A stretch of DNA of 64,000 nt from Salinispira sp. (GCA_965226555.1 CBDDDG010000014.1:1-64000); one strand, 5' to 3'; counted from the first letter of the stretch, positions 1-64,000 are shown. Notes: a model not told the origin generated them from the sequence alone. Program-made: numbers and translations.

Positions 1-887
1 ATCTCGAGAGTCTTGTCCAGACCAAGAATCGGAATCACAACAAAATCATTGGAACGCAGGTGCAAAAGCAGTTGAAGGCGGAAGTTGGCGGGAAGTACAG
101 CCTGCCGACGATTATCAAGACGCTAAAGCAGATAGGGGCGCAGAAAACAAAGAAGCCGAAGGCGCGGCCCAAGAGAGATTTGCGGGAGGTAACCGACAGG
201 ATGAAGTTCGGCGAGTGCATTCAGATTGATATCAAGTATCTGACGGACATTCCCGCTATGCGGTTTTCTCAGAAGTGTTTAGACGTTCCGAAGTACCAGA
301 TAACTGCCCGGGATCGGGCGACAGGGGCTCTGTGGTACGCCTTTGCCAATGAGAAGAGCAGTATGGTAACAACCTTGTTCGCCGAGTACCTGCTGGAGCA
401 CCTGCGGAATCATGACGGAGACCTTGCCAAGGACATAACGGTTCAGACCGATAACGGGGCAGAGTTCACCGTTCGACATCTGAGCAAAACCCGAACATCG
501 GGGTTTGAGCAGGCGCTCATACAGGCGGGTGTCGAGTATCGGCGTATTCCGCCCGGGCATTGCACATGGAACAGTTCTGTCGAGTCCTCGCACCGGCTCA
601 TTGAGGATGAGTTCTACAGTCAGGTGATGAATCCAAAGCTCAATGAGTTTCTTAAGGAAGCCGAGGAGTATCAGATAGATTTCAATTACCGGCGGTTCAA
701 CACCTACCGAAAAGGGACTCCGCTGGATCTTTTGAGGCAACGGAATACCAATGTGGATAGTGATATTCTCCGGCTCAAGCCGATCATAATGGAGCAACGG
801 CTCACACGGCCGACGCTTGAGCGATGGAGGGCTTGGCACTCGGAAGAAATGATCGCATAATAGGTCAAAGTGGGGTCTGTTCAAACC
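1..887 (+). mobile_element. IS element (IS481/IS3-like DDE integrase-core transposase), 5' end outside window
   Basis: ORF 60-860 has DDE motifs IQIDIKYL, VQTDNGAEF and NSSVESSHR. It is GC-rich and switches abruptly to AT-rich DNA near 887; the exact right end is approximate. Confidence 0.85.
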
Positions 888-1357
888 TTAATATCCCAGT
901 GTATTTTTTTCAGGGAATTGATATATTTCAGAAACATGCTATAATGGATAATCCCAAGATTGAAGCTAAAAGGTGGGTAGTAAACGTTAAGAACGAAAAA
1001 TACTGGGCAATATTTAAGGCAGAAATAGAAACAGATTTTTATTTTGATTTGATAGAAAATGTGAAACATAAACGGATATTTTCAAAACTACGAGATTCTA
1101 TTTTAGAACAATATGAAAAAGAGAAAAAATCAGTAGGGTGGATTCCCCTAGAGTTTTCTGATAAGATTGTATATAATCATATATACAAGACAATGAAGAG
1201 GAACAATAAGAAACTGGATCTAATTCGGGCAATAGTAACTGCCGATAAATATAAAGGATACCATTCATATACCGTGCTTCGATTACAGGCGCAGGTTTGT
1301 GTAAAGAATATAAATTGCATAAAGCAGAATTCAGTAATAGCTTTGGGAGGCACGTAA
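888..1357 (+). pseudogene. 5'-truncated ADP-ribosyltransferase-like toxin (CmdT-like)
   Basis: Frame reads VYFF..EAKRW..DLI..DLIRA..QAQVCVKNINCI. The expected N-terminal HG-T/WLGxG motifs are absent and the IS lies in their place. Confidence 0.55.
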
Positions 1358-1671
1358 TGGATTATGGAACAGAATTATTGGAATTGGCTCTAAAAGAGTT
1401 TAATCAGCTAACATCAGAAGAATTTTCTCAGTTATGCGCAGAATCCTTAGATAATGAAGAATCTGACACTCGCATTTACATTCCGCCTGATTTTGATCAA
1501 ATTGTCCCAGAAGAATTTTCTCAGTTATACAGCCATACACCAGTTGATATTCTACTTGTTGAAAACAAGAACCATGATGTTAAAATTGGTAGTGCAGTAG
1601 TTGGTAAATATATAAATAAAGGTTCAGTGACATCAGGGGCGAAGAGTAAAACATACGCTATGGCAGCATAA
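1357..1671 (+). CDS. putative antitoxin with low-complexity tail ending KTYAMAA
   Basis: ATG overlaps the upstream TAA (TAATG). Acidic N-terminus; lies between the toxin-like gene and the SecB-like gene. Confidence 0.55.
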   Translation: MDYGTELLELALKEFNQLTSEEFSQLCAESLDNEESDTRIYIPPDFDQIVPEEFSQLYSHTPVDILLVENKNHDVKIGSAVVGKYINKGSVTSGAKSKTYAMAA

Positions 1672-1674
1672 ATT

Positions 1675-2067
1675 ATGAAAAAGAGTGATTTTCAATTTTT
1701 AGGATATAAAATTACCAACATCACGTATGAAGCGAATACGAGCTTTGGACAAGCAGAAGAGAAACTTGAACATAGTGTTAATATAGAAAATAACTTTGAT
1801 TCAGAGCAACCGCGTGCTGTAGAAGTGGTTTTGAATATTACGGTTAAGGCTGAATCAGGAAACATGAGTTTTTACTTGCAGCTACGAGGCGCATTTTTAG
1901 GAAATGACGCTATGTCTCAGAAAATTTTTGAAACGTTTGCAAAACAAAACGGCCCGGCAATCCTTTACCCTTTTGCGAGAAGTCTTATAGTCAGCTACAC
2001 TTCGCAGGCAAATATACAACCAATTATGTTACCCGTTATGAATTTTGTTATGGACAAACCAACGTAA
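1675..2067 (+). CDS. SecB-like chaperone
   Basis: 130 aa with the SecB-family motif QNGPAILYPFARSLIVSYTSQANIQPIMLPVMNF. Confidence 0.85.
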   Translation: MKKSDFQFLGYKITNITYEANTSFGQAEEKLEHSVNIENNFDSEQPRAVEVVLNITVKAESGNMSFYLQLRGAFLGNDAMSQKIFETFAKQNGPAILYPFARSLIVSYTSQANIQPIMLPVMNFVMDKPT

Positions 2068-2179
2068 TTCTTGACAGAGTTCCCCAACATTTTTTTGAAC
2101 TGTGAGAAACTTTTCCAATGCAAAAGTTTCTGTGATACACATTCATAAATCCGCAGATAAGAGAAAACACCGCCGTTGC

Positions 2180-2537
2180 CATCCGCGCACAGCCCCTTGA
2201 ACTCATTGAAGGAACAGACCCACACACCATCCCGCAGCCCAATACGCTCCATATCGGCCGGCATTGCCTCTGTCACCAACACCCCAATATCCGCATTTTT
2301 ATCTCGAATATCTGTTTTGAACTTCTCAATCCATGCGGGCTGGAAACTCTTCGTGCGCTTGCTCTCGTAATAAATTGTCCCGCAATTCCGGCGATGGTGC
2401 GTATGAACCGTTTGCAGACAGTCAGCGCCCCGCTCGCCCTTCTTAATCTCTTCATCAAGCTGATGATACAGAATCTCATTTACATCAATGTCCTTACCAC
2501 AGTTGGGACAGCGTATCTTGTTCGTCTCATTATTCAT
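2180..2537 (-). pseudogene. DUF2130-family remnant, internally deleted
   Basis: N-terminal CPNCG..QLDEEIKK is fused directly to GADCLQ..YYESKRTK..WIEKFK; the coiled-coil and C-terminus are missing. Confidence 0.7.
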
Positions 2538-2668
2538 CTTTCATCCATGCCCCTTCATCACAATGCAGAATTATTGTACAAACTTTTGCAAAATGCAAAA
2601 CTTTCTTGTATTATACACAGAAATATAACAAAGTTTTGACTGAATGTTCCAACAGGCGGGAAGGAAAC

Positions 2669-3520
2669 ATGGCAATAGAAAAAGTCCTTATTATTGCGAA
2701 TCCTCAGAAGGCTGAAGCAGAAGATCTGGCGAAGGAAATGCAGATGTTTCTGCGCGGGAGAAATGTGCATGCCGATATTTCTGAATTTTCCACCCAGTTT
2801 TCCAGTTATGGAAATTTGGATATACACTCCGATTATAATTTAGTAATAACTCTCGGAGGAGACGGGACGGTGCTCTCTGCAGCGAGAAAGGTCGCGCCGA
2901 CACCAATTTTTCCCATTAATCTTGGAAATGTCGGTTTCATGACAGAGGTTAAAAAAGAAGCTTGGCAGTCGGATCTGGAGCACATTCTCGCAGGAGAAAT
3001 ACGGACAGTTGAACGCCACATGCTTTCATTTTCTCTTATACGGAACGGCAGAATTAATAGGACAGGAGATGCGCTCAATGATGTTGTCGTTTCAGCATCG
3101 GGAATTTCCAAATTGTTAAATCTCACTGTTCACATTGATGATGTTGAGCGTATTGAATATCGGGCGGATGGTATTATTTTCAGCACATCAACGGGGTCTA
3201 CCGCGTACTCAGCGGCCGCCGGCGGGCCAATTCTTCACCCAGACCTAGCCGCAATCATTCTGAACCCCATATGCCCCTTCACGCTCTCGCATCGTCCTCT
3301 TGTGCTTCCGGCATCGGCAAAACTGCGCGTGGAAATACAGTCCTGGCAGCGAACCGATCTCATGCTCTCGGTAGATGGTCAGGAAAGTTATGAACTGCTC
3401 CCCGGCGATGAATTGGGCATTAGCAGTTCCGAAACATCTGCGAAAATGCTATACTCACGGAATCGGAACTTCTACGAAGTTCTTCGCAGCAAGTTAAATT
3501 GGGCTGGCGGCTCCGAGTGA
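2669..3520 (+). CDS. nadK: NAD kinase
   Basis: GGDGT, LNDVV and STGSTAYS motifs; SD before ATG 2669; adjacent to recN. Confidence 0.95.
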   Translation: MAIEKVLIIANPQKAEAEDLAKEMQMFLRGRNVHADISEFSTQFSSYGNLDIHSDYNLVITLGGDGTVLSAARKVAPTPIFPINLGNVGFMTEVKKEAWQSDLEHILAGEIRTVERHMLSFSLIRNGRINRTGDALNDVVVSASGISKLLNLTVHIDDVERIEYRADGIIFSTSTGSTAYSAAAGGPILHPDLAAIILNPICPFTLSHRPLVLPASAKLRVEIQSWQRTDLMLSVDGQESYELLPGDELGISSSETSAKMLYSRNRNFYEVLRSKLNWAGGSE

Positions 3521-3528
3521 ACAATGCC

Positions 3529-5310
3529 ATGATTGAAGAATTATATATTGAAAATTATGCACTCATTGAAAAACTCACCCTCCGTTTTTCGCCAGGGATG
3601 AACACCCTCACCGGTGAAACCGGAGCGGGAAAGAGCATACTTGCCGGCGCCCTGAGCCTCCTTCTGGGAATGACGGCAAGCACCTCATCCGTACGGAAAG
3701 GCGCACAGCAGGCTGTTGTGACCGCCGCATTCCTGCTCCCACCCGCCGCTGCGAGCCCACCAGCGAGCGCTGCCGCGGGCACTGGCATCAGCCCAAACCC
3801 ACCCGACGCTGCGAGCCCAAGCCCAAACCCACCTGCGAGCGAGGGCAGGAGCTGGCTTGAGGCGCACGACATTGAAATTGAAGATGATCGGGTCATCATT
3901 CGCCGTATTGTCAAGAGTAGCGGTAAGGGGAGCGCCTACATTCAGGGCATACCGGTCAGCCGGCAGCAGTTGCTCACCTTTACCTCGTTGCTTGTCGATA
4001 TGCATGGACAGCATGAGCACCAAAGCCTTTTCAACATTCAGTATCACAGACGCTTTATCGATGCCTTCGGCAATACCCGGGAACTCTGTCAGAAAGTGCA
4101 TCGGGAATTTCTCTATCTCAGTGAAAAAAAAGAAGAACTCGCATCTCTCAAAAAGGAGCGGCAGACTCGGGAACGCGAAGCTGAACTTCTCCGTTTTGCC
4201 ATAAAAGAAATTAATGAATTTGATCTGCAACTTACTGAGGATGATGAACTCAATAAGGAACAGCAGAAGCTGCGACAATATGAAACCCTTTTTTCTCACA
4301 TCGATACTGCCTATTCCGAACTTCGGAACAGCGGTCCTGCCCTCAGTGCTGTGTATAACAGTATGAATGCGATGAAAGCTGCCGCCGCCATCGATCCCGA
4401 CCGGAGGGAAAACGCGGAACGCCTCGAATCGCTCTATTATGAACTGGAAGATATTTCTTCGCAACTCAGTATGTATAAGAGTGGTTTGAGTTTTGAGCCT
4501 GATCGCCTGCGGTTCATAGATGATCGCCTTGCGGATATATCCCGTTTGAAAAAAAAGTATGGACCCGGCATTGCCGATGTGCGCGAGTATGCGGAGGAAG
4601 CTGTGCGGAAACTTGAGCGGCTTACCCATGCCGAGGATTACACACATGAGTTACTTCAGGAGATAAAGACGGCAGAGAAAACCCTCATGGAACATGCTGT
4701 TCATCTCTCGCAGAAACGAAAAGCCGCAGCCGCCATTCTGGAAGAGAAAATACAAAGAATTCTGCCTGCGCTCGGGATGCCCCGAGCGGTATTCAAGGTG
4801 CGTATTGCTCAGCGGTTTTCTGCGCAAAAAGTTCCGGTCTGTAGTTCTTCAGGCATAGATCGAATTGAATTTCTCCTCTCTGCAAATAAGGGAGAATCTC
4901 TGAAAGCGCTTAAGGACATTGCTTCAGGCGGAGAAATTAGCCGGGTTATGCTGGCAATTAAAAACATTCTTGCCGAGAGCGATGCCATTCCCACCCTTGT
5001 TTTCGATGAAATTGACGCCGGTATCGGCGGGGAGGTCGGAAGGGCGCTTGGTGAACATTTAAAGAAACTCTCGAAGCACAAGCAGATTCTCTGCATAACA
5101 CACCTCGCAACTATTGCAGCCTATGCCGATACGCATATTCTGGTGAGTAAAAGCGAAATTGGCGAGAGAACAATTACTGAAACACAGGAAATTCACGATC
5201 AGGCTCGTGTAAGCGAAATTGCGCGGATGCTCTCAGGAACCGCTGACGCTGATGTGAGCCTGCGGCATGCCGGAAAATTGCTTGAAGACAGCTCCGGAAT
5301 GAGCGGATAA
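3529..5310 (+). CDS. recN: DNA repair protein RecN
   Basis: GETGAGKS, SGGE, FDEID and CITH motifs; contains a Pro/Ala/Ser-rich insertion at about 3740-3845. Confidence 0.95.
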   Translation: MIEELYIENYALIEKLTLRFSPGMNTLTGETGAGKSILAGALSLLLGMTASTSSVRKGAQQAVVTAAFLLPPAAASPPASAAAGTGISPNPPDAASPSPNPPASEGRSWLEAHDIEIEDDRVIIRRIVKSSGKGSAYIQGIPVSRQQLLTFTSLLVDMHGQHEHQSLFNIQYHRRFIDAFGNTRELCQKVHREFLYLSEKKEELASLKKERQTREREAELLRFAIKEINEFDLQLTEDDELNKEQQKLRQYETLFSHIDTAYSELRNSGPALSAVYNSMNAMKAAAAIDPDRRENAERLESLYYELEDISSQLSMYKSGLSFEPDRLRFIDDRLADISRLKKKYGPGIADVREYAEEAVRKLERLTHAEDYTHELLQEIKTAEKTLMEHAVHLSQKRKAAAAILEEKIQRILPALGMPRAVFKVRIAQRFSAQKVPVCSSSGIDRIEFLLSANKGESLKALKDIASGGEISRVMLAIKNILAESDAIPTLVFDEIDAGIGGEVGRALGEHLKKLSKHKQILCITHLATIAAYADTHILVSKSEIGERTITETQEIHDQARVSEIARMLSGTADADVSLRHAGKLLEDSSGMSG

Positions 5311-5351
5311 TCTGCGGGAAAAAATTTCTGCTATGTAATTTTTATTATGTA

Positions 5352-5449
5352 GAAACTTTTGCATAAAGCAAAAGTTTCAGATCGAGGATGCTTTCTTTTG
5401 CTTAGCATTCTCCAATTTTATAGAAAGTTTTGCATTTTGCAAAACTTTC
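5352..5449. repeat. double-hairpin dispersed repeat (REP/MITE-like)
   Basis: GAAACTTTTGC-N5-GCAAAAGTTTC, a 44 bp spacer, then GAAAGTTTTGC-N5-GCAAAACTTTC. Related copies at 46288-46440 and 49045-49168. Confidence 0.8.
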
Positions 5450-5484
5450 ATGTATTGTAAACTATACTTCTGGGTGAGGGTGCA

Positions 5485-6666
5485 ATGCGTTTTCCAGACG
5501 AGAGTTTAAATATATATTTGGATAATAATGCAACAACAAAATTACTCCCTGAGGTTCGTACTCGAATTATGGAAATAATTTCAGAATCGTACGGAAATCC
5601 TTCGAGTCCGCATTCCTATGCTAATTTTTCAAGGAAGATAATTGAAGATTCCCGTAATCAGATTGCTGAAATTCTTAATTCTGATTCACGAAAAATTTTA
5701 TTCACATCTGGCGCAACTGAATCAAATCGTTCAGTATTTTATCAACTTACGCGAGCCCCCGCACATCAAAAGGCTATTATTACCACACCCTCCGAACATG
5801 CATCGGTGAAATTTAATAGTCAGCTACTTAGCACTCAGGGATTTAAGGTAATCGAATTATCAATCAATAATAACGGGGTAATAAATATTTCTGAATTGCG
5901 GAAAATCTTTGAAACAGAGGATGTTGCTTTAGTTTCTGTAGGTTGGGCGAGTAATGAAACCGGAGTCATTCAGCCTGTCAATAAGATTGGGGAGCTTTGT
6001 TCTCAATATAATGCCTATTTTCATTGTGATGCTTCTCAGTATATCGGGCGAGGAACAATTGATCTGAAGAAGGTAAAAATTGACTTTCTTTCCTTTACCG
6101 GACATAAGCTTCACGCTCCGCAGGGAATTGGGGTTCTGTATATCAGGAGTCCTGAGAGATTTATTCCATTGTTTGGTGGCGGAGAGCAGGAATATAGGAT
6201 GAGAGCTGGTACTGAGAATATTATTGGAATTGCGGCCATTGGAAAAGCCATTGAGATAAGGAGGAAGAAATTGAGGGAATCTATTGATTATCTGAGAAAA
6301 TTGCAGAGCTATTTTGAAGGTCGAATGAAAAGCCTTATATCCGATCTTTGTGTGAATGGTGAATCAACGAACAGAACCCCTAATACTTCAAGCATAACCT
6401 TTGAAAAAATTGATGGGAGAGCTTTAATGGGGCAGTTGGATATGGTTGGTATTTATTGTTCTCAAACGTCTGCTTGTACGAGTATGATTCCCGAACCCTC
6501 TGAAACTCTATTAGCAATGGGGTTAACGGTTGATGAGGCCTTTGCCTCTATAAGATTTAGTTTTGCGGTTGATAATACCCGGAAAGAAATTGAAATAGCG
6601 GTTGGTGTGATTGCGGATAAAGTTAAGAACATAAGAAAATTTTACGATTTACGGAAGGCAGTATGA
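5485..6666 (+). CDS. sspA: cysteine desulfurase (IscS/DndA/SspA type)
   Basis: YLDNNATT, GNPSS, TGHK (PLP lysine) and SAC motifs; overlaps the next gene (ATGA). Confidence 0.9.
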   Translation: MRFPDESLNIYLDNNATTKLLPEVRTRIMEIISESYGNPSSPHSYANFSRKIIEDSRNQIAEILNSDSRKILFTSGATESNRSVFYQLTRAPAHQKAIITTPSEHASVKFNSQLLSTQGFKVIELSINNNGVINISELRKIFETEDVALVSVGWASNETGVIQPVNKIGELCSQYNAYFHCDASQYIGRGTIDLKKVKIDFLSFTGHKLHAPQGIGVLYIRSPERFIPLFGGGEQEYRMRAGTENIIGIAAIGKAIEIRRKKLRESIDYLRKLQSYFEGRMKSLISDLCVNGESTNRTPNTSSITFEKIDGRALMGQLDMVGIYCSQTSACTSMIPEPSETLLAMGLTVDEAFASIRFSFAVDNTRKEIEIAVGVIADKVKNIRKFYDLRKAV

Positions 6667-7571
6667 GGTTTGGTGGTCATCAGACTTTTGCCATTCGCGA
6701 TGGATGGCTCTATAAGGGGCTGGAATTGCTATCAGAGAAAGATGAAGCATATAAATTAACACATGAATTTGCAATGGATTATCTCGGAGTCGGTCGAAAC
6801 ATGGCAAAATCGATCAATCATTGGTTATTGGCCACAAGGTTAGCGGAGAGAACCGAAGTAAAACATAATAACGGTGAGAATGAGATTACAACGAGGGAAC
6901 TGAAAATCTCTGAGTTAGGGAAGCTTATTTGGGAACATGATCCGTATTTTATGAACATCAATACATGGTGGATCATTCATATAAATCTTGTTAATAATCC
7001 TGAATACACTGCGTCATGGCATTGGTTCTTTAATAAGTTTTTATCTGATCGGTTCCAGAAAGAAACTTGCTACATTGCGCTCGAACGTCATGAAAAAATC
7101 AATAGCGCGCGTGTACCATCCCGTACTACCTTAGAGAGAGACATTAGTTGTTTATTGTCGACATATTCTGAGAACATTCCGTCAAAACGAAATGATCCTG
7201 AAGATGAAATAGAATGTCCCTTAGTTGAATTAGGATTGATGAAATGTTTTCGAAATTCCGGTTTTTTCGAAATAAATCGCAGTCTAAAAAATATTCCATT
7301 GGAAATTTTCTTGTATGCTCTGAGTTGCGCTCATAAGGAAATAGAGAATAGTGAATATTCTACTATCTCATTTTTTCCAATGATTAATCTTGATAATAGT
7401 CCGAGCAAAATTTTTCTGCTATCTAATGAAGGAATATTTGAACTGATAATGAAGCTATCTGAGGAGGGTGATGATGTCAGCTTATTCGGAGCAGCCGGAG
7501 AGAGGTTGCTGCGCTACAGGAATGAGGAACCATACCATTGGGCCGAAAAATATTATTCAAGAGTAGAGTGA
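6663..7571 (+). CDS. sspB: DUF4007 protein, SspB-like
   Basis: FGGHQTFAIRDGWLYKG, LGVGRNM, HDPY and PLVELGL are DUF4007 signature motifs. Confidence 0.85.
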   Translation: MRFGGHQTFAIRDGWLYKGLELLSEKDEAYKLTHEFAMDYLGVGRNMAKSINHWLLATRLAERTEVKHNNGENEITTRELKISELGKLIWEHDPYFMNINTWWIIHINLVNNPEYTASWHWFFNKFLSDRFQKETCYIALERHEKINSARVPSRTTLERDISCLLSTYSENIPSKRNDPEDEIECPLVELGLMKCFRNSGFFEINRSLKNIPLEIFLYALSCAHKEIENSEYSTISFFPMINLDNSPSKIFLLSNEGIFELIMKLSEEGDDVSLFGAAGERLLRYRNEEPYHWAEKYYSRVE

Positions 7572-7583
7572 GTACGATGCTAT

Positions 7584-10500
7584 ATGATAGCTCAAAAAAT
7601 AGATTATAGTATTCAATCAATTTTACGATCCATCAATATTCTTTATGACGCAGAGTATGTAGAACGTATAGCTCATTTCCAGCCGACAAGCAAGGCAGTT
7701 ATTTTGCTGGAGTCGTTACTTGCATTGAAAAAAGAGCGGGCTTTTTTCATTTCAGCTCCTTATGGTTCAGGCAAGTCTATAACGAGTACATATATACTCC
7801 ACGCGATAGAAAATCGGCCTCAATCAAAAACAATTTTGTCGGAACTCAATACTCGGGTAATGAATATCGCTCCGAGGGTAGGGGAATTTCTGAAAAATAG
7901 GGAGAATGGCAACGATAAAGGTATTGTCATTGCTCTCCGGGGATATCAGGAAAACTTGGCGCAGTCAATTAGGGAATCCTTACAGGATTCTTTTACCCGA
8001 CATGGTTATGAGGATCGCATTGTACATCAGTTCGAGTCTCTTAATTTCGATGCTCTTGTTTCCCGCCTTCCCCTGTTGAATGAATATGTGAAAGATTTTC
8101 CTGTTGATCGGATTTCATTTATTTGGGATGAATTTGGACGACACATTGAAGGCCTTATTGAAAGCGGCCAACCTTCGAGATTAAATGAACTGCAAACATT
8201 GGCGGAATGTGCCAGCAGGTCTGCTTCAATCTCCATTACAATAGCCCCGCTCCTCCATCAGAATTTAATAAATTACGCGGGTAAAACCCCACAATCGGTG
8301 AAGCAGGAGTGGAGAAAGATCGGAGGACGTTTTGAAACAATTCAGTACATTGATGATTCAAAAGAGATTTACACACTCATTGCCAACGTAATTAATAATT
8401 TGGCACAAACCGAAAAATCTAATGTTAATTTTCAGCAAGTAATATCAGTTTTTCATCAAAACAAGATAATGAATGATTTTTCTTCAGGGGAGCTGTTTGA
8501 GATTTTTTCAAAAAGCGCTCCGTTAACTCCGGCTGCTCTATTCATTCTCCCAAAACTTTCATCGCGAATTGCCCAGAACGAAAGAACTCTATTTACATTC
8601 CTCAATGCGGTAAATTTTTCAGAAAGTATTCATGGAGGAATACTTTACGATTATTTTGCTCAAAATATGAGTCAGGATACAACGGTTGGGGGAGTTTTCC
8701 ACCAGTGGTCAGTAACAGAAAGCGCGTTGAGTAAGGCAGAAAATGAACTTGAAATTGAAATTCTAAAAACCTTGAGTTTGTTAAACATTGCCATGGCGAT
8801 AAGTAAAGGGAGAGTGTCAAAAGATTTATTACGAATCACCGTTTTACGTTCGAATATAAACAAAAAACAAGTTGATGATGCAATTGAATCATTGTTGAAG
8901 CGTAAATTGCTCCTTCATCGAAAAAATACTGATTCCGTAACAATTTGGCATGGAACTGAAGTCGATTTATTTTCACGGTTACAGGAAGAGAAGGAGCGGC
9001 TTTCAGGATCATTTGATGTAATTGAGTTCATAGAAACACACTTTGAACCTGTTCACTGGAAGCCAGTTGAGTATAACAGTAAATTTAGAATTCACCGCTA
9101 TTTTCGTAGTGAGTATATTGGCTATGAGCGCTTGCGTGAACTAAGATCTGAAGGCATAGATAATATGTTTTCGGAGACAAAAGATGATGGACGAATATTT
9201 TTTTATCTTCCCGCTTCAGATGATGAACTGAAAAAAGGTCGAAAATTAATTCTTGAGAACGGAGGTAACAAACGAGTACTGTGGGCACTTCCGAGAAAAA
9301 AACTCGAACTGCATGAAATCGCATTAGAAGTTGCCGCCTATTTATTGATGTTAGAGGATACTGCATTAATCGAATCGGATCCATACCTGAAAACAGAAAT
9401 GCATCATTTACTTGATGATGCTATGGAATATCTTCAAAAATTGGTTGAAATTGTTACCGTTCCATCTTTGCGAGGTCCAATTTTTCTCCATGAAGGTAAG
9501 ACAATTGAGCAACGTTCGCCTAGGGAACTGAGGCAGTATTTATCAACAATTATGAAAGATGTTTTCTCAGATACACCAAGACTTAATAACGAAATGATCG
9601 TCAGACAACACCTTCGTCCAGCGCTCGTTAATGGAAGAAAGAAATTTCTTTTTGCCGTTCTCGAAAGTACCGGAGCAGAGAGATTAAATCTTGAGGGATA
9701 TACTCCTGATGTATCGATTTTTAGATCACTTTTATTAAATTCGGGCTTATATCGGCAGAGATATAACGAAAAAACACGTCTGAATTGGGGATTTGCGCTT
9801 CCTGAAGAGCTTGAGGATGGGGGATTAGCCAAGATATGGAAAAAATTTCAAGATTTTTTCACTGATCCGGGAGAAAATAAGTCATTTTTCAAATTTTTTG
9901 AAGAACTAAAAGCACCCCCGTATGGACTTCGCAAGGGTGTTGTTCCTGTTTTTCTTGCCAGTGCCCTTCGCTCATTTCCCAGTGTTTTATCGATAACGCA
10001 TCTTAAAAAGGGATATCTGGAGGATATTCTTCCAAGCCATTTGGAGGATATTTGTGAGCACCCGGAAGAATATCGGGTTTCGGTAAAAATACTAAGCGAT
10101 GAACGAGTAGAACTCTTGCGGAGAATTGATAAATTGTTTGATCCAGAAGAGAAAATTAGTGTTCATGAAAAAGATATTATCAGGAAATCGTACGATGCCA
10201 TTGAAATGTGGAAAAGCAAGCTCCCTGAAGCGGCGCTCACATCGCGCCGCATATCCACCGAAGCGCGAATATTTCAGGAGACCATACGGACGATAAAAAA
10301 TCCATGGGATACCTTTTTTACAACGATTCCATCCAAATACAATAGTTCAGACATAAATTATTTGTTTGCGCTTATTGAAAAATCGAAAGCAGAACTGGAA
10401 GATGTTACAACTGCCTATTATGAAATGGCGCGAAAAAGTATTCTCAGCGCATTGCAAATGCCTTCATATTCAAATAATCAGATGTCTGAAGCTATTTCCC

Positions 10501-10910
10501 TCTGGCTTTCCTTTCTCCCGAAGGAGCTCTTTATAAATTTTAAAGATTCAATTGCAAGGGCACTTATGAATCGCTTACACATGAAATATCAACATTCAAA
10601 TCTTCTTATCGATTCCATTGCGGGACTTCTGATAGGAAAACCTATAAATAAATGGGATGATAGTACCATTACTGTTTTTGAACGGGAATTTCATGAAAAT
10701 ATTCACCATATCGAAGATTTTGTGCTAAGTTATGGAGATAACCAAGAATTAGGCGCGGCCAGGATGAATTTAGCAAATCTCGCTGTGACCAGAATGAATT
10801 CCCTATTCAAAAAAATTGTCGATCTTCTTGGCAGTAAATCTGAAGCAGAGAGAATTGTGAGAGAGAAATTAGATATAGAGATGAGTAAAAATCAAAGTAC
10901 GGCTCAATAA
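7584..10910 (+). CDS. sspC: large P-loop ATPase, SspC-like
   Basis: Walker A PYGSGKS, Walker B WDEFGR, AQNERTLFTFL and PPYGLRKG; 1108 aa between DUF4007 and a PAPS reductase. Confidence 0.85.
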   Translation: MIAQKIDYSIQSILRSINILYDAEYVERIAHFQPTSKAVILLESLLALKKERAFFISAPYGSGKSITSTYILHAIENRPQSKTILSELNTRVMNIAPRVGEFLKNRENGNDKGIVIALRGYQENLAQSIRESLQDSFTRHGYEDRIVHQFESLNFDALVSRLPLLNEYVKDFPVDRISFIWDEFGRHIEGLIESGQPSRLNELQTLAECASRSASISITIAPLLHQNLINYAGKTPQSVKQEWRKIGGRFETIQYIDDSKEIYTLIANVINNLAQTEKSNVNFQQVISVFHQNKIMNDFSSGELFEIFSKSAPLTPAALFILPKLSSRIAQNERTLFTFLNAVNFSESIHGGILYDYFAQNMSQDTTVGGVFHQWSVTESALSKAENELEIEILKTLSLLNIAMAISKGRVSKDLLRITVLRSNINKKQVDDAIESLLKRKLLLHRKNTDSVTIWHGTEVDLFSRLQEEKERLSGSFDVIEFIETHFEPVHWKPVEYNSKFRIHRYFRSEYIGYERLRELRSEGIDNMFSETKDDGRIFFYLPASDDELKKGRKLILENGGNKRVLWALPRKKLELHEIALEVAAYLLMLEDTALIESDPYLKTEMHHLLDDAMEYLQKLVEIVTVPSLRGPIFLHEGKTIEQRSPRELRQYLSTIMKDVFSDTPRLNNEMIVRQHLRPALVNGRKKFLFAVLESTGAERLNLEGYTPDVSIFRSLLLNSGLYRQRYNEKTRLNWGFALPEELEDGGLAKIWKKFQDFFTDPGENKSFFKFFEELKAPPYGLRKGVVPVFLASALRSFPSVLSITHLKKGYLEDILPSHLEDICEHPEEYRVSVKILSDERVELLRRIDKLFDPEEKISVHEKDIIRKSYDAIEMWKSKLPEAALTSRRISTEARIFQETIRTIKNPWDTFFTTIPSKYNSSDINYLFALIEKSKAELEDVTTAYYEMARKSILSALQMPSYSNNQMSEAISLWLSFLPKELFINFKDSIARALMNRLHMKYQHSNLLIDSIAGLLIGKPINKWDDSTITVFEREFHENIHHIEDFVLSYGDNQELGAARMNLANLAVTRMNSLFKKIVDLLGSKSEAERIVREKLDIEMSKNQSTAQ

Positions 10911-10924
10911 AGGAGTGTTTATAG

Positions 10925-11737
10925 ATGGCAACATTGGCAGAAGCTTTGGCAACAATTGGAGATAATAATTACCGACATATTGTTCCGGTGTCCGGTGGTA
11001 AGGATTCCGCGGCATTGGCAATATATATGAAACAGAAATATCCGGAAATAGATGCTGAATATGTCTTTACCGATACCGACTGTGAATTGCCCGAGACATA
11101 CGAGTATCTTGAAAGACTTCAGGGTTTACTCGGAAAAGAAATTCATAGAACTAATGCGCTGGATAGTTTGAAAATAGAGCGTAAACCGGGTCGCAAGGCA
11201 TTCGATATTTACTTAAACGAATTATATGGGGGCTATCTTCCGAGCCCTCGGGCGCGCTGGTGTACTGGTGTTCTGAAAATTAAACCTTTCGAGGCTTATG
11301 TAGGTAATTCGACAGCTTTCAGCTATATAGGTATTAGGGGAGATGAAGACCGTGAGGGCTATATACCGAAAAAACCGCCTAAATTTTCAGATAAACCAAA
11401 CATTATCCCCGTGTATCCTTTTAAGGATGACGGTAAAACGTTAAGTGATATAAAGGCTATTCTTGAAGAGGCTGGCATAGGCCTTCCCAAATATTATAAT
11501 TGGCGAAGCCGTTCCGGTTGTTTTTTCTGCTTTTATCAGCAGATGGGGGAATGGCAAGGTCTTAAGGAACGACATCCTGATCTCTTTGAATCCGCAAAGA
11601 AATATGAGAAAACTACGGGAGAAAAGAAATTCACTTGGGTGGAAGGTCGGTCATTAACGGATATCGAAAATATGAAGGAACGATATTCTGTCGCCGATAT
11701 GGATGAAACCGAAGGCTGCGCTATTTGTCATATTTAG
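10925..11737 (+). CDS. sspD: PAPS-reductase-family protein, SspD-like
   Basis: SGGKDS PP-loop, RWCT, RSGCFFC and C-terminal CAICH. Confidence 0.85.
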   Translation: MATLAEALATIGDNNYRHIVPVSGGKDSAALAIYMKQKYPEIDAEYVFTDTDCELPETYEYLERLQGLLGKEIHRTNALDSLKIERKPGRKAFDIYLNELYGGYLPSPRARWCTGVLKIKPFEAYVGNSTAFSYIGIRGDEDREGYIPKKPPKFSDKPNIIPVYPFKDDGKTLSDIKAILEEAGIGLPKYYNWRSRSGCFFCFYQQMGEWQGLKERHPDLFESAKKYEKTTGEKKFTWVEGRSLTDIENMKERYSVADMDETEGCAICHI

Positions 11738-11799
11738 GCATTCAGGTTTCCTGAGCATGCGGTTTTTCATATACTCCCCCAAAGGAGGGATTATTCGAT

Positions 11800-12750
11800 A
11801 TGTTGCTACTCAGCGATAAGGAACTGGCATACAAATATAAAGAGTTTATTTTCCACCATGAAAATATCGTCATATTCTCTCCCTACATAAAACTTAACGC
11901 GTTAAAGTATATTTGTCATGATAATGAAAAACGGATCAGCAGTATTATTACTTCTTGGAAGCCGATAGATATTGTTTCTCAGGCGACAGATCTCAGTGTA
12001 TATGATTATGCGAAAGAAAACGGAATTACATTATATGTGAACAATGAAATTCATCTGAAAGTTATCGCAGACATGCAATTTAACTCCTGTATTCTTTCAT
12101 CGGCAAATATCACCAATAGAGGCTTATCCTTATCGGACAAGCACAGTTGGGAACTGGGAACAATTGTCGAGAAAATAGATGAGGAGACAAGGCATTATCT
12201 CCATAACATTATTGTAAAATCATTTGTGGTGCATGATGAATATTATAACAGCATTATCAATGAAATTCAGAAATTTCCTCCTGTCGAAAAAATTCCTCCG
12301 GCATTCAAAACTCCTTTTCCGAAGAAAAAATATACACTCAATGATCTCCCGTATTTTGATAATCCAAGTCGGTTATTTAACATTGGAAAAACAACTTTTG
12401 TTAGTGAAGGCAATGAATTCAGAAATGCCTTCCATGATTTACACCTGTACAATTGTATTTTATGTAATGATGAAACCGAGTTCTTCAATAAGATGAAATT
12501 GGAATTTCAAAATCATTACTTCATTCGGGAACTTATTAATTTTATCGGAGAAGGGCAGCGATTTGGTGCCATTTCATCGTGGTTGCATAACACATTACAG
12601 GATGATCCAGCTCCACCCCGTAAAATTATAAAAGAATTTCAACAAAGAATTTTTGCATACATTAGGTATTTTATGTCCGATGAATTTCAGATTACCCGTC
12701 CGAGCCATTCAGAATATATAACAAGAATTACTAGCGCAGGAAGAGAATAA
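11800..12750 (+). CDS. phospholipase D (HKD)-family nuclease domain protein
   Basis: SPYI, HLK..SANIT..GL..E: single-HKD nuclease pattern followed by an unknown C-terminal domain. Confidence 0.8.
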   Translation: MLLLSDKELAYKYKEFIFHHENIVIFSPYIKLNALKYICHDNEKRISSIITSWKPIDIVSQATDLSVYDYAKENGITLYVNNEIHLKVIADMQFNSCILSSANITNRGLSLSDKHSWELGTIVEKIDEETRHYLHNIIVKSFVVHDEYYNSIINEIQKFPPVEKIPPAFKTPFPKKKYTLNDLPYFDNPSRLFNIGKTTFVSEGNEFRNAFHDLHLYNCILCNDETEFFNKMKLEFQNHYFIRELINFIGEGQRFGAISSWLHNTLQDDPAPPRKIIKEFQQRIFAYIRYFMSDEFQITRPSHSEYITRITSAGRE

Positions 12751-12751
12751 G

Positions 12752-14389
12752 ATGAATGAAATAATTGTATCAGCACTCTCGCGATTTGGTCATGATGAAC
12801 TACGCAATTTTCTCCCCAAAAGCGCGCGGCAGTTGCTCGTTGGAGTCAATAAATTGAAGGATGAGGTTGAACTGAATTCTTCAAAATTGGCAAGGGTGAT
12901 CTGGCATAATTTTCCTGAGAGGTTTCTCCGTGATCCTTCAGCGTTCATTGAAGTAATAGAACATTTTGATGAAAAAGATGTTGCGCAGATTATTCTGGGC
13001 GATCGGGAAAAATTTAAGGAGGTAACTCCATCTCATTATATGGAACTGAAAAGATTTTACCAATCCGATCTACGGGCTTTTCTGGATAAAATTTCAGCCC
13101 TCGAAGATTATAATGCCATTCAGGTTATGAATGAGACAAAAATACAACTGAGACGCGTTAAACCGAATTTCAAGCTATTCGAATATCAAGCTGATATTTC
13201 ACGAACTGTCCTTTCAAAAATGAGGCGGGAGAAGAATGCCCGAATGCTTATTCACATGCCCACCGGTTCAGGAAAGACGCGGACTGCCATGAATGTTGTG
13301 TGTGAACATTTGCGGGAAAATAACGACAATTTAGTTGTCTGGCTGACTGACCGCGAAGAATTGTGTCAGCAAGCTGTCAGTACGTTTGAATTGGCCTGGG
13401 GCAATCTTGGTCTTTATGACAGCACGGTGTATAGCTTTTTTTCTGATACCGATGATACTGTTGGAGGCGTTGAATCCGGCTTTCTTGTCGCTGGCCTGCA
13501 AAAAATTCATGCCTTGAAATCAAGTAAAAAACGAAACACAAAACTCTTATACGAAATATTATGTAATGAGGTCACTCTCATTGTATTCGATGAGGCTCAT
13601 AAATCCATTGCGGATACATATAGGGCAATAATCGAAGACATAATTCTCCGCAATGATATTCCATTCATTGGGTTAAGCGCAACTCCCGGCAGAGAATATT
13701 CCGAAGACGGGCTGACCCCCGCGGATATGAAACTTGCCGCTTTTTTCAACATGCAGAAAATTTCAATGGAGATACGCGGATATTTGTCGCCAATTGATTT
13801 CCTTGTTCAAAATAAATATTTGGCTGATGTTACTTTTTATCCGCTCCATTATAAATACTCAAAGATACTTGGCGATAATATTAGTAGATTTGCTGAAAAT
13901 CGAACTGAAATTGTCCAAATGTTGGCGACAGACTCCGATCGTAATGCAATTTTGTTGGAAACAATAATGAAAGAGGTAAACAATGGCAGCCAGATCATAG
14001 TATTTGCGACCAGTGTTGAACATTCCGTGAATCTTGCGGTATTATTGTCGTATTCGGGTGTCGCGGCAGTTTCCATTGATAGTAACAATGACACAAAACT
14101 TACCCGAAGGTTGAAAGTCGAGCGATACCTGAAAAAAGAAATTCAAATATTGGTCAATTTTAATGTTCTTACAACCGGATTTGACGCGCCAAAAACGAAT
14201 GTTGTTATAATTGCACGCCCGGTTTCTTCTTTGGTTCAGTATTTCCAAATGGTTGGCAGAGCAATGCGGGGAGAGCACAGCGGAGGTAATTTGAATTGCC
14301 GAGTATATACAATTATGGACGATATTCCTGAATTCAAAGATGTTGTTAAGGCCTTTGAATATTGGGATGAAATGTGGAGGAATAAATGA
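12752..14389 (+). CDS. SF2 DEAH helicase (ResIII-like)
   Basis: MPTGSGKT, DEAH, SATP, TGFDAP and QMVGRAMR motifs. Confidence 0.9.
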   Translation: MNEIIVSALSRFGHDELRNFLPKSARQLLVGVNKLKDEVELNSSKLARVIWHNFPERFLRDPSAFIEVIEHFDEKDVAQIILGDREKFKEVTPSHYMELKRFYQSDLRAFLDKISALEDYNAIQVMNETKIQLRRVKPNFKLFEYQADISRTVLSKMRREKNARMLIHMPTGSGKTRTAMNVVCEHLRENNDNLVVWLTDREELCQQAVSTFELAWGNLGLYDSTVYSFFSDTDDTVGGVESGFLVAGLQKIHALKSSKKRNTKLLYEILCNEVTLIVFDEAHKSIADTYRAIIEDIILRNDIPFIGLSATPGREYSEDGLTPADMKLAAFFNMQKISMEIRGYLSPIDFLVQNKYLADVTFYPLHYKYSKILGDNISRFAENRTEIVQMLATDSDRNAILLETIMKEVNNGSQIIVFATSVEHSVNLAVLLSYSGVAAVSIDSNNDTKLTRRLKVERYLKKEIQILVNFNVLTTGFDAPKTNVVIIARPVSSLVQYFQMVGRAMRGEHSGGNLNCRVYTIMDDIPEFKDVVKAFEYWDEMWRNK

Positions 14390-16194
14390 GCAACAGATTT
14401 CTTAACGGACAAACAGTTATACACTCACTTCGCGATAATGGATATAGCAATACTGCGTATGCTCTTGCTGAGTTAATTGACAATAGTATTCAGGCAAAAG
14501 CCACCAGAGTCGAATTGTGTTTTCTTGAGTCGTCTAAGCAGAATCCAAAACGAATAACATCATCGGTTGATCACATTATTGTGTGGGATAACGGAAACGG
14601 CATGGATTCAGATACCCTTGTCAAAGCCATGCAATTTGGCGGGAGCAAAAACAGAGAAGAAGTCGGTGGAATGGGTAAATTTGGGATGGGGTTGCCGAGT
14701 TCCTCCATCAGTCAATGTAAGCGGGTTGACGTCTGGAGTTGGCAAAATAATCAGACACCCCTGTATACATATCTTGATGTCGATGAAATGCGAAACGGTA
14801 CTCTGGAAGATGTTCCGATTCCCGAACCAAAAAAACTGCCGAAAGAAGTGGAGAAAGCTTTATTTCCTGTCATGCCGGAGTCGGGAACTCTAATAATGTG
14901 GTCGAAACTCGATAGAATTAACTGGAAAACCGGAAAATCGATATTCACGCACTGTGAGTATCTGGTCGGTCGCTTGCACCGACGATTTATTAATAACGGG
15001 AAAGTTGTCATTAAGGCGAAAATTTTTACGCAAATTTCAAGTGGTGAATTGGAGTTGCAAAATACGGAATTATTCAAATGTAATGATCCATTGTACTTGA
15101 TGAAGGATACATCTCTACCTGAATTACCCAGACCTTATGAAGGCGAGAGTTTCTTTGAATTGTATAGTAGTAATGCCACTATTGAGGGGGTGTATCGAAA
15201 CGAAGATGGTGAGGAAGATATGGCTAAGGTTATTGTTCGATCCACAATAGTTAAAAAATCTATTGCGAAAGAAATACTCAAAACATCTTCCATAAGACTT
15301 GGAGGCACGGAGTGGGGAAAACATTGCGCTAAGAATATTGGGGTTTCCATTGTACGTGCGGGAAGAGAATTAGCGTTGAAAAAATCGTTTTTGAAGAAAG
15401 AACTTCGCGAGTATAAGGGGCGGTTTATTGGTATTGAAGTTGAGTTTCCTCCAAAGTTAGATCATATTTTTGGAGTAACAAATAATAAGCAGGATGCTGT
15501 TAAGCTTGTGGATGTCGATTTTGCTGAATTAGCCGAGCAAGGAGGGTTTGAATTAGAAATTGAATATGAGAAGGAATTAGAAGAAAATAATGATCCATAT
15601 TTGACTGTGCGAAAAGTTATTAAGGCGATAAAAAATCAGATTGATGCGCTTGATAAAGAGTTAAAAAATATTCAGATTGAAGGAAAATTATCCAGAGCTC
15701 ACCCCGGTGCCGAAACAGAGAAGCAAGTTGCAATTGACGCAACAAATCGTTCAGATTTTCGTGAGGAGCAGGGGCATAAGGCCGATGATTACTCACAATC
15801 ACTGGAGAAAGATTTAATTAAGGAAACGTTAACGAAAAAAGGGTACTATTCTGATAAGGATGCCGAGGGAGTTGCGGTGGAAATTGTTTCTAGCGAACAA
15901 CGATACTACATTGATAGTAAACCGCTTGGAGATTCACCCGCTTTTTTTGATGTTTCTACCGCTAATGGTCTGACACTTGTCATGTTTAACACGAATCATC
16001 CCTTTTACGAGATGCTAATATCCAAATTGGATAAAGACGAACTGTATTTTCTTGAACTTGCGATAGCTGGATTTGCGCGGATGATGAACGAAGAATCCTC
16101 TGATAAGCACAAAGCTTATCTGAATAAGATTCGCCAAGGATGGGGCAGTGTTGTTGCGGATTTTCTCAGGGAAGAACTAGAGGACGATTTCTGA
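14386..16194 (+). CDS. MORC-like GHKL ATPase
   Basis: ALAELIDNS, DNGNGM, GKFGMGL, SGT and FGVTNNKQ; overlaps the helicase (ATGA). Confidence 0.85.
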   Translation: MSNRFLNGQTVIHSLRDNGYSNTAYALAELIDNSIQAKATRVELCFLESSKQNPKRITSSVDHIIVWDNGNGMDSDTLVKAMQFGGSKNREEVGGMGKFGMGLPSSSISQCKRVDVWSWQNNQTPLYTYLDVDEMRNGTLEDVPIPEPKKLPKEVEKALFPVMPESGTLIMWSKLDRINWKTGKSIFTHCEYLVGRLHRRFINNGKVVIKAKIFTQISSGELELQNTELFKCNDPLYLMKDTSLPELPRPYEGESFFELYSSNATIEGVYRNEDGEEDMAKVIVRSTIVKKSIAKEILKTSSIRLGGTEWGKHCAKNIGVSIVRAGRELALKKSFLKKELREYKGRFIGIEVEFPPKLDHIFGVTNNKQDAVKLVDVDFAELAEQGGFELEIEYEKELEENNDPYLTVRKVIKAIKNQIDALDKELKNIQIEGKLSRAHPGAETEKQVAIDATNRSDFREEQGHKADDYSQSLEKDLIKETLTKKGYYSDKDAEGVAVEIVSSEQRYYIDSKPLGDSPAFFDVSTANGLTLVMFNTNHPFYEMLISKLDKDELYFLELAIAGFARMMNEESSDKHKAYLNKIRQGWGSVVADFLREELEDDF

Positions 16195-16249
16195 TTACGT
16201 CTGTTTTTCACAACGCCCACCTTGTATTCTCCGGGGTAATTCGGATGTG

Positions 16250-16367
16250 ATTGGAAGGAAGTACAGCCTGCCGATCATCATCAATGAGCAAAATTCATCG
16301 CACCGTTCGGTATCTGAACACCGAAGCTCAATGAGTTTCTCGGGCTGGCTGAGGAGCATCAAATGTT
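16250..16367 (+). mobile_element. collapsed remnant of the IS at 1-887
   Basis: 16257-16274 is identical to 91-108 and 16324-16340 is identical to 636-652. Confidence 0.8.
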
Positions 16368-16445
16368 AATATCCCACCAATTACTGAGCGGCGGTGTCTT
16401 TTTATCGGAAAATATGATACTATGGATGTGGAAAAGTAGGGAGCT

Positions 16446-17303
16446 ATGGGAAAAGTCAATGTCGAAGCGAAGAAAAACTACTCTGAAAAAATTAGGGTAT
16501 ACAAGAGAAAAATTGAAAAAATCCACCGAATTGAAAAAAACATTCTGGCAGAGATACAAAAGGACCCAAAATCCCGGGCCTCCGCATATGTTGTTCTCTC
16601 TGAAGAACATCTGAATCTTGCCGCAAATTATTTACTTCTCAATCGCATCTCGGTATCGCAGCTTGGAATAAAGAATGATAGCTTTCTGAATGATGCCCGA
16701 AAGTGTTGTTATGAAAGCATCATTTATCTGGAAAAAATTGTTACCGATCAGATTGACATACCGTTTTCCGATTTAGATGAAGCCTGGCGTTCTCTGGCGG
16801 GCCTGAGTGACCCGAAGCGCTACCAACTCATGAACAAGCTTGGGTTTACTATTGATTCGGTCATGGAAGGTTTTGGGGAGAATACTAAGTGGAAATGGTC
16901 CTTTGTCGACCTAAATGGCAGATATGCCACTGTGCTCAAGAATATCATTAATTTCCGCACCATTATTCCCGGGCTTGATCCGCGCATACAAGATTATCAG
17001 ATACGGTATAAACTCCTTGCCAGAGTAAAGCAGCTTTTGAATAAATCGGCTAACGATTTTCGTTTAAAATACGAGCTTTCAAGCAAGCGAATAGACGATT
17101 TTCGAACCGCCATACGGTTTTTAACTGTGCTTTTTCGCGTGTACAATATTCTGGGAGAAAACGATTTGGCAGAGGGAGTAAAAAAGAAGATTATTACATG
17201 GAAGCAGAAAATGGAAGATGACGCAAAAAAAGAGAAAACTAACTCCACGCAACAGCGAGGCTCCGCCGCCCAGCGAGGCTCCGTAAAGCGGAGAAAAACC
17301 TGA
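16446..17303 (+). CDS. conserved hypothetical helical protein
   Basis: 285 aa ORF with SD (GGAG); no recognised catalytic motif. Confidence 0.8.
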   Translation: MGKVNVEAKKNYSEKIRVYKRKIEKIHRIEKNILAEIQKDPKSRASAYVVLSEEHLNLAANYLLLNRISVSQLGIKNDSFLNDARKCCYESIIYLEKIVTDQIDIPFSDLDEAWRSLAGLSDPKRYQLMNKLGFTIDSVMEGFGENTKWKWSFVDLNGRYATVLKNIINFRTIIPGLDPRIQDYQIRYKLLARVKQLLNKSANDFRLKYELSSKRIDDFRTAIRFLTVLFRVYNILGENDLAEGVKKKIITWKQKMEDDAKKEKTNSTQQRGSAAQRGSVKRRKT

Positions 17304-17307
17304 GTTC

Positions 17308-18450
17308 ATGAGGCAGTTTCTCGTTGTCATAGTTTCTGCTGTTATCATCGGCATGTGTGTATCAATAGTTATTAATCCTCCTCGCCTTGCCGATGAAATT
17401 CTTCTTTCTCCGTATTGGACTTCAGCATACCCTGCGGAATCGTTCGGCGCAGAAACAGCAGCAGCAGCAGAAACAGAGGTCTGGGCGCCACTCTTTCTGG
17501 GCGATGAACTCCTCTTTGTGCATGCCGATGGTATTCTCGGCGCTCGGGAAAAAGAAGACTTTTACCTCCATTACACAGCCAATAGTTACGTGAACATTCC
17601 CCGCAAACATACTGCTGTTACTGTCAGAAATTACTCTGGCGATAGTATTATGAGCCTTGACGGCGCCGGTTTTCCAATACTTTCCAATTCACTTATCTTC
17701 ATGGTTTCTCCCGATGGGTTTGGGGTTGATGCGCAGGATGCGGAGGGTAACCGTCTTTTTTCCCGGCGCTGGTCCAGCCTTGTTATTACGGCTGACATTT
17801 GTCGGTTTGGTGATGATACAATGAGCGCTGTTGGTTTGCTCGATGGTCGGGTCTATGTATTTGTGAATGCGCATGAGGCTGTTCTTTCAGAGCCGGAAGA
17901 TTCCGAACTTTCCGTTCTTTACGGGCTTGCCCTGCATATTTCTGAAGACCGGGGGAAGACATTTGTGCATCTGTTCACGGTAGAGGGCTTTCATTCGCTG
18001 GTGTTACGGCATCAGACCTTTGAATTTACTGAAGAGGGAACCCTTGTTCCTGCCGGTAATATCAGCATCCCCCTATTGTCGCAGACAACTGCAATGATCC
18101 CGATCAAGATATTTGACAATTCTGTTGTGTTAGGGCGGAAGGAATTTGCCGAGGTCTACTCCATGGATTCTCTGGGACTGGAAGTATCGGATAATCGGGG
18201 CGGCAGCGCGCCTGTTATTATTCAAGGATCGGGAAATTTTCAGAATGTCTGGCAGAATGCGGAGCTGGATATTACCATGTATTCCTTTGCCGATTCCCGC
18301 CAATCGGAAATGAAAATGTACACGGGGGCGGGCATGCCGATTTTTTCATCTCTGCGTTCCTTTGCCTCTGCTGTGTGGACAGAGGGTTCCATCATGTATC
18401 AGCGGAACTCGGGCAGGGTATTTCTGTATCGTATTGAGGAGGGCTCATGA
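17308..18450 (+). CDS. hypothetical membrane-anchored/exported protein
   Basis: N-terminal hydrophobic helix; operon spacing. Confidence 0.75.
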   Translation: MRQFLVVIVSAVIIGMCVSIVINPPRLADEILLSPYWTSAYPAESFGAETAAAAETEVWAPLFLGDELLFVHADGILGAREKEDFYLHYTANSYVNIPRKHTAVTVRNYSGDSIMSLDGAGFPILSNSLIFMVSPDGFGVDAQDAEGNRLFSRRWSSLVITADICRFGDDTMSAVGLLDGRVYVFVNAHEAVLSEPEDSELSVLYGLALHISEDRGKTFVHLFTVEGFHSLVLRHQTFEFTEEGTLVPAGNISIPLLSQTTAMIPIKIFDNSVVLGRKEFAEVYSMDSLGLEVSDNRGGSAPVIIQGSGNFQNVWQNAELDITMYSFADSRQSEMKMYTGAGMPIFSSLRSFASAVWTEGSIMYQRNSGRVFLYRIEEGS

Positions 18451-19262
18451 AACAGAGCTGTATCGTTCTTATTCTCCTCTGTGCGATGCTCTGTACAACG
18501 TCCTTTGAATGGCCCGATGATGGGGAGCTTCTTACTGAATTCTCAGGGACCGATTCCATTGTTCAGTTCGGTAACAATGTTCCGTATATGGTGTTCAATG
18601 AGGGCGCTGCATTGCATCCTCCTTCAGGAACAATGGTTTTTCAGGGAAGGCTTCCCAACGGGCTTGGAGATATTCAGGTATTCAGTATTGAAAATAGATT
18701 TTTGTATCTTTACGGTACAGCGGCAGCATCATCACGTGCCATACTCATTCTGGATGCCGCGCAGCGGCGAATTATCAACCCTGAAATTCTTCTGGGTAAC
18801 CCTGAGGAAAATACTGCCCCGGCACTTCGGAAACTTACCATATTCCGAAAACCTGTGCCCGATCCGAATGCGGATCCGGAGCCGGAAGCAGACTCGGAGG
18901 CAGAACTGATAAAGGTATTGTATCCATGGAACAGCGGGAATGTTCTGCGCATTAATTCAGGTGAGTATTTTCTGAGCATAGACTGGGTTGATGGCCGCCG
19001 CTCCTTTGCCGATGTTGAAAATCTTTATTCCATTCTCCTCTATATGAATGGCGAATTGGCATATCAGCAGGGAATTATGTACTTTCAGGAACAGCAGAAT
19101 TCTCTGGAGTTGGTTCCCGGGTTTCATGGTGATATTACCTCAATATCGTTTATGATCAAACCGGGAAAGAATCTTCTTGAATTATATCTTCAGGATCCAA
19201 AGGGGCTATCGGCGCGTTATGATTTTTTCATTACTGGGGAAAGTATTCCGACAGCAGAGTAG
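18447..19262 (+). CDS. exported protein, possibly degenerate M23-peptidase-like
   Basis: Signal peptide and FEWP, PNGLG and INPE motifs, but no HxH metal ligands. Confidence 0.55.
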   Translation: MKQSCIVLILLCAMLCTTSFEWPDDGELLTEFSGTDSIVQFGNNVPYMVFNEGAALHPPSGTMVFQGRLPNGLGDIQVFSIENRFLYLYGTAAASSRAILILDAAQRRIINPEILLGNPEENTAPALRKLTIFRKPVPDPNADPEPEADSEAELIKVLYPWNSGNVLRINSGEYFLSIDWVDGRRSFADVENLYSILLYMNGELAYQQGIMYFQEQQNSLELVPGFHGDITSISFMIKPGKNLLELYLQDPKGLSARYDFFITGESIPTAE

Positions 19263-20109
19263 TTATAAAACCTTCAGCAAGGAACCTGCGGAACATGAGA
19301 AACTCATTCCCGTTCACTGCCCAATCTGCTTTGCGAATACGGCGCAGCCCTACTGGGACTGCGGCAGGTATGTGTTCTCCCGCTGTATACGCTGCGGGCA
19401 TGTGTATCAGAATCCTATGCCGGCATCCGACTATTTACTCGAACGCTACGATGCGGAATATAAGGAATATGAGGTTGAGAATAGTGAGAATTTTTTCACG
19501 CTCATGCGCTATGGGCTGAGAGATGCCGCATTTTTTTCTCTGGAGCGCGGGCTCTCCGGCGGGAAGCATGCGCTCGACATTGGCTGCGCAACGGGGGTAT
19601 TGGTGAAATATCTCTGCGGCCGCGGATGGAATGCCGAGGGTCTGGAGGTATGCCGTCCCGCTGCGGAATACGGCATGAAACATCGCGGGGTGCATATTCA
19701 TGTTGATACTCTGGAAGCGGCGAAGCTGGGCTCAGAGCGTTACGATCTGGTGCATTTTTCCCATGTTATTGAACATCTGCCCGACATTAACGCATTTCTG
19801 GAAGAAGTTCGCCGCATTACCCGAATCGGCGGCCATATCATTATGACAACGCCAAACAGAAACAGCCTGCAGGCTGCCGTAATGGGAAAACAATGGAGAT
19901 CCGCCATTGCCGATCATACACATGTATTTTCCGTAAAAGAACTCATAACTCTTGTTGATCGGCATGGATTTTCCCTGCTGCGTTGGAAAAGTTGGGGAGG
20001 CATTCCTGTGGGCATGGCGCATCCGCTGGTAAAAAAACATGTTGACCGCCTTGCGCGGCTCCTCGGCATTGGCGATGTTGTTATGCTCATGGCGAGGCGT
20101 GTATCGTGA
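19177..20109 (+). CDS. class I SAM-dependent methyltransferase with N-terminal Zn-binding motif (start uncertain)
   Basis: CPIC..CIRC, LDIGCATG, HVIEH and TPN motifs. Confidence 0.85.
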   Translation: MNYIFRIQRGYRRVMIFSLLGKVFRQQSSYKTFSKEPAEHEKLIPVHCPICFANTAQPYWDCGRYVFSRCIRCGHVYQNPMPASDYLLERYDAEYKEYEVENSENFFTLMRYGLRDAAFFSLERGLSGGKHALDIGCATGVLVKYLCGRGWNAEGLEVCRPAAEYGMKHRGVHIHVDTLEAAKLGSERYDLVHFSHVIEHLPDINAFLEEVRRITRIGGHIIMTTPNRNSLQAAVMGKQWRSAIADHTHVFSVKELITLVDRHGFSLLRWKSWGGIPVGMAHPLVKKHVDRLARLLGIGDVVMLMARRVS

Positions 20110-20374
20110 TATGCGGGGGCGGCGAGGGCGCATGGGCTGAGCGATGAGGAAATGCAGCGTGTATTCATTCTCTCGCCCGGCAAAGGTATGGTAGTTGTCG
20201 TATTTTTGGGAATATTCCTGTTGCAGCCACACAGTAACCTTGTTTCGAATTAGGTTGTATATGGCCTGCACCGCCTTGTGTGCCGAGGTGAACACACGGC
20301 ACATGTGTTTCCGCGTTCGACCTTGACGAAATGGATGAAAAAGGAGCGGCAGCAATTTGAACTGTATGTCAGCA

Positions 20375-21022
20375 ATGAAAAGGGTACATTTTCGCACATG
20401 GCTGGACAGCGCGCAGTTGCTTCAAGTCAATCCCTTTTCCATGAAAAGCGATTCAGAAGATGAGAATGTTGCGTATGTGGATTCGGATGGAGGAAATTTT
20501 TCTGCATGGTGTCGAGACTACTTTCAGGAAAATTCCGACAACATACATAACCTCAACGAACGCTTAGGCAGCGTACTTCCCGGCTATAAAGGACTTAAAT
20601 CGATAAAATCCGGGAACGATTCTCAGCGTAATCTCTATGCCCGATTTTCCGATGATCAAGCTGATGACGATGGATCATTATATGCATTAAACCAGTTGTC
20701 GGCAGGGCAAAAAATAATAATTTTTATGTACATGTTCATTCTCGGCGGCGAAAATGACCGATTGCTGTTATTGGATGAACCGGACAATTTCCTCATGCTC
20801 CCGGAAATTCAACCCTTAATATTGGATTTGTTAATTAAAAGCGGCGATTCCTTACCGCAAACTGTTGCAATTTCTCATCATCCAGAAGTCATGGACATAA
20901 TTCCTCCCCAAAAAAGGATCTGGCTTGACAGGGAACCTGAACAATTCACCCGTATTATAAAAGTTGAAAACGACACGAATATGACGGTATCCCAACTTTT
21001 TGCCCGAGGATTACTTCCATGA
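20375..21022 (+). pseudogene. C-terminal half of an ABC/AAA_21 ATPase (no Walker A)
   Basis: LSAGQK signature, LLLLDEPDN and SHHP present; N-terminus absent; only a few codons of a possible partner gene follow. Confidence 0.7.
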
Positions 21023-21114
21023 ATTCAAGAAGAATATAAGACTTGTAAGAAATATTGCGAATCTAACAATATAGAATTAAAATCCCTCTTCGCAGCTCCG
21101 GCGCAATTACCGGG

Positions 21115-21771
21115 CTAATTCAGATCGATATGCTCGCCGACTTCAGCAAAATGCACCCACTCACAGAGGTTGGTAACATGATCGCCGAGGCGCTCCATGA
21201 AACGGGTGAGAAAAAGAAGACTCGCTCCCTCCTCAATATTTGCGGGGCTTACCTTCATAAAGTCGATGATTTTTTTGCTGAGAATTTTTTTAAGATCATC
21301 TATTTCATTGTCGAGAGCTGCAGCGCTGCCTGCAAGGGAAATATCCTGATGAACAAAGGCCTTTATTGCAATTTTCAACATATGAATTCCCTTAAGGGCC
21401 ATTTCCCTGATTATGGGAAGGAATTGTTCCTGACCGATGTTGGAGATTTTCCTACTGCCCTTGGCAAGGTGTTTTGCATGGTCGCCAATGCGGGCAATGC
21501 TTGAAACAATTTTTATGCTGCTCACAATTTCCCGCAGGTCGCCAGCCACCGGCTGCTCGGTTGCAATGAGTTTTACACAATAATCGTCAATGGAGGTCTG
21601 AAAGTTATCGAGTTCCCGATCTGCCGCAATTACCTCCTTCGCAAGAGCTGAATCGCCGGTTTCTGCGGCTTCAAGTCCCCGATAAAGCTGTGCAATGGCC
21701 AGCTCAACCATCTTTTGAATGTTATTTTTGAGCGTTTCTAACTCCTGACGATATTTTTCACGAAATTCCAC
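21115..21771 (-). CDS. phoU: phosphate uptake regulator PhoU
   Basis: QPVAGDLR, RIGDHA and ERLGDH motifs. Confidence 0.95.
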   Translation of the reverse strand: MEFREKYRQELETLKNNIQKMVELAIAQLYRGLEAAETGDSALAKEVIAADRELDNFQTSIDDYCVKLIATEQPVAGDLREIVSSIKIVSSIARIGDHAKHLAKGSRKISNIGQEQFLPIIREMALKGIHMLKIAIKAFVHQDISLAGSAAALDNEIDDLKKILSKKIIDFMKVSPANIEEGASLLFLTRFMERLGDHVTNLCEWVHFAEVGEHIDLN

Positions 21772-21845
21772 GGTATCTCCTTTTTCATAATGATGATAAT
21801 GCCCTTCGTCCGAAACGGCCTGAACGAGCGGATCGGCCGGGCGGA

Positions 21846-22613
21846 TCAGCCGAAACGACCTGAAATATAATCTTCTGTTTCCTTATGTTGAGGATTAAAA
21901 AATACCTCGTCAGTTTTTCCGTATTCAACCAGATAGCCTGATCTCTTCTCATCCACGAGAAAAAAGGCAGTCATATCGCTGACCCGGGCTGCCTGCTGCA
22001 TATTGTGCGTAACTATAACGATGGTATAATCTTCCTTCAGCTTATTGATGAGGTCTTCAATTTTGGTAGTTGAAATTGGATCGAGAGCCGATGCCGGCTC
22101 ATCCATGAGGATGATGTTCGGTTTTACCGCAATAGCCCGGGCAATGCACAAACGCTGCTGCTGACCTCCTGAAAGACGGAGGGCATTCTGCTTCAGCTTA
22201 TCCTTTACCTCATCCCAGAGAGCCGCCTGTTTGAGGCTTGTCTCAACCAACTCATCAAGATTTCCCGAAAACCCGTTTATTCTCGCGCCCCAGGCAATGT
22301 TTTCATAAATGCTCTTGGGGAAGGGGTTTGGTTTTTGAAAGACCATCCCGATCTGGCGGCGTATTTCTACCGGATCAACCCTGGAATCGTACATGTTAAC
22401 TCCCCGAAAGAACAGTTTCCCTTCAACGCGTGAACCTGAAATGAGGTCATTCATGCGGTTAATACACCGCAGAACCGTCGATTTTCCACATCCCGAGGGC
22501 CCAATGAAGGCTGTTACCTTATGTTGCTGAATAGATATAGTAACATCTTTCACAGCATGGAAGGTATCATAAAAAACATTCAGATTCTCTGTAACAATTT
22601 CATACTCACTCAT
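21846..22613 (-). CDS. pstB: phosphate ABC ATPase
   Basis: [16 protein letters not shown] and C-terminal YISGRFG. Confidence 0.97.
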
Positions 22614-22627
22614 TATCCATTCTTCTC

Positions 22628-23881
22628 TTATATCCCGTATTTCTTTTTTTTGCTGATTTTATCTCTCATCAGAACTGCTCCGGCATTGAGTAGGAGCAGA
22701 ATTGTAAGAAGAACAATAATGGCTGCAGCTGCCAGATTTCTGAATTCTTCCTGGGGGTAGGCTGTCCAGCGATAGATCATAATGGGAAGCGTCGTAAATT
22801 TATCGAAAATTGATGTCGGCTCTTGGGTAAGAAAGGCGGAGGCTCCAATGACGACAAGCGGGGCAGTTTCCCCAAGAGCGCGGCTTGTGGCAATAATAGT
22901 ACCGGTAAGTATTCTGTCCATGGAATTCGGAAGTACATGGTGCCATACTGTCTGCCATTTTGTTGCCCCCAAACCAAAGGCTGATTCCCGCAGATTTTGC
23001 GGAACCGCTTTTATGGCTTCCTGAGCATTAATAATGATAACGGGCAAAATGAGAAGACCAAGTGTTAACCCTGCAGACAGGATGGTACGCCCATGTGCCG
23101 ATGCGCCCGCCTCCGGAGGAGCGAAGATGGAACCTGAGGTGATCGGCTCCAATATCCGCACAAAAACTGCCAGTCCGAGGAGTCCGTAAATAATAGACGG
23201 CACTCCCGAAAGATTATAGATATTTACCTGAATAAAACGGTTGAGCTTATTGTCGGGGGCAAATTCTTCAAGATAAATGGCAGCTCCTACTCCAATGGGA
23301 AAGGAAAAAAGAATGGTAATGATGATGACCATAAAAGAACCAAGAATGGGCATACGCAATCCTGCGTGTTCGGGAACATTGGAGAGATCGCCGCTGAGAA
23401 ATTTCAGATTCACCCATGATCTGAACTGTATCCAGCCCTCCGGCAGGTTTTCCTCCTGCCATTGCTGTATCGATTCACGGGCAAATATGGACTCCTGCAA
23501 ATTCCAGCTTTTTTCCACACGGGGAATAACAACCTTATTAATTGTCAGTTGGAGCAGATCATCTCTGCTGCGTTCGGTCAGAGGCTGTTCAAAGGTAAGT
23601 ACGCGGATAAGTCCGCGGCGCATGTTATTGTTGAGAATGTGGAGGAGTTCTGTTTTCTGAAGTTCATGAAGCTGAACAGTTGAACCCGGCCTGACCTGTT
23701 CAACAAGCTGGGCGGGTTCAAGGGTGTTCTTTATTGCCACATAACCGAATGCGCCGTTAACAATACTTAAAATGAGGGTAACAAGGGCAATAATTGATCC
23801 CGCGGTAGCCAGATAAAACACCCTCTTCCAGATAATTCCCCTGCGGGTACGGCGCTGTAATCCGCTGTCGCTATTGTCCAT
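22628..23881 (-). CDS. pstA: phosphate ABC permease
   Basis: [11 protein letters not shown] and RALGETAP motifs. Confidence 0.95.
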
Positions 23882-24819
23882 TATTCATATACCTCCCGAT
23901 AACGTTTTACAATTTTTCGGGAAATAATGTTGAGGATAAGGGTAAAGGTAAAAAGAAGGAGTCCGATGGCGAAGATACTGTTATAATCAATGGTGTTATA
24001 ACTCACATCTCCCCCGCTTATGCGGACAATGTATCCCGTAAGTGTTTCTGCTGCCTTGAAGGGGTTGAGGGTAAATTTAGGGCCTGCTCCTGCCGCCAGA
24101 GCAACAATCATGGTTTCCCCAATTGCTCTGGATATACCAATAATGCATGCCGCCGCAATACCGGACACGGCAGCCGGAACAACTACCTGCAGCGATGTTT
24201 CTATTTTTGTTGCGCCAAGCGCATGAGCGGCTGCTCTCAGACTATCGGGTACCGAACTGAGGGCATCTTCCGCCATTGAAGCGATAAGCGGCAGAATGAG
24301 AATTCCCATAACAATGCCTGCCGATGCGGTATTATATATTTCAACTATATCAGACCCGAAAATAGACTGAAGCAGCGGAGTCATGAAGGTGAGGGCAAAA
24401 TATCCGTACACAACAGTCGGCACACCCGCCAGAACCTCAAGAAGGGGTTTCAAAACGGAGCGCACCCGTTGCGAAGCATATTCACTCAGATATATGGCAA
24501 TGAAAATGCCGGAAGGAACTGCCACCAGCATTGCAATTGAGCTTGTCATGAGGGTCGCGCTAAAGAGCGGAAGAACGCCGATTCTTCCCAGCATGGGCTG
24601 CCATACTGTTCCGGTGAAAAATTCCCCAATGTTAATCTCTTTCCAGAAGAGCAGCGAATCTTTACCGAGTATGATAACAATTCCAAGGGTTGTCAGAACA
24701 GAAAGAACCGTAAGCGCAAACAACACTATCTGAATGATCCGCTCATGAATTCGGGGCTTTCCGGCGAAGGGAATGGGCGGGGTATTTTGCCTGCGATTAA
24801 TACGCGCCTTCCATGGCAT
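23881..24819 (-). CDS. pstC: phosphate ABC permease (start approximate)
   Basis: LAGVPTVVYG and RAIGETM motifs. Confidence 0.93.
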   Translation of the reverse strand: MPWKARINRRQNTPPIPFAGKPRIHERIIQIVLFALTVLSVLTTLGIVIILGKDSLLFWKEINIGEFFTGTVWQPMLGRIGVLPLFSATLMTSSIAMLVAVPSGIFIAIYLSEYASQRVRSVLKPLLEVLAGVPTVVYGYFALTFMTPLLQSIFGSDIVEIYNTASAGIVMGILILPLIASMAEDALSSVPDSLRAAAHALGATKIETSLQVVVPAAVSGIAAACIIGISRAIGETMIVALAAGAGPKFTLNPFKAAETLTGYIVRISGGDVSYNTIDYNSIFAIGLLLFTFTLILNIISRKIVKRYREVYE

Positions 24820-25816
24820 TGAGCCAATTTTGTCTGGCGCGATCCAAATCTGCCCGAAAGTATCCAACATCATCAATAACGGCATCGACATTATTGATAA
24901 AATACGCAACGTAGGCCGCAACCTGCGGTCGGGAACGCATTGTTCCGGCATCTGAGTAGATGAAGAGCGGCCGCGCAAGCGGATACCCCCCACGCGCAGC
25001 ATTCCCGGAAATGCTGTCTGAATCAGCCTTTTCAACTGTCGCAGGATTCGGCATAATACCCTCAACGGAAAGCGCATTCAGCGAATCGCTGTTTTCCGCA
25101 TAATAGGCATAACCGAAGAACCCGACAGCATAGGGATTCCCCGCAACACCCTGAGCGAGAACATTATCATCTTCGCTCTGCTGAGTATTGGCTGCCTGAA
25201 GAATCGGGGCGGGGTCTTCGTCAAAAACAAGCTCAACAAAGAAGTCGAATGTTCCGGAATCGGTACCCGGAATGTAGCGCTGAATGGGCTTCGAAGGCCA
25301 TGAACTGTTAACATCGCTCCAAAAATCCGCAGTTGAAAAAATGCGCTTCAATTCTTCGGCAGTAACATCGGCAACAAAGGTATTTCCCTTTGCAACAACA
25401 ACAGAAAGAGCATCTGTTCCAATACGGAAGGGAATGGGAAGCCTGCCGATTTTTGCGGCGTTTTCAATCTCGCTGTCCGTAATGGCCCGAGATGCATTCG
25501 ATACATCAGTTTCCCCGACAACAGTAAATCGTTCAAAGCCGGCGCCTGAACCTATGACATCGACAGTTATCTGCTCCTGAAGACCGTCTTCCTTATAGCG
25601 CTCAACAATAACAGCCGCGAGCGGAGCAACAGTTGAACTTCCCGCCGTTACGACATCGCCGCGGACAAGCAGGGGGTTAACTCCGGGAAAACCATCATGC
25701 AGCCCATCTTCCATCCACGCGAAGGAATCCATACTATCTGAATTTTCCCTCCGGCCGCCCGCACAAAGCGCGAAAACACTTAAAAAAACAACACATACAG
25801 CAATACATTTCTTCAT
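24797..25816 (-). CDS. pstS: phosphate-binding protein
   Basis: AGSSTV, GSGAG, SGTFDFF and YPLARPLF motifs; signal peptide. Confidence 0.95.
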   Translation of the reverse strand: MKKCIAVCVVFLSVFALCAGGRRENSDSMDSFAWMEDGLHDGFPGVNPLLVRGDVVTAGSSTVAPLAAVIVERYKEDGLQEQITVDVIGSGAGFERFTVVGETDVSNASRAITDSEIENAAKIGRLPIPFRIGTDALSVVVAKGNTFVADVTAEELKRIFSTADFWSDVNSSWPSKPIQRYIPGTDSGTFDFFVELVFDEDPAPILQAANTQQSEDDNVLAQGVAGNPYAVGFFGYAYYAENSDSLNALSVEGIMPNPATVEKADSDSISGNAARGGYPLARPLFIYSDAGTMRSRPQVAAYVAYFINNVDAVIDDVGYFRADLDRARQNWLNAMEGAY

Positions 25817-25891
25817 GCCGCGCCTCCATAATTAATGATGTAAATTGATAATGTTGGTTTGTACTATCCGGCGCCTATAATTGATGATGTT

Positions 25892-25930
25892 TGTTAGGAG
25901 AATAATTATAGATTGTTATTTTTTTGTTAG
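25892..25930 (-). promoter_or_regulatory. Pho-box-like 11 bp-periodic repeats
   Basis: On the minus strand CTAACA/ATAACA/TAATTA/CTAACA recur at exact 11 bp spacing, about 80-115 bp upstream of pstS. Confidence 0.65.
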
Positions 25931-25969
25931 ATGATCGGGGCGTCCTGCGCGGGCGTCCTGCTCATGGTG

Positions 25970-26644
25970 TCAGGAGATGGCGGGCGTCCAGCGCGGGACA
26001 AGCGCTTTGAGGAGTGTCGGCAGATGTTCGCGGGGGAGGATGAGAAGCATTTTCGGTACTGAAAAATGAAGAGCAACCTGCGGAGCGCTGGTCTCATTGG
26101 ATGTGCCGACTCTTGTGTCTGGAGTAAATAGTATGCCGTCAATGGGCCAGCGCAGCCCCCTGCTCCTTCCCCTGACATCCGCCATCGGAAACAACGACAG
26201 CCGCGTACCGACCGGAAGCCGCAGACACATTTCCACAGGAGCAAGACAGCAGATATCATGCTCCCCAATGAGAACACAGCGGAGGCGCGGATAACGCGTC
26301 AGCGTACTGAGCGCGGCAAGTTCATGATCCAGACGGGCTCCAAGCAGACCTATGCCGAGCACAAATTGCGCCTCAACATTCCGGAGAACCTTATCAAAAT
26401 CGGTACTGTTCTGTTCACTAATACGGTGAATACAATGGGGAGGCAGCAGGCGGAGAGTTTCCGCATCTATGGAGTCCATATCGCCAATTACCGCCGCTGG
26501 TTTCCATCCCGCTTTCAGGGCGGCTGCGGCTGCGCCATCGGCAGCAAGAAGCACAGGGGCAATTGCCCGCGCTGTCTCCAGTGCGCCGGGGGGCAGGTAT
26601 CCTCCGCCAATTACTGTTACTCCGCTGTTTTCTTTGATAATCAT
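25970..26644 (-). CDS. thiN: thiamine diphosphokinase
   Basis: AADGA, GDMDS, STDFDK, GARLDH and GTSN motifs. Confidence 0.9.
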   Translation of the reverse strand: MIIKENSGVTVIGGGYLPPGALETARAIAPVLLAADGAAAAALKAGWKPAAVIGDMDSIDAETLRLLPPHCIHRISEQNSTDFDKVLRNVEAQFVLGIGLLGARLDHELAALSTLTRYPRLRCVLIGEHDICCLAPVEMCLRLPVGTRLSLFPMADVRGRSRGLRWPIDGILFTPDTRVGTSNETSAPQVALHFSVPKMLLILPREHLPTLLKALVPRWTPAIS

Positions 26645-26669
26645 GTTGCCGTGGAATTCTCTGCGATGC

Positions 26670-27449
26670 TCATAGAAACTTTTGCATTACAGACAGCGGA
26701 TTTTTGAGGCGCTGTTCCGCCATTTCGCAATATTCAGGGGAAATATCTATACCGACAAAGCGCCTTCCAAGATTTTTTGCCGCTAAAGCTGTTGTTCCCG
26801 AACCCATAAATGGATCCAGAACACTATTAGCCGTAGTTGACGAAATAACTCTCTCAATGAGTTCAACGGGAAATGGCGCCGGATGCTTATTTTTACTTTC
26901 CTGACCAAACTCCCATATATCGCCATGCGCGTTTGCTTTTTCTGCGAGTCTGAATTGCGGTTTTGCTATTACATAAATGACCTCATAGGTTGGAAGAAAA
27001 TATCCCGGATTAAAATTTATACCGCCGTTTCTTCGCCAGATAATAATTTGACGCACGGGAAAACCGGAGACAATGTCACTTCTATCTTGTAATAGTCCGG
27101 CCTGCACTCTCCATTTATGGTTGTAGAAAATTGCGCCGTTCTCCGGAATTATTCGTAACATTTCAGCTAAACAATTCCGTTGCCATTCAACGTATTCATT
27201 ATGCGGCATATTGTCATTGTAGTTGGAGTACCCATGTATTAAGGCGGCGCTTGACCATTTTCCGCCATTGCCGTTTTTCATGCCGTTTCCGGTGGAATTT
27301 TTTAAATTATACGGTGGAGAGGTAACAACTACATCAATACTGCCATCTGGAATCTGTTTCATTACCTGCGCGGCGTTCCCGCAAATAAACCTGTCCAGAA
27401 AATCTTCAGGAAATTGCATGTTGCCATTATGCCGTACTTTCCCACTCAT
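26670..27449 (-). CDS. orphan beta-class N4/N6 DNA methyltransferase
   Basis: TSPPY precedes HPAPFP and DPFMGSGT; no adjacent endonuclease gene. Confidence 0.9.
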   Translation of the reverse strand: MSGKVRHNGNMQFPEDFLDRFICGNAAQVMKQIPDGSIDVVVTSPPYNLKNSTGNGMKNGNGGKWSSAALIHGYSNYNDNMPHNEYVEWQRNCLAEMLRIIPENGAIFYNHKWRVQAGLLQDRSDIVSGFPVRQIIIWRRNGGINFNPGYFLPTYEVIYVIAKPQFRLAEKANAHGDIWEFGQESKNKHPAPFPVELIERVISSTTANSVLDPFMGSGTTALAAKNLGRRFVGIDISPEYCEMAEQRLKNPLSVMQKFL

Positions 27450-27555
27450 GCCAAGCTTTCAGTTTGATATTTCAGCTGTCGCCTATTGCTGATGCGGGGC
27501 TGGTCGGAGGCTTGCGCCTCCTGCTCGCCTATTGCTGAGCCGCATGGGCGAGCTC

Positions 27556-27852
27556 TTACTGCATGGTAAAGGTATGTCCCCCGAAGGTTAAGGTGTTTCC
27601 ACTAATGGTATAGTCGACCTTTCCCGCGGCGAGCAATCCCTCCAATGCTCCTTGGCACTCACTGATCGTGAATGATGTTCCGTCATCGGTGTAATTACAC
27701 ACAGTTATAGCGCCTTCATACACTTCGGTAACAGTTTTATCGGTGAATGTTATTGTGTTCCCGTCTTCTCCCGTCCACACCCCTACTAAGAGCATTGAAC
27801 ATCCTGTTAACAGAGTTATTGCTACAATAACTATAAAAGGTACCTTTTTCAT
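27556..27852 (-). CDS. small lipoprotein (paralog of 58383-58760)
   Basis: Lipobox LLTGC, LVGVW motif and YTISGNTL. Confidence 0.8.
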   Translation of the reverse strand: MKKVPFIVIVAITLLTGCSMLLVGVWTGEDGNTITFTDKTVTEVYEGAITVCNYTDDGTSFTISECQGALEGLLAAGKVDYTISGNTLTFGGHTFTMQ

Positions 27853-27930
27853 ACGGTTACCCTCCTGCAAAATTTTCTATATGCTATTATTTTTTACCGG
27901 AGTATGGCAATAGCGAAAATATTTTTTTAC

Positions 27931-28012
27931 TTGATATTTGTTTCATTCCGATATAGTATATACTGCATGAACAGTTCGGATGTATAATGAAGCATACGAA
28001 CTCATACGAACT
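27931..28012 (+). promoter_or_regulatory. sigma70-like promoter plus operator-like repeats
   Basis: TTGATA-N17-TAGTAT. AGTTCGGATG / CATACGAACT inverted repeat flanks TATAAT, and CATACGAACT is duplicated. Confidence 0.5.
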
Positions 28013-28048
28013 TTATCATAATTAGTATTCTACCATAGGAGGATAAAT

Positions 28049-29977
28049 ATGAGGATGAAATTATTCACCAATGCACGGAGAATTTCCCTTGGGGTTCTGT
28101 TCTGTGCGATCTTTATTGTGCTGGTCGGTGGATGCCCACTGTTGTTCGCGCCGCCTGCCATGTCTGCGCCAACCCTTGAAGTGGGGAACCGTTCACTTGT
28201 TGTATTCTGGACTGGGCCGTCTGCTCTCTGGAATGCGGCAAACAGCAATGCTGATAACGGGCTGAGCGAGTATCACCTGCGTTATCGCGAAGAAGGCAGA
28301 GGGAGCTGGAAGGAGATTACCGAGGGGCTTCCCATTACCGGCGTCCTGAGCCATACCATTACGGGGCTGACAAACGGCGTCAGTTACGAAGTGCAGGCTC
28401 GCGCCGTCAATGCGACCGGTACTGGTGAATGGTCGGCATCATCTGCCGCATTATCGCCTGCCGCCGTTCCCGATGCTCCAACTGCTCTGACACTCGAAGA
28501 GAAGAACAGGAAACTTATTGCGACATGGATGAAACCGATCTACGATGGCGACCGCCCTATTACCGGGTATGAGCTGCAATATCGTACAAGCGGTGGAGTC
28601 TGGCCAGATGACTCCCTCAGCATCAGCGCAGACACAACAAGCCATACCATTACGGAGCTGACAAACGGTACCGAGTATGATGTGCAGGTACGCGCCGTCA
28701 ACGCAGAGGGCGCAGGGAGCTGGTCATCTGTCACCACCTTATCGCCTGCTACCGTTCCCGATGCCCCAACTGCTCTGACTCTCGAACTTCAGAACAAGAA
28801 ACTTGCTGCTGCATGGACAATACCGGACTACGATGGTGACCGCCCTATCACCGGATATACATTACGATATAGTGACGACAGTGGAACCACGTGGAAGGAG
28901 ATTACCTCCGATAACGGCACTGCCACAAGCTATACCATTACCGGCCTAGCAAACCAAACCAGTTATGATGTACAGGTTCGCGCTGTTAACTCGCAGGGTG
29001 AGAGTGACTGGTCTGCATCTGACACGGAAACGCCGCGACTTTATGCGACACATACTCCTGCGGGTACGGCAGAGCTTGTAAACCTGTCGCCTGAAATAGA
29101 AGCCCGTATTGTCGATGAGAGTCTCACCGTTTCTTTGGCTACGGCTACTATCCCGGTCGCAGGGGTTACCGTTAGCTACCCAACAGTTAATGCGAACGGA
29201 GTTATTACCGTTGTCGCAAATACAACGGCAGGAACATACATAGTATCCGGCACAGCTGGAGGAACCGAACAGTTTTCCGAATATTTCTTTGTTACCGTGA
29301 CTCCTCCTCAAGGTAGCGATGGTGGTAAATCTGGACTGAAAGTAAGGGTAACTGCGGGAATAAGTAATTGGGGCGATACTGCCGATCTCAACTACATTAT
29401 TACCTCGGAAGTAACGAACATGTCCAATATTTTCACAGACGTAAGCACATTCAATGGCGATATTTCCGACTGGGATGTCAGATCGGTAACGAATATGGGA
29501 GTTATGTTCAAGAATGCATACGCATTCAATGGCGATATCTCGGACTGGGATGTCAGCTCGGTAACGAATATGTTTGATATGTTCTCTAGCGCACGGGCAT
29601 TCAATAACGATATCTCCGGTTGGGATGTCAGCTCGGTAACGAATATGCAAACTATGTTTGCTTCTCCCAATACTCCTATAGGCATATTCAATGTCGATAT
29701 CTCCGACTGGAATGTCAGCTCGTTACAGGATATGAGCGGTATGTTTGGTTATTCAAGAAATTTCAATCAGGATCTTGATGCATGGAAGGATCATTGGACG
29801 CTTGAAGATGGCAAATATAAAGTACCAGATGGAACTTTTGACTCTATGGGGAACCCCAACCTTGTGGAAATTATAGACGGCAATATGTTTTTGGGATCCG
29901 GCGTGGTGACGAATACGGACGGGTCGGATATGAATACGCCTCAGGGAGTGAGTGCTCCAAGTTGGTATACACCATAA
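28049..29977 (+). CDS. surface lipoprotein: 3x fibronectin III + BspA/DUF285 repeats
   Basis: Lipobox VGGC, YEVQARAVN FN3 motifs and 25 aa FNGDISxWDVSSVTNM repeats. Confidence 0.9.
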   Translation: MRMKLFTNARRISLGVLFCAIFIVLVGGCPLLFAPPAMSAPTLEVGNRSLVVFWTGPSALWNAANSNADNGLSEYHLRYREEGRGSWKEITEGLPITGVLSHTITGLTNGVSYEVQARAVNATGTGEWSASSAALSPAAVPDAPTALTLEEKNRKLIATWMKPIYDGDRPITGYELQYRTSGGVWPDDSLSISADTTSHTITELTNGTEYDVQVRAVNAEGAGSWSSVTTLSPATVPDAPTALTLELQNKKLAAAWTIPDYDGDRPITGYTLRYSDDSGTTWKEITSDNGTATSYTITGLANQTSYDVQVRAVNSQGESDWSASDTETPRLYATHTPAGTAELVNLSPEIEARIVDESLTVSLATATIPVAGVTVSYPTVNANGVITVVANTTAGTYIVSGTAGGTEQFSEYFFVTVTPPQGSDGGKSGLKVRVTAGISNWGDTADLNYIITSEVTNMSNIFTDVSTFNGDISDWDVRSVTNMGVMFKNAYAFNGDISDWDVSSVTNMFDMFSSARAFNNDISGWDVSSVTNMQTMFASPNTPIGIFNVDISDWNVSSLQDMSGMFGYSRNFNQDLDAWKDHWTLEDGKYKVPDGTFDSMGNPNLVEIIDGNMFLGSGVVTNTDGSDMNTPQGVSAPSWYTP

Positions 29978-30072
29978 CGAACCATTAACGAGTTGCAATT
30001 CAACTCAGGCAGGCACGGGGTGCTGAGCACCGACCAGCCCGGACGCATGGCGAGCAGGAGGCAGGAATAACA

Positions 30073-31368
30073 ATGAGCACGAAGAACATTGCGGAAAAAG
30101 CACAATCAACAGGCAAAATACTTCGCGGTCTGAATGAGAACGACAAAAATGCAGCTCTCACGGCGATAATGAAGGGACTCCGGACACATGCCGGCGACAT
30201 TTTTGCCGCTAATACGAAGGACCTTGAGCGCGGCGAAAACCTTTCGGCACCCTTGAAAAAGCGGCTGAAATTCCAGGAAGCAAAACTCAATGAAACATTG
30301 GCGGGCATCGCTGCCCTTATCGACATTCCCGATCCAATAGGGGAAATTCTGAGCGCCCGGGAACTTTCGCCGGGCTTGAATCTGTACCAGGTCCGCTGCC
30401 CCATTGGTCTTATCGCCATGATCTTTGAATCGCGCCCCGATGCGGCAGTTCAAATGAGCTGCCTTGCCCTGAAAAGCGGTAACAGCATTCTTCTCAAGGG
30501 GGGGAGCGAGGCGCGGGAAAGCGTGAAAATACTCACCACTATCATTCACGACTCCGCTGTTTCGGCGGGCTTTCCGGCAGGCTGGCTGGGACGCTTCGAG
30601 CGGCGCGAAGAAATTGCCGACATTCTCAATTTGGATCATATCATTGATCTCATTATTCCCCGCGGTTCCAATGAATTTATCCGCTATATCATGGATAACA
30701 GCCGCATTCCCGTTCTCGGACATGCCGATGGTATCTGTCATCTCTTTATTGATGATGATGCCGATGTGAACATGGCCCACACACTAATAATCGATTCAAA
30801 AACCCAGTACACCGCCGTGTGTAATGCTCTTGAAACCCTGCTTATTCATCGGGACATTGCCCCGCAGCTTCTCCCTGAGCTGGCAGAGCGGCTGCAGAAA
30901 AAATCGGTTGAATTGCGCGGCTGCAAACGGAGCAAAGCCATTCTACCGAATATCACACCTGCGACAGAAGACGATTGGTCTACCGAGTATCTTGATACTA
31001 TTTTATCAATAAAGATTGTTGACTCTCTTCAGGAAGCGGCTGCGCATATTAATTGTTACGGATCAGGACATACTGACGGTATAGTCGGCAATAATGCCGA
31101 TCATGCCGCTCTGTTCATGAAGATGGTCGATACTGCCAATGCCTTCTGGAACTGCTCGACCCGATTTTCCGATGGCTTCAGATATGGACTCGGCGCTGAG
31201 GTTGGTATCAGCACACAGAAAATTCACGCGCGCGGCCCTGTCGGAATGGAGGGGCTTACGACCTATCAGTGGCAGCTCATCGGATCGGGAAATTATGTTG
31301 CCGCCGGAGAAACATTCACGCATAAAAACATCGACCCCGCGCAATACCCCTTTGCACAGCGCAATTAA
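30073..31368 (+). CDS. proA: gamma-glutamyl phosphate reductase
   Basis: FESRP, CNALETLL and GISTQKIHARGPVG motifs. Confidence 0.97.
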   Translation: MSTKNIAEKAQSTGKILRGLNENDKNAALTAIMKGLRTHAGDIFAANTKDLERGENLSAPLKKRLKFQEAKLNETLAGIAALIDIPDPIGEILSARELSPGLNLYQVRCPIGLIAMIFESRPDAAVQMSCLALKSGNSILLKGGSEARESVKILTTIIHDSAVSAGFPAGWLGRFERREEIADILNLDHIIDLIIPRGSNEFIRYIMDNSRIPVLGHADGICHLFIDDDADVNMAHTLIIDSKTQYTAVCNALETLLIHRDIAPQLLPELAERLQKKSVELRGCKRSKAILPNITPATEDDWSTEYLDTILSIKIVDSLQEAAAHINCYGSGHTDGIVGNNADHAALFMKMVDTANAFWNCSTRFSDGFRYGLGAEVGISTQKIHARGPVGMEGLTTYQWQLIGSGNYVAAGETFTHKNIDPAQYPFAQRN

Positions 31369-31405
31369 CCGCGCAAAGCCGCAAACTGCGGGCGCAATCT
31401 CACTG

Positions 31406-32353
31406 CTACAGGAACCAGAAAAGGAGCAGTAAATACTCAATAATTCTATTGTTAATAAAGAGGCCGATGATAAAAAGCAGAAGTGCCAGTACCTGATGCC
31501 CCACTGCCCGTTTTTGGCTTTTTTTGAGTAATTCTTCCGAATTTCCGTTTGTATACACATGCCCGGCAAAGGAATCGCTGCCTCCCTGCGTTTCATAGCC
31601 CCATGAATGAGGCAGTTTCAGGAGATCAGCCTCAATAAGGTACCGATACCCCAGCCGCCAATATCTTCGATAGAGAAGAAAGAAAAAAATTCCGGGAGGC
31701 ATGAGGATGAGAGCTGGAAGAATAGCGAGAAACGAAAGAGTAATAAACTGACTACTGTTAACAAGATTCCGAATTGAAAACAGAAGAAGCAGAAATTCCA
31801 CCAGCATTCCCACAAGAAGGGAGGGGGCGGTAATAGTGCTCCAATAGGGATTGTTCTGCCTTCCCGCGCGCATAACCTGTGAAATAAAATGGGGAAGACC
31901 AACATCGTGAATGACAACGATCAGATCATCATCGGGAACCATTCCAAACACGGGCAGATCAGACTCAAGCGTGAGCATTCCGGCAACGAAAAATCGGATT
32001 CCCTCAGAAAGGCTGCTGAAATTCTGCCACTTACTGTAGCGGATTGACCCCTCTTCGGTCTGAAAGCTGCCGCCAGGCAGATTATAGACGATGCGGTTTT
32101 TCAGATTAATCCGCACCCGCCGTTTGCCGTCATTCAGCCATACAATATCCTTTCCCTCTATTGCCTCAAGCTCGCCAAAAAAGCGATAGCGCGCATGTGT
32201 CGGATCGCCTTCGGCATATATGGGAAGATATCCGGCATCAATAATTAAACGGCGGAATGTGCGCCACCGGAGAAGCTCCACGAGCGCTCCTGCCCCGGGT
32301 ATAATGAGGTAGCACAGGGCAGCGGTAATTATTCCTGCTATTATAAAGTTCAT
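31406..32353 (-). CDS. hypothetical membrane protein
   Basis: 315 aa with several hydrophobic segments. Confidence 0.75.
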   Translation of the reverse strand: MNFIIAGIITAALCYLIIPGAGALVELLRWRTFRRLIIDAGYLPIYAEGDPTHARYRFFGELEAIEGKDIVWLNDGKRRVRINLKNRIVYNLPGGSFQTEEGSIRYSKWQNFSSLSEGIRFFVAGMLTLESDLPVFGMVPDDDLIVVIHDVGLPHFISQVMRAGRQNNPYWSTITAPSLLVGMLVEFLLLLFSIRNLVNSSQFITLSFLAILPALILMPPGIFFFLLYRRYWRLGYRYLIEADLLKLPHSWGYETQGGSDSFAGHVYTNGNSEELLKKSQKRAVGHQVLALLLFIIGLFINNRIIEYLLLLFWFL

Positions 32354-32416
32354 GACGGAACGAAAACCCTCTACACGTATATGGTTGGCGAGATATTCAC
32401 GAGTATTGTATATGTT

Positions 32417-32881
32417 TCAGATCAGGAAATCAAGAAAAAGGGCGGTTTTGCTGTTATGAAGACCAAAGTTAAGCCCCTGATCTTCCACCAGCGGTTCAAG
32501 GGTGTTCTCATCCTGATATTGCCGCGCATAATGAGCAGTAAGGCGGTCAATGGATTCAGTACTCATTGATGCAACATCAATCTTCTCTTCGCCCCTTCCT
32601 TCGACAAGTTTGTTAATAAGAATATCAAGCATGCGCAGGCGGAGGGAAGAATAGGTAGATTTATGAGAAGAAATGGGAGTAACCGAAATATGCTTGTAGT
32701 TATGATACACCGATGTATCATTGGCATATAATGAAACCTTGCCGCCGCCCGTCTGCGGGCGGAGCATCTGACTCAGCGAAACAGCATTGACGGATCGCAC
32801 ATTGTGCTGGGTCGCATTCTCATACTGGGTTGTGTTCTCGTAATGGAGCGCATTCTCGTAATGGAGCGGATTAATTACCAT
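32417..32881 (-). CDS. hypothetical protein with N-terminal 6 aa repeats
   Basis: HYENAL/HYENTT/QYENAT tandem repeats. Confidence 0.65.
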   Translation of the reverse strand: MVINPLHYENALHYENTTQYENATQHNVRSVNAVSLSQMLRPQTGGGKVSLYANDTSVYHNYKHISVTPISSHKSTYSSLRLRMLDILINKLVEGRGEEKIDVASMSTESIDRLTAHYARQYQDENTLEPLVEDQGLNFGLHNSKTALFLDFLI

Positions 32882-32912
32882 ACTCTATTTTCGGTAAGAT
32901 GTTTGAAAAATA

Positions 32913-33284
32913 TTAGTTGCTGCGTTCCAGCTCGTTCTGATACTCAATTGTATACAGCGCGTAGGGTATGGCTTCTAGGCGCTCATGGGGAATGGGGGTG
33001 CCGGTTTTCAGACAAATGCCGTATGTACCGTTTTCTATGCGTAACAGAGCCGCTTCAATAAGGTTGAGACGCTTTTTATCCTGCGCCGACAGAAGTGAGA
33101 GTATTTTTTTATCGATATCTGAATTCGCGGCATCTGCCAAATCCATGGGTTCGGAACTTGAGGCTAATTCAAAAAAATCGGCATGTTCATGAGCAAGGTT
33201 CCGGATGATTTCCTGCCTCATCTGCACAAGTTTTTCTTTCATCTTTGTAATAAATGCTTTGTCCACTATATACTCCGTAAACAC
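32913..33284 (-). CDS. dksA: TraR/DksA family regulator (start uncertain)
   Basis: DLADAA coiled-coil tip and GTYGIC..IPHERLEAIPYA. Confidence 0.88.
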   Translation of the reverse strand: MFTEYIVDKAFITKMKEKLVQMRQEIIRNLAHEHADFFELASSSEPMDLADAANSDIDKKILSLLSAQDKKRLNLIEAALLRIENGTYGICLKTGTPIPHERLEAIPYALYTIEYQNELERSN

Positions 33285-33294
33285 CGAGAAAATT

Positions 33295-33753
33295 TCACTG
33301 AGTAACGTTGGACTGAGTAATTGTGTGCAGATTGGTAGGCGGGAGCATCACTATGGGTAATCCGGCTCTTGCGGTTGTGGAACTAATAAGTTCCCGCAAA
33401 TACGGAAAAATGTGCGCAGGCGCATGTATTTTTGCAAAATCCGGTAATGAAACATTTTGGGGTTCTTCAGTATTCAGTATGTTTTTCTGATTAAATTGAA
33501 TATCCAAACTTTTTTCGTACAATTCATTTTTTCGTTCAAACTCAATATTTTTGAGGATCATATTGACATATGATAGTTCAAAAATTAATTTCAAGTAAGC
33601 GGCAGAAGAGTTATCGCTGTCAATTACATAATAATAATCATCTTCAAAATCGTTTGCGTAATCTTCTTCAGCTGAGAGGGAGAAAAACGAATAGGGGAAT
33701 TCCACCCGCAGCTCGCTGAGCGCAATTTTTGCCCATTCTTTAGCTTTGTTCAT
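33295..33753 (-). CDS. second SecB-like chaperone
   Basis: HAPAHIFPYLRELISSTTARAGLPIVMLPPTN motif. Confidence 0.8.
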   Translation of the reverse strand: MNKAKEWAKIALSELRVEFPYSFFSLSAEEDYANDFEDDYYYVIDSDNSSAAYLKLIFELSYVNMILKNIEFERKNELYEKSLDIQFNQKNILNTEEPQNVSLPDFAKIHAPAHIFPYLRELISSTTARAGLPIVMLPPTNLHTITQSNVTQ

Positions 33754-33961
33754 ATTCAAGACCACCTAACGCTTCTTTGAATGTGCTTAATGCCTTGAGG
33801 CTCTCATTCATAGTATATGGAGAAATACCACTTATTCAGAAAAAGGTCAACCACATCAGAACTTCCTGTGCGAATTCAACATTTGAAGTGCACATTCTTC
33901 TGCCGTTTGATATAATGTGACAAAGTTTCTTGTGAGAAAATTATTCAGGACAGGGGGGGCC

Positions 33962-35704
33962 ATGTCAGATACGGAAACGCGCAGGGGTTTTGAAAAAATT
34001 CAACTGAACAATAATAATCTTGTTTTTGCGGATATTATGTCCAACGGCAAAAAATATATTGTGCCCCGCTTTCAGCGCGATTATTCATGGAACGTGGAGC
34101 AGTGGGATGAGCTCTGGCGGGATATTGAAGACATGCGGAAAAATCGATCCCAGCATTTCATGGGCTACCTCGTTTTTCAGGAAAATATGGAAGCGGCCTT
34201 TCGAGTCTTTCATGTTATTGATGGGCAGCAGCGCCTGACGACATTATCCCTCATAATTGTGGCAGTGCTCAACCGACTGCGTGAGCTGGTCAACAATACT
34301 GTTGAGGCAGAAGATAACATTAGTCGAATCGACATGTATCAGAAATCCTATTTGGGTGTTACCGACCCCAGCACACCCCGCATAAAAGACCCAAAACTGC
34401 GCCTTAACCGGCATAATGACCAAACCTTCCGCATACTTGCCGAGCGGCTGGAGGCCTTATCGGAACAGAACATGATGGCAACGAATGTGCTTATTCACGA
34501 GACATTTGAATTTTTCCGAAAAAAACTGAAGCATTATCAGTCCGGCGCAGAGCTCGCCGCCATGGTGAACGATATTTCACAGGGGCTCCTTTTCACGACC
34601 ATAACCGTAACTGACGATCTGAGCGCCTACGCCATGTTTGAAACCCTGAATGCGCGGGGCGTGAGTCTTTCTACCCCCGATCTGCTGAAGAACTATCTGC
34701 TCTCAACCATGGTGAGCGCCGATAGTTATTCGGAAGATGAATTGGAAGATATTGAAGAACATTGGGCACATATCCTCAAGCAGCTTGGAGAGACCGAGTT
34801 CAACAATTTTCTACGGAGTTACCGAGGACTACGGGATAAACTGGTACCAAAAAAAGAGCTTTTCCGCACCTTGAAGAAAGATATTTCTTTGCCGCAGGAT
34901 GTGCAGCCCTACCTGTACGACTTACAGAAATATGCGCCGGTCTATGCCGCGCTGCAAAATCATCAGGATACTTTTTGGAACAGACAGGAGGGGAAGTACC
35001 GAGATGTCTGTCCGCATCTGGAACTATTGAAATTATTCAATGTCAAAACCCCCCTCACCATCCTCATGGCAGGCTACATGAAATTATCGGCGCCGGATTT
35101 TATAAAACTGGCGCGCTGCATTGCCGTGGTAACCATTCGGTATAATGTTATTCTCCATAATCATCCCAATGTACAGGAAGCAACCTACAACGGAATGGCA
35201 CATACGCTCATGAATAACACGGCTACAGTGAATGATCTCATAAAGATGCTGGAACCCGTCTATCCCGACAATAAAAACTTTGCCGAAAACTTTGCGGTAC
35301 TGGACATGCCCGGCCGCGCTGCCGGCAAGAGAATACGCTTTCTGCTGAGAAAAATAGAGGCGCAGCTCAGCGAAGGGCAGGAACCGCCTGAAACCCTGAC
35401 CGTGGAACATGTGCTCCCCTTCACCCCCAGCCCCCAGTGGCAGAAGTATTTCGGCATTGATAACTATGCGCAGGCAACTGCCCGTCTGGGCAACATGGCC
35501 CTCGTGAAGAATAGCGATCGCATGGGGCAGGAATCCTTTCAGGAGAAACGGAAAGTGCTGGAAGCAAGCGGATATAAGATCAACGCCCACATTGCCGAAT
35601 ATGCGGAATGGGATATGGATGCTCTGGCAAAACATCAGCAGTGGCTGGAGCGGAAAGCGCAGGTAGTGTGGAAAATATCTCAACTGGAAAAGGAGGCATT
35701 GTGA
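33962..35704 (+). CDS. DUF262+DUF1524 GmrSD/SspE-like modification-dependent nuclease
   Basis: VPRFQRDYSW, DGQQR and FETLNARG; C-terminal EHVLP..LGNMAL. Confidence 0.9.
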   Translation: MSDTETRRGFEKIQLNNNNLVFADIMSNGKKYIVPRFQRDYSWNVEQWDELWRDIEDMRKNRSQHFMGYLVFQENMEAAFRVFHVIDGQQRLTTLSLIIVAVLNRLRELVNNTVEAEDNISRIDMYQKSYLGVTDPSTPRIKDPKLRLNRHNDQTFRILAERLEALSEQNMMATNVLIHETFEFFRKKLKHYQSGAELAAMVNDISQGLLFTTITVTDDLSAYAMFETLNARGVSLSTPDLLKNYLLSTMVSADSYSEDELEDIEEHWAHILKQLGETEFNNFLRSYRGLRDKLVPKKELFRTLKKDISLPQDVQPYLYDLQKYAPVYAALQNHQDTFWNRQEGKYRDVCPHLELLKLFNVKTPLTILMAGYMKLSAPDFIKLARCIAVVTIRYNVILHNHPNVQEATYNGMAHTLMNNTATVNDLIKMLEPVYPDNKNFAENFAVLDMPGRAAGKRIRFLLRKIEAQLSEGQEPPETLTVEHVLPFTPSPQWQKYFGIDNYAQATARLGNMALVKNSDRMGQESFQEKRKVLEASGYKINAHIAEYAEWDMDALAKHQQWLERKAQVVWKISQLEKEAL

Positions 35705-36462
35705 ATATTCAGGACGTAGACGAATGGTTTCAGAATCTGCTTTCAATACCGGAGTTTACCAAAATAGATTCCAGCGCCAACGGAATTCAGGTTGGGCACA
35801 ATATATCAGCAATAAAAAAAATAGCATTCGCTGTTGATGCCTGTCGTGAAACCTTTATGCGCAGTGAAGACGCCGATGTACTTGTTGTTCATCACGGATT
35901 GTTCTGGGGACGGGAACAATGCCTGCGGGGCTATCACTATGAACGTATCCGCTTTCTCATGGAACATGGCATTGCTCTTTACGCAATACACCTCCCGCTG
36001 GATGCCCACAACACAGTAGGGAACAACTACGGAATGGCGCATTTCCTCGGAATGGAAGACCTGAGCCCCTTTGGGTTTTTTAAGGGTACGGCAATCGGCG
36101 TAAGCGGTATGCTGCCTGAAAAACGGGAGCTGTCTGACATTCAGCGGACACTCTTTGGGAGTTCTGTCTTGGGGACACTTCCCTTCGGCACAGATACAAT
36201 AGGCTCAGCCGCAATTGTATCCGGCGGGGGAACCTTCGCCGTTGATGAGGCAATAGAAAAAGGCATTGATCTTTTTATAACCGGAGACGCATCGCACAAC
36301 ATATATCACCGTTGCCTTGAAGCGCGAATTAATGTTATATTTGCAGGACACTATGCAAGCGAAATATGGGGAGTTAAACTGCTTATGGAACATTTTCTTC
36401 AGGGTCCGGGCGCGGAATGTGGAATTGGCGCTGAATTCATTGATCTTCCGACCGGATTGTAG
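35701..36462 (+). CDS. Nif3-like dinuclear metal protein
   Basis: NGIQV, HHG, HLPLDAH and GHY..E motifs. Confidence 0.92.
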   Translation: MNIQDVDEWFQNLLSIPEFTKIDSSANGIQVGHNISAIKKIAFAVDACRETFMRSEDADVLVVHHGLFWGREQCLRGYHYERIRFLMEHGIALYAIHLPLDAHNTVGNNYGMAHFLGMEDLSPFGFFKGTAIGVSGMLPEKRELSDIQRTLFGSSVLGTLPFGTDTIGSAAIVSGGGTFAVDEAIEKGIDLFITGDASHNIYHRCLEARINVIFAGHYASEIWGVKLLMEHFLQGPGAECGIGAEFIDLPTGL

Positions 36463-36471
36463 GGGCACATA

Positions 36472-37056
36472 ATGAAAAAATATCACTTTCGCCCCCTCAT
36501 TCTCACGTCTATAATTATCTTTTTTGATCAGCTTACAAAACTTATCATTATCCGAACAATTCCATTGAACAGCATCGGGGCCGCGTTCGCCGGAGATTTT
36601 TTCAGAATAATTCATGTCCGTAATCTCGGAGCTGCCTTCAGTTTGGGTGAGGGTTTGCCCCCCGTCCTGCGGATTGCCCTTGTGATCATCCTCCCTGTTG
36701 CTCTCATTATCGGTATTGTTGTATGTATTATTCGTTCAGATGATCTCACAACAGTGCAGCGCTGGCTTCTTGCGGGAATTGCCGGCGGCGGAATAGGCAA
36801 TGTGTTTTTCGACAGAATTTTCCGTCCCCTCGGGGTCGTGGATTTTCTGGATTTCAAGTTCTACGGATTGTTCGGATTTGATCGCTGGCCGACCTTTAAT
36901 GTTGCCGATAGCGCAACGGTTATCTGCGGCACCCTGTTAATGATTAATCTGATATTCGGCAAACAGCACAGCCATGAAAATAACAGCCCTAATGAAGAAA
37001 ACAGTGAAAAACCCGATGGAGGAACCAATGGAGGACACAGTGGAAGAGAACAATGA
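36472..37056 (+). CDS. lspA: lipoprotein signal peptidase
   Basis: DQLTK, NLGAAFS, GVVDF and FNVAD motifs. Confidence 0.95.
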   Translation: MKKYHFRPLILTSIIIFFDQLTKLIIIRTIPLNSIGAAFAGDFFRIIHVRNLGAAFSLGEGLPPVLRIALVIILPVALIIGIVVCIIRSDDLTTVQRWLLAGIAGGGIGNVFFDRIFRPLGVVDFLDFKFYGLFGFDRWPTFNVADSATVICGTLLMINLIFGKQHSHENNSPNEENSEKPDGGTNGGHSGREQ

Positions 37057-37381
37057 GCAGAAAAACACCCCGCAAAACACCCAGAACAATAGAACGATTA
37101 ACAAGAAACTCAATTCTGTTTTCTTCATTATTGGAGCAACGGTACTGAACCTAGTGATAATGATCGGCATTTTTATACTACTGACAATACTATACGGCCG
37201 CTTCCTCGCGCCTCATTTAGCGAATCAGACATCGGGACAGATTATTCTTGTGTTTATCTTTTTCATTTCGGTTATTGGCTCATATGTATTTTATCATCTT
37301 TTCATAAAATGGATTTCCAACAAGATAGACATGGAGAAGTATTTCGATCCTATTTTCAGACCGGGAAGGAAAAAGAGATAG
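37028..37381 (+). CDS. small two-TM membrane protein
   Basis: GGAGG SD, two hydrophobic helices and MEKYFDPIF tail. Confidence 0.7.
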   Translation: MEDTVEENNEQKNTPQNTQNNRTINKKLNSVFFIIGATVLNLVIMIGIFILLTILYGRFLAPHLANQTSGQIILVFIFFISVIGSYVFYHLFIKWISNKIDMEKYFDPIFRPGRKKR

Positions 37382-37408
37382 GACAGCTGTTGTTTGGCGG
37401 GAGCTGCC

Positions 37409-37457
37409 GTTTTGCCTTGGAAAATTGCGCTTGCGCAATTTCCAGTAGCAAAACTTT
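37409..37457. repeat. long-form hairpin repeat
   Basis: TTTTGCCTTGGAAAATTGCGC-TT-GCGCAATTTCCAGTAGCAAAA; near-identical copy at 39463-39506. Confidence 0.85.
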
Positions 37458-37541
37458 GTGAATGCAAAACTTTCTTTGGGATATTACTGTTTGATCAGCC
37501 CGGACGCATGGCGAACCGGATGCTTGGGCGAGCAGCGCCAA

Positions 37542-38591
37542 TTAATGCGATCCGTTCCGCACTGTCCGCATTTCCTCATCGCTCAGCCCGGTAACATCCT
37601 GAATGTCATGGGCTGAAAATCCTTTGGAAAACATACTGCGGGCGTTTTTTCTCCGCTCTTCAATATGCCCCTCAGCGCGGCCTGTTCGCAATCCTTTCAG
37701 AATGCCCTCAGCCCGGCCCTTTGTGATACCCTGCTCAAGACCTTCAACACGGCCTTTCAGAATACCTTTCTCCATTCCTTTCAGAATGCCTTTCTCCATA
37801 CCTTCCCTCACGAAGGCGTTGGTTATGTTATATGTCCGCATACTGTTTTCTCCTTCAGGATATACTTCCCTGTCAATTTTCTCAAACTGCTCATACAGTC
37901 CCAAATCTTTTAGATAACCTAGCACACTCTCTGCCAGATCAGTAAAGTCTTGTGATGACAGACCGTTCAGGAGCTGCGCAATTTCTTTCAGCCCCTCAGC
38001 GTTCATTTCATTGTCTCGCATTATATACCACAACGCAGTCGATGTATATCGTTTTCCATCGAAACGCCATGCCAACTGTTTTTTGTCCATTCGCCTCAGA
38101 TCGCGCACAATGTACGACACTTTCACCTTGACATCTACCGTGCCTTCAGTCATGGATTCGGAAGCAGCATTTCCATGCGAACTGTAAAATGTGAGTGGGA
38201 GGTTCCATTCCTTTTTTCCATGGTAGAGCAGCAGTATATAGATAGCATCATTTTCATTGTACACATTGCTGTTTCTGAGGGCATACTGATAATTATCGAT
38301 TTGAGTGAGAGCATGTTTATTCAGGTAGCTTTTATGTTCAGTAATAAATAGAGCTTTTCGCTCGGGGTCTGACAAGAAGGGGGCGCTAACAACGAGATCG
38401 CAGTGAAGGTTCTTTTTTCCCGCAATGTAGCTGGGGTTTTCAATGCGGATTTTGTCCAGATCCAGCTTGGCAAGCGTTGTATCCTCACAGAACAGCCGCA
38501 GTAGGTCGGGAATCAGCCGGGGGGTTCTGTAGTAGGCGATCTTGAAGGCTATGTCGTGGATGTGGCCTGTGCTGTGGGATGATTTTTTCAT
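37542..38591 (-). CDS. Rpn/YhgA-family PD-(D/E)XK nuclease
   Basis: HDIAFK, CDL, EHKS and YHG motifs; C-terminal EG/KG repeats. Confidence 0.9.
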   Translation of the reverse strand: MKKSSHSTGHIHDIAFKIAYYRTPRLIPDLLRLFCEDTTLAKLDLDKIRIENPSYIAGKKNLHCDLVVSAPFLSDPERKALFITEHKSYLNKHALTQIDNYQYALRNSNVYNENDAIYILLLYHGKKEWNLPLTFYSSHGNAASESMTEGTVDVKVKVSYIVRDLRRMDKKQLAWRFDGKRYTSTALWYIMRDNEMNAEGLKEIAQLLNGLSSQDFTDLAESVLGYLKDLGLYEQFEKIDREVYPEGENSMRTYNITNAFVREGMEKGILKGMEKGILKGRVEGLEQGITKGRAEGILKGLRTGRAEGHIEERRKNARSMFSKGFSAHDIQDVTGLSDEEMRTVRNGSH

Positions 38592-38965
38592 AAATATCTC
38601 CTGCTATATCTATAACGGGAGAACTGTCATTTTTGACTATGTTTTTTGAGAGAATTTGAAAGAATGTTGTGTTTCGCAAAGGTGGATTGATATGAATTGC
38701 CTGGTAAGAGAGTATTCGGTGTTTCGGGAATTAAGGCAGGAGCAGCAGTTTCCGGCTGCGGGTGCGCAGAACAAAAACCTCTGCGAAAATGGGCAAAAAA
38801 GAAAAAGTGCTTGGCACAAACGAATTTTTTGATGATACTGGATCACAGTGGAGCTTAAAAAAACGCTATTTTAGCGATGCAGTGGGAAATACCCGTGTTT
38901 CCAGAGCTTCCCGTAACTTATCGTAACGCGGTTTTTACCGCATAACAATCTCAAGGAGGTAATTC

Positions 38966-39292
38966 ATGGGAACAGACAAGTCATTAAAGTGGTCATCAAG
39001 ACCATCTCCGGAACAGGTACGCAAATATCAAGAGAAATGGAATGAGCTTGATCATTATGTGTCGAATGAGAAATCCTTGGAAAAATTATTCACGGAGATA
39101 TATCCTGAAAATAATAATAGGGATGAAGTACTCATTAAAATTGGCGTGCTGAACTCCTTCCTAATGATGAGGATCACGTTCCAAAGCTCAGGAATTGTTA
39201 TTCGTTTGCAACAAAGTATTGTAGCCATCATTGTCCAGATGTCTATCCAATTTATGACGGCAATGTGGATGAAATACTCTATGCCGGAGTAG
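38966..39292 (+). pseudogene. deleted/frameshifted hypothetical gene
   Basis: N-terminus in one frame; a YSFATKYCSHH..YPIYD motif appears in another frame around 39195-39260. Confidence 0.6.
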
Positions 39293-39524
39293 CGGAACAA
39301 TTAGCCGCTTCCGAAACAATATAATCAAATACAAAGAAAGCATTCCTGACGGACGCATTGGCGAGCCGGATGCCCGGGCGCGCAACGCCGACCAGCCGTC
39401 ACTTGATCGAAAAAAGGCAGGCACGGATTTTTTTTCCGCGCATAAAAGAATATGCGCGGAAATTTTGCATTGGAAAATTGCGCTTGCACAATTTCCAGTA
39501 GCAAAAGGTTTTATTCTTGCAGGT

Positions 39525-41216
39525 TTATGGGGTATACCACGTTGGATAATTCGGTTGATCCCCACTATCGTCATTACTAGCCGGATTCGCATCCAAACCG
39601 GAATCCTTAAACATATCGGTTGTGGTTACCGAGTTATCCACCGCCCATCTCTCAAGATTTTGATTGAATTCGTCTGCCTTGTTGAACATCGCCGACATAT
39701 CCGTTACTGAACCGACATTCCAGCCAGAGATATCAATATTGAATACTTTTGCTCCAGCGAACATATAGGACATATTCGTTACCATACTGACATCCCAGCC
39801 GGAAATATCGCCATTGAATGCGTGTGCGTCAGTGAATATATAGGACATATTTATTACCGCGCTAACGTTCCAGTCGGATATATCGCCATTGAATGCCCTT
39901 GCTGAACGGAATATAGCTTCCATGTTCGTTACCGAACTGACATCCCAGCCAGAGATATCGCCATTGAATGCCGTTGCGGTAAAGAACATTTGTTTCATAT
40001 TTGTTACCCTGCCAGTATCCCATCGTGAAATATCGCCATTGAATGTGGTTCGATCACTGAACATATCGGACATATCCGTTACCGCAGTGGTAATAATGTA
40101 GTTGAGATTGGCAGTATTGCCCCAGATTCCGGAGTCATTGGTGTCGGTGATGTCTCCTATCGCCGCAGTTACCGCTGTTTTCAGTTGAGCGTTAGTAGCA
40201 GGGCTCACGGTAACAAAGAGATATTCGGCAAACCATACATCTCCATTTCCGTTTTCGCCATATACCAGATATGTTCCTGCTGTTGTACTTGCGCTAACCG
40301 TAACAATTCCGGTACCCGCATTAACAGTCGGAATGGTGACACTTGCGGGCGCAGTTGCGGGGGTAACCGTAATGGTTCCTGATATTTCATTGGCCGCAAG
40401 AGTGCCCGGTTCCACGGTGGTCAACTTAACGGTTGGATTCTCACGGGCAATTATGGCAGTATTGGCAGCCGAAAGGCTTAGCGATGCTGCCGTACCCCCA
40501 GGAGTCTGCTGCGCCGCAACAATTAACGGCGTTTCCGTTGCAATTTCCGACCATGTACCAGTGCCCTCGTTGTTCACGGCGCGCGCCTGTACTTCGTAGG
40601 AAGTGCCGTTTCTCAGGCCTCTAATGGTGTAGCTTGCGGCTGGCGCGGCGAGTACAATAATTTCCGACCAGTTGGTACCGCCGTCCGTGCTATGTCGCAG
40701 GTGGTATGCGGTAATTTCGCTGCCGCCGTTGTCGGCAGGCGCGCTCCATGCAACCAGTAAATGCCTGTTCCCCGGTTCAAGGGTTGGGGCAGCCATTGTA
40801 CCCGGCGCGGCAGGGGGCACAGTTGGCGCAATAGGGCGTGCCGTGGCAGATGCCGACCAGCCGCCAATGCCCTGCGCGTTGACGGCGCGTACCTGCACGG
40901 CATAATTCATGCCGTTTGTCAGCTCGGTAATGGTGTGGCTTGTGCCGGTAATACCGGATGTGATCTCTGTCCAGCTCTCGCTGTCGACTTGACGATAGCG
41001 CAGGTGATACTCAGTAATATCGTTTCCTAGGTTGTTGTCTCCCCAATTCCATGTGGCAGGATCGACCCACGATGCAGTAAGTTGGCCATTCCCCGCTTCG
41101 AGAGTTGGAGAATACATGGCAGGCGGCGTAGTCAGTATGGGACATCCCGCAAGCAATGTAATGGATATTGAGCAAAAAATGAAAAAGGTTATTCCTTTGT
41201 ACGACCTAATTCTCAT
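39525..41216 (-). CDS. surface lipoprotein: 2x FN3 + BspA/DUF285 repeats
   Basis: Lipobox LAGC, FN3 motifs and 25 aa repeats. Confidence 0.9.
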   Translation of the reverse strand: MRIRSYKGITFFIFCSISITLLAGCPILTTPPAMYSPTLEAGNGQLTASWVDPATWNWGDNNLGNDITEYHLRYRQVDSESWTEITSGITGTSHTITELTNGMNYAVQVRAVNAQGIGGWSASATARPIAPTVPPAAPGTMAAPTLEPGNRHLLVAWSAPADNGGSEITAYHLRHSTDGGTNWSEIIVLAAPAASYTIRGLRNGTSYEVQARAVNNEGTGTWSEIATETPLIVAAQQTPGGTAASLSLSAANTAIIARENPTVKLTTVEPGTLAANEISGTITVTPATAPASVTIPTVNAGTGIVTVSASTTAGTYLVYGENGNGDVWFAEYLFVTVSPATNAQLKTAVTAAIGDITDTNDSGIWGNTANLNYIITTAVTDMSDMFSDRTTFNGDISRWDTGRVTNMKQMFFTATAFNGDISGWDVSSVTNMEAIFRSARAFNGDISDWNVSAVINMSYIFTDAHAFNGDISGWDVSMVTNMSYMFAGAKVFNIDISGWNVGSVTDMSAMFNKADEFNQNLERWAVDNSVTTTDMFKDSGLDANPASNDDSGDQPNYPTWYTP

Positions 41217-41353
41217 ATGTGTTACCTCCTAAGGTAAAAAGATGATGAACTGAAATTATAAATTAGTTGGATGCTGATAGTCAAGAGAAATTTGCGTCAA
41301 TTCCGCGGTGTGAACGCGGAATGTTCCGGCATCGGTTTCCGCGGGCATCAGGT

Positions 41354-41995
41354 TCAGCGGGACAGGCGCTCCACGGCGTCGCGAGCCTGCGAGAGGTTGC
41401 CGTTGAGTTCGAGAGCCCGCCTATAGGCCTCAAGAGCATAATTCGGATCGCCGGCCTGTTCACGGACAAAGCCGAGGCGTTCCCAGGCATCAGCGTTGCC
41501 GGGCTCAAAATACAGCGCTGTGGAAATTGCTATGTCGGCTGCATGATATTCCTCAAAGCGGATATGTATTTCACCCATGAGCAGGTATATCTGATCAATG
41601 AAGTTTCCACTCGGACGCACAGCTGCATAGTCCTGAAGATACTGGAGCGCCGAAAGGTTGTTTCCCAATTCATACTGGGCTTCAGACATAATTGCGAGGA
41701 TTCGGTGATCATATCGGGATACATCAAGCCCCCTCTGCGCAGAGTCCACGGCGCCGGCCCAATCTCCCAGAGCCAGAAATGCCCAGCCCTGAACCGCATA
41801 GGCATCCATATTTCCCGGAGTTCTCGCAAGCTCTCTTTCGGTTATGCGGATAGATTCCGAGTAGTTGCCTTCACGGAAGCTCTGAAGGGCATCTTCCCGT
41901 TCTCTGCTTTGCGCTCCCATTGCCGGAAGTATCAGCATCGAAAATATCAGCATGAATAAGAGAAAAATTGGTGTGTATCTGTTCATATTTTTCAT
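41354..41995 (-). CDS. exported TPR protein
   Basis: Signal peptide and TPR consensus (P.NADAWERLG..ALEAYRRALEL). Confidence 0.85.
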   Translation of the reverse strand: MKNMNRYTPIFLLFMLIFSMLILPAMGAQSREREDALQSFREGNYSESIRITERELARTPGNMDAYAVQGWAFLALGDWAGAVDSAQRGLDVSRYDHRILAIMSEAQYELGNNLSALQYLQDYAAVRPSGNFIDQIYLLMGEIHIRFEEYHAADIAISTALYFEPGNADAWERLGFVREQAGDPNYALEAYRRALELNGNLSQARDAVERLSR

Positions 41996-42360
41996 GTGTC
42001 GGTCTCGTTTTTTTTCTGCATGGCGCACTTCCCGTTCAGCCGGCTTCCGCTTTGAATAATGAGGTCGGGGGTGTGAATTTCCCCGTGTATACTGCCGTTT
42101 TTGAAGAGTTCAAGCCGCTTGCGCGCATGAATTTTCCCAAACACTGCTCCCCGAATACTCACCACGGGGGCTTCAATATCTGTTCGCAGCTCCGCCTTCT
42201 CACCAACATAGAGATTGCTGCCGCTGACAATTGAACCGCTTATTTTTCCCTTTACGAGAATGGGATCTGTCAGATTCATTACTCCTTCAAACTGAACATC
42301 GCCGGCAATGACAGTTTCAAGGCTCGCTTCATCAATGTTACGGATACGGATGTCCGACAT
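41992..42360 (-). CDS. bactofilin (polymer-forming cytoskeletal protein)
   Basis: TVIAGDVQFEG..G.I.G.I beta-helix pattern ending LNGKCAM. Confidence 0.9.
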   Translation of the reverse strand: MSDIRIRNIDEASLETVIAGDVQFEGVMNLTDPILVKGKISGSIVSGSNLYVGEKAELRTDIEAPVVSIRGAVFGKIHARKRLELFKNGSIHGEIHTPDLIIQSGSRLNGKCAMQKKNETDT

Positions 42361-42380
42361 AGTTCCTCCCCGGCATCATG

Positions 42381-43142
42381 TTAATCTATTGCCGTCATTT
42401 TGTCATCATCATATTCATTGGACAGATCATTGTCCAGAAGGCGGATGATATTATTGAACTGCTCCACCATTTGACGGCGGATTTCTGCCGTGTGGGGATT
42501 GTAGCGCTGGAGGTCGAGGAAGAGCTGCACGGGATCGTTACAGGTCTGCTCCATGACTTCGAGGATTTTCTGAAAGCCGAGGGTGGAGATGGATGAGGGA
42601 TGAATATTCAGGCTGGAAACGAGGCGCCCAATAAAATGGGTTACCCCCTGGGTGCGGGCTGCCTCACGATCATGCTCATCGGCGTTCATTACCAGTACTC
42701 GCAGGCCTGCCTCCGTGAATATGCTTTTCCAGCGCTCAAGGACTTTCTGCCCGACACGCCAAGGGGTAAGCACTATGGGGGAATTTTTCTGATCGGCTGA
42801 GTCGGGACCAAACATGGGATGTGTGCCGAGAATGGGCTGGGCAGCGGGCAGTATCTGCCCGAGCTGGGCGAGCGGCCAGGTTTTCACCGAGCAGGTATCG
42901 AGAACGAGGGTTTCGGGAGCAAGGAGGGGGGCTATGCGCGAAGCGACCTGCGGCAGTGACGATATTGATGTGCAGAGAAACAGGGCATGAGCACGGCAGA
43001 GTTCCTCCAGCGGCGCAAGGGTAACCAAGGGCGGAGCCTCCCGCGGGGTTCTGTTGGCGGCGCGGACATCGAAGCCCTGCGCTGCCAGAAATTCAGCCCA
43101 GAATCTGCCGAATCGTCCAAGACCATACACAGCAATTATCAT
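42381..43142 (-). CDS. tyrA: prephenate/arogenate dehydrogenase
   Basis: GLGRFG, DTCSVK, HPMFGP and EHD motifs. Confidence 0.9.
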   Translation of the reverse strand: MIIAVYGLGRFGRFWAEFLAAQGFDVRAANRTPREAPPLVTLAPLEELCRAHALFLCTSISSLPQVASRIAPLLAPETLVLDTCSVKTWPLAQLGQILPAAQPILGTHPMFGPDSADQKNSPIVLTPWRVGQKVLERWKSIFTEAGLRVLVMNADEHDREAARTQGVTHFIGRLVSSLNIHPSSISTLGFQKILEVMEQTCNDPVQLFLDLQRYNPHTAEIRRQMVEQFNNIIRLLDNDLSNEYDDDKMTAID

Positions 43143-43228
43143 ATGTGCTATTATATCAACGTTTTGCAAAATGCAAAAGTTTCTATGGATGATAGGGTGC
43201 GGGCGCTGCGCAGGCGCGGGAGCTGTAT

Positions 43229-44305
43229 ATGAGTTTTGTTCAGAAAATGCGCAACAGGGCGCGGGCGCTGCAGCGGCATCTTGTGCTGCCGGAGGGCAGT
43301 GAAGAGCGGACGATGCGGGCTGCGGAACGCATTCTCGCGGAGGGTATTGCGGCGCGGGTGAGTCTTGTTGGGGAGCCGGAGCGGCTGCTGCGGCAGGCGG
43401 AGCAGATCGGTGTGAGGTTGTCGGGCATTGAGCTTGTTGATCCTGCCCGCGATGCCCGGAGGGAGCGCTACGCGGAGGAATACCACGCGCTTCGCAAACA
43501 CAAGGGGCTGAGCGGGGAGCAGGCCTTTGCCGACATGGCTCATGGTCTGCGTTGGGGCTGCATGATGCTCCGCATGGGCGATGCCGATGCGGTGGTCGCC
43601 GGTGCCGGGAATTCCACCGCCAATGTACTGCGGGCTGCATTCACCATTATAAAAACACGGCCCGGAATTGACGTAGTTTCATCATGTTTCGTCATGCTCC
43701 TGAAAGATAGAGCCCGGGGCAGCGATGGACGCATGATCTTCAGCGACTGCGCCATTATTCCAAGCCCGAGCACGGAGCAGCTCACGAGCATCGCGTCAGC
43801 GGCGGCAGAAAGCTGCCGGACATTTCTGGAAACCGAACCGGTAGTAGCAATGCTGAGTTTTTCTACCAAAGGCAGCGCCGAAACAGAAGAAAGCCAGCGG
43901 GTACGCCGCGCAACCGAACTGCTGCGCAAGCAGCACCCCGAACTCATTGTGGACGGAGAACTACAGCTCGATGCCGCCATTGTCCCTGCTGTTGGAGCGC
44001 AAAAGGCCCCGGGATCACCTGTGAACGGAGGGGCAAACACCCTTATTTTCCCCGATCTCCAGTCGGGAAACATCGGATATAAACTGGTTCAGCGTCTGGC
44101 AGGAGCTCAGGCCATTGGCCCCATTCTCCAGGGGCTCGCGAAACCAGTCAGCGATTTAAGCAGGGGCTGTTCAGTCGATGATATTATCAACACCGCCGCC
44201 TTTACCATTGTTCAGAGTGGACGGCAGCCCAATCAACAAAAAACAGAGCAGCAAAAGCCCAATCAACAAAAAATAGAACGACAGCAGAACGGAGCAGCAA
44301 CATGA
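43229..44305 (+). CDS. pta: phosphate acetyltransferase
   Basis: SFSTKGS, DGELQLDAA, GNIGYK and DLSRGCS motifs. Confidence 0.96.
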   Translation: MSFVQKMRNRARALQRHLVLPEGSEERTMRAAERILAEGIAARVSLVGEPERLLRQAEQIGVRLSGIELVDPARDARRERYAEEYHALRKHKGLSGEQAFADMAHGLRWGCMMLRMGDADAVVAGAGNSTANVLRAAFTIIKTRPGIDVVSSCFVMLLKDRARGSDGRMIFSDCAIIPSPSTEQLTSIASAAAESCRTFLETEPVVAMLSFSTKGSAETEESQRVRRATELLRKQHPELIVDGELQLDAAIVPAVGAQKAPGSPVNGGANTLIFPDLQSGNIGYKLVQRLAGAQAIGPILQGLAKPVSDLSRGCSVDDIINTAAFTIVQSGRQPNQQKTEQQKPNQQKIERQQNGAAT

Positions 44306-45075
44306 CAGACAGGAGCAGAAGCATGAACATTACCCTCGTTGGCTACGGACGAATGGGGAAGGAAGTTGAGGCAGCCGCGCAGGAGCGCGGGCACAGCATT
44401 GTTTCCACGGTTGACCCGCGGGGAGGCACCTTCGCCGAACTGAGCCCCGCGGCGCTCAGGAACAGCAGCGGTATTATCGAATTTGCCCACCCTGAAGGCA
44501 TTTTGCCTCGAATATCGCTTGCCGACGAGTATCAGATACCCTATGTCATCGGCACCACCGGCTGGGATTCAGGCGGACAATTCAGTAAAGAGGTGAAAGC
44601 AATTGCCGACAAAAAGAATGCCGCCGTCCTGATCGGATCGAATTTCAGTGTTGGCGCAAACCTTTTCTTCAGAATTGCCGAAGCCGCAGCCGCCGCGATA
44701 AACGCCTTTCCCGACTATGACATTGCGGTGAGCGAATCGCATCATCGAAAAAAGAAGGACAGCCCATCGGGATCGGCACTCACAATTGCCGAAAAAATTA
44801 TCCGCGCCAACAAGCGCAAAAACCGCATCTGCGCCGAGCCCCTCCAGCGTGAAATTGCCGAAGATGAGCTTCATATCAGCTCCCTGCGGGCAGGCAGCAT
44901 TCCCGGCATTCACCGGGTAATTCTCGACAGCCCCGCCGACAGTATTGTTCTTGAACATAGCGCCCGCGGTCGTTCAGGTTTTGCTGCCGGTGCCGTTCTC
45001 GCCCTTGAATGGCTCCGAAAACAGGAGCGCAGCTTTTACACGGCCGATGATTTTTTCACCGCCATTTTGGAGTAG
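44302..45075 (+). CDS. dapB: 4-hydroxy-tetrahydrodipicolinate reductase
   Basis: GYGRMG, GTTGW and ESHHRKKKDSPSG motifs. Confidence 0.95.
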   Translation: MTDRSRSMNITLVGYGRMGKEVEAAAQERGHSIVSTVDPRGGTFAELSPAALRNSSGIIEFAHPEGILPRISLADEYQIPYVIGTTGWDSGGQFSKEVKAIADKKNAAVLIGSNFSVGANLFFRIAEAAAAAINAFPDYDIAVSESHHRKKKDSPSGSALTIAEKIIRANKRKNRICAEPLQREIAEDELHISSLRAGSIPGIHRVILDSPADSIVLEHSARGRSGFAAGAVLALEWLRKQERSFYTADDFFTAILE

Positions 45076-45195
45076 GAAAACCACAGCAGCGACAACGCGC
45101 GCAAGTGAGGGCAAAGTTTTGCTACTGAAATTTTATTTAGGCAAAACTTCAAAAAGTGATCCCGCCGCATGGGCGCGCAGGCCGAGCAACGTCAA

Positions 45196-46272
45196 TTAAT
45201 GCGATCCGTTCCGCAATGTCCGCATTTCCTCATCGCTCAGCCCTGTAATTCTCTGAACAGCCTCGGTCGACAACCCTTCCAAAAACATACTGCGGGCCGT
45301 TTCTCGAATGCCTTCTTCACGACCTGTCTGCAATCCTTCCTGCCGACCTGTCTGCAGTCCTTCCTGCCGACCTGTCTGCAGTCCTTCCTGCCGACCTGTC
45401 TGCAATCCTGTCTGAAGTCCTTCTTCACGACCTGTTCGCAGTCCTTCCTGCCGACCCATTTCCGCAATGCGCGCTTTGAATGTTTCCGCATTCATTCTGA
45501 ACATTTTCGCTACCTCCTTACCTCTCGGTTCTTTTGTTCTTTCTAATCTGTTCATTAACGTATCTAAATCTATAACAATTCCGAACATCGAATCTACCAC
45601 GCCGACAAATTCCTCTATCAGCTCCAGCGATTCCTCATTCAGCATTCCTGCTATCGCCTTTTCTACTATTTGAATGTCCCAATCCGTATTCAGCAGATTT
45701 TTCGAGTACAGATCAAGGTACATAACAGCCGCAAACATTCTTCCTCGCTGCTGCAGCTGCTTCGCAGAATAATCGTTCTCACTTATCAGATCGTAGGGAA
45801 AGGGAGCAAGATACTGCGGGAATTTCCGCTTCCGTTGCTTTCTAACATTCCCGGGCACCTTCCATTTTCTCGTACCATTATAGAACACAATGGGAAGAAA
45901 TACCAATTCACAGTCATCGGGAATTGCGCCGGAGCGGTGAATGTTCCGGTAGAGAAGATTTGTGTACTCCGACATGCGGAGGGGCATGTCGTTGTCCACT
46001 CCAGACTGATGCTCAAGGAGCACATAGATAACAACATCTCCCGTGTGATCCCGAGTTCTGATTTTGCAGATAATGTCGGCCATTCGTGTTTTTGCATGGT
46101 CGATGAAAAAGGTACCGTTTTCGATGGTTATGTCCTCGGTTCGCAATTTTTTCGTCCATGCGCCTCCGACAAAGCGTTGCAGAAATTGGAGCATTATTGC
46201 GGGTTGGAACAGCAGGGAGCGGTATCCTTGGTCGTAGGGAACGGGGGCGGGTTTTTCTTTGAAATCGATCAT
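45196..46272 (-). CDS. Rpn-family PD-(D/E)XK nuclease, second subfamily
   Basis: YDQGY, ADII, LEHQS, MPLR and YNG motifs; 24 bp GRQEGLQT tandem repeats at about 45310-45455. Confidence 0.9.
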   Translation of the reverse strand: MIDFKEKPAPVPYDQGYRSLLFQPAIMLQFLQRFVGGAWTKKLRTEDITIENGTFFIDHAKTRMADIICKIRTRDHTGDVVIYVLLEHQSGVDNDMPLRMSEYTNLLYRNIHRSGAIPDDCELVFLPIVFYNGTRKWKVPGNVRKQRKRKFPQYLAPFPYDLISENDYSAKQLQQRGRMFAAVMYLDLYSKNLLNTDWDIQIVEKAIAGMLNEESLELIEEFVGVVDSMFGIVIDLDTLMNRLERTKEPRGKEVAKMFRMNAETFKARIAEMGRQEGLRTGREEGLQTGLQTGRQEGLQTGRQEGLQTGRQEGLQTGREEGIRETARSMFLEGLSTEAVQRITGLSDEEMRTLRNGSH

Positions 46273-46287
46273 ACAATCCTCCTGAAC

Positions 46288-46440
46288 GAAAGTTTTGCTA
46301 CTGGAAATTGTGCTTGCACAATTTTCCAATGCAAAAATTTCTATAAAATAGAAGAATGCTAAGCACATACAAAGCATTCCGAATCTGAAACTTTTGCTAC
46401 TGGAAATTGTGCAAGCACAATTTTCCAAGGCAAAAGTTTC
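46288..46440. repeat. full double-hairpin element (both hairpins long form)
   Basis: Two palindromes of about 50 bp; the spacer is a close reverse-complement match to the spacer at 5379-5422. Confidence 0.85.
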
Positions 46441-46667
46441 TGAAGGTTTTTCTGAACGTTTCTTTCTGAATAGGGGAGTTCCCATGGCGACATGGTCCCA
46501 TGGTGAATTCTCCCCCTCTATATCTGTGACGGGTAAACTGTCATTTTTGACTGTGTTTTTTGAAAAAATTTGAAAAAAGTTCACCTTTTGCAAAACATTA
46601 CTATTGCACAGGTTTTGTGGACATGATACTATGCAACAATCTTATAATTTATCGTGAGGAGGAAATC

Positions 46668-48284
46668 ATGAATGTCAAATTATATACGGGAACCCGGTTT
46701 CTACTCTGCGCGATGTGCATAGCATTAATTGCTGCATGTCCGATGCCGGAACCCGAGCCAATGCCGGAACCCGAGCCAACTGTGCCGGGTACAATAGGTG
46801 CCCCAGACCTTAAAGCGGGGAATGGGCAACTAACGGTTAACTGGACTGCTCCGAACAACGGCGGCAGCGAAATTACCACATACCACCTTCACCATAGCGC
46901 GGACGGCGGTACCACATGGTCGGAAATTATTGCACTTGCCGCGCCAGCCGCAAGCTACACCATTCCCGAACTGACAAACGCCGCTGAGTACCATGTACAG
47001 GCGCGCGCCGTCAATGCAGTCGGCGCTGGGTCATGGTCGGAATCTGCCGTTGCAACTCTCCCTGCCGCTGCAACTCCCCCCGCCGCCGTTCCTGACGCGC
47101 CGGCTGCCCCAACCCTTTATGCGGGCACTGGGCGGATCGTTGCGAGATGGTCTGAACCGGACGATAACGGCAGCGAAATTACCGGGTATGAGCTGATATA
47201 TCGCGAAGTCGGCGTAACCGCATGGACGGCTGCTTCCGGCATCACCGGCACAGATTACACCATTACGGGACTGACAAACGGTGCTCTCTACCACGTGCAT
47301 GCGCGCGCCATCAACGCGGAGGGCGCTGGACCCTGGTCTGCCCCCGCGCTGGGATCGCCGATCTCATTTCCTCCGACACAGACTCCTTCGGGTACGGAAA
47401 ATTCTATAAGCCTTTTGGCTGCCGATAATGCCATTAATACTGCCAGTATTGCCAATGAGAACCTGAACCTCAGCGTTTCTTTGATTACGGGCACTTACAC
47501 GGTCAATGACTCAGGAAACATTACGATAAGCACCGTAACTCCGCCCGGAACGGTCACCATTCCGACAGTTGATCCGAGTACCGGACTTGTTACGGTTACC
47601 GCAGGTACAACGGCAGGAACATATGTGGTATATGGCGAAATAGAAAGCGGAGACATACTCTTTGCCGAATATCTCTATGTTACTGAGAGTCCAACAACTA
47701 ACGCTGAACTGAAAACAGCGGTAACTACGGGGATATCAACTTGGGGACCAACTGCCGATTTCAACTACATTATTACCACGGCAGTAACGGATATGTCATC
47801 TGTTTTTATTGCCAACGCCACATTCAATGGTGATATTTCCGGTTGGGATACTACAGCGGTAACGGATATGTCCAATATGTTCTATTTAGCAAGAGCATTC
47901 AATGGCGATATTTCCGGTTGGGATGTCAGTTTGGTAACGGATATGTCCGCTATGTTCAATACCGCAAGTGTCTTCAATGGCGATATCTCAAACTGGGATG
48001 TCAGTAAGGTAACGAATATGACCGCTATGTTCATTAGCGCAAGTGTCTTCAATGGCGATATCTCACTCTGGAATGTCAGAGCGGTAACGAATATGCAAAA
48101 TATGTTCAAAGATGCAAGTGCATTCAATCAGGATCTTGAAGAGTGGGGGGAGCATCTGACGCTTAATGACAGTAGCAAATACACCGGAACCACAACAGAT
48201 ATGTTTAAGGATTCCGGTTTGGATGCGAATCCGGATAGTAATGACGATAGTGGGGATCAACCGAATTATCCATCATGGTATTAG
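46668..48284 (+). CDS. surface lipoprotein: 2x FN3 + BspA/DUF285 repeats
   Basis: GAGGAGG SD, lipobox IAAC, FN3 motifs and 25 aa repeats. Confidence 0.9.
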   Translation: MNVKLYTGTRFLLCAMCIALIAACPMPEPEPMPEPEPTVPGTIGAPDLKAGNGQLTVNWTAPNNGGSEITTYHLHHSADGGTTWSEIIALAAPAASYTIPELTNAAEYHVQARAVNAVGAGSWSESAVATLPAAATPPAAVPDAPAAPTLYAGTGRIVARWSEPDDNGSEITGYELIYREVGVTAWTAASGITGTDYTITGLTNGALYHVHARAINAEGAGPWSAPALGSPISFPPTQTPSGTENSISLLAADNAINTASIANENLNLSVSLITGTYTVNDSGNITISTVTPPGTVTIPTVDPSTGLVTVTAGTTAGTYVVYGEIESGDILFAEYLYVTESPTTNAELKTAVTTGISTWGPTADFNYIITTAVTDMSSVFIANATFNGDISGWDTTAVTDMSNMFYLARAFNGDISGWDVSLVTDMSAMFNTASVFNGDISNWDVSKVTNMTAMFISASVFNGDISLWNVRAVTNMQNMFKDASAFNQDLEEWGEHLTLNDSSKYTGTTTDMFKDSGLDANPDSNDDSGDQPNYPSWY

Positions 48285-48524
48285 TTTCATAGCCCATAGC
48301 CCGCAGTGAACAGCCCTGCGCTCCAACTCCGGCTGGTCGGCGCGGGGGCTGCTCGCTCATGTCGCCCGGCTCGCCCATGCGGCTGTTGCTGAGACTGGGC
48401 TGGTCGGCGTTGCGCGGCTGCTCGCCATGAGGTGGGATTAGGCTAATATCCCGAAAAAATCGAAAATTCTGCAAAATTTTCTCATTACATCATCCACCGT
48501 GCGCGCATACCCTGTTTATGTGGT

Positions 48525-48700
48525 ATGGGCAACAATCATATAGGAATGGTACACGACAAAAGTTGGAAATATGCCTTCGAAAATCCTCAGATATTCCGGG
48601 ACTTCATCCATTCATACTTCAACAAAGACCTCGCGCGGAGCATTGTTCCCGGGAGCATAGAGCGTATCGACACAGAGCATACCAGCCACCATTCCCGACT
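48525..48700 (+). pseudogene. N-terminal fragment of another Rpn gene
   Basis: HDKSWKYAFENPQIFRDF resembles the Rpn N-terminus; the fragment stops early. Confidence 0.6.
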
Positions 48701-48792
48701 CTCTGAAAAAAATTCACAAATTTTGCAAAATTCTTTCAAAATACATAGTCAAGAATGACTTTTCTCCCGTTATAGATATAGGAGGAAAAAAT

Positions 48793-49884
48793 ATGAAAAA
48801 ATCATCCCAGAGCACAGGCCATATCCACGACATAGCCTTCAAGATCGCCTACTACAGAACCCCCCGGCTGATTCCCGACCTGCTGCGGCTGTTCTGTGAG
48901 GATACGACTCTTGCCAAGCTGGATCTGGGCAAAATCCGCATTGAAAACCCCAGCTACATTGCAGGAAAAAAGAACCTTCTCTGCGATCTCGTTGTCAGCG
49001 CCCCCTTCCTGTCAGACCCAGAGCGGAAGGCCCTGTTCATTACTGAAAATTTTGCTCCGCAAAATTTTCAAATAAGGATTCTCTCATCTATACTCTTGAT
49101 TCTCTCACGGTATAGAAAGTTTTGCCTTGGAAAATTGTGCAAGCACAATTTCCAGTAGCAAAACTTTTGTATTGAGCATAAAAGCTACCTGCATAAACAT
49201 GCTCTCACTCAGATTGATAATTATCAGCATGCCCTCAGAAACAGCAATGTGTATAATGAAAATGATGCTATCTATATACTTCTGCTCTACCATGGAAAAA
49301 AGGAATGGAACCTCCCACTCACATTTTACAGTTCACATGGAAATCCAACCTCTGAATCCATGACTGAAGGCACGGTAGATGTCAGGGCGAGAGTGTCGTA
49401 CATTGTGCGCGATCTGAGGCGAATGGACAAAAAGCAGTTGGCATGGCGTTCCGATGAAAAACGATATACATCGACTGCGTTGTGGTATATAATGCGAGAC
49501 AATAAAATGGATGCTGAGGGGCTGAAAGAGATTGCGCAGCTCCTGAACGGTCTGTCTTCACAAGACTTTACTGATCTGGCAGAGAGTGTGCTAGGCTATC
49601 TGAAAGATCTGGGACTGTATGAGCAGTTTGAGAAAATTGACAGGGAACTGTTCCCTGGAGGAGAAAACAGTATGCGGACATATAATATTACCAACGCCTT
49701 CGTAAGGGAAGGCATTGCGAAAGGAATTGAGCAGGGGCAAGCTCAGCTCCGGAGTGAGTATGTACTCAATATGCTTAAGGATGGTCTGTCTATGGACCTT
49801 ATTCATAAGATTACCAAGCTCAGCAAGGATGAAATTAGAGCATTTACGAAAAACGAAAATGGCAGGGAAAACGGTAGAGCGTAG
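48793..49884 (+). pseudogene. Rpn paralog interrupted by a 129 bp insertion
   Basis: Near-identical to 37542-38591 on both sides of 49047-49175; the insertion carries an in-frame TAG at 49156-49158. Confidence 0.9.
49047..49175. mobile_element. inserted double-hairpin miniature element
   Basis: Absent from the two paralogous genes; flanked by TACTGA and TATTGA. Confidence 0.8.
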
Positions 49885-49998
49885 CGCAGATCTTTGCGCG
49901 CCTGCTCGCCCATGCGTTTGTTGCTGTGGCGCGACGCTGCGCGGCTACTTGCAGCTGAAACTTTTTTCTCGTATTATCAATGAGCTCGGGAGGATTCC

Positions 49999-51315
49999 TT
50001 GAACAGGCAGTATGATTTTTCTATTCAGAATCTCGGGAAGCCCGAATATCAATCTCCCATAATACTTTCCCGGGTCTATGGCGACACCATAGCAAATTAT
50101 GTAACAGACGATGAACGTATTCTCTCCGATATTCAGATATGCAACGGGAAGCAGTTTCCGCAGCGGGAAGACGCGCAGAGTCTGGAAAAAGCAGGCCCGA
50201 GAGAGCGCATATATTTTTCTCCCTCTGAAGTGCGGGCGGGAATTGTTACCTGCGGCGGATTGTGCCCGGGGCTGAACGATGTTATCCGCTCGGTGGTGCA
50301 TACGCTCTGGCACAGCTATGGGGCGCGAAAAATTTTAGGTATTAAATTCGGGTATAATGGTTTTCTCGGAGCAGTCAGGTCCCCTGTAATTGCCTTAGAT
50401 CCCGATGCGGTTAAAGATATTCACCGTATAGGAGGAAGTATACTGGGTACTTCCCGGGGAGGGGGTGAGCAACGGGAGAAAATTCTCAATGCCGTTGAGA
50501 AGCTTGGTTTGAACATGCTCTTTACCATTGGCGGCGATGGTACTCAGAAAGGCGCGCTGGGTATTGCAGAAGAGGCTGCCCGCCGCGGTAAGAAAATTGC
50601 GGTTATTGGAATTCCGAAAACAATTGATAATGATCTGAGTTTTGTCGAAAAAAGCTTTGGTTTTGAAACGGCAGTTGTACGGGCAACCGAAGTCGTTCTT
50701 TCAGCTCATCAGGAGGCTCATTCGGCTATTCACGGAATTGGCCTTGTGAAGCTCATGGGGAGGGAAAGCGGGTTCATTGCCGCTCACACAGCTATTTCAA
50801 GCCAGGATGTGAACTATGCGCTTATTCCTGAGGTTCCCTTCCGCCTTGAGGGATCGGGCGGATTGTTTGAGCATCTCACGGAGCGGCTGGACAAGCGGAA
50901 TCATGCTGTTATTATCGTTGCGGAGGGAGCCGGTCAGAATCTTCTTCACGATGAAAATGCGAGCGATGCCTCAGGCAATCGGAAGCTGGGAGATATCGGA
51001 ATCTATATAAAGGAACTCATTACAAAGTACTTCAAAGATATGGACTATGAAGTTAATCTTAAATATATTGATCCAAGTTATATAATTCGCAGTTCCAGCG
51101 CCATTCCCACCGATGGGCTGTACTGTTCCCGTCTGGGCACAAATGCGGTTCATGCGGCTATGACAGGAAAAACAGCTATGCTTGTAAGCTTCTGGAACAG
51201 CCGCTTTGTCCATGTTCCCATGAAGCTTTCCTGTTCCATGCGGAATTATGTTAACCCTGAAAGTTCTCTCTGGCGTGATGTTCTGGATGCTACCGGCATG
51301 CCTCTGACATGGTAG
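49999..51315 (+). CDS. pfkA: 6-phosphofructokinase
   Basis: TCGGLCPG, GGDGT, PKTIDND and MGR motifs. Confidence 0.93.
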   Translation: MNRQYDFSIQNLGKPEYQSPIILSRVYGDTIANYVTDDERILSDIQICNGKQFPQREDAQSLEKAGPRERIYFSPSEVRAGIVTCGGLCPGLNDVIRSVVHTLWHSYGARKILGIKFGYNGFLGAVRSPVIALDPDAVKDIHRIGGSILGTSRGGGEQREKILNAVEKLGLNMLFTIGGDGTQKGALGIAEEAARRGKKIAVIGIPKTIDNDLSFVEKSFGFETAVVRATEVVLSAHQEAHSAIHGIGLVKLMGRESGFIAAHTAISSQDVNYALIPEVPFRLEGSGGLFEHLTERLDKRNHAVIIVAEGAGQNLLHDENASDASGNRKLGDIGIYIKELITKYFKDMDYEVNLKYIDPSYIIRSSSAIPTDGLYCSRLGTNAVHAAMTGKTAMLVSFWNSRFVHVPMKLSCSMRNYVNPESSLWRDVLDATGMPLTW

Positions 51316-51320
51316 CCGGT

Positions 51321-52394
51321 TTACGCTCGTTTTTTGGCAAACTCCCGCATGTATTCAGCAAGCGCCTGGGCTCCCTCAACAGGCATCGCATTGTACATGG
51401 ATGCCCTCATCCCTCCCACTGAGCGATGCCCCTTAAGACCGATCAAATTCCTTTCGGCGGCGCCTGAGAAAAACTCCGGCTCATGGGCGGTATTACGCAG
51501 GGTAAACACCACATTCATTGTACTGCGAAACAGAGGGTCAACAGGGCAGCGGTAAAATCCGTCAGAGTTGCTCATAACCGAATAGATCATATCGGCCTTC
51601 TCATTATTCATTTTTTCCATGGCAGCAAGTCCTCCTGAACGCTCAATCCATGCAAGAACGAGGCTCATAACCCATATGGAGAAGACCGGCGGAGTATTAT
51701 ACAGGCTTTTCGCCTTGGCATGCGTGCGGTAATTCAGATAAGCGCCAAGGGAACTCGGGCATCGTTCAAGCAGATCTTTACGAATAATGACTATTGTTAC
51801 CCCCGCAGGCCCCAGATTCTTCTGCGCCCCCGCATAGATAATACCAAACTGCTCAACATCCATGGGGCGGGAAAGAATATCCGATGACATATCGGCAGCG
51901 AGGGGGGCGGAGCACCGGGGAAATGTCTTCCATTGCACACCATTGATCGTCTCATTGCTGGTAATGTGAAGATAATCGCTTTCCGATTCTATGCTTTCAG
52001 AAGCCGGCAGGCTCCGCTGCTCCGGGTCCTTCCATATTACCCGGGCCGTACCGTATTGCTGCGCATCGGCAATTGCCTTCTGCGCCCAGGCTCCGCTGTC
52101 AACGTAGTCGGCTATTCCCGAAACCGTCATAAAATTCATGGGAAGCATGGAAAATTGAAGAGTTGCTCCCCCGCCGAGGAAGAGAACCTCATACGATTCA
52201 GTGATCTTCAGCAAATTCCGTATTCGGGAAATGGCTTTTTGATGAACTTCTTGGTATTCATCGCTTCGATGACTTGTTTCAATGAGAGACAGGCCGAGAT
52301 TTCTGTAATTGTATATGCTGCTCTGTACTTCCTGTAAAACCTCAGCCGGCAGGGTTGCCGGTCCGGAATAAAAATTACATACTCTTTTCATCAT
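51321..52394 (-). CDS. serC: phosphoserine aminotransferase
   Basis: NFYSGPA, GAQKNLG, NTPP and GHRSVGG motifs. Confidence 0.96.
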   Translation of the reverse strand: MMKRVCNFYSGPATLPAEVLQEVQSSIYNYRNLGLSLIETSHRSDEYQEVHQKAISRIRNLLKITESYEVLFLGGGATLQFSMLPMNFMTVSGIADYVDSGAWAQKAIADAQQYGTARVIWKDPEQRSLPASESIESESDYLHITSNETINGVQWKTFPRCSAPLAADMSSDILSRPMDVEQFGIIYAGAQKNLGPAGVTIVIIRKDLLERCPSSLGAYLNYRTHAKAKSLYNTPPVFSIWVMSLVLAWIERSGGLAAMEKMNNEKADMIYSVMSNSDGFYRCPVDPLFRSTMNVVFTLRNTAHEPEFFSGAAERNLIGLKGHRSVGGMRASMYNAMPVEGAQALAEYMREFAKKRA

Positions 52395-52656
52395 GGACTC
52401 CAATACGATTTTTGTGTTTCTGCTTTCATGATACTATTTCTCCTGTCCGGTATCAATGTATCCGGCAGTACTGTCTGCCCGGCAGTAACATCATTCTGAA
52501 TGACCCAGTTTTTGTTAATTTTACAGGAATATGTGTTATTATGATACACATACCATGAAGAATACAACAGTATATTGGAGTATACTTTATGTGTTTTCAT
52601 AAAGATATATGTTGTAAAGATATAAAATGTATGAATTTTTTTGGATTTTCTGTATC

Positions 52657-52673
52657 TTGGTACATTTTTTGCT
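52657..52673 (+). promoter_or_regulatory. sigma54 (-24/-12) promoter
   Basis: TTGGTACATTTTTTGCT with GG (52659) and GC (52671) exactly 12 nt apart. Confidence 0.7.
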
Positions 52674-52761
52674 GTATATTGACTATATGGAATGCTTTTT
52701 CTGTGCTGAGCATTCTCGCATTTTGTAGAAAGTCTGGTATAGAGCTTAAGCAGGAGCATTC

Positions 52762-53634
52762 ATGAGTAAAATGACAGAAAAAACTATGGAAAAAGCATTA
52801 TCCAGAGACGATGATATACTTGCCATGTATCTCCGTGAAATAAGCAAAATTCCTCTTTTGAAGGTTGAAGAGGAAGGGGATCTGATAAGGCGAGCCAAAG
52901 AAGGCGATAATACCACAAAGGAAAAAATTCTTCGCTCCAATTTACGTTTTGTGGTTAATGTGGCAAAAAAATATCGAAACAGAGGCCTGCCCTTTGTTGA
53001 TCTCATAAGCGAAGGTAATGTCGGGCTTATTCATGCCTTTGAACGCTTCGATATAAACCGCGGTTTCCGCTTCATATCGTATGCGGTATGGTGGATACGT
53101 CAGGCAATTCTCAAGGCAGTGTATGAAAAGAGCAAAATGATTCGCCTGCCAATGAACCGCTTCAATGAGCTCATACACATTGAGAAAGCGCGCAATACCC
53201 TTGAAGATTCGCACAGTGAAATGGATGAAATACAAAAAATTGCAGCAAGTCTCAATATGGATGCTACCCATGTCAGTGAACTTATCTCCATTGGCCGAGA
53301 CCATGTATCTTCAGATACTCCGGTGTACCATGAAACAGATAATGCTGTTATCAGCGATTTTTTCGAAGATACCGCCAACACTCTCCCTGAAGAATTTGCC
53401 ATCACTAATTCTCTCAAAAAAGATATTGACAAATTTCTCACTATTCTTGATGAGAGAGAATCGGAAATTATCAGGCTCCGCTTTGGATTAGGCGGTATTA
53501 CCCCCCTCAGTCTTAAGGAAATTGGAAGACGCTTTGGTCTCACCAAGGAACGAATTCGACAAATTGAGCAAAAAGCGATCAAACGTCTTCAACACCCCAT
53601 GCGGAATGGCCACCTTGTTGCATATATGTTTTGA
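52762..53634 (+). CDS. sigma70-family factor lacking region 1.1 (RpoS-like)
   Basis: NLRFVV, DLISEGN, YAVWWIRQ and TKERIRQIE motifs; 290 aa. Confidence 0.9.
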   Translation: MSKMTEKTMEKALSRDDDILAMYLREISKIPLLKVEEEGDLIRRAKEGDNTTKEKILRSNLRFVVNVAKKYRNRGLPFVDLISEGNVGLIHAFERFDINRGFRFISYAVWWIRQAILKAVYEKSKMIRLPMNRFNELIHIEKARNTLEDSHSEMDEIQKIAASLNMDATHVSELISIGRDHVSSDTPVYHETDNAVISDFFEDTANTLPEEFAITNSLKKDIDKFLTILDERESEIIRLRFGLGGITPLSLKEIGRRFGLTKERIRQIEQKAIKRLQHPMRNGHLVAYMF

Positions 53635-53780
53635 AGCGCCATGTGCAGTGCAGAGGAAAACTTTGTTTTATTCAGATCCAAGTGATCAAAAGTAAAATAC
53701 CTGATACTATGATAATTACCTATTGATGTGTGAATACAGAAAAGCACAATAATTCGGATATGGTATATGTCCGAAGCAGA

Positions 53781-53864
53781 GCCGGTGTGGCGGAACTGGT
53801 AGACGCAGCAGACTCAAAATCTGCCGCCAGCAATGGTGTGGGAGTTCGAGTCTCCCCACCGGTA
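53781..53864 (+). tRNA. tRNA-Leu(CAA)
   Basis: GCCGGTG/CACCGGT acceptor stem, GCAGA-CTCAAAA-TCTGC anticodon arm, long variable arm and GTTCGAG T-loop; CCA not encoded. Confidence 0.96.
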
Positions 53865-53876
53865 AGGAGCATAACA

Positions 53877-55340
53877 TTGAAGACTAACGCAGCGCAGAAC
53901 CTGCTTACAAACCCGATCCCCCCGTTGGTGCGATCAATTGCAATACCGGCAAGTATTGGAACAGTGTTCACAACACTTTATAACTTTGTCGATACCTACT
54001 GGGCAGGGCAGCTTTCCACCGATTCGCTGGCTGCCCTCACTCCGAACTTCACGATCTTCCTGCTCGCGCTGACAGTCGGAGTCGGCTTTTCATCGGGCGC
54101 GACTGCCCTCATTTCAAACTACATCGGCGCAGGCGATGAACGAAATTCCCGGTATATCTTTGCCCAGATTATCGGATATGCGCTGTGCGCTCAGGTTGTT
54201 TTGAGTGTTGTGCTGCTCCTGCTCCTGCGCCCCTTGTTTCTGTTTATGGGAACCGATCCCTCCGTTCTTCCCCGGGCAATGGCATATGGTACTGTTATTG
54301 TCTCGGGAGCGGTTGCAATGACCCTTAACCAGGTTTTTAACTCCGCGCTCGCGGCACGGGGGCTTTCAAAGCCCTTCAGGAATTCGCTCATACTTGGGTT
54401 TTTTCTTAACTTCGGTCTGGATCCCCTTCTTCTCTTTGGTGTGAACATTGGCGGCAGGGTAATTATTCCGGCTCTCGAAGAACGCGGCATTGCGCTTGCA
54501 ACCGTAATTATTCAGGCACTCACCGCTTCATACCTTTTGTATCATGCGATAAAGGCCGGCGCTCTCACGGGAACAAAGTTCAAAGATTTTATACCGAATG
54601 TTAAGCCCTTGAAGGAAATTGCTTCTCAGGTTATTCCTGCGATGTTCGACTTTCTTGTCCTTGCGATCGGTACTCTGGTTATCAATTATTTCATTGGCGG
54701 CTACGGTAAGGAAGTTGTCGCCGCCTATGGTACCGCAGTCCGCATTGAGCAGTTCGCGCTCATTCCCAATTTTGGTCTTATGATCGCTCTGGGCGCCATT
54801 GTGGGGCAGAATAACGGCGCCGGAAACATTGAGCGGGTGAGGAAGACCTTCGGGGTAACTCTCCGCTATGGTCTGTACATTATGCTTGTGCTCCTTCCTC
54901 CCATTCTCATTTTCGGCCGTCAGCTTATAGGTCTCATTTCCGACAATGTCGAGGTTATCCGCATTGGCTATAATTATCTGCTCGTTCAGGGGATCACTTT
55001 TTACAGTTACATTGTTTTGTTCCAGGCGAACTCCATGCTTCGGGGCATTAAGAAACCTCTCATGATTATGTGGATGAGTCTGTATCGGCAGGTTCTTGCT
55101 CCCTTTGTCGTTTTCGCCTTTCTTGCTACTGGTCTTGGTTTACGGGAAACCGGCGTATGGTGGGGTATAGTCATTGTGAATTGGTCGGCTGCTTTCATAA
55201 CTCTCTGGTGGCTTATGCGGCAGCTCAAAAATCGTAGTCTGATAATAGAGATGGATGCCAAAGAAAAGTCCAAAGAGGATGCGGAAGCTGCAATGAATGA
55301 CGGGCAGATACAGGATCAGGATCGGAGTGATAAAGAATAG
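53877..55340 (+). CDS. MATE efflux transporter
   Basis: Many TM helices; YNFVDT, LDPLL and GQNNGAG motifs; AAGGAG before a TTG start. Confidence 0.92.
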   Translation: MKTNAAQNLLTNPIPPLVRSIAIPASIGTVFTTLYNFVDTYWAGQLSTDSLAALTPNFTIFLLALTVGVGFSSGATALISNYIGAGDERNSRYIFAQIIGYALCAQVVLSVVLLLLLRPLFLFMGTDPSVLPRAMAYGTVIVSGAVAMTLNQVFNSALAARGLSKPFRNSLILGFFLNFGLDPLLLFGVNIGGRVIIPALEERGIALATVIIQALTASYLLYHAIKAGALTGTKFKDFIPNVKPLKEIASQVIPAMFDFLVLAIGTLVINYFIGGYGKEVVAAYGTAVRIEQFALIPNFGLMIALGAIVGQNNGAGNIERVRKTFGVTLRYGLYIMLVLLPPILIFGRQLIGLISDNVEVIRIGYNYLLVQGITFYSYIVLFQANSMLRGIKKPLMIMWMSLYRQVLAPFVVFAFLATGLGLRETGVWWGIVIVNWSAAFITLWWLMRQLKNRSLIIEMDAKEKSKEDAEAAMNDGQIQDQDRSDKE

Positions 55341-56715
55341 GGTAAGCGGATATGGAGATGGCGATTATGGCGATTTTCTTCGCCGATTGTACAGGGTTGC
55401 CGTAGAGCGCGTTAACCCCTACGGAATGATCATAAACAGGATCACTATCCGCAACGGAACCCTCACCATTCAAAATTCGCCCATCACCATCCGCCTTTCC
55501 GACTACCGTCACATACTGATTATCGGAGCAGGAAAGGCCGGCGCTCCCATGGCGCAGGCGCTGGAAGAACTGCTTAAAGAATACCCGATAAGCGGGCTTG
55601 TTGCCGTTAAATACGGGCACACAGCGCCAACAAATACCATAGACCTTATTGAAGCGGGACATCCTCTTCCCGATGAGAACAGCAGGAGGGCTGCCGATGA
55701 AGTTGCGGAACTTCTTGGCAGGGCCGACAGTGATACGCTGGTGTTCAATCTCATTTCCGGCGGCGGTTCAGCCCTCCTCAGTTGTCCTGTCTCAGAGATT
55801 CCCTCTGCTGATATTCAGGATATGAACACGGTACTTTTGGACTGCGGCGCCGAAATTCACGAAATTAATACTCTGCGCAAACATGTGAGCGGCATTAAGG
55901 GCGGCCGTCTGGCAGAAATGGCCTATCCCTGCCGTTTAATAAATATCATTCTTTCCGATGTTATTGGAGATGATCTGGAAGTCATTGCATCCGGTCCTGC
56001 GGTGCCGGATCCGAGTACCTTTACGAATGTTCAGAACATAGTCGATACATACCAGATCAGGAAAAAATTGCCGCAGTCAATTATCAATTACTTTGATAAG
56101 GGTCTCCACGATCCATCTCTGGAAACACCGAAGGCCGATAACCCCTGCTTTCAGCGGGTACAGACAGTTCTCCTCGGAAACAACCGCTCAGCTCTGGAGG
56201 CAGCAGCAGCCTACGCCGAAAGCGAAGCCGAAAGATGGGGAGTGGACGATCCCGAAAAAGCGGGATTGAGAACCATTATCCTCACTTCCCGTATGAGCGG
56301 TGAAGCGCGGGAAATTGCCAAACTATTTTCCGCCATAGCGCTTGATCCTCCGGGGAAAAACCTGCTCGTTCTTGCTGGCGGTGAAACAACAGTACGCATG
56401 CGGGGTAAAGGCAGAGGCGGCAGGAATCAGGAACTGGCGCTCTCCTATCTGGATACCATACTCCGCAGCGGTCTGTTGCCCGCCGCCTGCTTTCTTGCCG
56501 CCGGCTCAGACGGCAACGATGGCCCAACCGATGCCGCAGGCGCTGTTATTTGCCCAACAGACATCAGCCGCCTTGCTGCAAGCGGACCCTCTCCCGCAGC
56601 ATGGCTTGCCGATAACAACTCATACGAGTACCTTTCCAAGAACGGAATTATCTACAAACCCGGGCCGACAAACACCAACGTCTGCGATTTCTGCTTTCTC
56701 TACATTCATCCCTGA
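55327..56715 (+). CDS. glycerate kinase (MOFRL/TtuD type)
   Basis: GAGKA, GHPLPD, ISGGGSAL, GGRNQE and TNVCD motifs. Confidence 0.92.
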   Translation: MIKNRVSGYGDGDYGDFLRRLYRVAVERVNPYGMIINRITIRNGTLTIQNSPITIRLSDYRHILIIGAGKAGAPMAQALEELLKEYPISGLVAVKYGHTAPTNTIDLIEAGHPLPDENSRRAADEVAELLGRADSDTLVFNLISGGGSALLSCPVSEIPSADIQDMNTVLLDCGAEIHEINTLRKHVSGIKGGRLAEMAYPCRLINIILSDVIGDDLEVIASGPAVPDPSTFTNVQNIVDTYQIRKKLPQSIINYFDKGLHDPSLETPKADNPCFQRVQTVLLGNNRSALEAAAAYAESEAERWGVDDPEKAGLRTIILTSRMSGEAREIAKLFSAIALDPPGKNLLVLAGGETTVRMRGKGRGGRNQELALSYLDTILRSGLLPAACFLAAGSDGNDGPTDAAGAVICPTDISRLAASGPSPAAWLADNNSYEYLSKNGIIYKPGPTNTNVCDFCFLYIHP

Positions 56716-56840
56716 ACCGCCGCGGCACGAATCAGCGGAGCCCCCGCGGCACGAATCAATGTGCGAAAACATCAACGCGGCGCGCCGAATCAACGCGGCG
56801 CGCCGAATCAACTCGGAGTGCCGAATCAGCGCGGCGAAAA
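56716..56840. repeat. intergenic short tandem repeats
   Basis: CGCGGCACGAATCA x2 and ATCAACGCGGCGCGCCGA x2, plus variants. Confidence 0.8.
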
Positions 56841-56841
56841 A

Positions 56842-58173
<1,332 letters not shown>

Positions 58174-58382
58174 TTACATAAAGCAAAGGTTTCGTCAAGG
58201 TTTATATGTGGATATTGTGGGAAATTTGGCGGGATTTTGATATTTGATCGACGGCGCGTGGGCGAGCGACTTGATCGGGTATCAAAAAAAGCCCCGATCC
58301 GTTCCGGCATGGTCATGCAAGAAGCAGGGCGGGGCATAATGTTGCCACAGCGTGAGGCAACAATAGTCAAAAAGCTGGTTGA

Positions 58383-58760
58383 CTACTGCCGGGTAAGAGT
58401 AAAATCAGCAATCCTACTATCAGCAAACATCAAAGTATTGTCACTAATGGTATACTCAAACTTTTGATCCTCAAGTTCTGCAAGTACTGACGGGTCTTCT
58501 AATCCTTCACAATTGCTTAACGTAATTGAGTCCCCGTTATCCTCGTAATCACAAGTAAGTTGCAAACCAGCAGGGGCTTCGAAGAAGACAATAGCGGGAA
58601 ATTTTATTTTAGTAACGGTGAATGTTACAGTATAAGGAACTCCCTCATATTCTTCTATCCACGTCCCCACTAAGGGAGATGGTTCATCCATGTCCATCGG
58701 ACATCCTACTAATATAGTTATCGCGACAACAACTATAAATAATGACATTAACTTTTTCAT
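58383..58760 (-). CDS. small lipoprotein
   Basis: Lipobox LVGC, LVGTW and YTISDNTL; paralog of 27556-27852. Confidence 0.8.
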   Translation of the reverse strand: MKKLMSLFIVVVAITILVGCPMDMDEPSPLVGTWIEEYEGVPYTVTFTVTKIKFPAIVFFEAPAGLQLTCDYEDNGDSITLSNCEGLEDPSVLAELEDQKFEYTISDNTLMFADSRIADFTLTRQ

Positions 58761-59184
58761 AAAGTTAACCTCCTAAAAATATTGGTATAGAAATTCCTCA
58801 AGGGAATCTCTAGAAATTCAATATTCGGTAGTGTGAAATACTGGAGTTTCTGGAAATTCCCGGTGGTGTTAAAGCAGTCTGGTTCATAGGGGGATGTGTC
58901 GGAGCTGTTGCGGCGGGACAGTTTAAACCCGGTAATTAGGAGAGTGATCGGGGATAATGTGAGAAAAATATTTTTTATTTTAGAAGGGGGTTTTTTTTTG
59001 GGGGGGGGGTGGTAGAATGTTTTTGGGATGTATGCTATACTCAGGGTTACGGCTTGGTTTCGCTGTAGCTATTTTGTATGCAGGCATAGTAAACTATCTT
59101 CCTTTTTTGAAAGGCTATCTGAAAAAATTGACCGTGTCAATACCCGCGACAAATGTTTATATCCCAGACATTGCCAATGGTATA

Positions 59185-59213
59185 TTGACAAAATAATCGA
59201 ATCATCATACTAT
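59185..59213 (+). promoter_or_regulatory. sigma70 promoter
   Basis: TTGACA-N17-TACTAT, 28 bp upstream of the ATG at 59242. Confidence 0.7.
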
Positions 59214-59241
59214 TTGCGCATATACGATTAAGGATAATAAA

Positions 59242-60471
59242 ATGTACAGAAAAAATATAAGTATTGTTTTTTTGGGACTGGTACTGTGTACCGCGCTGTC
59301 AGCAGCCGGGAACAGTGATTCGGAAAACACATCCATTTTTTCCATGGATTTCGAGCAGATAGAAGAACAGGCGCAGGGGAGTGATGTCCGCTTCTATATG
59401 TGGGGCGGGTCCCCGCAGATAAACACCTGGGTCGATTCTGTTATCGGCGGGTATCTGATGGATCAATATGATATTACGCTGGAACGGGTTCCAATGGACG
59501 CGAGCGTTTTTGTGAATCGTTTGCTCAGCGAAAAAGATGCCGGCCGTAAAGAGGGCATTATGGACATTCTCTGGATTAACGGAGAAAATTTCAAGAATGC
59601 CCGTGAGGGTGACATTCTCTTTGGTCCCTTCACCCAGCTCCTGCCAAATTTCGCGGACTATGTTGATGCGGCAACGACAATCTCCGATGCCGGGTATCCG
59701 GTTGATGGCTATGAAGCTCCCTATGGGAGAGCGCAGTTCGTTGTGGAATATGATTCTGCCCGCATTGCCGACCCGCCGACGACCTTTGCCGACCTTACAG
59801 AATGGGTCATGGCGCATCCGGGACGTTTTACCTATCCGCAGCCGCCGGATTTTACCGGTTCGGCTTTTATCCGTCAGGTCTTTTACGTGCTCAGCGGCGG
59901 ATATGAGCAGTATCTTGGCGATTTCGACCGGGAACTTTTCGACCGCAATGCGCCTGCTCTCTGGGATTATCTCAACAATCTGGCGCCCTATCTCTGGAGA
60001 AGCGGAGAAAGCTATCCGGCAGACCTTGCCGCCCTTGACGGACTTTTTGAGCGTGGAGAAGTATCGTTTAATATGACATTTACGCAAACTGGCGCAGCAA
60101 GTAAGATACGTCAGGGACGGTACCCGGAATCGGTACGTACCTTTGTCTTTGAAGGAGCCAGCCTTGCCAATACGCACTATCTGGCCATTCCCTTTAACGC
60201 CCCAAACACGGCGGCGGCTCTGGTAGCAATTAACAGTATTCTCTCACCGGAGATACAGCTCTCAAAGAATGATCCGCAAAAGTGGGGCGATTTTACTGTG
60301 CTTGATGTAGGGAAGCTGCCTGAGAGCGACCAGCAGCGCTTTGCAGTTCTTGATCTTGGCGATGCGACCCTCCCGCTCAATGTTCTGAGTGAAAATGCTG
60401 TTCCTGAAATTGATTCACAGTATTTAGAAGCTTTGGAGCAGGGTTGGGCGGAGTATGTCCTTCGGAATTAG
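59242..60471 (+). CDS. ABC substrate-binding protein, YnjB-like
   Basis: YMWGG, WINGENF, PGRFTYP.PPDFTG and NTHYLAIPFN motifs. Confidence 0.88.
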   Translation: MYRKNISIVFLGLVLCTALSAAGNSDSENTSIFSMDFEQIEEQAQGSDVRFYMWGGSPQINTWVDSVIGGYLMDQYDITLERVPMDASVFVNRLLSEKDAGRKEGIMDILWINGENFKNAREGDILFGPFTQLLPNFADYVDAATTISDAGYPVDGYEAPYGRAQFVVEYDSARIADPPTTFADLTEWVMAHPGRFTYPQPPDFTGSAFIRQVFYVLSGGYEQYLGDFDRELFDRNAPALWDYLNNLAPYLWRSGESYPADLAALDGLFERGEVSFNMTFTQTGAASKIRQGRYPESVRTFVFEGASLANTHYLAIPFNAPNTAAALVAINSILSPEIQLSKNDPQKWGDFTVLDVGKLPESDQQRFAVLDLGDATLPLNVLSENAVPEIDSQYLEALEQGWAEYVLRN

Positions 60472-61312
60472 ATCGCTGCCGCTGAGATCGCAGGGAATTA
60501 GATCGCATCCATCTCTTTTCGGGCTTCTCCCGGGCTGCATGCTTGCGGGGCTGGCAGTATCGGCGGGCGCATGGTATTCGTTGAAAAATATCGGGGCGCC
60601 TCCAGATGCGTATGTCTTCGGATCTCTTTTTTTCAGCCTGAACATTGCCTTCCTTTCCACCTTCTTTTCGCTTATCCTCGGAACAGGTCTGGCGCTCTGG
60701 TTGTGGAATCAGAATTCATGGCTTCCCTCGCAACTTTATACCATTCCCCTCATTCTTCCCCACATTGTTGCCGCCTTCTTTGTTGTCATTTTCTTTTCAC
60801 AGAGCGGAATTTTGTCGTCACTGCTGTATCATCTGAGAATTATTACGGATTTGCAGGATTTTCCTGTTCTGGTATTTGATAATGGAGGAACAGGCATTAT
60901 TCTTGCCTACGTATATAAGGAAACGGCATTTGTGAGCCTTCTTGTGCTTGCCTCGCTGAGAAAAATTCCTGCTGCCCTCATTCAGACTTCTTTTATGCTT
61001 GGGGCATCACGAATGCGGACAGCGCGAAAAGTTATTCTTCCGCACATTTCCCCAACACTCTGGATTGTGGGAATTATCATTTTTCTGTACAGTTTCGGCG
61101 CCTACGACATTCCCTACCTCATCGGTTCAGGCAGCAGGCCAATGGTCTCCATAGAGGCCTATCGCCTATTCTTTGAGGGCAGCATTGCGCAGCGTCCAAT
61201 GGCTCACACGCTTTTGTTTATTGTGTGGGTCATTTCGCTTGCCTTTCTTATTGTTTTCATTCTCATACGAACATTGTTCAGCAGACGATCAGATCAGGAA
61301 CACTCTCTGTGA
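60455..61312 (+). CDS. ABC permease
   Basis: Multiple TM helices and an EAA-like loop (SFMLGAS). Confidence 0.85.
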   Translation: MSFGIRSLPLRSQGIRSHPSLFGLLPGCMLAGLAVSAGAWYSLKNIGAPPDAYVFGSLFFSLNIAFLSTFFSLILGTGLALWLWNQNSWLPSQLYTIPLILPHIVAAFFVVIFFSQSGILSSLLYHLRIITDLQDFPVLVFDNGGTGIILAYVYKETAFVSLLVLASLRKIPAALIQTSFMLGASRMRTARKVILPHISPTLWIVGIIIFLYSFGAYDIPYLIGSGSRPMVSIEAYRLFFEGSIAQRPMAHTLLFIVWVISLAFLIVFILIRTLFSRRSDQEHSL

Positions 61313-62163
61313 AGTCGGATCGGGCTGAGAAGGCAGCGTGGGCTGAGAAGGAGGCGTGGGCTGGCAGTATGCAATTTTCGCGGCTCCTATTCATTGTTTT
61401 TTTTCTCCTGCCCATACTGTACCTTATTGTCCGTTCCGTTGGAGGAATTTGGTCATATCCTGCATTACTCCCGCAGTCGTGGAATTTCAGAGCAGTTCGG
61501 TATCTTATTGAGAATGTCAGCCCCATTCTGAAGAGCCTGCGCTCGTCCCTTTTTTACAGCCTTGCTACGGTTGTCATTACCCTTCTTTTCAGTATCGCCC
61601 CTGCTAAGGTGCTGGCCCGCAGGAATTTTCCCGGCAAAATTGTTATTGAATCGTTGCTTCTTGCTCCGCTCCTTGTTCCGGGCATTGTTTTTTCGCTTGG
61701 ACTCTATCCTCTCCTCCTGCGTATTGGTCTCATAGATAATGCCGCGGGGGTGATATTCATTCTTTCATTGCCGGCCTTTCCCTACATGCTGCGCGCGCTC
61801 ACGGCTGGTTTTGAATCGTATGGGCCGGGTCTGGAAACGACCGCTTTCATGTTGGGGGCGGGTATGTTCAGAAGGGCGCGTACGGTTCATGTGCCGCAGC
61901 TCCTGCCTGCCATTGTTTCAGGAGGGATGGTCGTGTTTCTGACGGCTTTTACCGAGTACTTTCTTGTGTTTCTCATTGGCGGGGGAGCGGTTTCTTCATT
62001 TTCAGGATACCTGCTGCCGCTGATCCGCTCATCAGATTGGGGCATAGGGTCAATTCTGAGTATTACCTTTCTCATTATCCCAATTGGAATGTATTCGGTA
62101 TTGGACAGAAGTATCAGTTTATATTATACTAAGCGAAATATTAAAAATGGAGAATTAACATGA
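61309..62163 (+). CDS. ABC permease
   Basis: WSYPALLP and ETTAFMLGA motifs. Confidence 0.85.
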   Translation: MKSDRAEKAAWAEKEAWAGSMQFSRLLFIVFFLLPILYLIVRSVGGIWSYPALLPQSWNFRAVRYLIENVSPILKSLRSSLFYSLATVVITLLFSIAPAKVLARRNFPGKIVIESLLLAPLLVPGIVFSLGLYPLLLRIGLIDNAAGVIFILSLPAFPYMLRALTAGFESYGPGLETTAFMLGAGMFRRARTVHVPQLLPAIVSGGMVVFLTAFTEYFLVFLIGGGAVSSFSGYLLPLIRSSDWGIGSILSITFLIIPIGMYSVLDRSISLYYTKRNIKNGELT

Positions 62164-62885
62164 AAAAGCGCATTATAACGCTTGTAGTAATTGCCGCTGT
62201 TATCGGCGGTTTGTATTTTCTGGCAGATAGTCTCGGCTGGCTCGATCAGTTTAATCCTGATGCAGTGTATGCGGCGAGAGATGAGCTCAAGGATGTGGTC
62301 GATGAATACCTTCTATTGACGGCGGTGATCTTTGTGCTGGTGTATTTTGTATCGGTTGCGCTGAGCGTTCCCGGAGCGTGGCTGCTCACCCTCACAGGGG
62401 GCTTTCTCTTCGGGCCAATTGCCAGCACGCTTCTGGTTAATCTTGGCGCGAGCAGCGGGGCGGTTGTCATTTTTCTTGCGGCCCGATATTTCGTGGGGAG
62501 CAAGGTACAGGAGAAGTATGGCGACAAGCTTGAGAAGTTCAACAGGGAGATAGAGGTGAACGGCAGCAGTTATCTGCTGACACTCCGTTTCATTCCCCTG
62601 TTCCCCTTTTTTCTCATAAACCTGTTTTCAGGTTTTACAACGGTACGGCTCCGCACCTTTATATGGACAACGGTTTTCGGCATTATGCCGGGAAGTTTTG
62701 TGTATTCCTATCTTGGCTACGTGGGCACCACCATTGAGCCCGGGCAGTCGCTGTTTTCACCGCAAATTATTCTGGCGCTCGTGTTGCTGGCGGGTTTCAG
62801 CCTCATTCCTGTGGTATACCGGAAGATCAAAGCCGGAAAAACCGGAGAAAAAAACGGGGGCGATGGCGGCGAAGCGAACGCATAA
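62160..62885 (+). CDS. TVP38/TMEM64 (DedA/YdjX) membrane protein
   Basis: GGFLFG, LRFIPLFPFFLIN and GIMPG motifs. Confidence 0.9.
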   Translation: MKKRIITLVVIAAVIGGLYFLADSLGWLDQFNPDAVYAARDELKDVVDEYLLLTAVIFVLVYFVSVALSVPGAWLLTLTGGFLFGPIASTLLVNLGASSGAVVIFLAARYFVGSKVQEKYGDKLEKFNREIEVNGSSYLLTLRFIPLFPFFLINLFSGFTTVRLRTFIWTTVFGIMPGSFVYSYLGYVGTTIEPGQSLFSPQIILALVLLAGFSLIPVVYRKIKAGKTGEKNGGDGGEANA

Positions 62886-62967
62886 TGCTCCGCGAATTTC
62901 GCAAAATAACGGGAATGCTCAGCACAGAGACAGCATGCCAAATTTGAAATTTTTGGACTGCCCCTAA

Positions 62968-64000
62968 TTAATGCGATCCGTTCCGCAATGTCCGCATTTC
63001 CTCATCGCTCAGCCCGGTAATCCTCTGAACAGCCTCTGTCGACAATCCTTCCAAAAACATACTGCGAGCGTTTTTTCTCCGCTCCTCAATATGACCCTCC
63101 GCGCGACCTGCCTGAAGTCCTTCCTGTCGGCCCTTTGTGATACCCTGCTCAAGACCCTCAACCCGGCCTTTCAGAATACCTTTCTCCATTCCTTTCAGAA
63201 TACCTTTCTCAATGCCCTCAGCCCGGCCCTTTGTGATACCCTGCTCAAGACCCTCAATCCGGCCCTTCGCAATACCTTCCCTGACGAAGGCATTGGTTAT
63301 GTTATATGTCCGCATACTGTTTTCTCCTACTGAATATAGTTCCCTGTCAATTTTCTCAAACTGTCCATACAGTCCCAAGTCCTTCAGATAGCCTAGCACA
63401 CTCTCTGCCAGATCAGTAAAGTCTTGTGAAGACAGACCGTTCAGGAGCTGCGCAATTTCTTTCAGCCCCTCAGCGTCCATCTCATTGTCTCTCATAATAT
63501 ACCACAATGCAGTCGATGTATATCGTTTTCCATCGAAACGCCATGCCAACTGATCCTTTGTCATTCTCCTCAGATCGCACACAATGTACGACACTCTCGC
63601 CCTGACATCTACCGTGCCTTCAGTCATGGATTCGGAAGCAGCATTTCCATGTGAACTGTAAAATGTGAGTGGGAGGTTCCAGTCATTTTTTCCATGGTAG
63701 AGCAGCAGTATATAGATAGCATCCTTTTCATTGTACACATTGCTGTTTCTGAGGGCATGCTGATAGTCATCAATCTGTGTGAGAGCATGTTTATGCTGGT
63801 AGCTTTTATGTTCAATAATGAATAGAGCCTTCCGGTCGGGGTCTGACAGGAAGGGGGCGCTGACAACGAGATCGCAGTGAAGGTTCTTTTTTCCCGCAAT
63901 GTAGCTGGGATTTTCAATGCGAATTTTGTCCATGTCCAGCTTGGCAAGCGTCGTATCCTCACAGAACAGCCGCAGCAGGTCGGGAATCATACGGGGGGTT
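62968..64000 (-). CDS. Rpn-family nuclease, 5' end outside window
   Basis: Near-identical to 37542-38591. Confidence 0.9.
   Translation of the reverse strand, partial: TPRMIPDLLRLFCEDTTLAKLDMDKIRIENPSYIAGKKNLHCDLVVSAPFLSDPDRKALFIIEHKSYQHKHALTQIDDYQHALRNSNVYNEKDAIYILLLYHGKNDWNLPLTFYSSHGNAASESMTEGTVDVRARVSYIVCDLRRMTKDQLAWRFDGKRYTSTALWYIMRDNEMDAEGLKEIAQLLNGLSSQDFTDLAESVLGYLKDLGLYGQFEKIDRELYSVGENSMRTYNITNAFVREGIAKGRIEGLEQGITKGRAEGIEKGILKGMEKGILKGRVEGLEQGITKGRQEGLQAGRAEGHIEERRKNARSMFLEGLSTEAVQRITGLSDEEMRTLRNGSH

Follow-up and report, generated by a model that had tools for sequence, protein, structure and literature searches.

Which effector restricts unmarked DNA when the single-strand DNA phosphorothioation (PT) genes sspABCD stand beside neither of their described partners, SspE and SspFGH? 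In the available text of Wang et al. (2021, PMC8092258), both sspE and sspFGH are absent from 2,211 of 2,678 sspBCD loci; the authors propose further restriction partners, leaving open whether such loci are orphans or have unknown partners. The window analysed here, a stretch of 64,000 nucleotides from Salinispira sp., contains an sspABCD locus that continues into genes for an HKD nuclease, a DEAH helicase and a GHKL ATPase (hereafter the trio). From sequence and predicted structure, we put the probability at roughly 0.6 that the trio is an unnamed PT-coupled restriction arm of SspABCD, predicted to attack DNA without the Ssp mark.

A seven-gene block inserted next to recN

By ORF reading of the window, seven co-oriented genes on the + strand, densely packed and AT-rich, span positions 5485-16194. 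The preliminary description had placed all seven ORFs exactly and on the correct strand, and its claims about their layout also hold: the ATGA overlaps at 6663 (sspB start and sspA end) and 14386 are both present on direct reading of the sequence, the ORF coordinates give the same intergenic gaps of 12, 14, 62 and 1 bp, and GC content over 5.5-16.2 kb is 0.36-0.42, lower than the 0.45-0.53 of both flanks. Most of the seven starts are preceded by purine-rich, SD-like stretches.

The genes occupy an island (5311..16445, ~11.1 kb) between recN, which ends at 5310, and a conserved core gene (d1), which starts at 16446. This island is missing between recN and d1 in two complete genomes of the same family (G064 and G089), where the order NAD kinase-RecN-d1-d2-d3-methyltransferase is contiguous and RecN and d1 are ~45-70 bp apart. 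The ATGA overlaps and the 1-62 bp gaps, together with the absence of the whole 11.1 kb from these two genomes, show that sspABCD and the trio form a single horizontally inserted operon-like unit. No tRNA was found at the island, a search for flanking direct repeats found none, and no integrase is encoded among its seven genes. The 174-bp leader ahead of sspA contains two 27-nt palindromes (5352-5378 and 5423-5449, together 5352..5449), each with arms of 11/12 nt that match one another at 100% complementarity. The spacing between the copies is 71 nt and their similarity 81-85%; by their form they are putative operators.

The SspABCD core

The assignment of the first four genes to SspABCD, already made in the preliminary description, is confirmed by all four PADLOC models, which match near full length, and Pfam agrees. 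The first gene, sspA (5485..6666, + strand, 393 aa), encodes a cysteine desulfurase (PADLOC SspA E 3.6e-115; Pfam Aminotran_5 8.4e-78) whose sequence carries what we take to be the GHK Lys motif and the SACTS Cys loop. It is followed by sspB (6663..7571, + strand, 302 aa), the DUF4007 DNA-binding/nicking subunit (PADLOC SspB 1.3e-96; Pfam DUF4007 8.9e-65), and by sspC (7584..10910, + strand, 1108 aa), which encodes a large BrxC-like P-loop ATPase (PADLOC SspC 1e-142, residues 14-1044). The product of sspD (10925..11737, + strand, 270 aa) is an ATP pyrophosphatase of the PAPS-reductase family (PADLOC SspD 1e-93; Pfam PAPS_reduct 1.6e-8). All four core proteins are thus present, with an intact PP-loop in SspD (SGGKDS at residue 23) and intact Walker A/B motifs in SspC (G61/G63/K64 and D182-E183, invariant in 30/30 sequences).

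Nuclease, helicase and ATPase of the trio

The gene at 11800..12750 (+ strand) encodes a predicted single-HKD PLD-family nuclease of 316 aa, with a PLD domain at residues 1-~155 and a C-terminal tandem winged-helix module at ~175-312. Family-model matches are weak (PLDc_2 E 0.001, below the Pfam cut-off), and its identity as an HKD nuclease is confirmed by the fold of the AF2 model (pLDDT 91.9) and by profile comparison. The modelled N-terminal domain matches SauUSI best (Z 15.9, rmsd 2.3, 145 aligned), followed by Nuc (14.8), NucT (14.7) and BfiI (13.7), and the top PDB match of the sequence profile is also SauUSI (E 3.4e-8). Residues H85, K87, S101, N103 and E118 are invariant in 32/32 sequences, and the family comprises 1,227 clusters at 50% identity with E <= 1e-30. 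The C-terminal domain resembles 3bhw (Z 7.9), N.BspD6I (7.2), FokI (6.2), BrxA (6.2) and SspB (6.1) in fold, at Z 6-8, and its likeness to SspB, BrxA and FokI finds no sequence support (hhalign probability 0.08%).

The next gene (12752..14389, + strand) encodes a DEAH-box SF2 helicase/translocase of 545 aa (Pfam ResIII 4.1e-23, Helicase_C 1.8e-14), with no Pfam domain outside the SF2 core. The N-terminal ~135 residues are poorly conserved, and the C-terminal tail is conserved. Q146, G172-x-GKT176 and the DEAH box (280-283) are invariant in 27/27 sequences, as are the motif VI residues Q499, G502, R503, R506 and G507. Among solved sequences the nearest are RadD (2.7e-14) and SauUSI (2.3e-12, over residues 136-508), and the top named NCBIfam relative is the repair helicase RadD (3e-30).

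The last gene (14386..16194, + strand) encodes a 602-aa MORC/MutL-type GHKL ATPase with an S5 transducer (Pfam HATPase_c_3 1.9e-21); GHKL and S5 regions cover residues 1-~435, and a conserved C-terminal domain lies at ~445-602. Its AF2 model (pLDDT 87.8) matches SMCHD1 (Z 19.5), MORC3 (18.8), MutL (17.8) and MORC2 (17.4), scores so similar for SMCHD1 and MutL that fold alone cannot separate MORC from its sister families. Human MORC2 chains account for all six PDB sequence matches of the profile (E 1.6e-4 to 1.1e-3). Compared with the MORC motif GhXhhpXXRhl, as given in the available text of PMC2292703, the S5 segment G319-VSIVRAGREL has a single misfit, an E where the motif has h. The GHKL residues E29, N33, D68, G72, G97, G100, G102, T168 and K368 are invariant in 31/31 sequences, as are G319, R324, R327 and E328 of the S5 segment; L329 is invariant in a 10-sequence alignment. 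Residue reading and alignments of relatives therefore bear out the earlier statement that all catalytic motifs of the block are intact.

Comparison with known systems

The preliminary description had set the last three genes apart from described effectors, and in PADLOC none of them scores as SspE, SspFGH, PbeBCD or DISARM. For SspE, a DUF262-type NTPase with a C-terminal nicking nuclease, no model matches the trio at E <= 0.01, and the SspE model PDLC02785 reaches 23.5 bits at best over the whole genome. SspF, SspG and SspH models likewise give no match to the trio at E <= 0.01; the same library detects all three in another locus (L122), so the test works. PbeA is the top PADLOC match of the helicase (89.7 bits, E 4e-26), over the SF2 part only and beside similar generic SF2 matches; the nuclease is a separate gene, PbeB, PbeC and PbeD are absent, and 5311-16445 contains no gene for an ABC ATPase or a small partner. 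A DISARM assignment would rest on one match of the nuclease to DrmC (E 0.0045), the DrmA helicase and DrmB (DUF1998) being absent. The ATPase matches PADLOC MzaB across its N-terminal 170 residues only. A single-chain type IV enzyme of the SauUSI type does not fit either, as nuclease and helicase are separate ORFs and similarity is confined to the PLD and motor domains. Elsewhere in the window, 18 kb off, a GmrSD-like gene (33917-35704) matches HEC-06/Orf5 over its full length and SspE models at its N-terminus only.

The SspABCD-SspE and SspABCD-SspFGH systems share with this locus the modification core, a multi-gene partner directly beside it and the prediction that this partner does the restricting in a PT-based system. 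The partners themselves are unrelated to the HKD nuclease, DEAH helicase and GHKL ATPase found here: a Walker A motif is reported in SspF and an FtsK-like C-terminus in SspH (available text of PMC8092258), whereas the window's partners are of other kinds. PbeA, from DndCDEA-PbeABCD (PMC6459918; re-read as HKD + SF2 in PMC10853773), also places an HKD domain and a ResIII/Helicase_C motor on a PT system. It is, however, one fused protein beside Dnd, which makes double-strand PT, while nuclease and helicase are split and lie beside Ssp in the window; its partners are PbeB, PbeC (a CxC ABC ATPase) and PbeD (DndE-like) instead of a GHKL protein, and its score with the window helicase is no higher than generic SF2 similarity would give. 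Among solved proteins, SauUSI (PDB 7clg) ranks first in likeness to the nuclease domain and second in likeness to the helicase. It is an ATP-dependent type IV single chain that cuts modified (5mC/5hmC) DNA and has a C-terminal domain recognising the modified base, whereas the window has two separate genes, an added MORC-like ATPase and a location beside genes whose products modify DNA of the host itself. Nuclease and helicase together resemble a split form of the HKD + SF2 restriction enzymes SauUSI and PbeA.

In methyl-directed mismatch repair, MutL is the GHKL-S5 clamp or switch, UvrD the helicase and MutH the nuclease reading a strand mark. The trio has the same division of labour, but it lacks a MutS-like sensor, its helicase is SF2 and not SF1, its nuclease has a PLD and not an REase fold, and its context is a mobile defence island.

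Operons of MORC, SF2 helicase and HKD nuclease genes were predicted to be restriction systems in 2008 (Iyer, Abhiman and Aravind, PMC2292703). In the available text of that paper, a MORC-type GHKL-S5 ATPase adjoins an SFII helicase and occasionally an HKD nuclease, a theme common to the window, which has GHKL motifs I-IV, the S5 motif and an adjacent SFII helicase and nuclease. The HKD domain described there forms an N-terminal fusion with a Rad25-like helicase, whereas that of the window is a separate protein with its own winged-helix module; the operon partners there are DNA methylases, whereas here the partner is SspABCD. The word PAPS is absent from that available text, and no sulfur-modification partner was seen in it. 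Given the 2008 prediction and the likeness to SauUSI and PbeA, the parts of the trio are therefore of known kinds, and what is new is their coupling to Ssp. We found no description of the trio-Ssp pairing in the searchable literature, in which the 2008 prediction is the nearest in print.

The trio travels with ssp genes across phyla

We assembled 86 loci encoding a relative of the ATPase, comprising six genome loci (among them a gammaproteobacterium, Colwellia, Saprospiraceae, Melainabacteria, Sedimenticola and Actinomycetota) and the best 80 of 463 metagenome relatives. The helicase gene is immediately upstream of the ATPase gene in 68 of the 70 loci with room for it, and tblastn detects the PLD protein in 49 of the 56 with room for that gene. 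Where both flanks reach >=5 kb, SspB/C/D are encoded <=10 kb away in 20 of 21 loci, and where the flanks total >=8 kb, in 40 of 43; these fractions overstate independent support because the 86 loci are those most like the query and kin among them are non-independent. Recurrent proximity of homologues of 11800-16194 to ssp cores, raised as a question in the preliminary description, is thus borne out, in co-oriented, divergent and convergent arrangements. The loci come from several phyla and from plasmids, and the module is borne by 12 plasmids. The ssp genes may be upstream, divergent or downstream and convergent, and the PLD gene may be first or last; the linkage is therefore not that of one frozen block. 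On plasmid A of Trichormus variabilis ATCC 29413, the trio lies between sspBCD with a DndB-like gene and the cysteine desulfurase gene sspA.

Three long-flank loci have no ssp genes (L047, L051 and L088), and in one of them (L051) helicase and PLD protein are missing as well. More distant relatives of the ATPase (L100, L101) adjoin Druantia DruA, without Ssp. Trio and Ssp proteins show correlated pairwise distances across 27 non-redundant loci (rho 0.18-0.56, Mantel p <= 0.012), with a rho of 0.80 between helicase and ATPase. Helicase and ATPase distances follow the Ssp core weakly (rho 0.18-0.38), and the modules have therefore often been re-assorted.

Within a sample of 401 genomes of the window's class, the ATPase is matched in six other genomes, and the four best matches (G168, G127, G377 and G396) adjoin ssp genes. 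A relative of SspD is found in 12 genomes of this sample; with G377 and G396, this gives 14 Ssp-bearing genomes. The trio's ATPase is present in 5/14 and SspFGH in 1/14, making the trio the most frequent identifiable Ssp partner in the sample.

Proposed function and alternatives

These results support the preliminary interpretation of the last three genes as an alternative PT-coupled effector; they are neither known components nor unlinked to ssp. In such a system, SspABCD would write single-strand PT at a target motif on host DNA. The DEAH helicase would use ATP to translocate along dsDNA, as do the motors of SauUSI and type I/III enzymes, and the PLD protein would dimerise to form one HKD active site, as in Nuc, BfiI and SauUSI, bind DNA through its own winged-helix module, and then cut or nick. 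The MORC-like ATPase may dimerise on ATP and clamp DNA, acting as a switch that licenses or restrains the helicase-nuclease by PT status, analogous to MutL coupling a signal to UvrD and MutH. Incoming unmarked DNA would be degraded or its replication blocked, and PT-bearing host DNA would be spared. A bolder version, which we consider unlikely, makes the trio a mismatch-repair-like strand reader: the MORC/MutL-type clamp, the helicase and a sequence-guided HKD nickase would read single-strand PT as MutL-UvrD-MutH read hemimethylated GATC, and would unwind and destroy duplexes without the mark. On this view a bacterial MORC would for the first time have a defined epigenetic signal, and the trio would represent a prokaryotic precursor of the MORC/SMCHD1 silencing of foreign DNA in eukaryotes.

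The trio could also follow the logic of SspE, with PT on host DNA activating the MORC-helicase-nuclease in trans instead of protecting in cis, and the effector might then nick DNA or stall replication. In SspE, the only Ssp partner studied mechanistically, PT stimulates NTPase and nicking activities (available text of PMC8092258), and PT is found on only 10-15% of consensus sites (available text of PMC12914056), which makes simple cis-protection awkward; the two ATPases of the trio could act as sensors. However, Pfam and PADLOC find neither DUF262 nor another known PT-sensing domain in the trio, no known sulfur-binding domain was found, and an HKD nuclease with an SF2 motor is the design of translocating restriction enzymes, and we regard activation in trans as doubtful.

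It is quite unlikely that the trio is an independent, PT-blind restriction system (SauUSI-like and modification-dependent, or MORC-type and R-M-less) lying near ssp through clustering of defence genes. MORC, SF2 helicase and nuclease operons have been described without PT genes (available text of PMC2292703), and the three long-flank loci without ssp, the weak correlation of helicase and ATPase with the Ssp core and the variable order of the trio relative to ssp would fit independence. Nevertheless, the proximity to ssp in 20/21 well-flanked loci, across phyla and arrangements, exceeds by far what the usual clustering of defence genes would give; on the Trichormus plasmid sspBCD and sspA enclose the trio, which in the window arrived as one block with sspABCD, and a nuclease-helicase without its own modification partner would need another route to spare self DNA. 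We judge very unlikely a maintenance or repair module for PT-DNA that, in the manner of MutL, UvrD and MutH, handles SspB nicks or oxidised PT sites instead of acting against phage, even though the ATPase folds like MutL, the helicase is closest to RadD among named relatives and SspB is reported to be a nickase (available text of PMC8092258). The nuclease domain is nearest to the restriction nucleases SauUSI, Nuc, BfiI and NgoAVII, and, as defence genes do, the module has a patchy distribution, lies on plasmids and has been inserted horizontally. SspABCD systems of published strains make PT and work without the trio.

The trio is a concrete and widespread candidate partner for partner-less sspBCD loci. 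If it works as a PT-coupled restriction arm, it would be a third, mechanistically different effector of Ssp defence, would provide a testable function and signal for bacterial MORC ATPases, and would offer a tractable model for the coupling of an epigenetic mark to helicase and nuclease through GHKL clamps. One plasmid copy of the trio is carried by a culturable, named cyanobacterium, Trichormus variabilis ATCC 29413.

An ssp gene block inserted between recN and a core gene

The preliminary description had assigned seven genes to an AT-rich block and proposed that the last three form a phosphorothioate (PT)-coupled anti-phage effector. ORF calling places these genes on the forward strand at exactly the coordinates first read. 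Direct reading of the sequence confirmed both ATGA overlaps (6663, 14386), and the intergenic gaps of 12, 14, 62 and 1 bp follow from the ORF coordinates. GC content is 0.36-0.42 over 5.5 to 16.2 kb versus 0.45-0.53 on both sides, and Shine-Dalgarno-like purine-rich stretches lie ahead of most of the seven starts. The first four genes are indeed SspA, SspB, SspC and SspD, with near-full-length PADLOC matches (E-values of 3.6e-115, 1.3e-96, 1e-142, and 1e-93, respectively) and Pfam in agreement. The PP-loop of SspD is intact (SGGKDS at residue 23), as are Walker A and Walker B of SspC in an alignment of relatives.

The genes for NAD kinase, RecN, d1, d2, d3 and a methyltransferase are contiguous in G064 and G089, two complete genomes from the same family, where ~45-70 bp separate RecN from d1. 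In the window, recN and the core gene d1 are separated by positions 5311-16445, and this block is an insertion between them. Given the contiguity of RecN and d1 in G064 and G089, the three unannotated genes that follow the block (16446-19262) are core genes, outside the system. Neither a tRNA at the island borders nor a direct repeat flanking the island was found, and none of the seven island genes encodes an integrase. The 174-bp leader ahead of sspA contains two near-identical 27-nt palindromes that are 71 nt apart (5352-5378, GAAACTTTTGC-N5-GCAAAAGTTTC; 5423-5449, GAAAGTTTTGCA-N3-TGCAAAACTTTC). These look like paired operators of some regulator; the island contains no regulator gene.

A PLD nuclease, an SF2 helicase and a MORC-like ATPase follow sspABCD

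The other three genes (the trio) encode a single-HKD PLD nuclease, a DEAH SF2 helicase and a MORC/MutL-type GHKL ATPase. The nuclease (11800-12750) is barely detected by family libraries: E-values are 0.001 for Pfam PLDc_2 and 0.0045 for DrmC in PADLOC, and NCBIfam and PHROGs returned no match. Nevertheless, an alignment of 32 relatives shows no variation at H85, K87, S101, N103 and E118, which constitute the HxK...GSxN...E signature. In a fold search with the AlphaFold model (pLDDT 91.9), the matches of residues 1-155 include SauUSI (Z 15.9, rmsd 2.3, 145 residues aligned), as well as Nuc (Z 14.8), NucT (14.7), BfiI (13.7), and NgoAVII (10.8). SauUSI is also the best PDB sequence for the family profile (E 3.4e-8). 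The family is large: among 50%-identity clusters, 8,623 representatives reach E <= 0.001 and 1,227 reach E <= 1e-30, and nearly all among the best 150 relatives are ~300-330 aa long and matched over their full length.

Residues ~175-312 of the nuclease match 3bhw (Z 7.9), BrxA (6.2), and SspB (6.1), and also resemble N.BspD6I (7.2) and FokI (6.2) in the parts of these that bind DNA; for the last 90 residues there are matches to ArsR-type winged helices. Homology of this domain to SspB at the sequence level was considered and rejected (hhalign of the family profiles, probability 0.08%). Because the Z-scores are middling and the profile-profile comparison with SspB is null, we class the C-domain by fold only, as a predicted tandem winged-helix DNA-binding module of the FokI, BrxA and SspB kind.

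The helicase (12752-14389) consists of ResIII and Helicase_C domains (Pfam), with Q146, GxGKT (172-176), DEAH (280-283), ATPGR (310-314) and motif VI all invariant in the alignment. Its nearest solved sequences are RadD (E 2.7e-14) and SauUSI (E 2.3e-12, covering 136-508), and its best PADLOC match is PbeA (89.7 bits). The ATPase (14386-16194) matches Pfam HATPase_c_3 (E 1.9e-21), and its GHKL motifs are all invariant in 31 of 31 sequences. The S5 segment, G319-VSIVRAGREL, is one position off the MORC motif GhXhhpXXRhl of Iyer et al. (PMC2292703). The family profile has six PDB sequence matches, every one a human MORC2 chain (E 1.6e-4 to 1.1e-3), and the model (pLDDT 87.8) matches SMCHD1 (Z 19.5), MORC3 (18.8), MutL (17.8) and MORC2 (17.4) over residues 1-~435. 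The C-terminal 160 residues have no match in the whole-model fold search, and the one PHROGs family matched by the ATPase is of function not known.

The trio recurs beside ssp genes

A single-protein genome scan with the ATPase gave 9 loci, including six full-length relatives, and an alignment-based metagenome scan gave 463 relatives; the six and the best 80 of the 463 make up a set of 86 loci. The helicase gene lies directly upstream of the ATPase gene in 68 of the 70 loci with at least 1.7 kb upstream (exceptions L046 and L051), and a PLD protein was detected by tblastn in 49 of the 56 with at least 1.2 kb downstream. Recurrent linkage to ssp genes, which the proposal of a PT-coupled effector had called for, was found: SspB, SspC or SspD is encoded within 10 kb in 20 of 21 loci that are flanked by at least 5 kb on each side (all but L051), although these loci, from the best 80 of 463, are the nearest relatives of the query and not independent. 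The same holds for 40 of 43 loci whose flanks add up to at least 8 kb (all but L047, L051 and L088), and for 55 of all 86 (the six plus the best 80 of 463). The orientation of ssp genes relative to the trio varies across the set (upstream co-oriented, divergent, or downstream convergent). Most loci have the PLD gene in last position; it comes first in the window and in its closest relative (G168), and L041 and L042 carry it on the opposite strand. An extra gene of 254 aa (L102:6764-7525) stands between the PLD and helicase genes of G168; it combines DUF2196 and MIT_C, has a PLD-like fold, and matches the BrxL C-terminus (E 3.2e-41).

Full-length ATPase relatives are also present on twelve plasmids, three of them conjugative. 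Plasmid A of Trichormus variabilis ATCC 29413 (L148, record 325261-338165) is annotated in the order DUF4007, large hypothetical protein, PAPS reductase, a pair of small genes, 'DndB', DEAD/DEAH helicase, ATP-binding protein, phospholipase D family protein, and cysteine desulfurase; the trio is thus enclosed within the ssp gene set. The 'DndB' is a 768-aa, SspE-like protein, and its position beside the trio indicates that the two can share one operon. A search with one query found an SspE/DndB-like gene in only 4 of 90 trio loci, so that the trio is usually the sole candidate Ssp partner at its loci.

Pairwise protein distances were compared over 27 non-redundant loci holding all six genes. 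The correlation is high between helicase and ATPase (rho 0.80) and between SspB and SspC (0.77), and only 0.18-0.38 between helicase or ATPase and the Ssp proteins. The nuclease has rho values of 0.41-0.56 against the Ssp proteins and of 0.40-0.53 against the other two members of the trio. All tested pairs have a Mantel p <= 0.012, a result that shared host ancestry can yield as well. The picture is one of a tight helicase-ATPase pair, a nuclease that tracks both sides, and frequent re-assortment against the Ssp core. Co-evolution with SspB specific to the nuclease C-domain was rejected, as the N- and C-terminal halves behave alike (rho 0.56 and 0.47).

One locus joins the two sides physically. 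In G377, a single 1704-aa ORF (L097:7604-12715) comprises a full SspC (PADLOC E 1e-283), ~4 residues, and then the GHKL ATPase. The locus also encodes SspA, SspB and the PLD protein, without helicase or SspD, and no PAPS-reductase match was found within 0.69 Mb of it. We found no second SspC::GHKL fusion among 5.8 billion protein clusters; the search for the fused form returned only another fusion (P0123, metagenomic, 974 aa), in which Methyltransf_23 is joined to a GHKL ATPase 40% identical to the ATPase part of G377. We rejected the fusion as Rosetta-stone support, since a gene-joining deletion explains it equally well. It may be a deletion product.

Partners of SspABCD and related systems

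Within a sample of 401 genomes of the same class, the ATPase was matched in six other genomes. The four best (G168, G127, G377 and G396) carry it beside ssp genes. Against the PT-coupled reading stand the three well-flanked loci without ssp genes and the distant ATPase relatives, which serve other systems: the two weakest matches (L100 and L101, in G272 and G400) cover the N-terminus only and adjoin Druantia DruA. The DruA is that of Druantia type I, the likeness is confined to the N-terminal 200-400 residues, and in L101 a pair of GHKL genes lies in tandem. Twelve genomes of the sample hold an SspD relative, which with G377 and G396 gives 14 Ssp-bearing genomes. The ATPase of the trio is present in 5 of these, in four together with the helicase. 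SspFGH occurs in 1 of the 14, DndB-like genes in 2 (one with an SNF2 helicase), and DISARM adjoins ssp in 1. G082 (two loci) has no named partner, G072 has only a weak PDC-M55C match, and 3 of the 14 are on contigs too short to judge.

The trio proteins are unrelated to SspF, SspG and SspH; a Walker A motif is described for SspF, and for SspH an FtsK-like C-terminus (PMC8092258). The same source reports that 2,211 of 2,678 sspBCD loci have neither known partner and suggests further restriction counterparts. Prokaryotic MORCs were predicted in restriction systems with SFII helicases by Iyer, Abhiman and Aravind in 2008 (PMC2292703), in 'a few instances' with an N-terminal HKD domain on the helicase; 'PAPS' is absent from that paper. 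PbeA, which belongs to the Dnd-linked Pbe system, fuses PLD, ResIII and Helicase_C in one protein (PMC6459918), and was re-read as HKD plus SF2 with a CxC ABC ATPase as partner (PMC10853773, whose text has neither 'MORC' nor 'GHKL'). Passages of two 2026 articles lack 'GHKL' and 'MutL' (BREX survey, PMC12839542) and 'helicase' (SspD neighbourhood analysis, PMC12914056). No paper among the matches listed pairs Ssp or phosphorothioate with MORC, GHKL or PLD, though the supplementary tables of PMC8092258 and PMC12914056 may list such neighbourhoods, and the module is not covered by any model in PADLOC-DB 2.0.0.

Most economically, the trio can be read as a restriction arm that resembles a split HKD + SF2 enzyme in its design. 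The translocating motor would be the helicase, and the nuclease would dimerize to form one HKD site while gripping DNA with a winged-helix module of its own. For the MORC-like ATPase, an ATP-dependent dimer is proposed that would clamp DNA and decide the release of the motor-nuclease, with either the PT status of that DNA or a contact with Ssp proteins as its input. PT itself might protect in cis or, as with SspE, activate in trans.

Other genes of the window

Positions 1675-2067 encode a SecB-like protein with matches to PD-T4-9_C (E 7.9e-17) and to the phage family phrog_21664 (function not known, E 7.9e-16), and the ORF at 824-1357 has a faint PD-T4-9_A match (E 0.009). The region 824-2067, which lies 3 kb upstream of the island, may represent another set of defence or toxin-antitoxin-chaperone genes. 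A GmrSD-type protein of 595 aa (33917-35704; DUF262 + DUF1524), encoded 18 kb from the Ssp island and past the pst operon, has full-length matches to HEC-06 (E 5e-176) and Dnd-associated 'Orf5'; SspE models match its N-terminus only. The genome has eight full DUF262 matches and a ninth broken by two stops. An N6/N4 DNA methyltransferase (26670-27449, reverse strand; PADLOC MTase_II, E 2.9e-117) adjoins thiamin pyrophosphokinase. Finally, two large proteins with fibronectin type III repeats and DUF285 domains are encoded at 28049-29977 and 39525-41216, with a YhgA-like transposase gene (37542-38591) between them.
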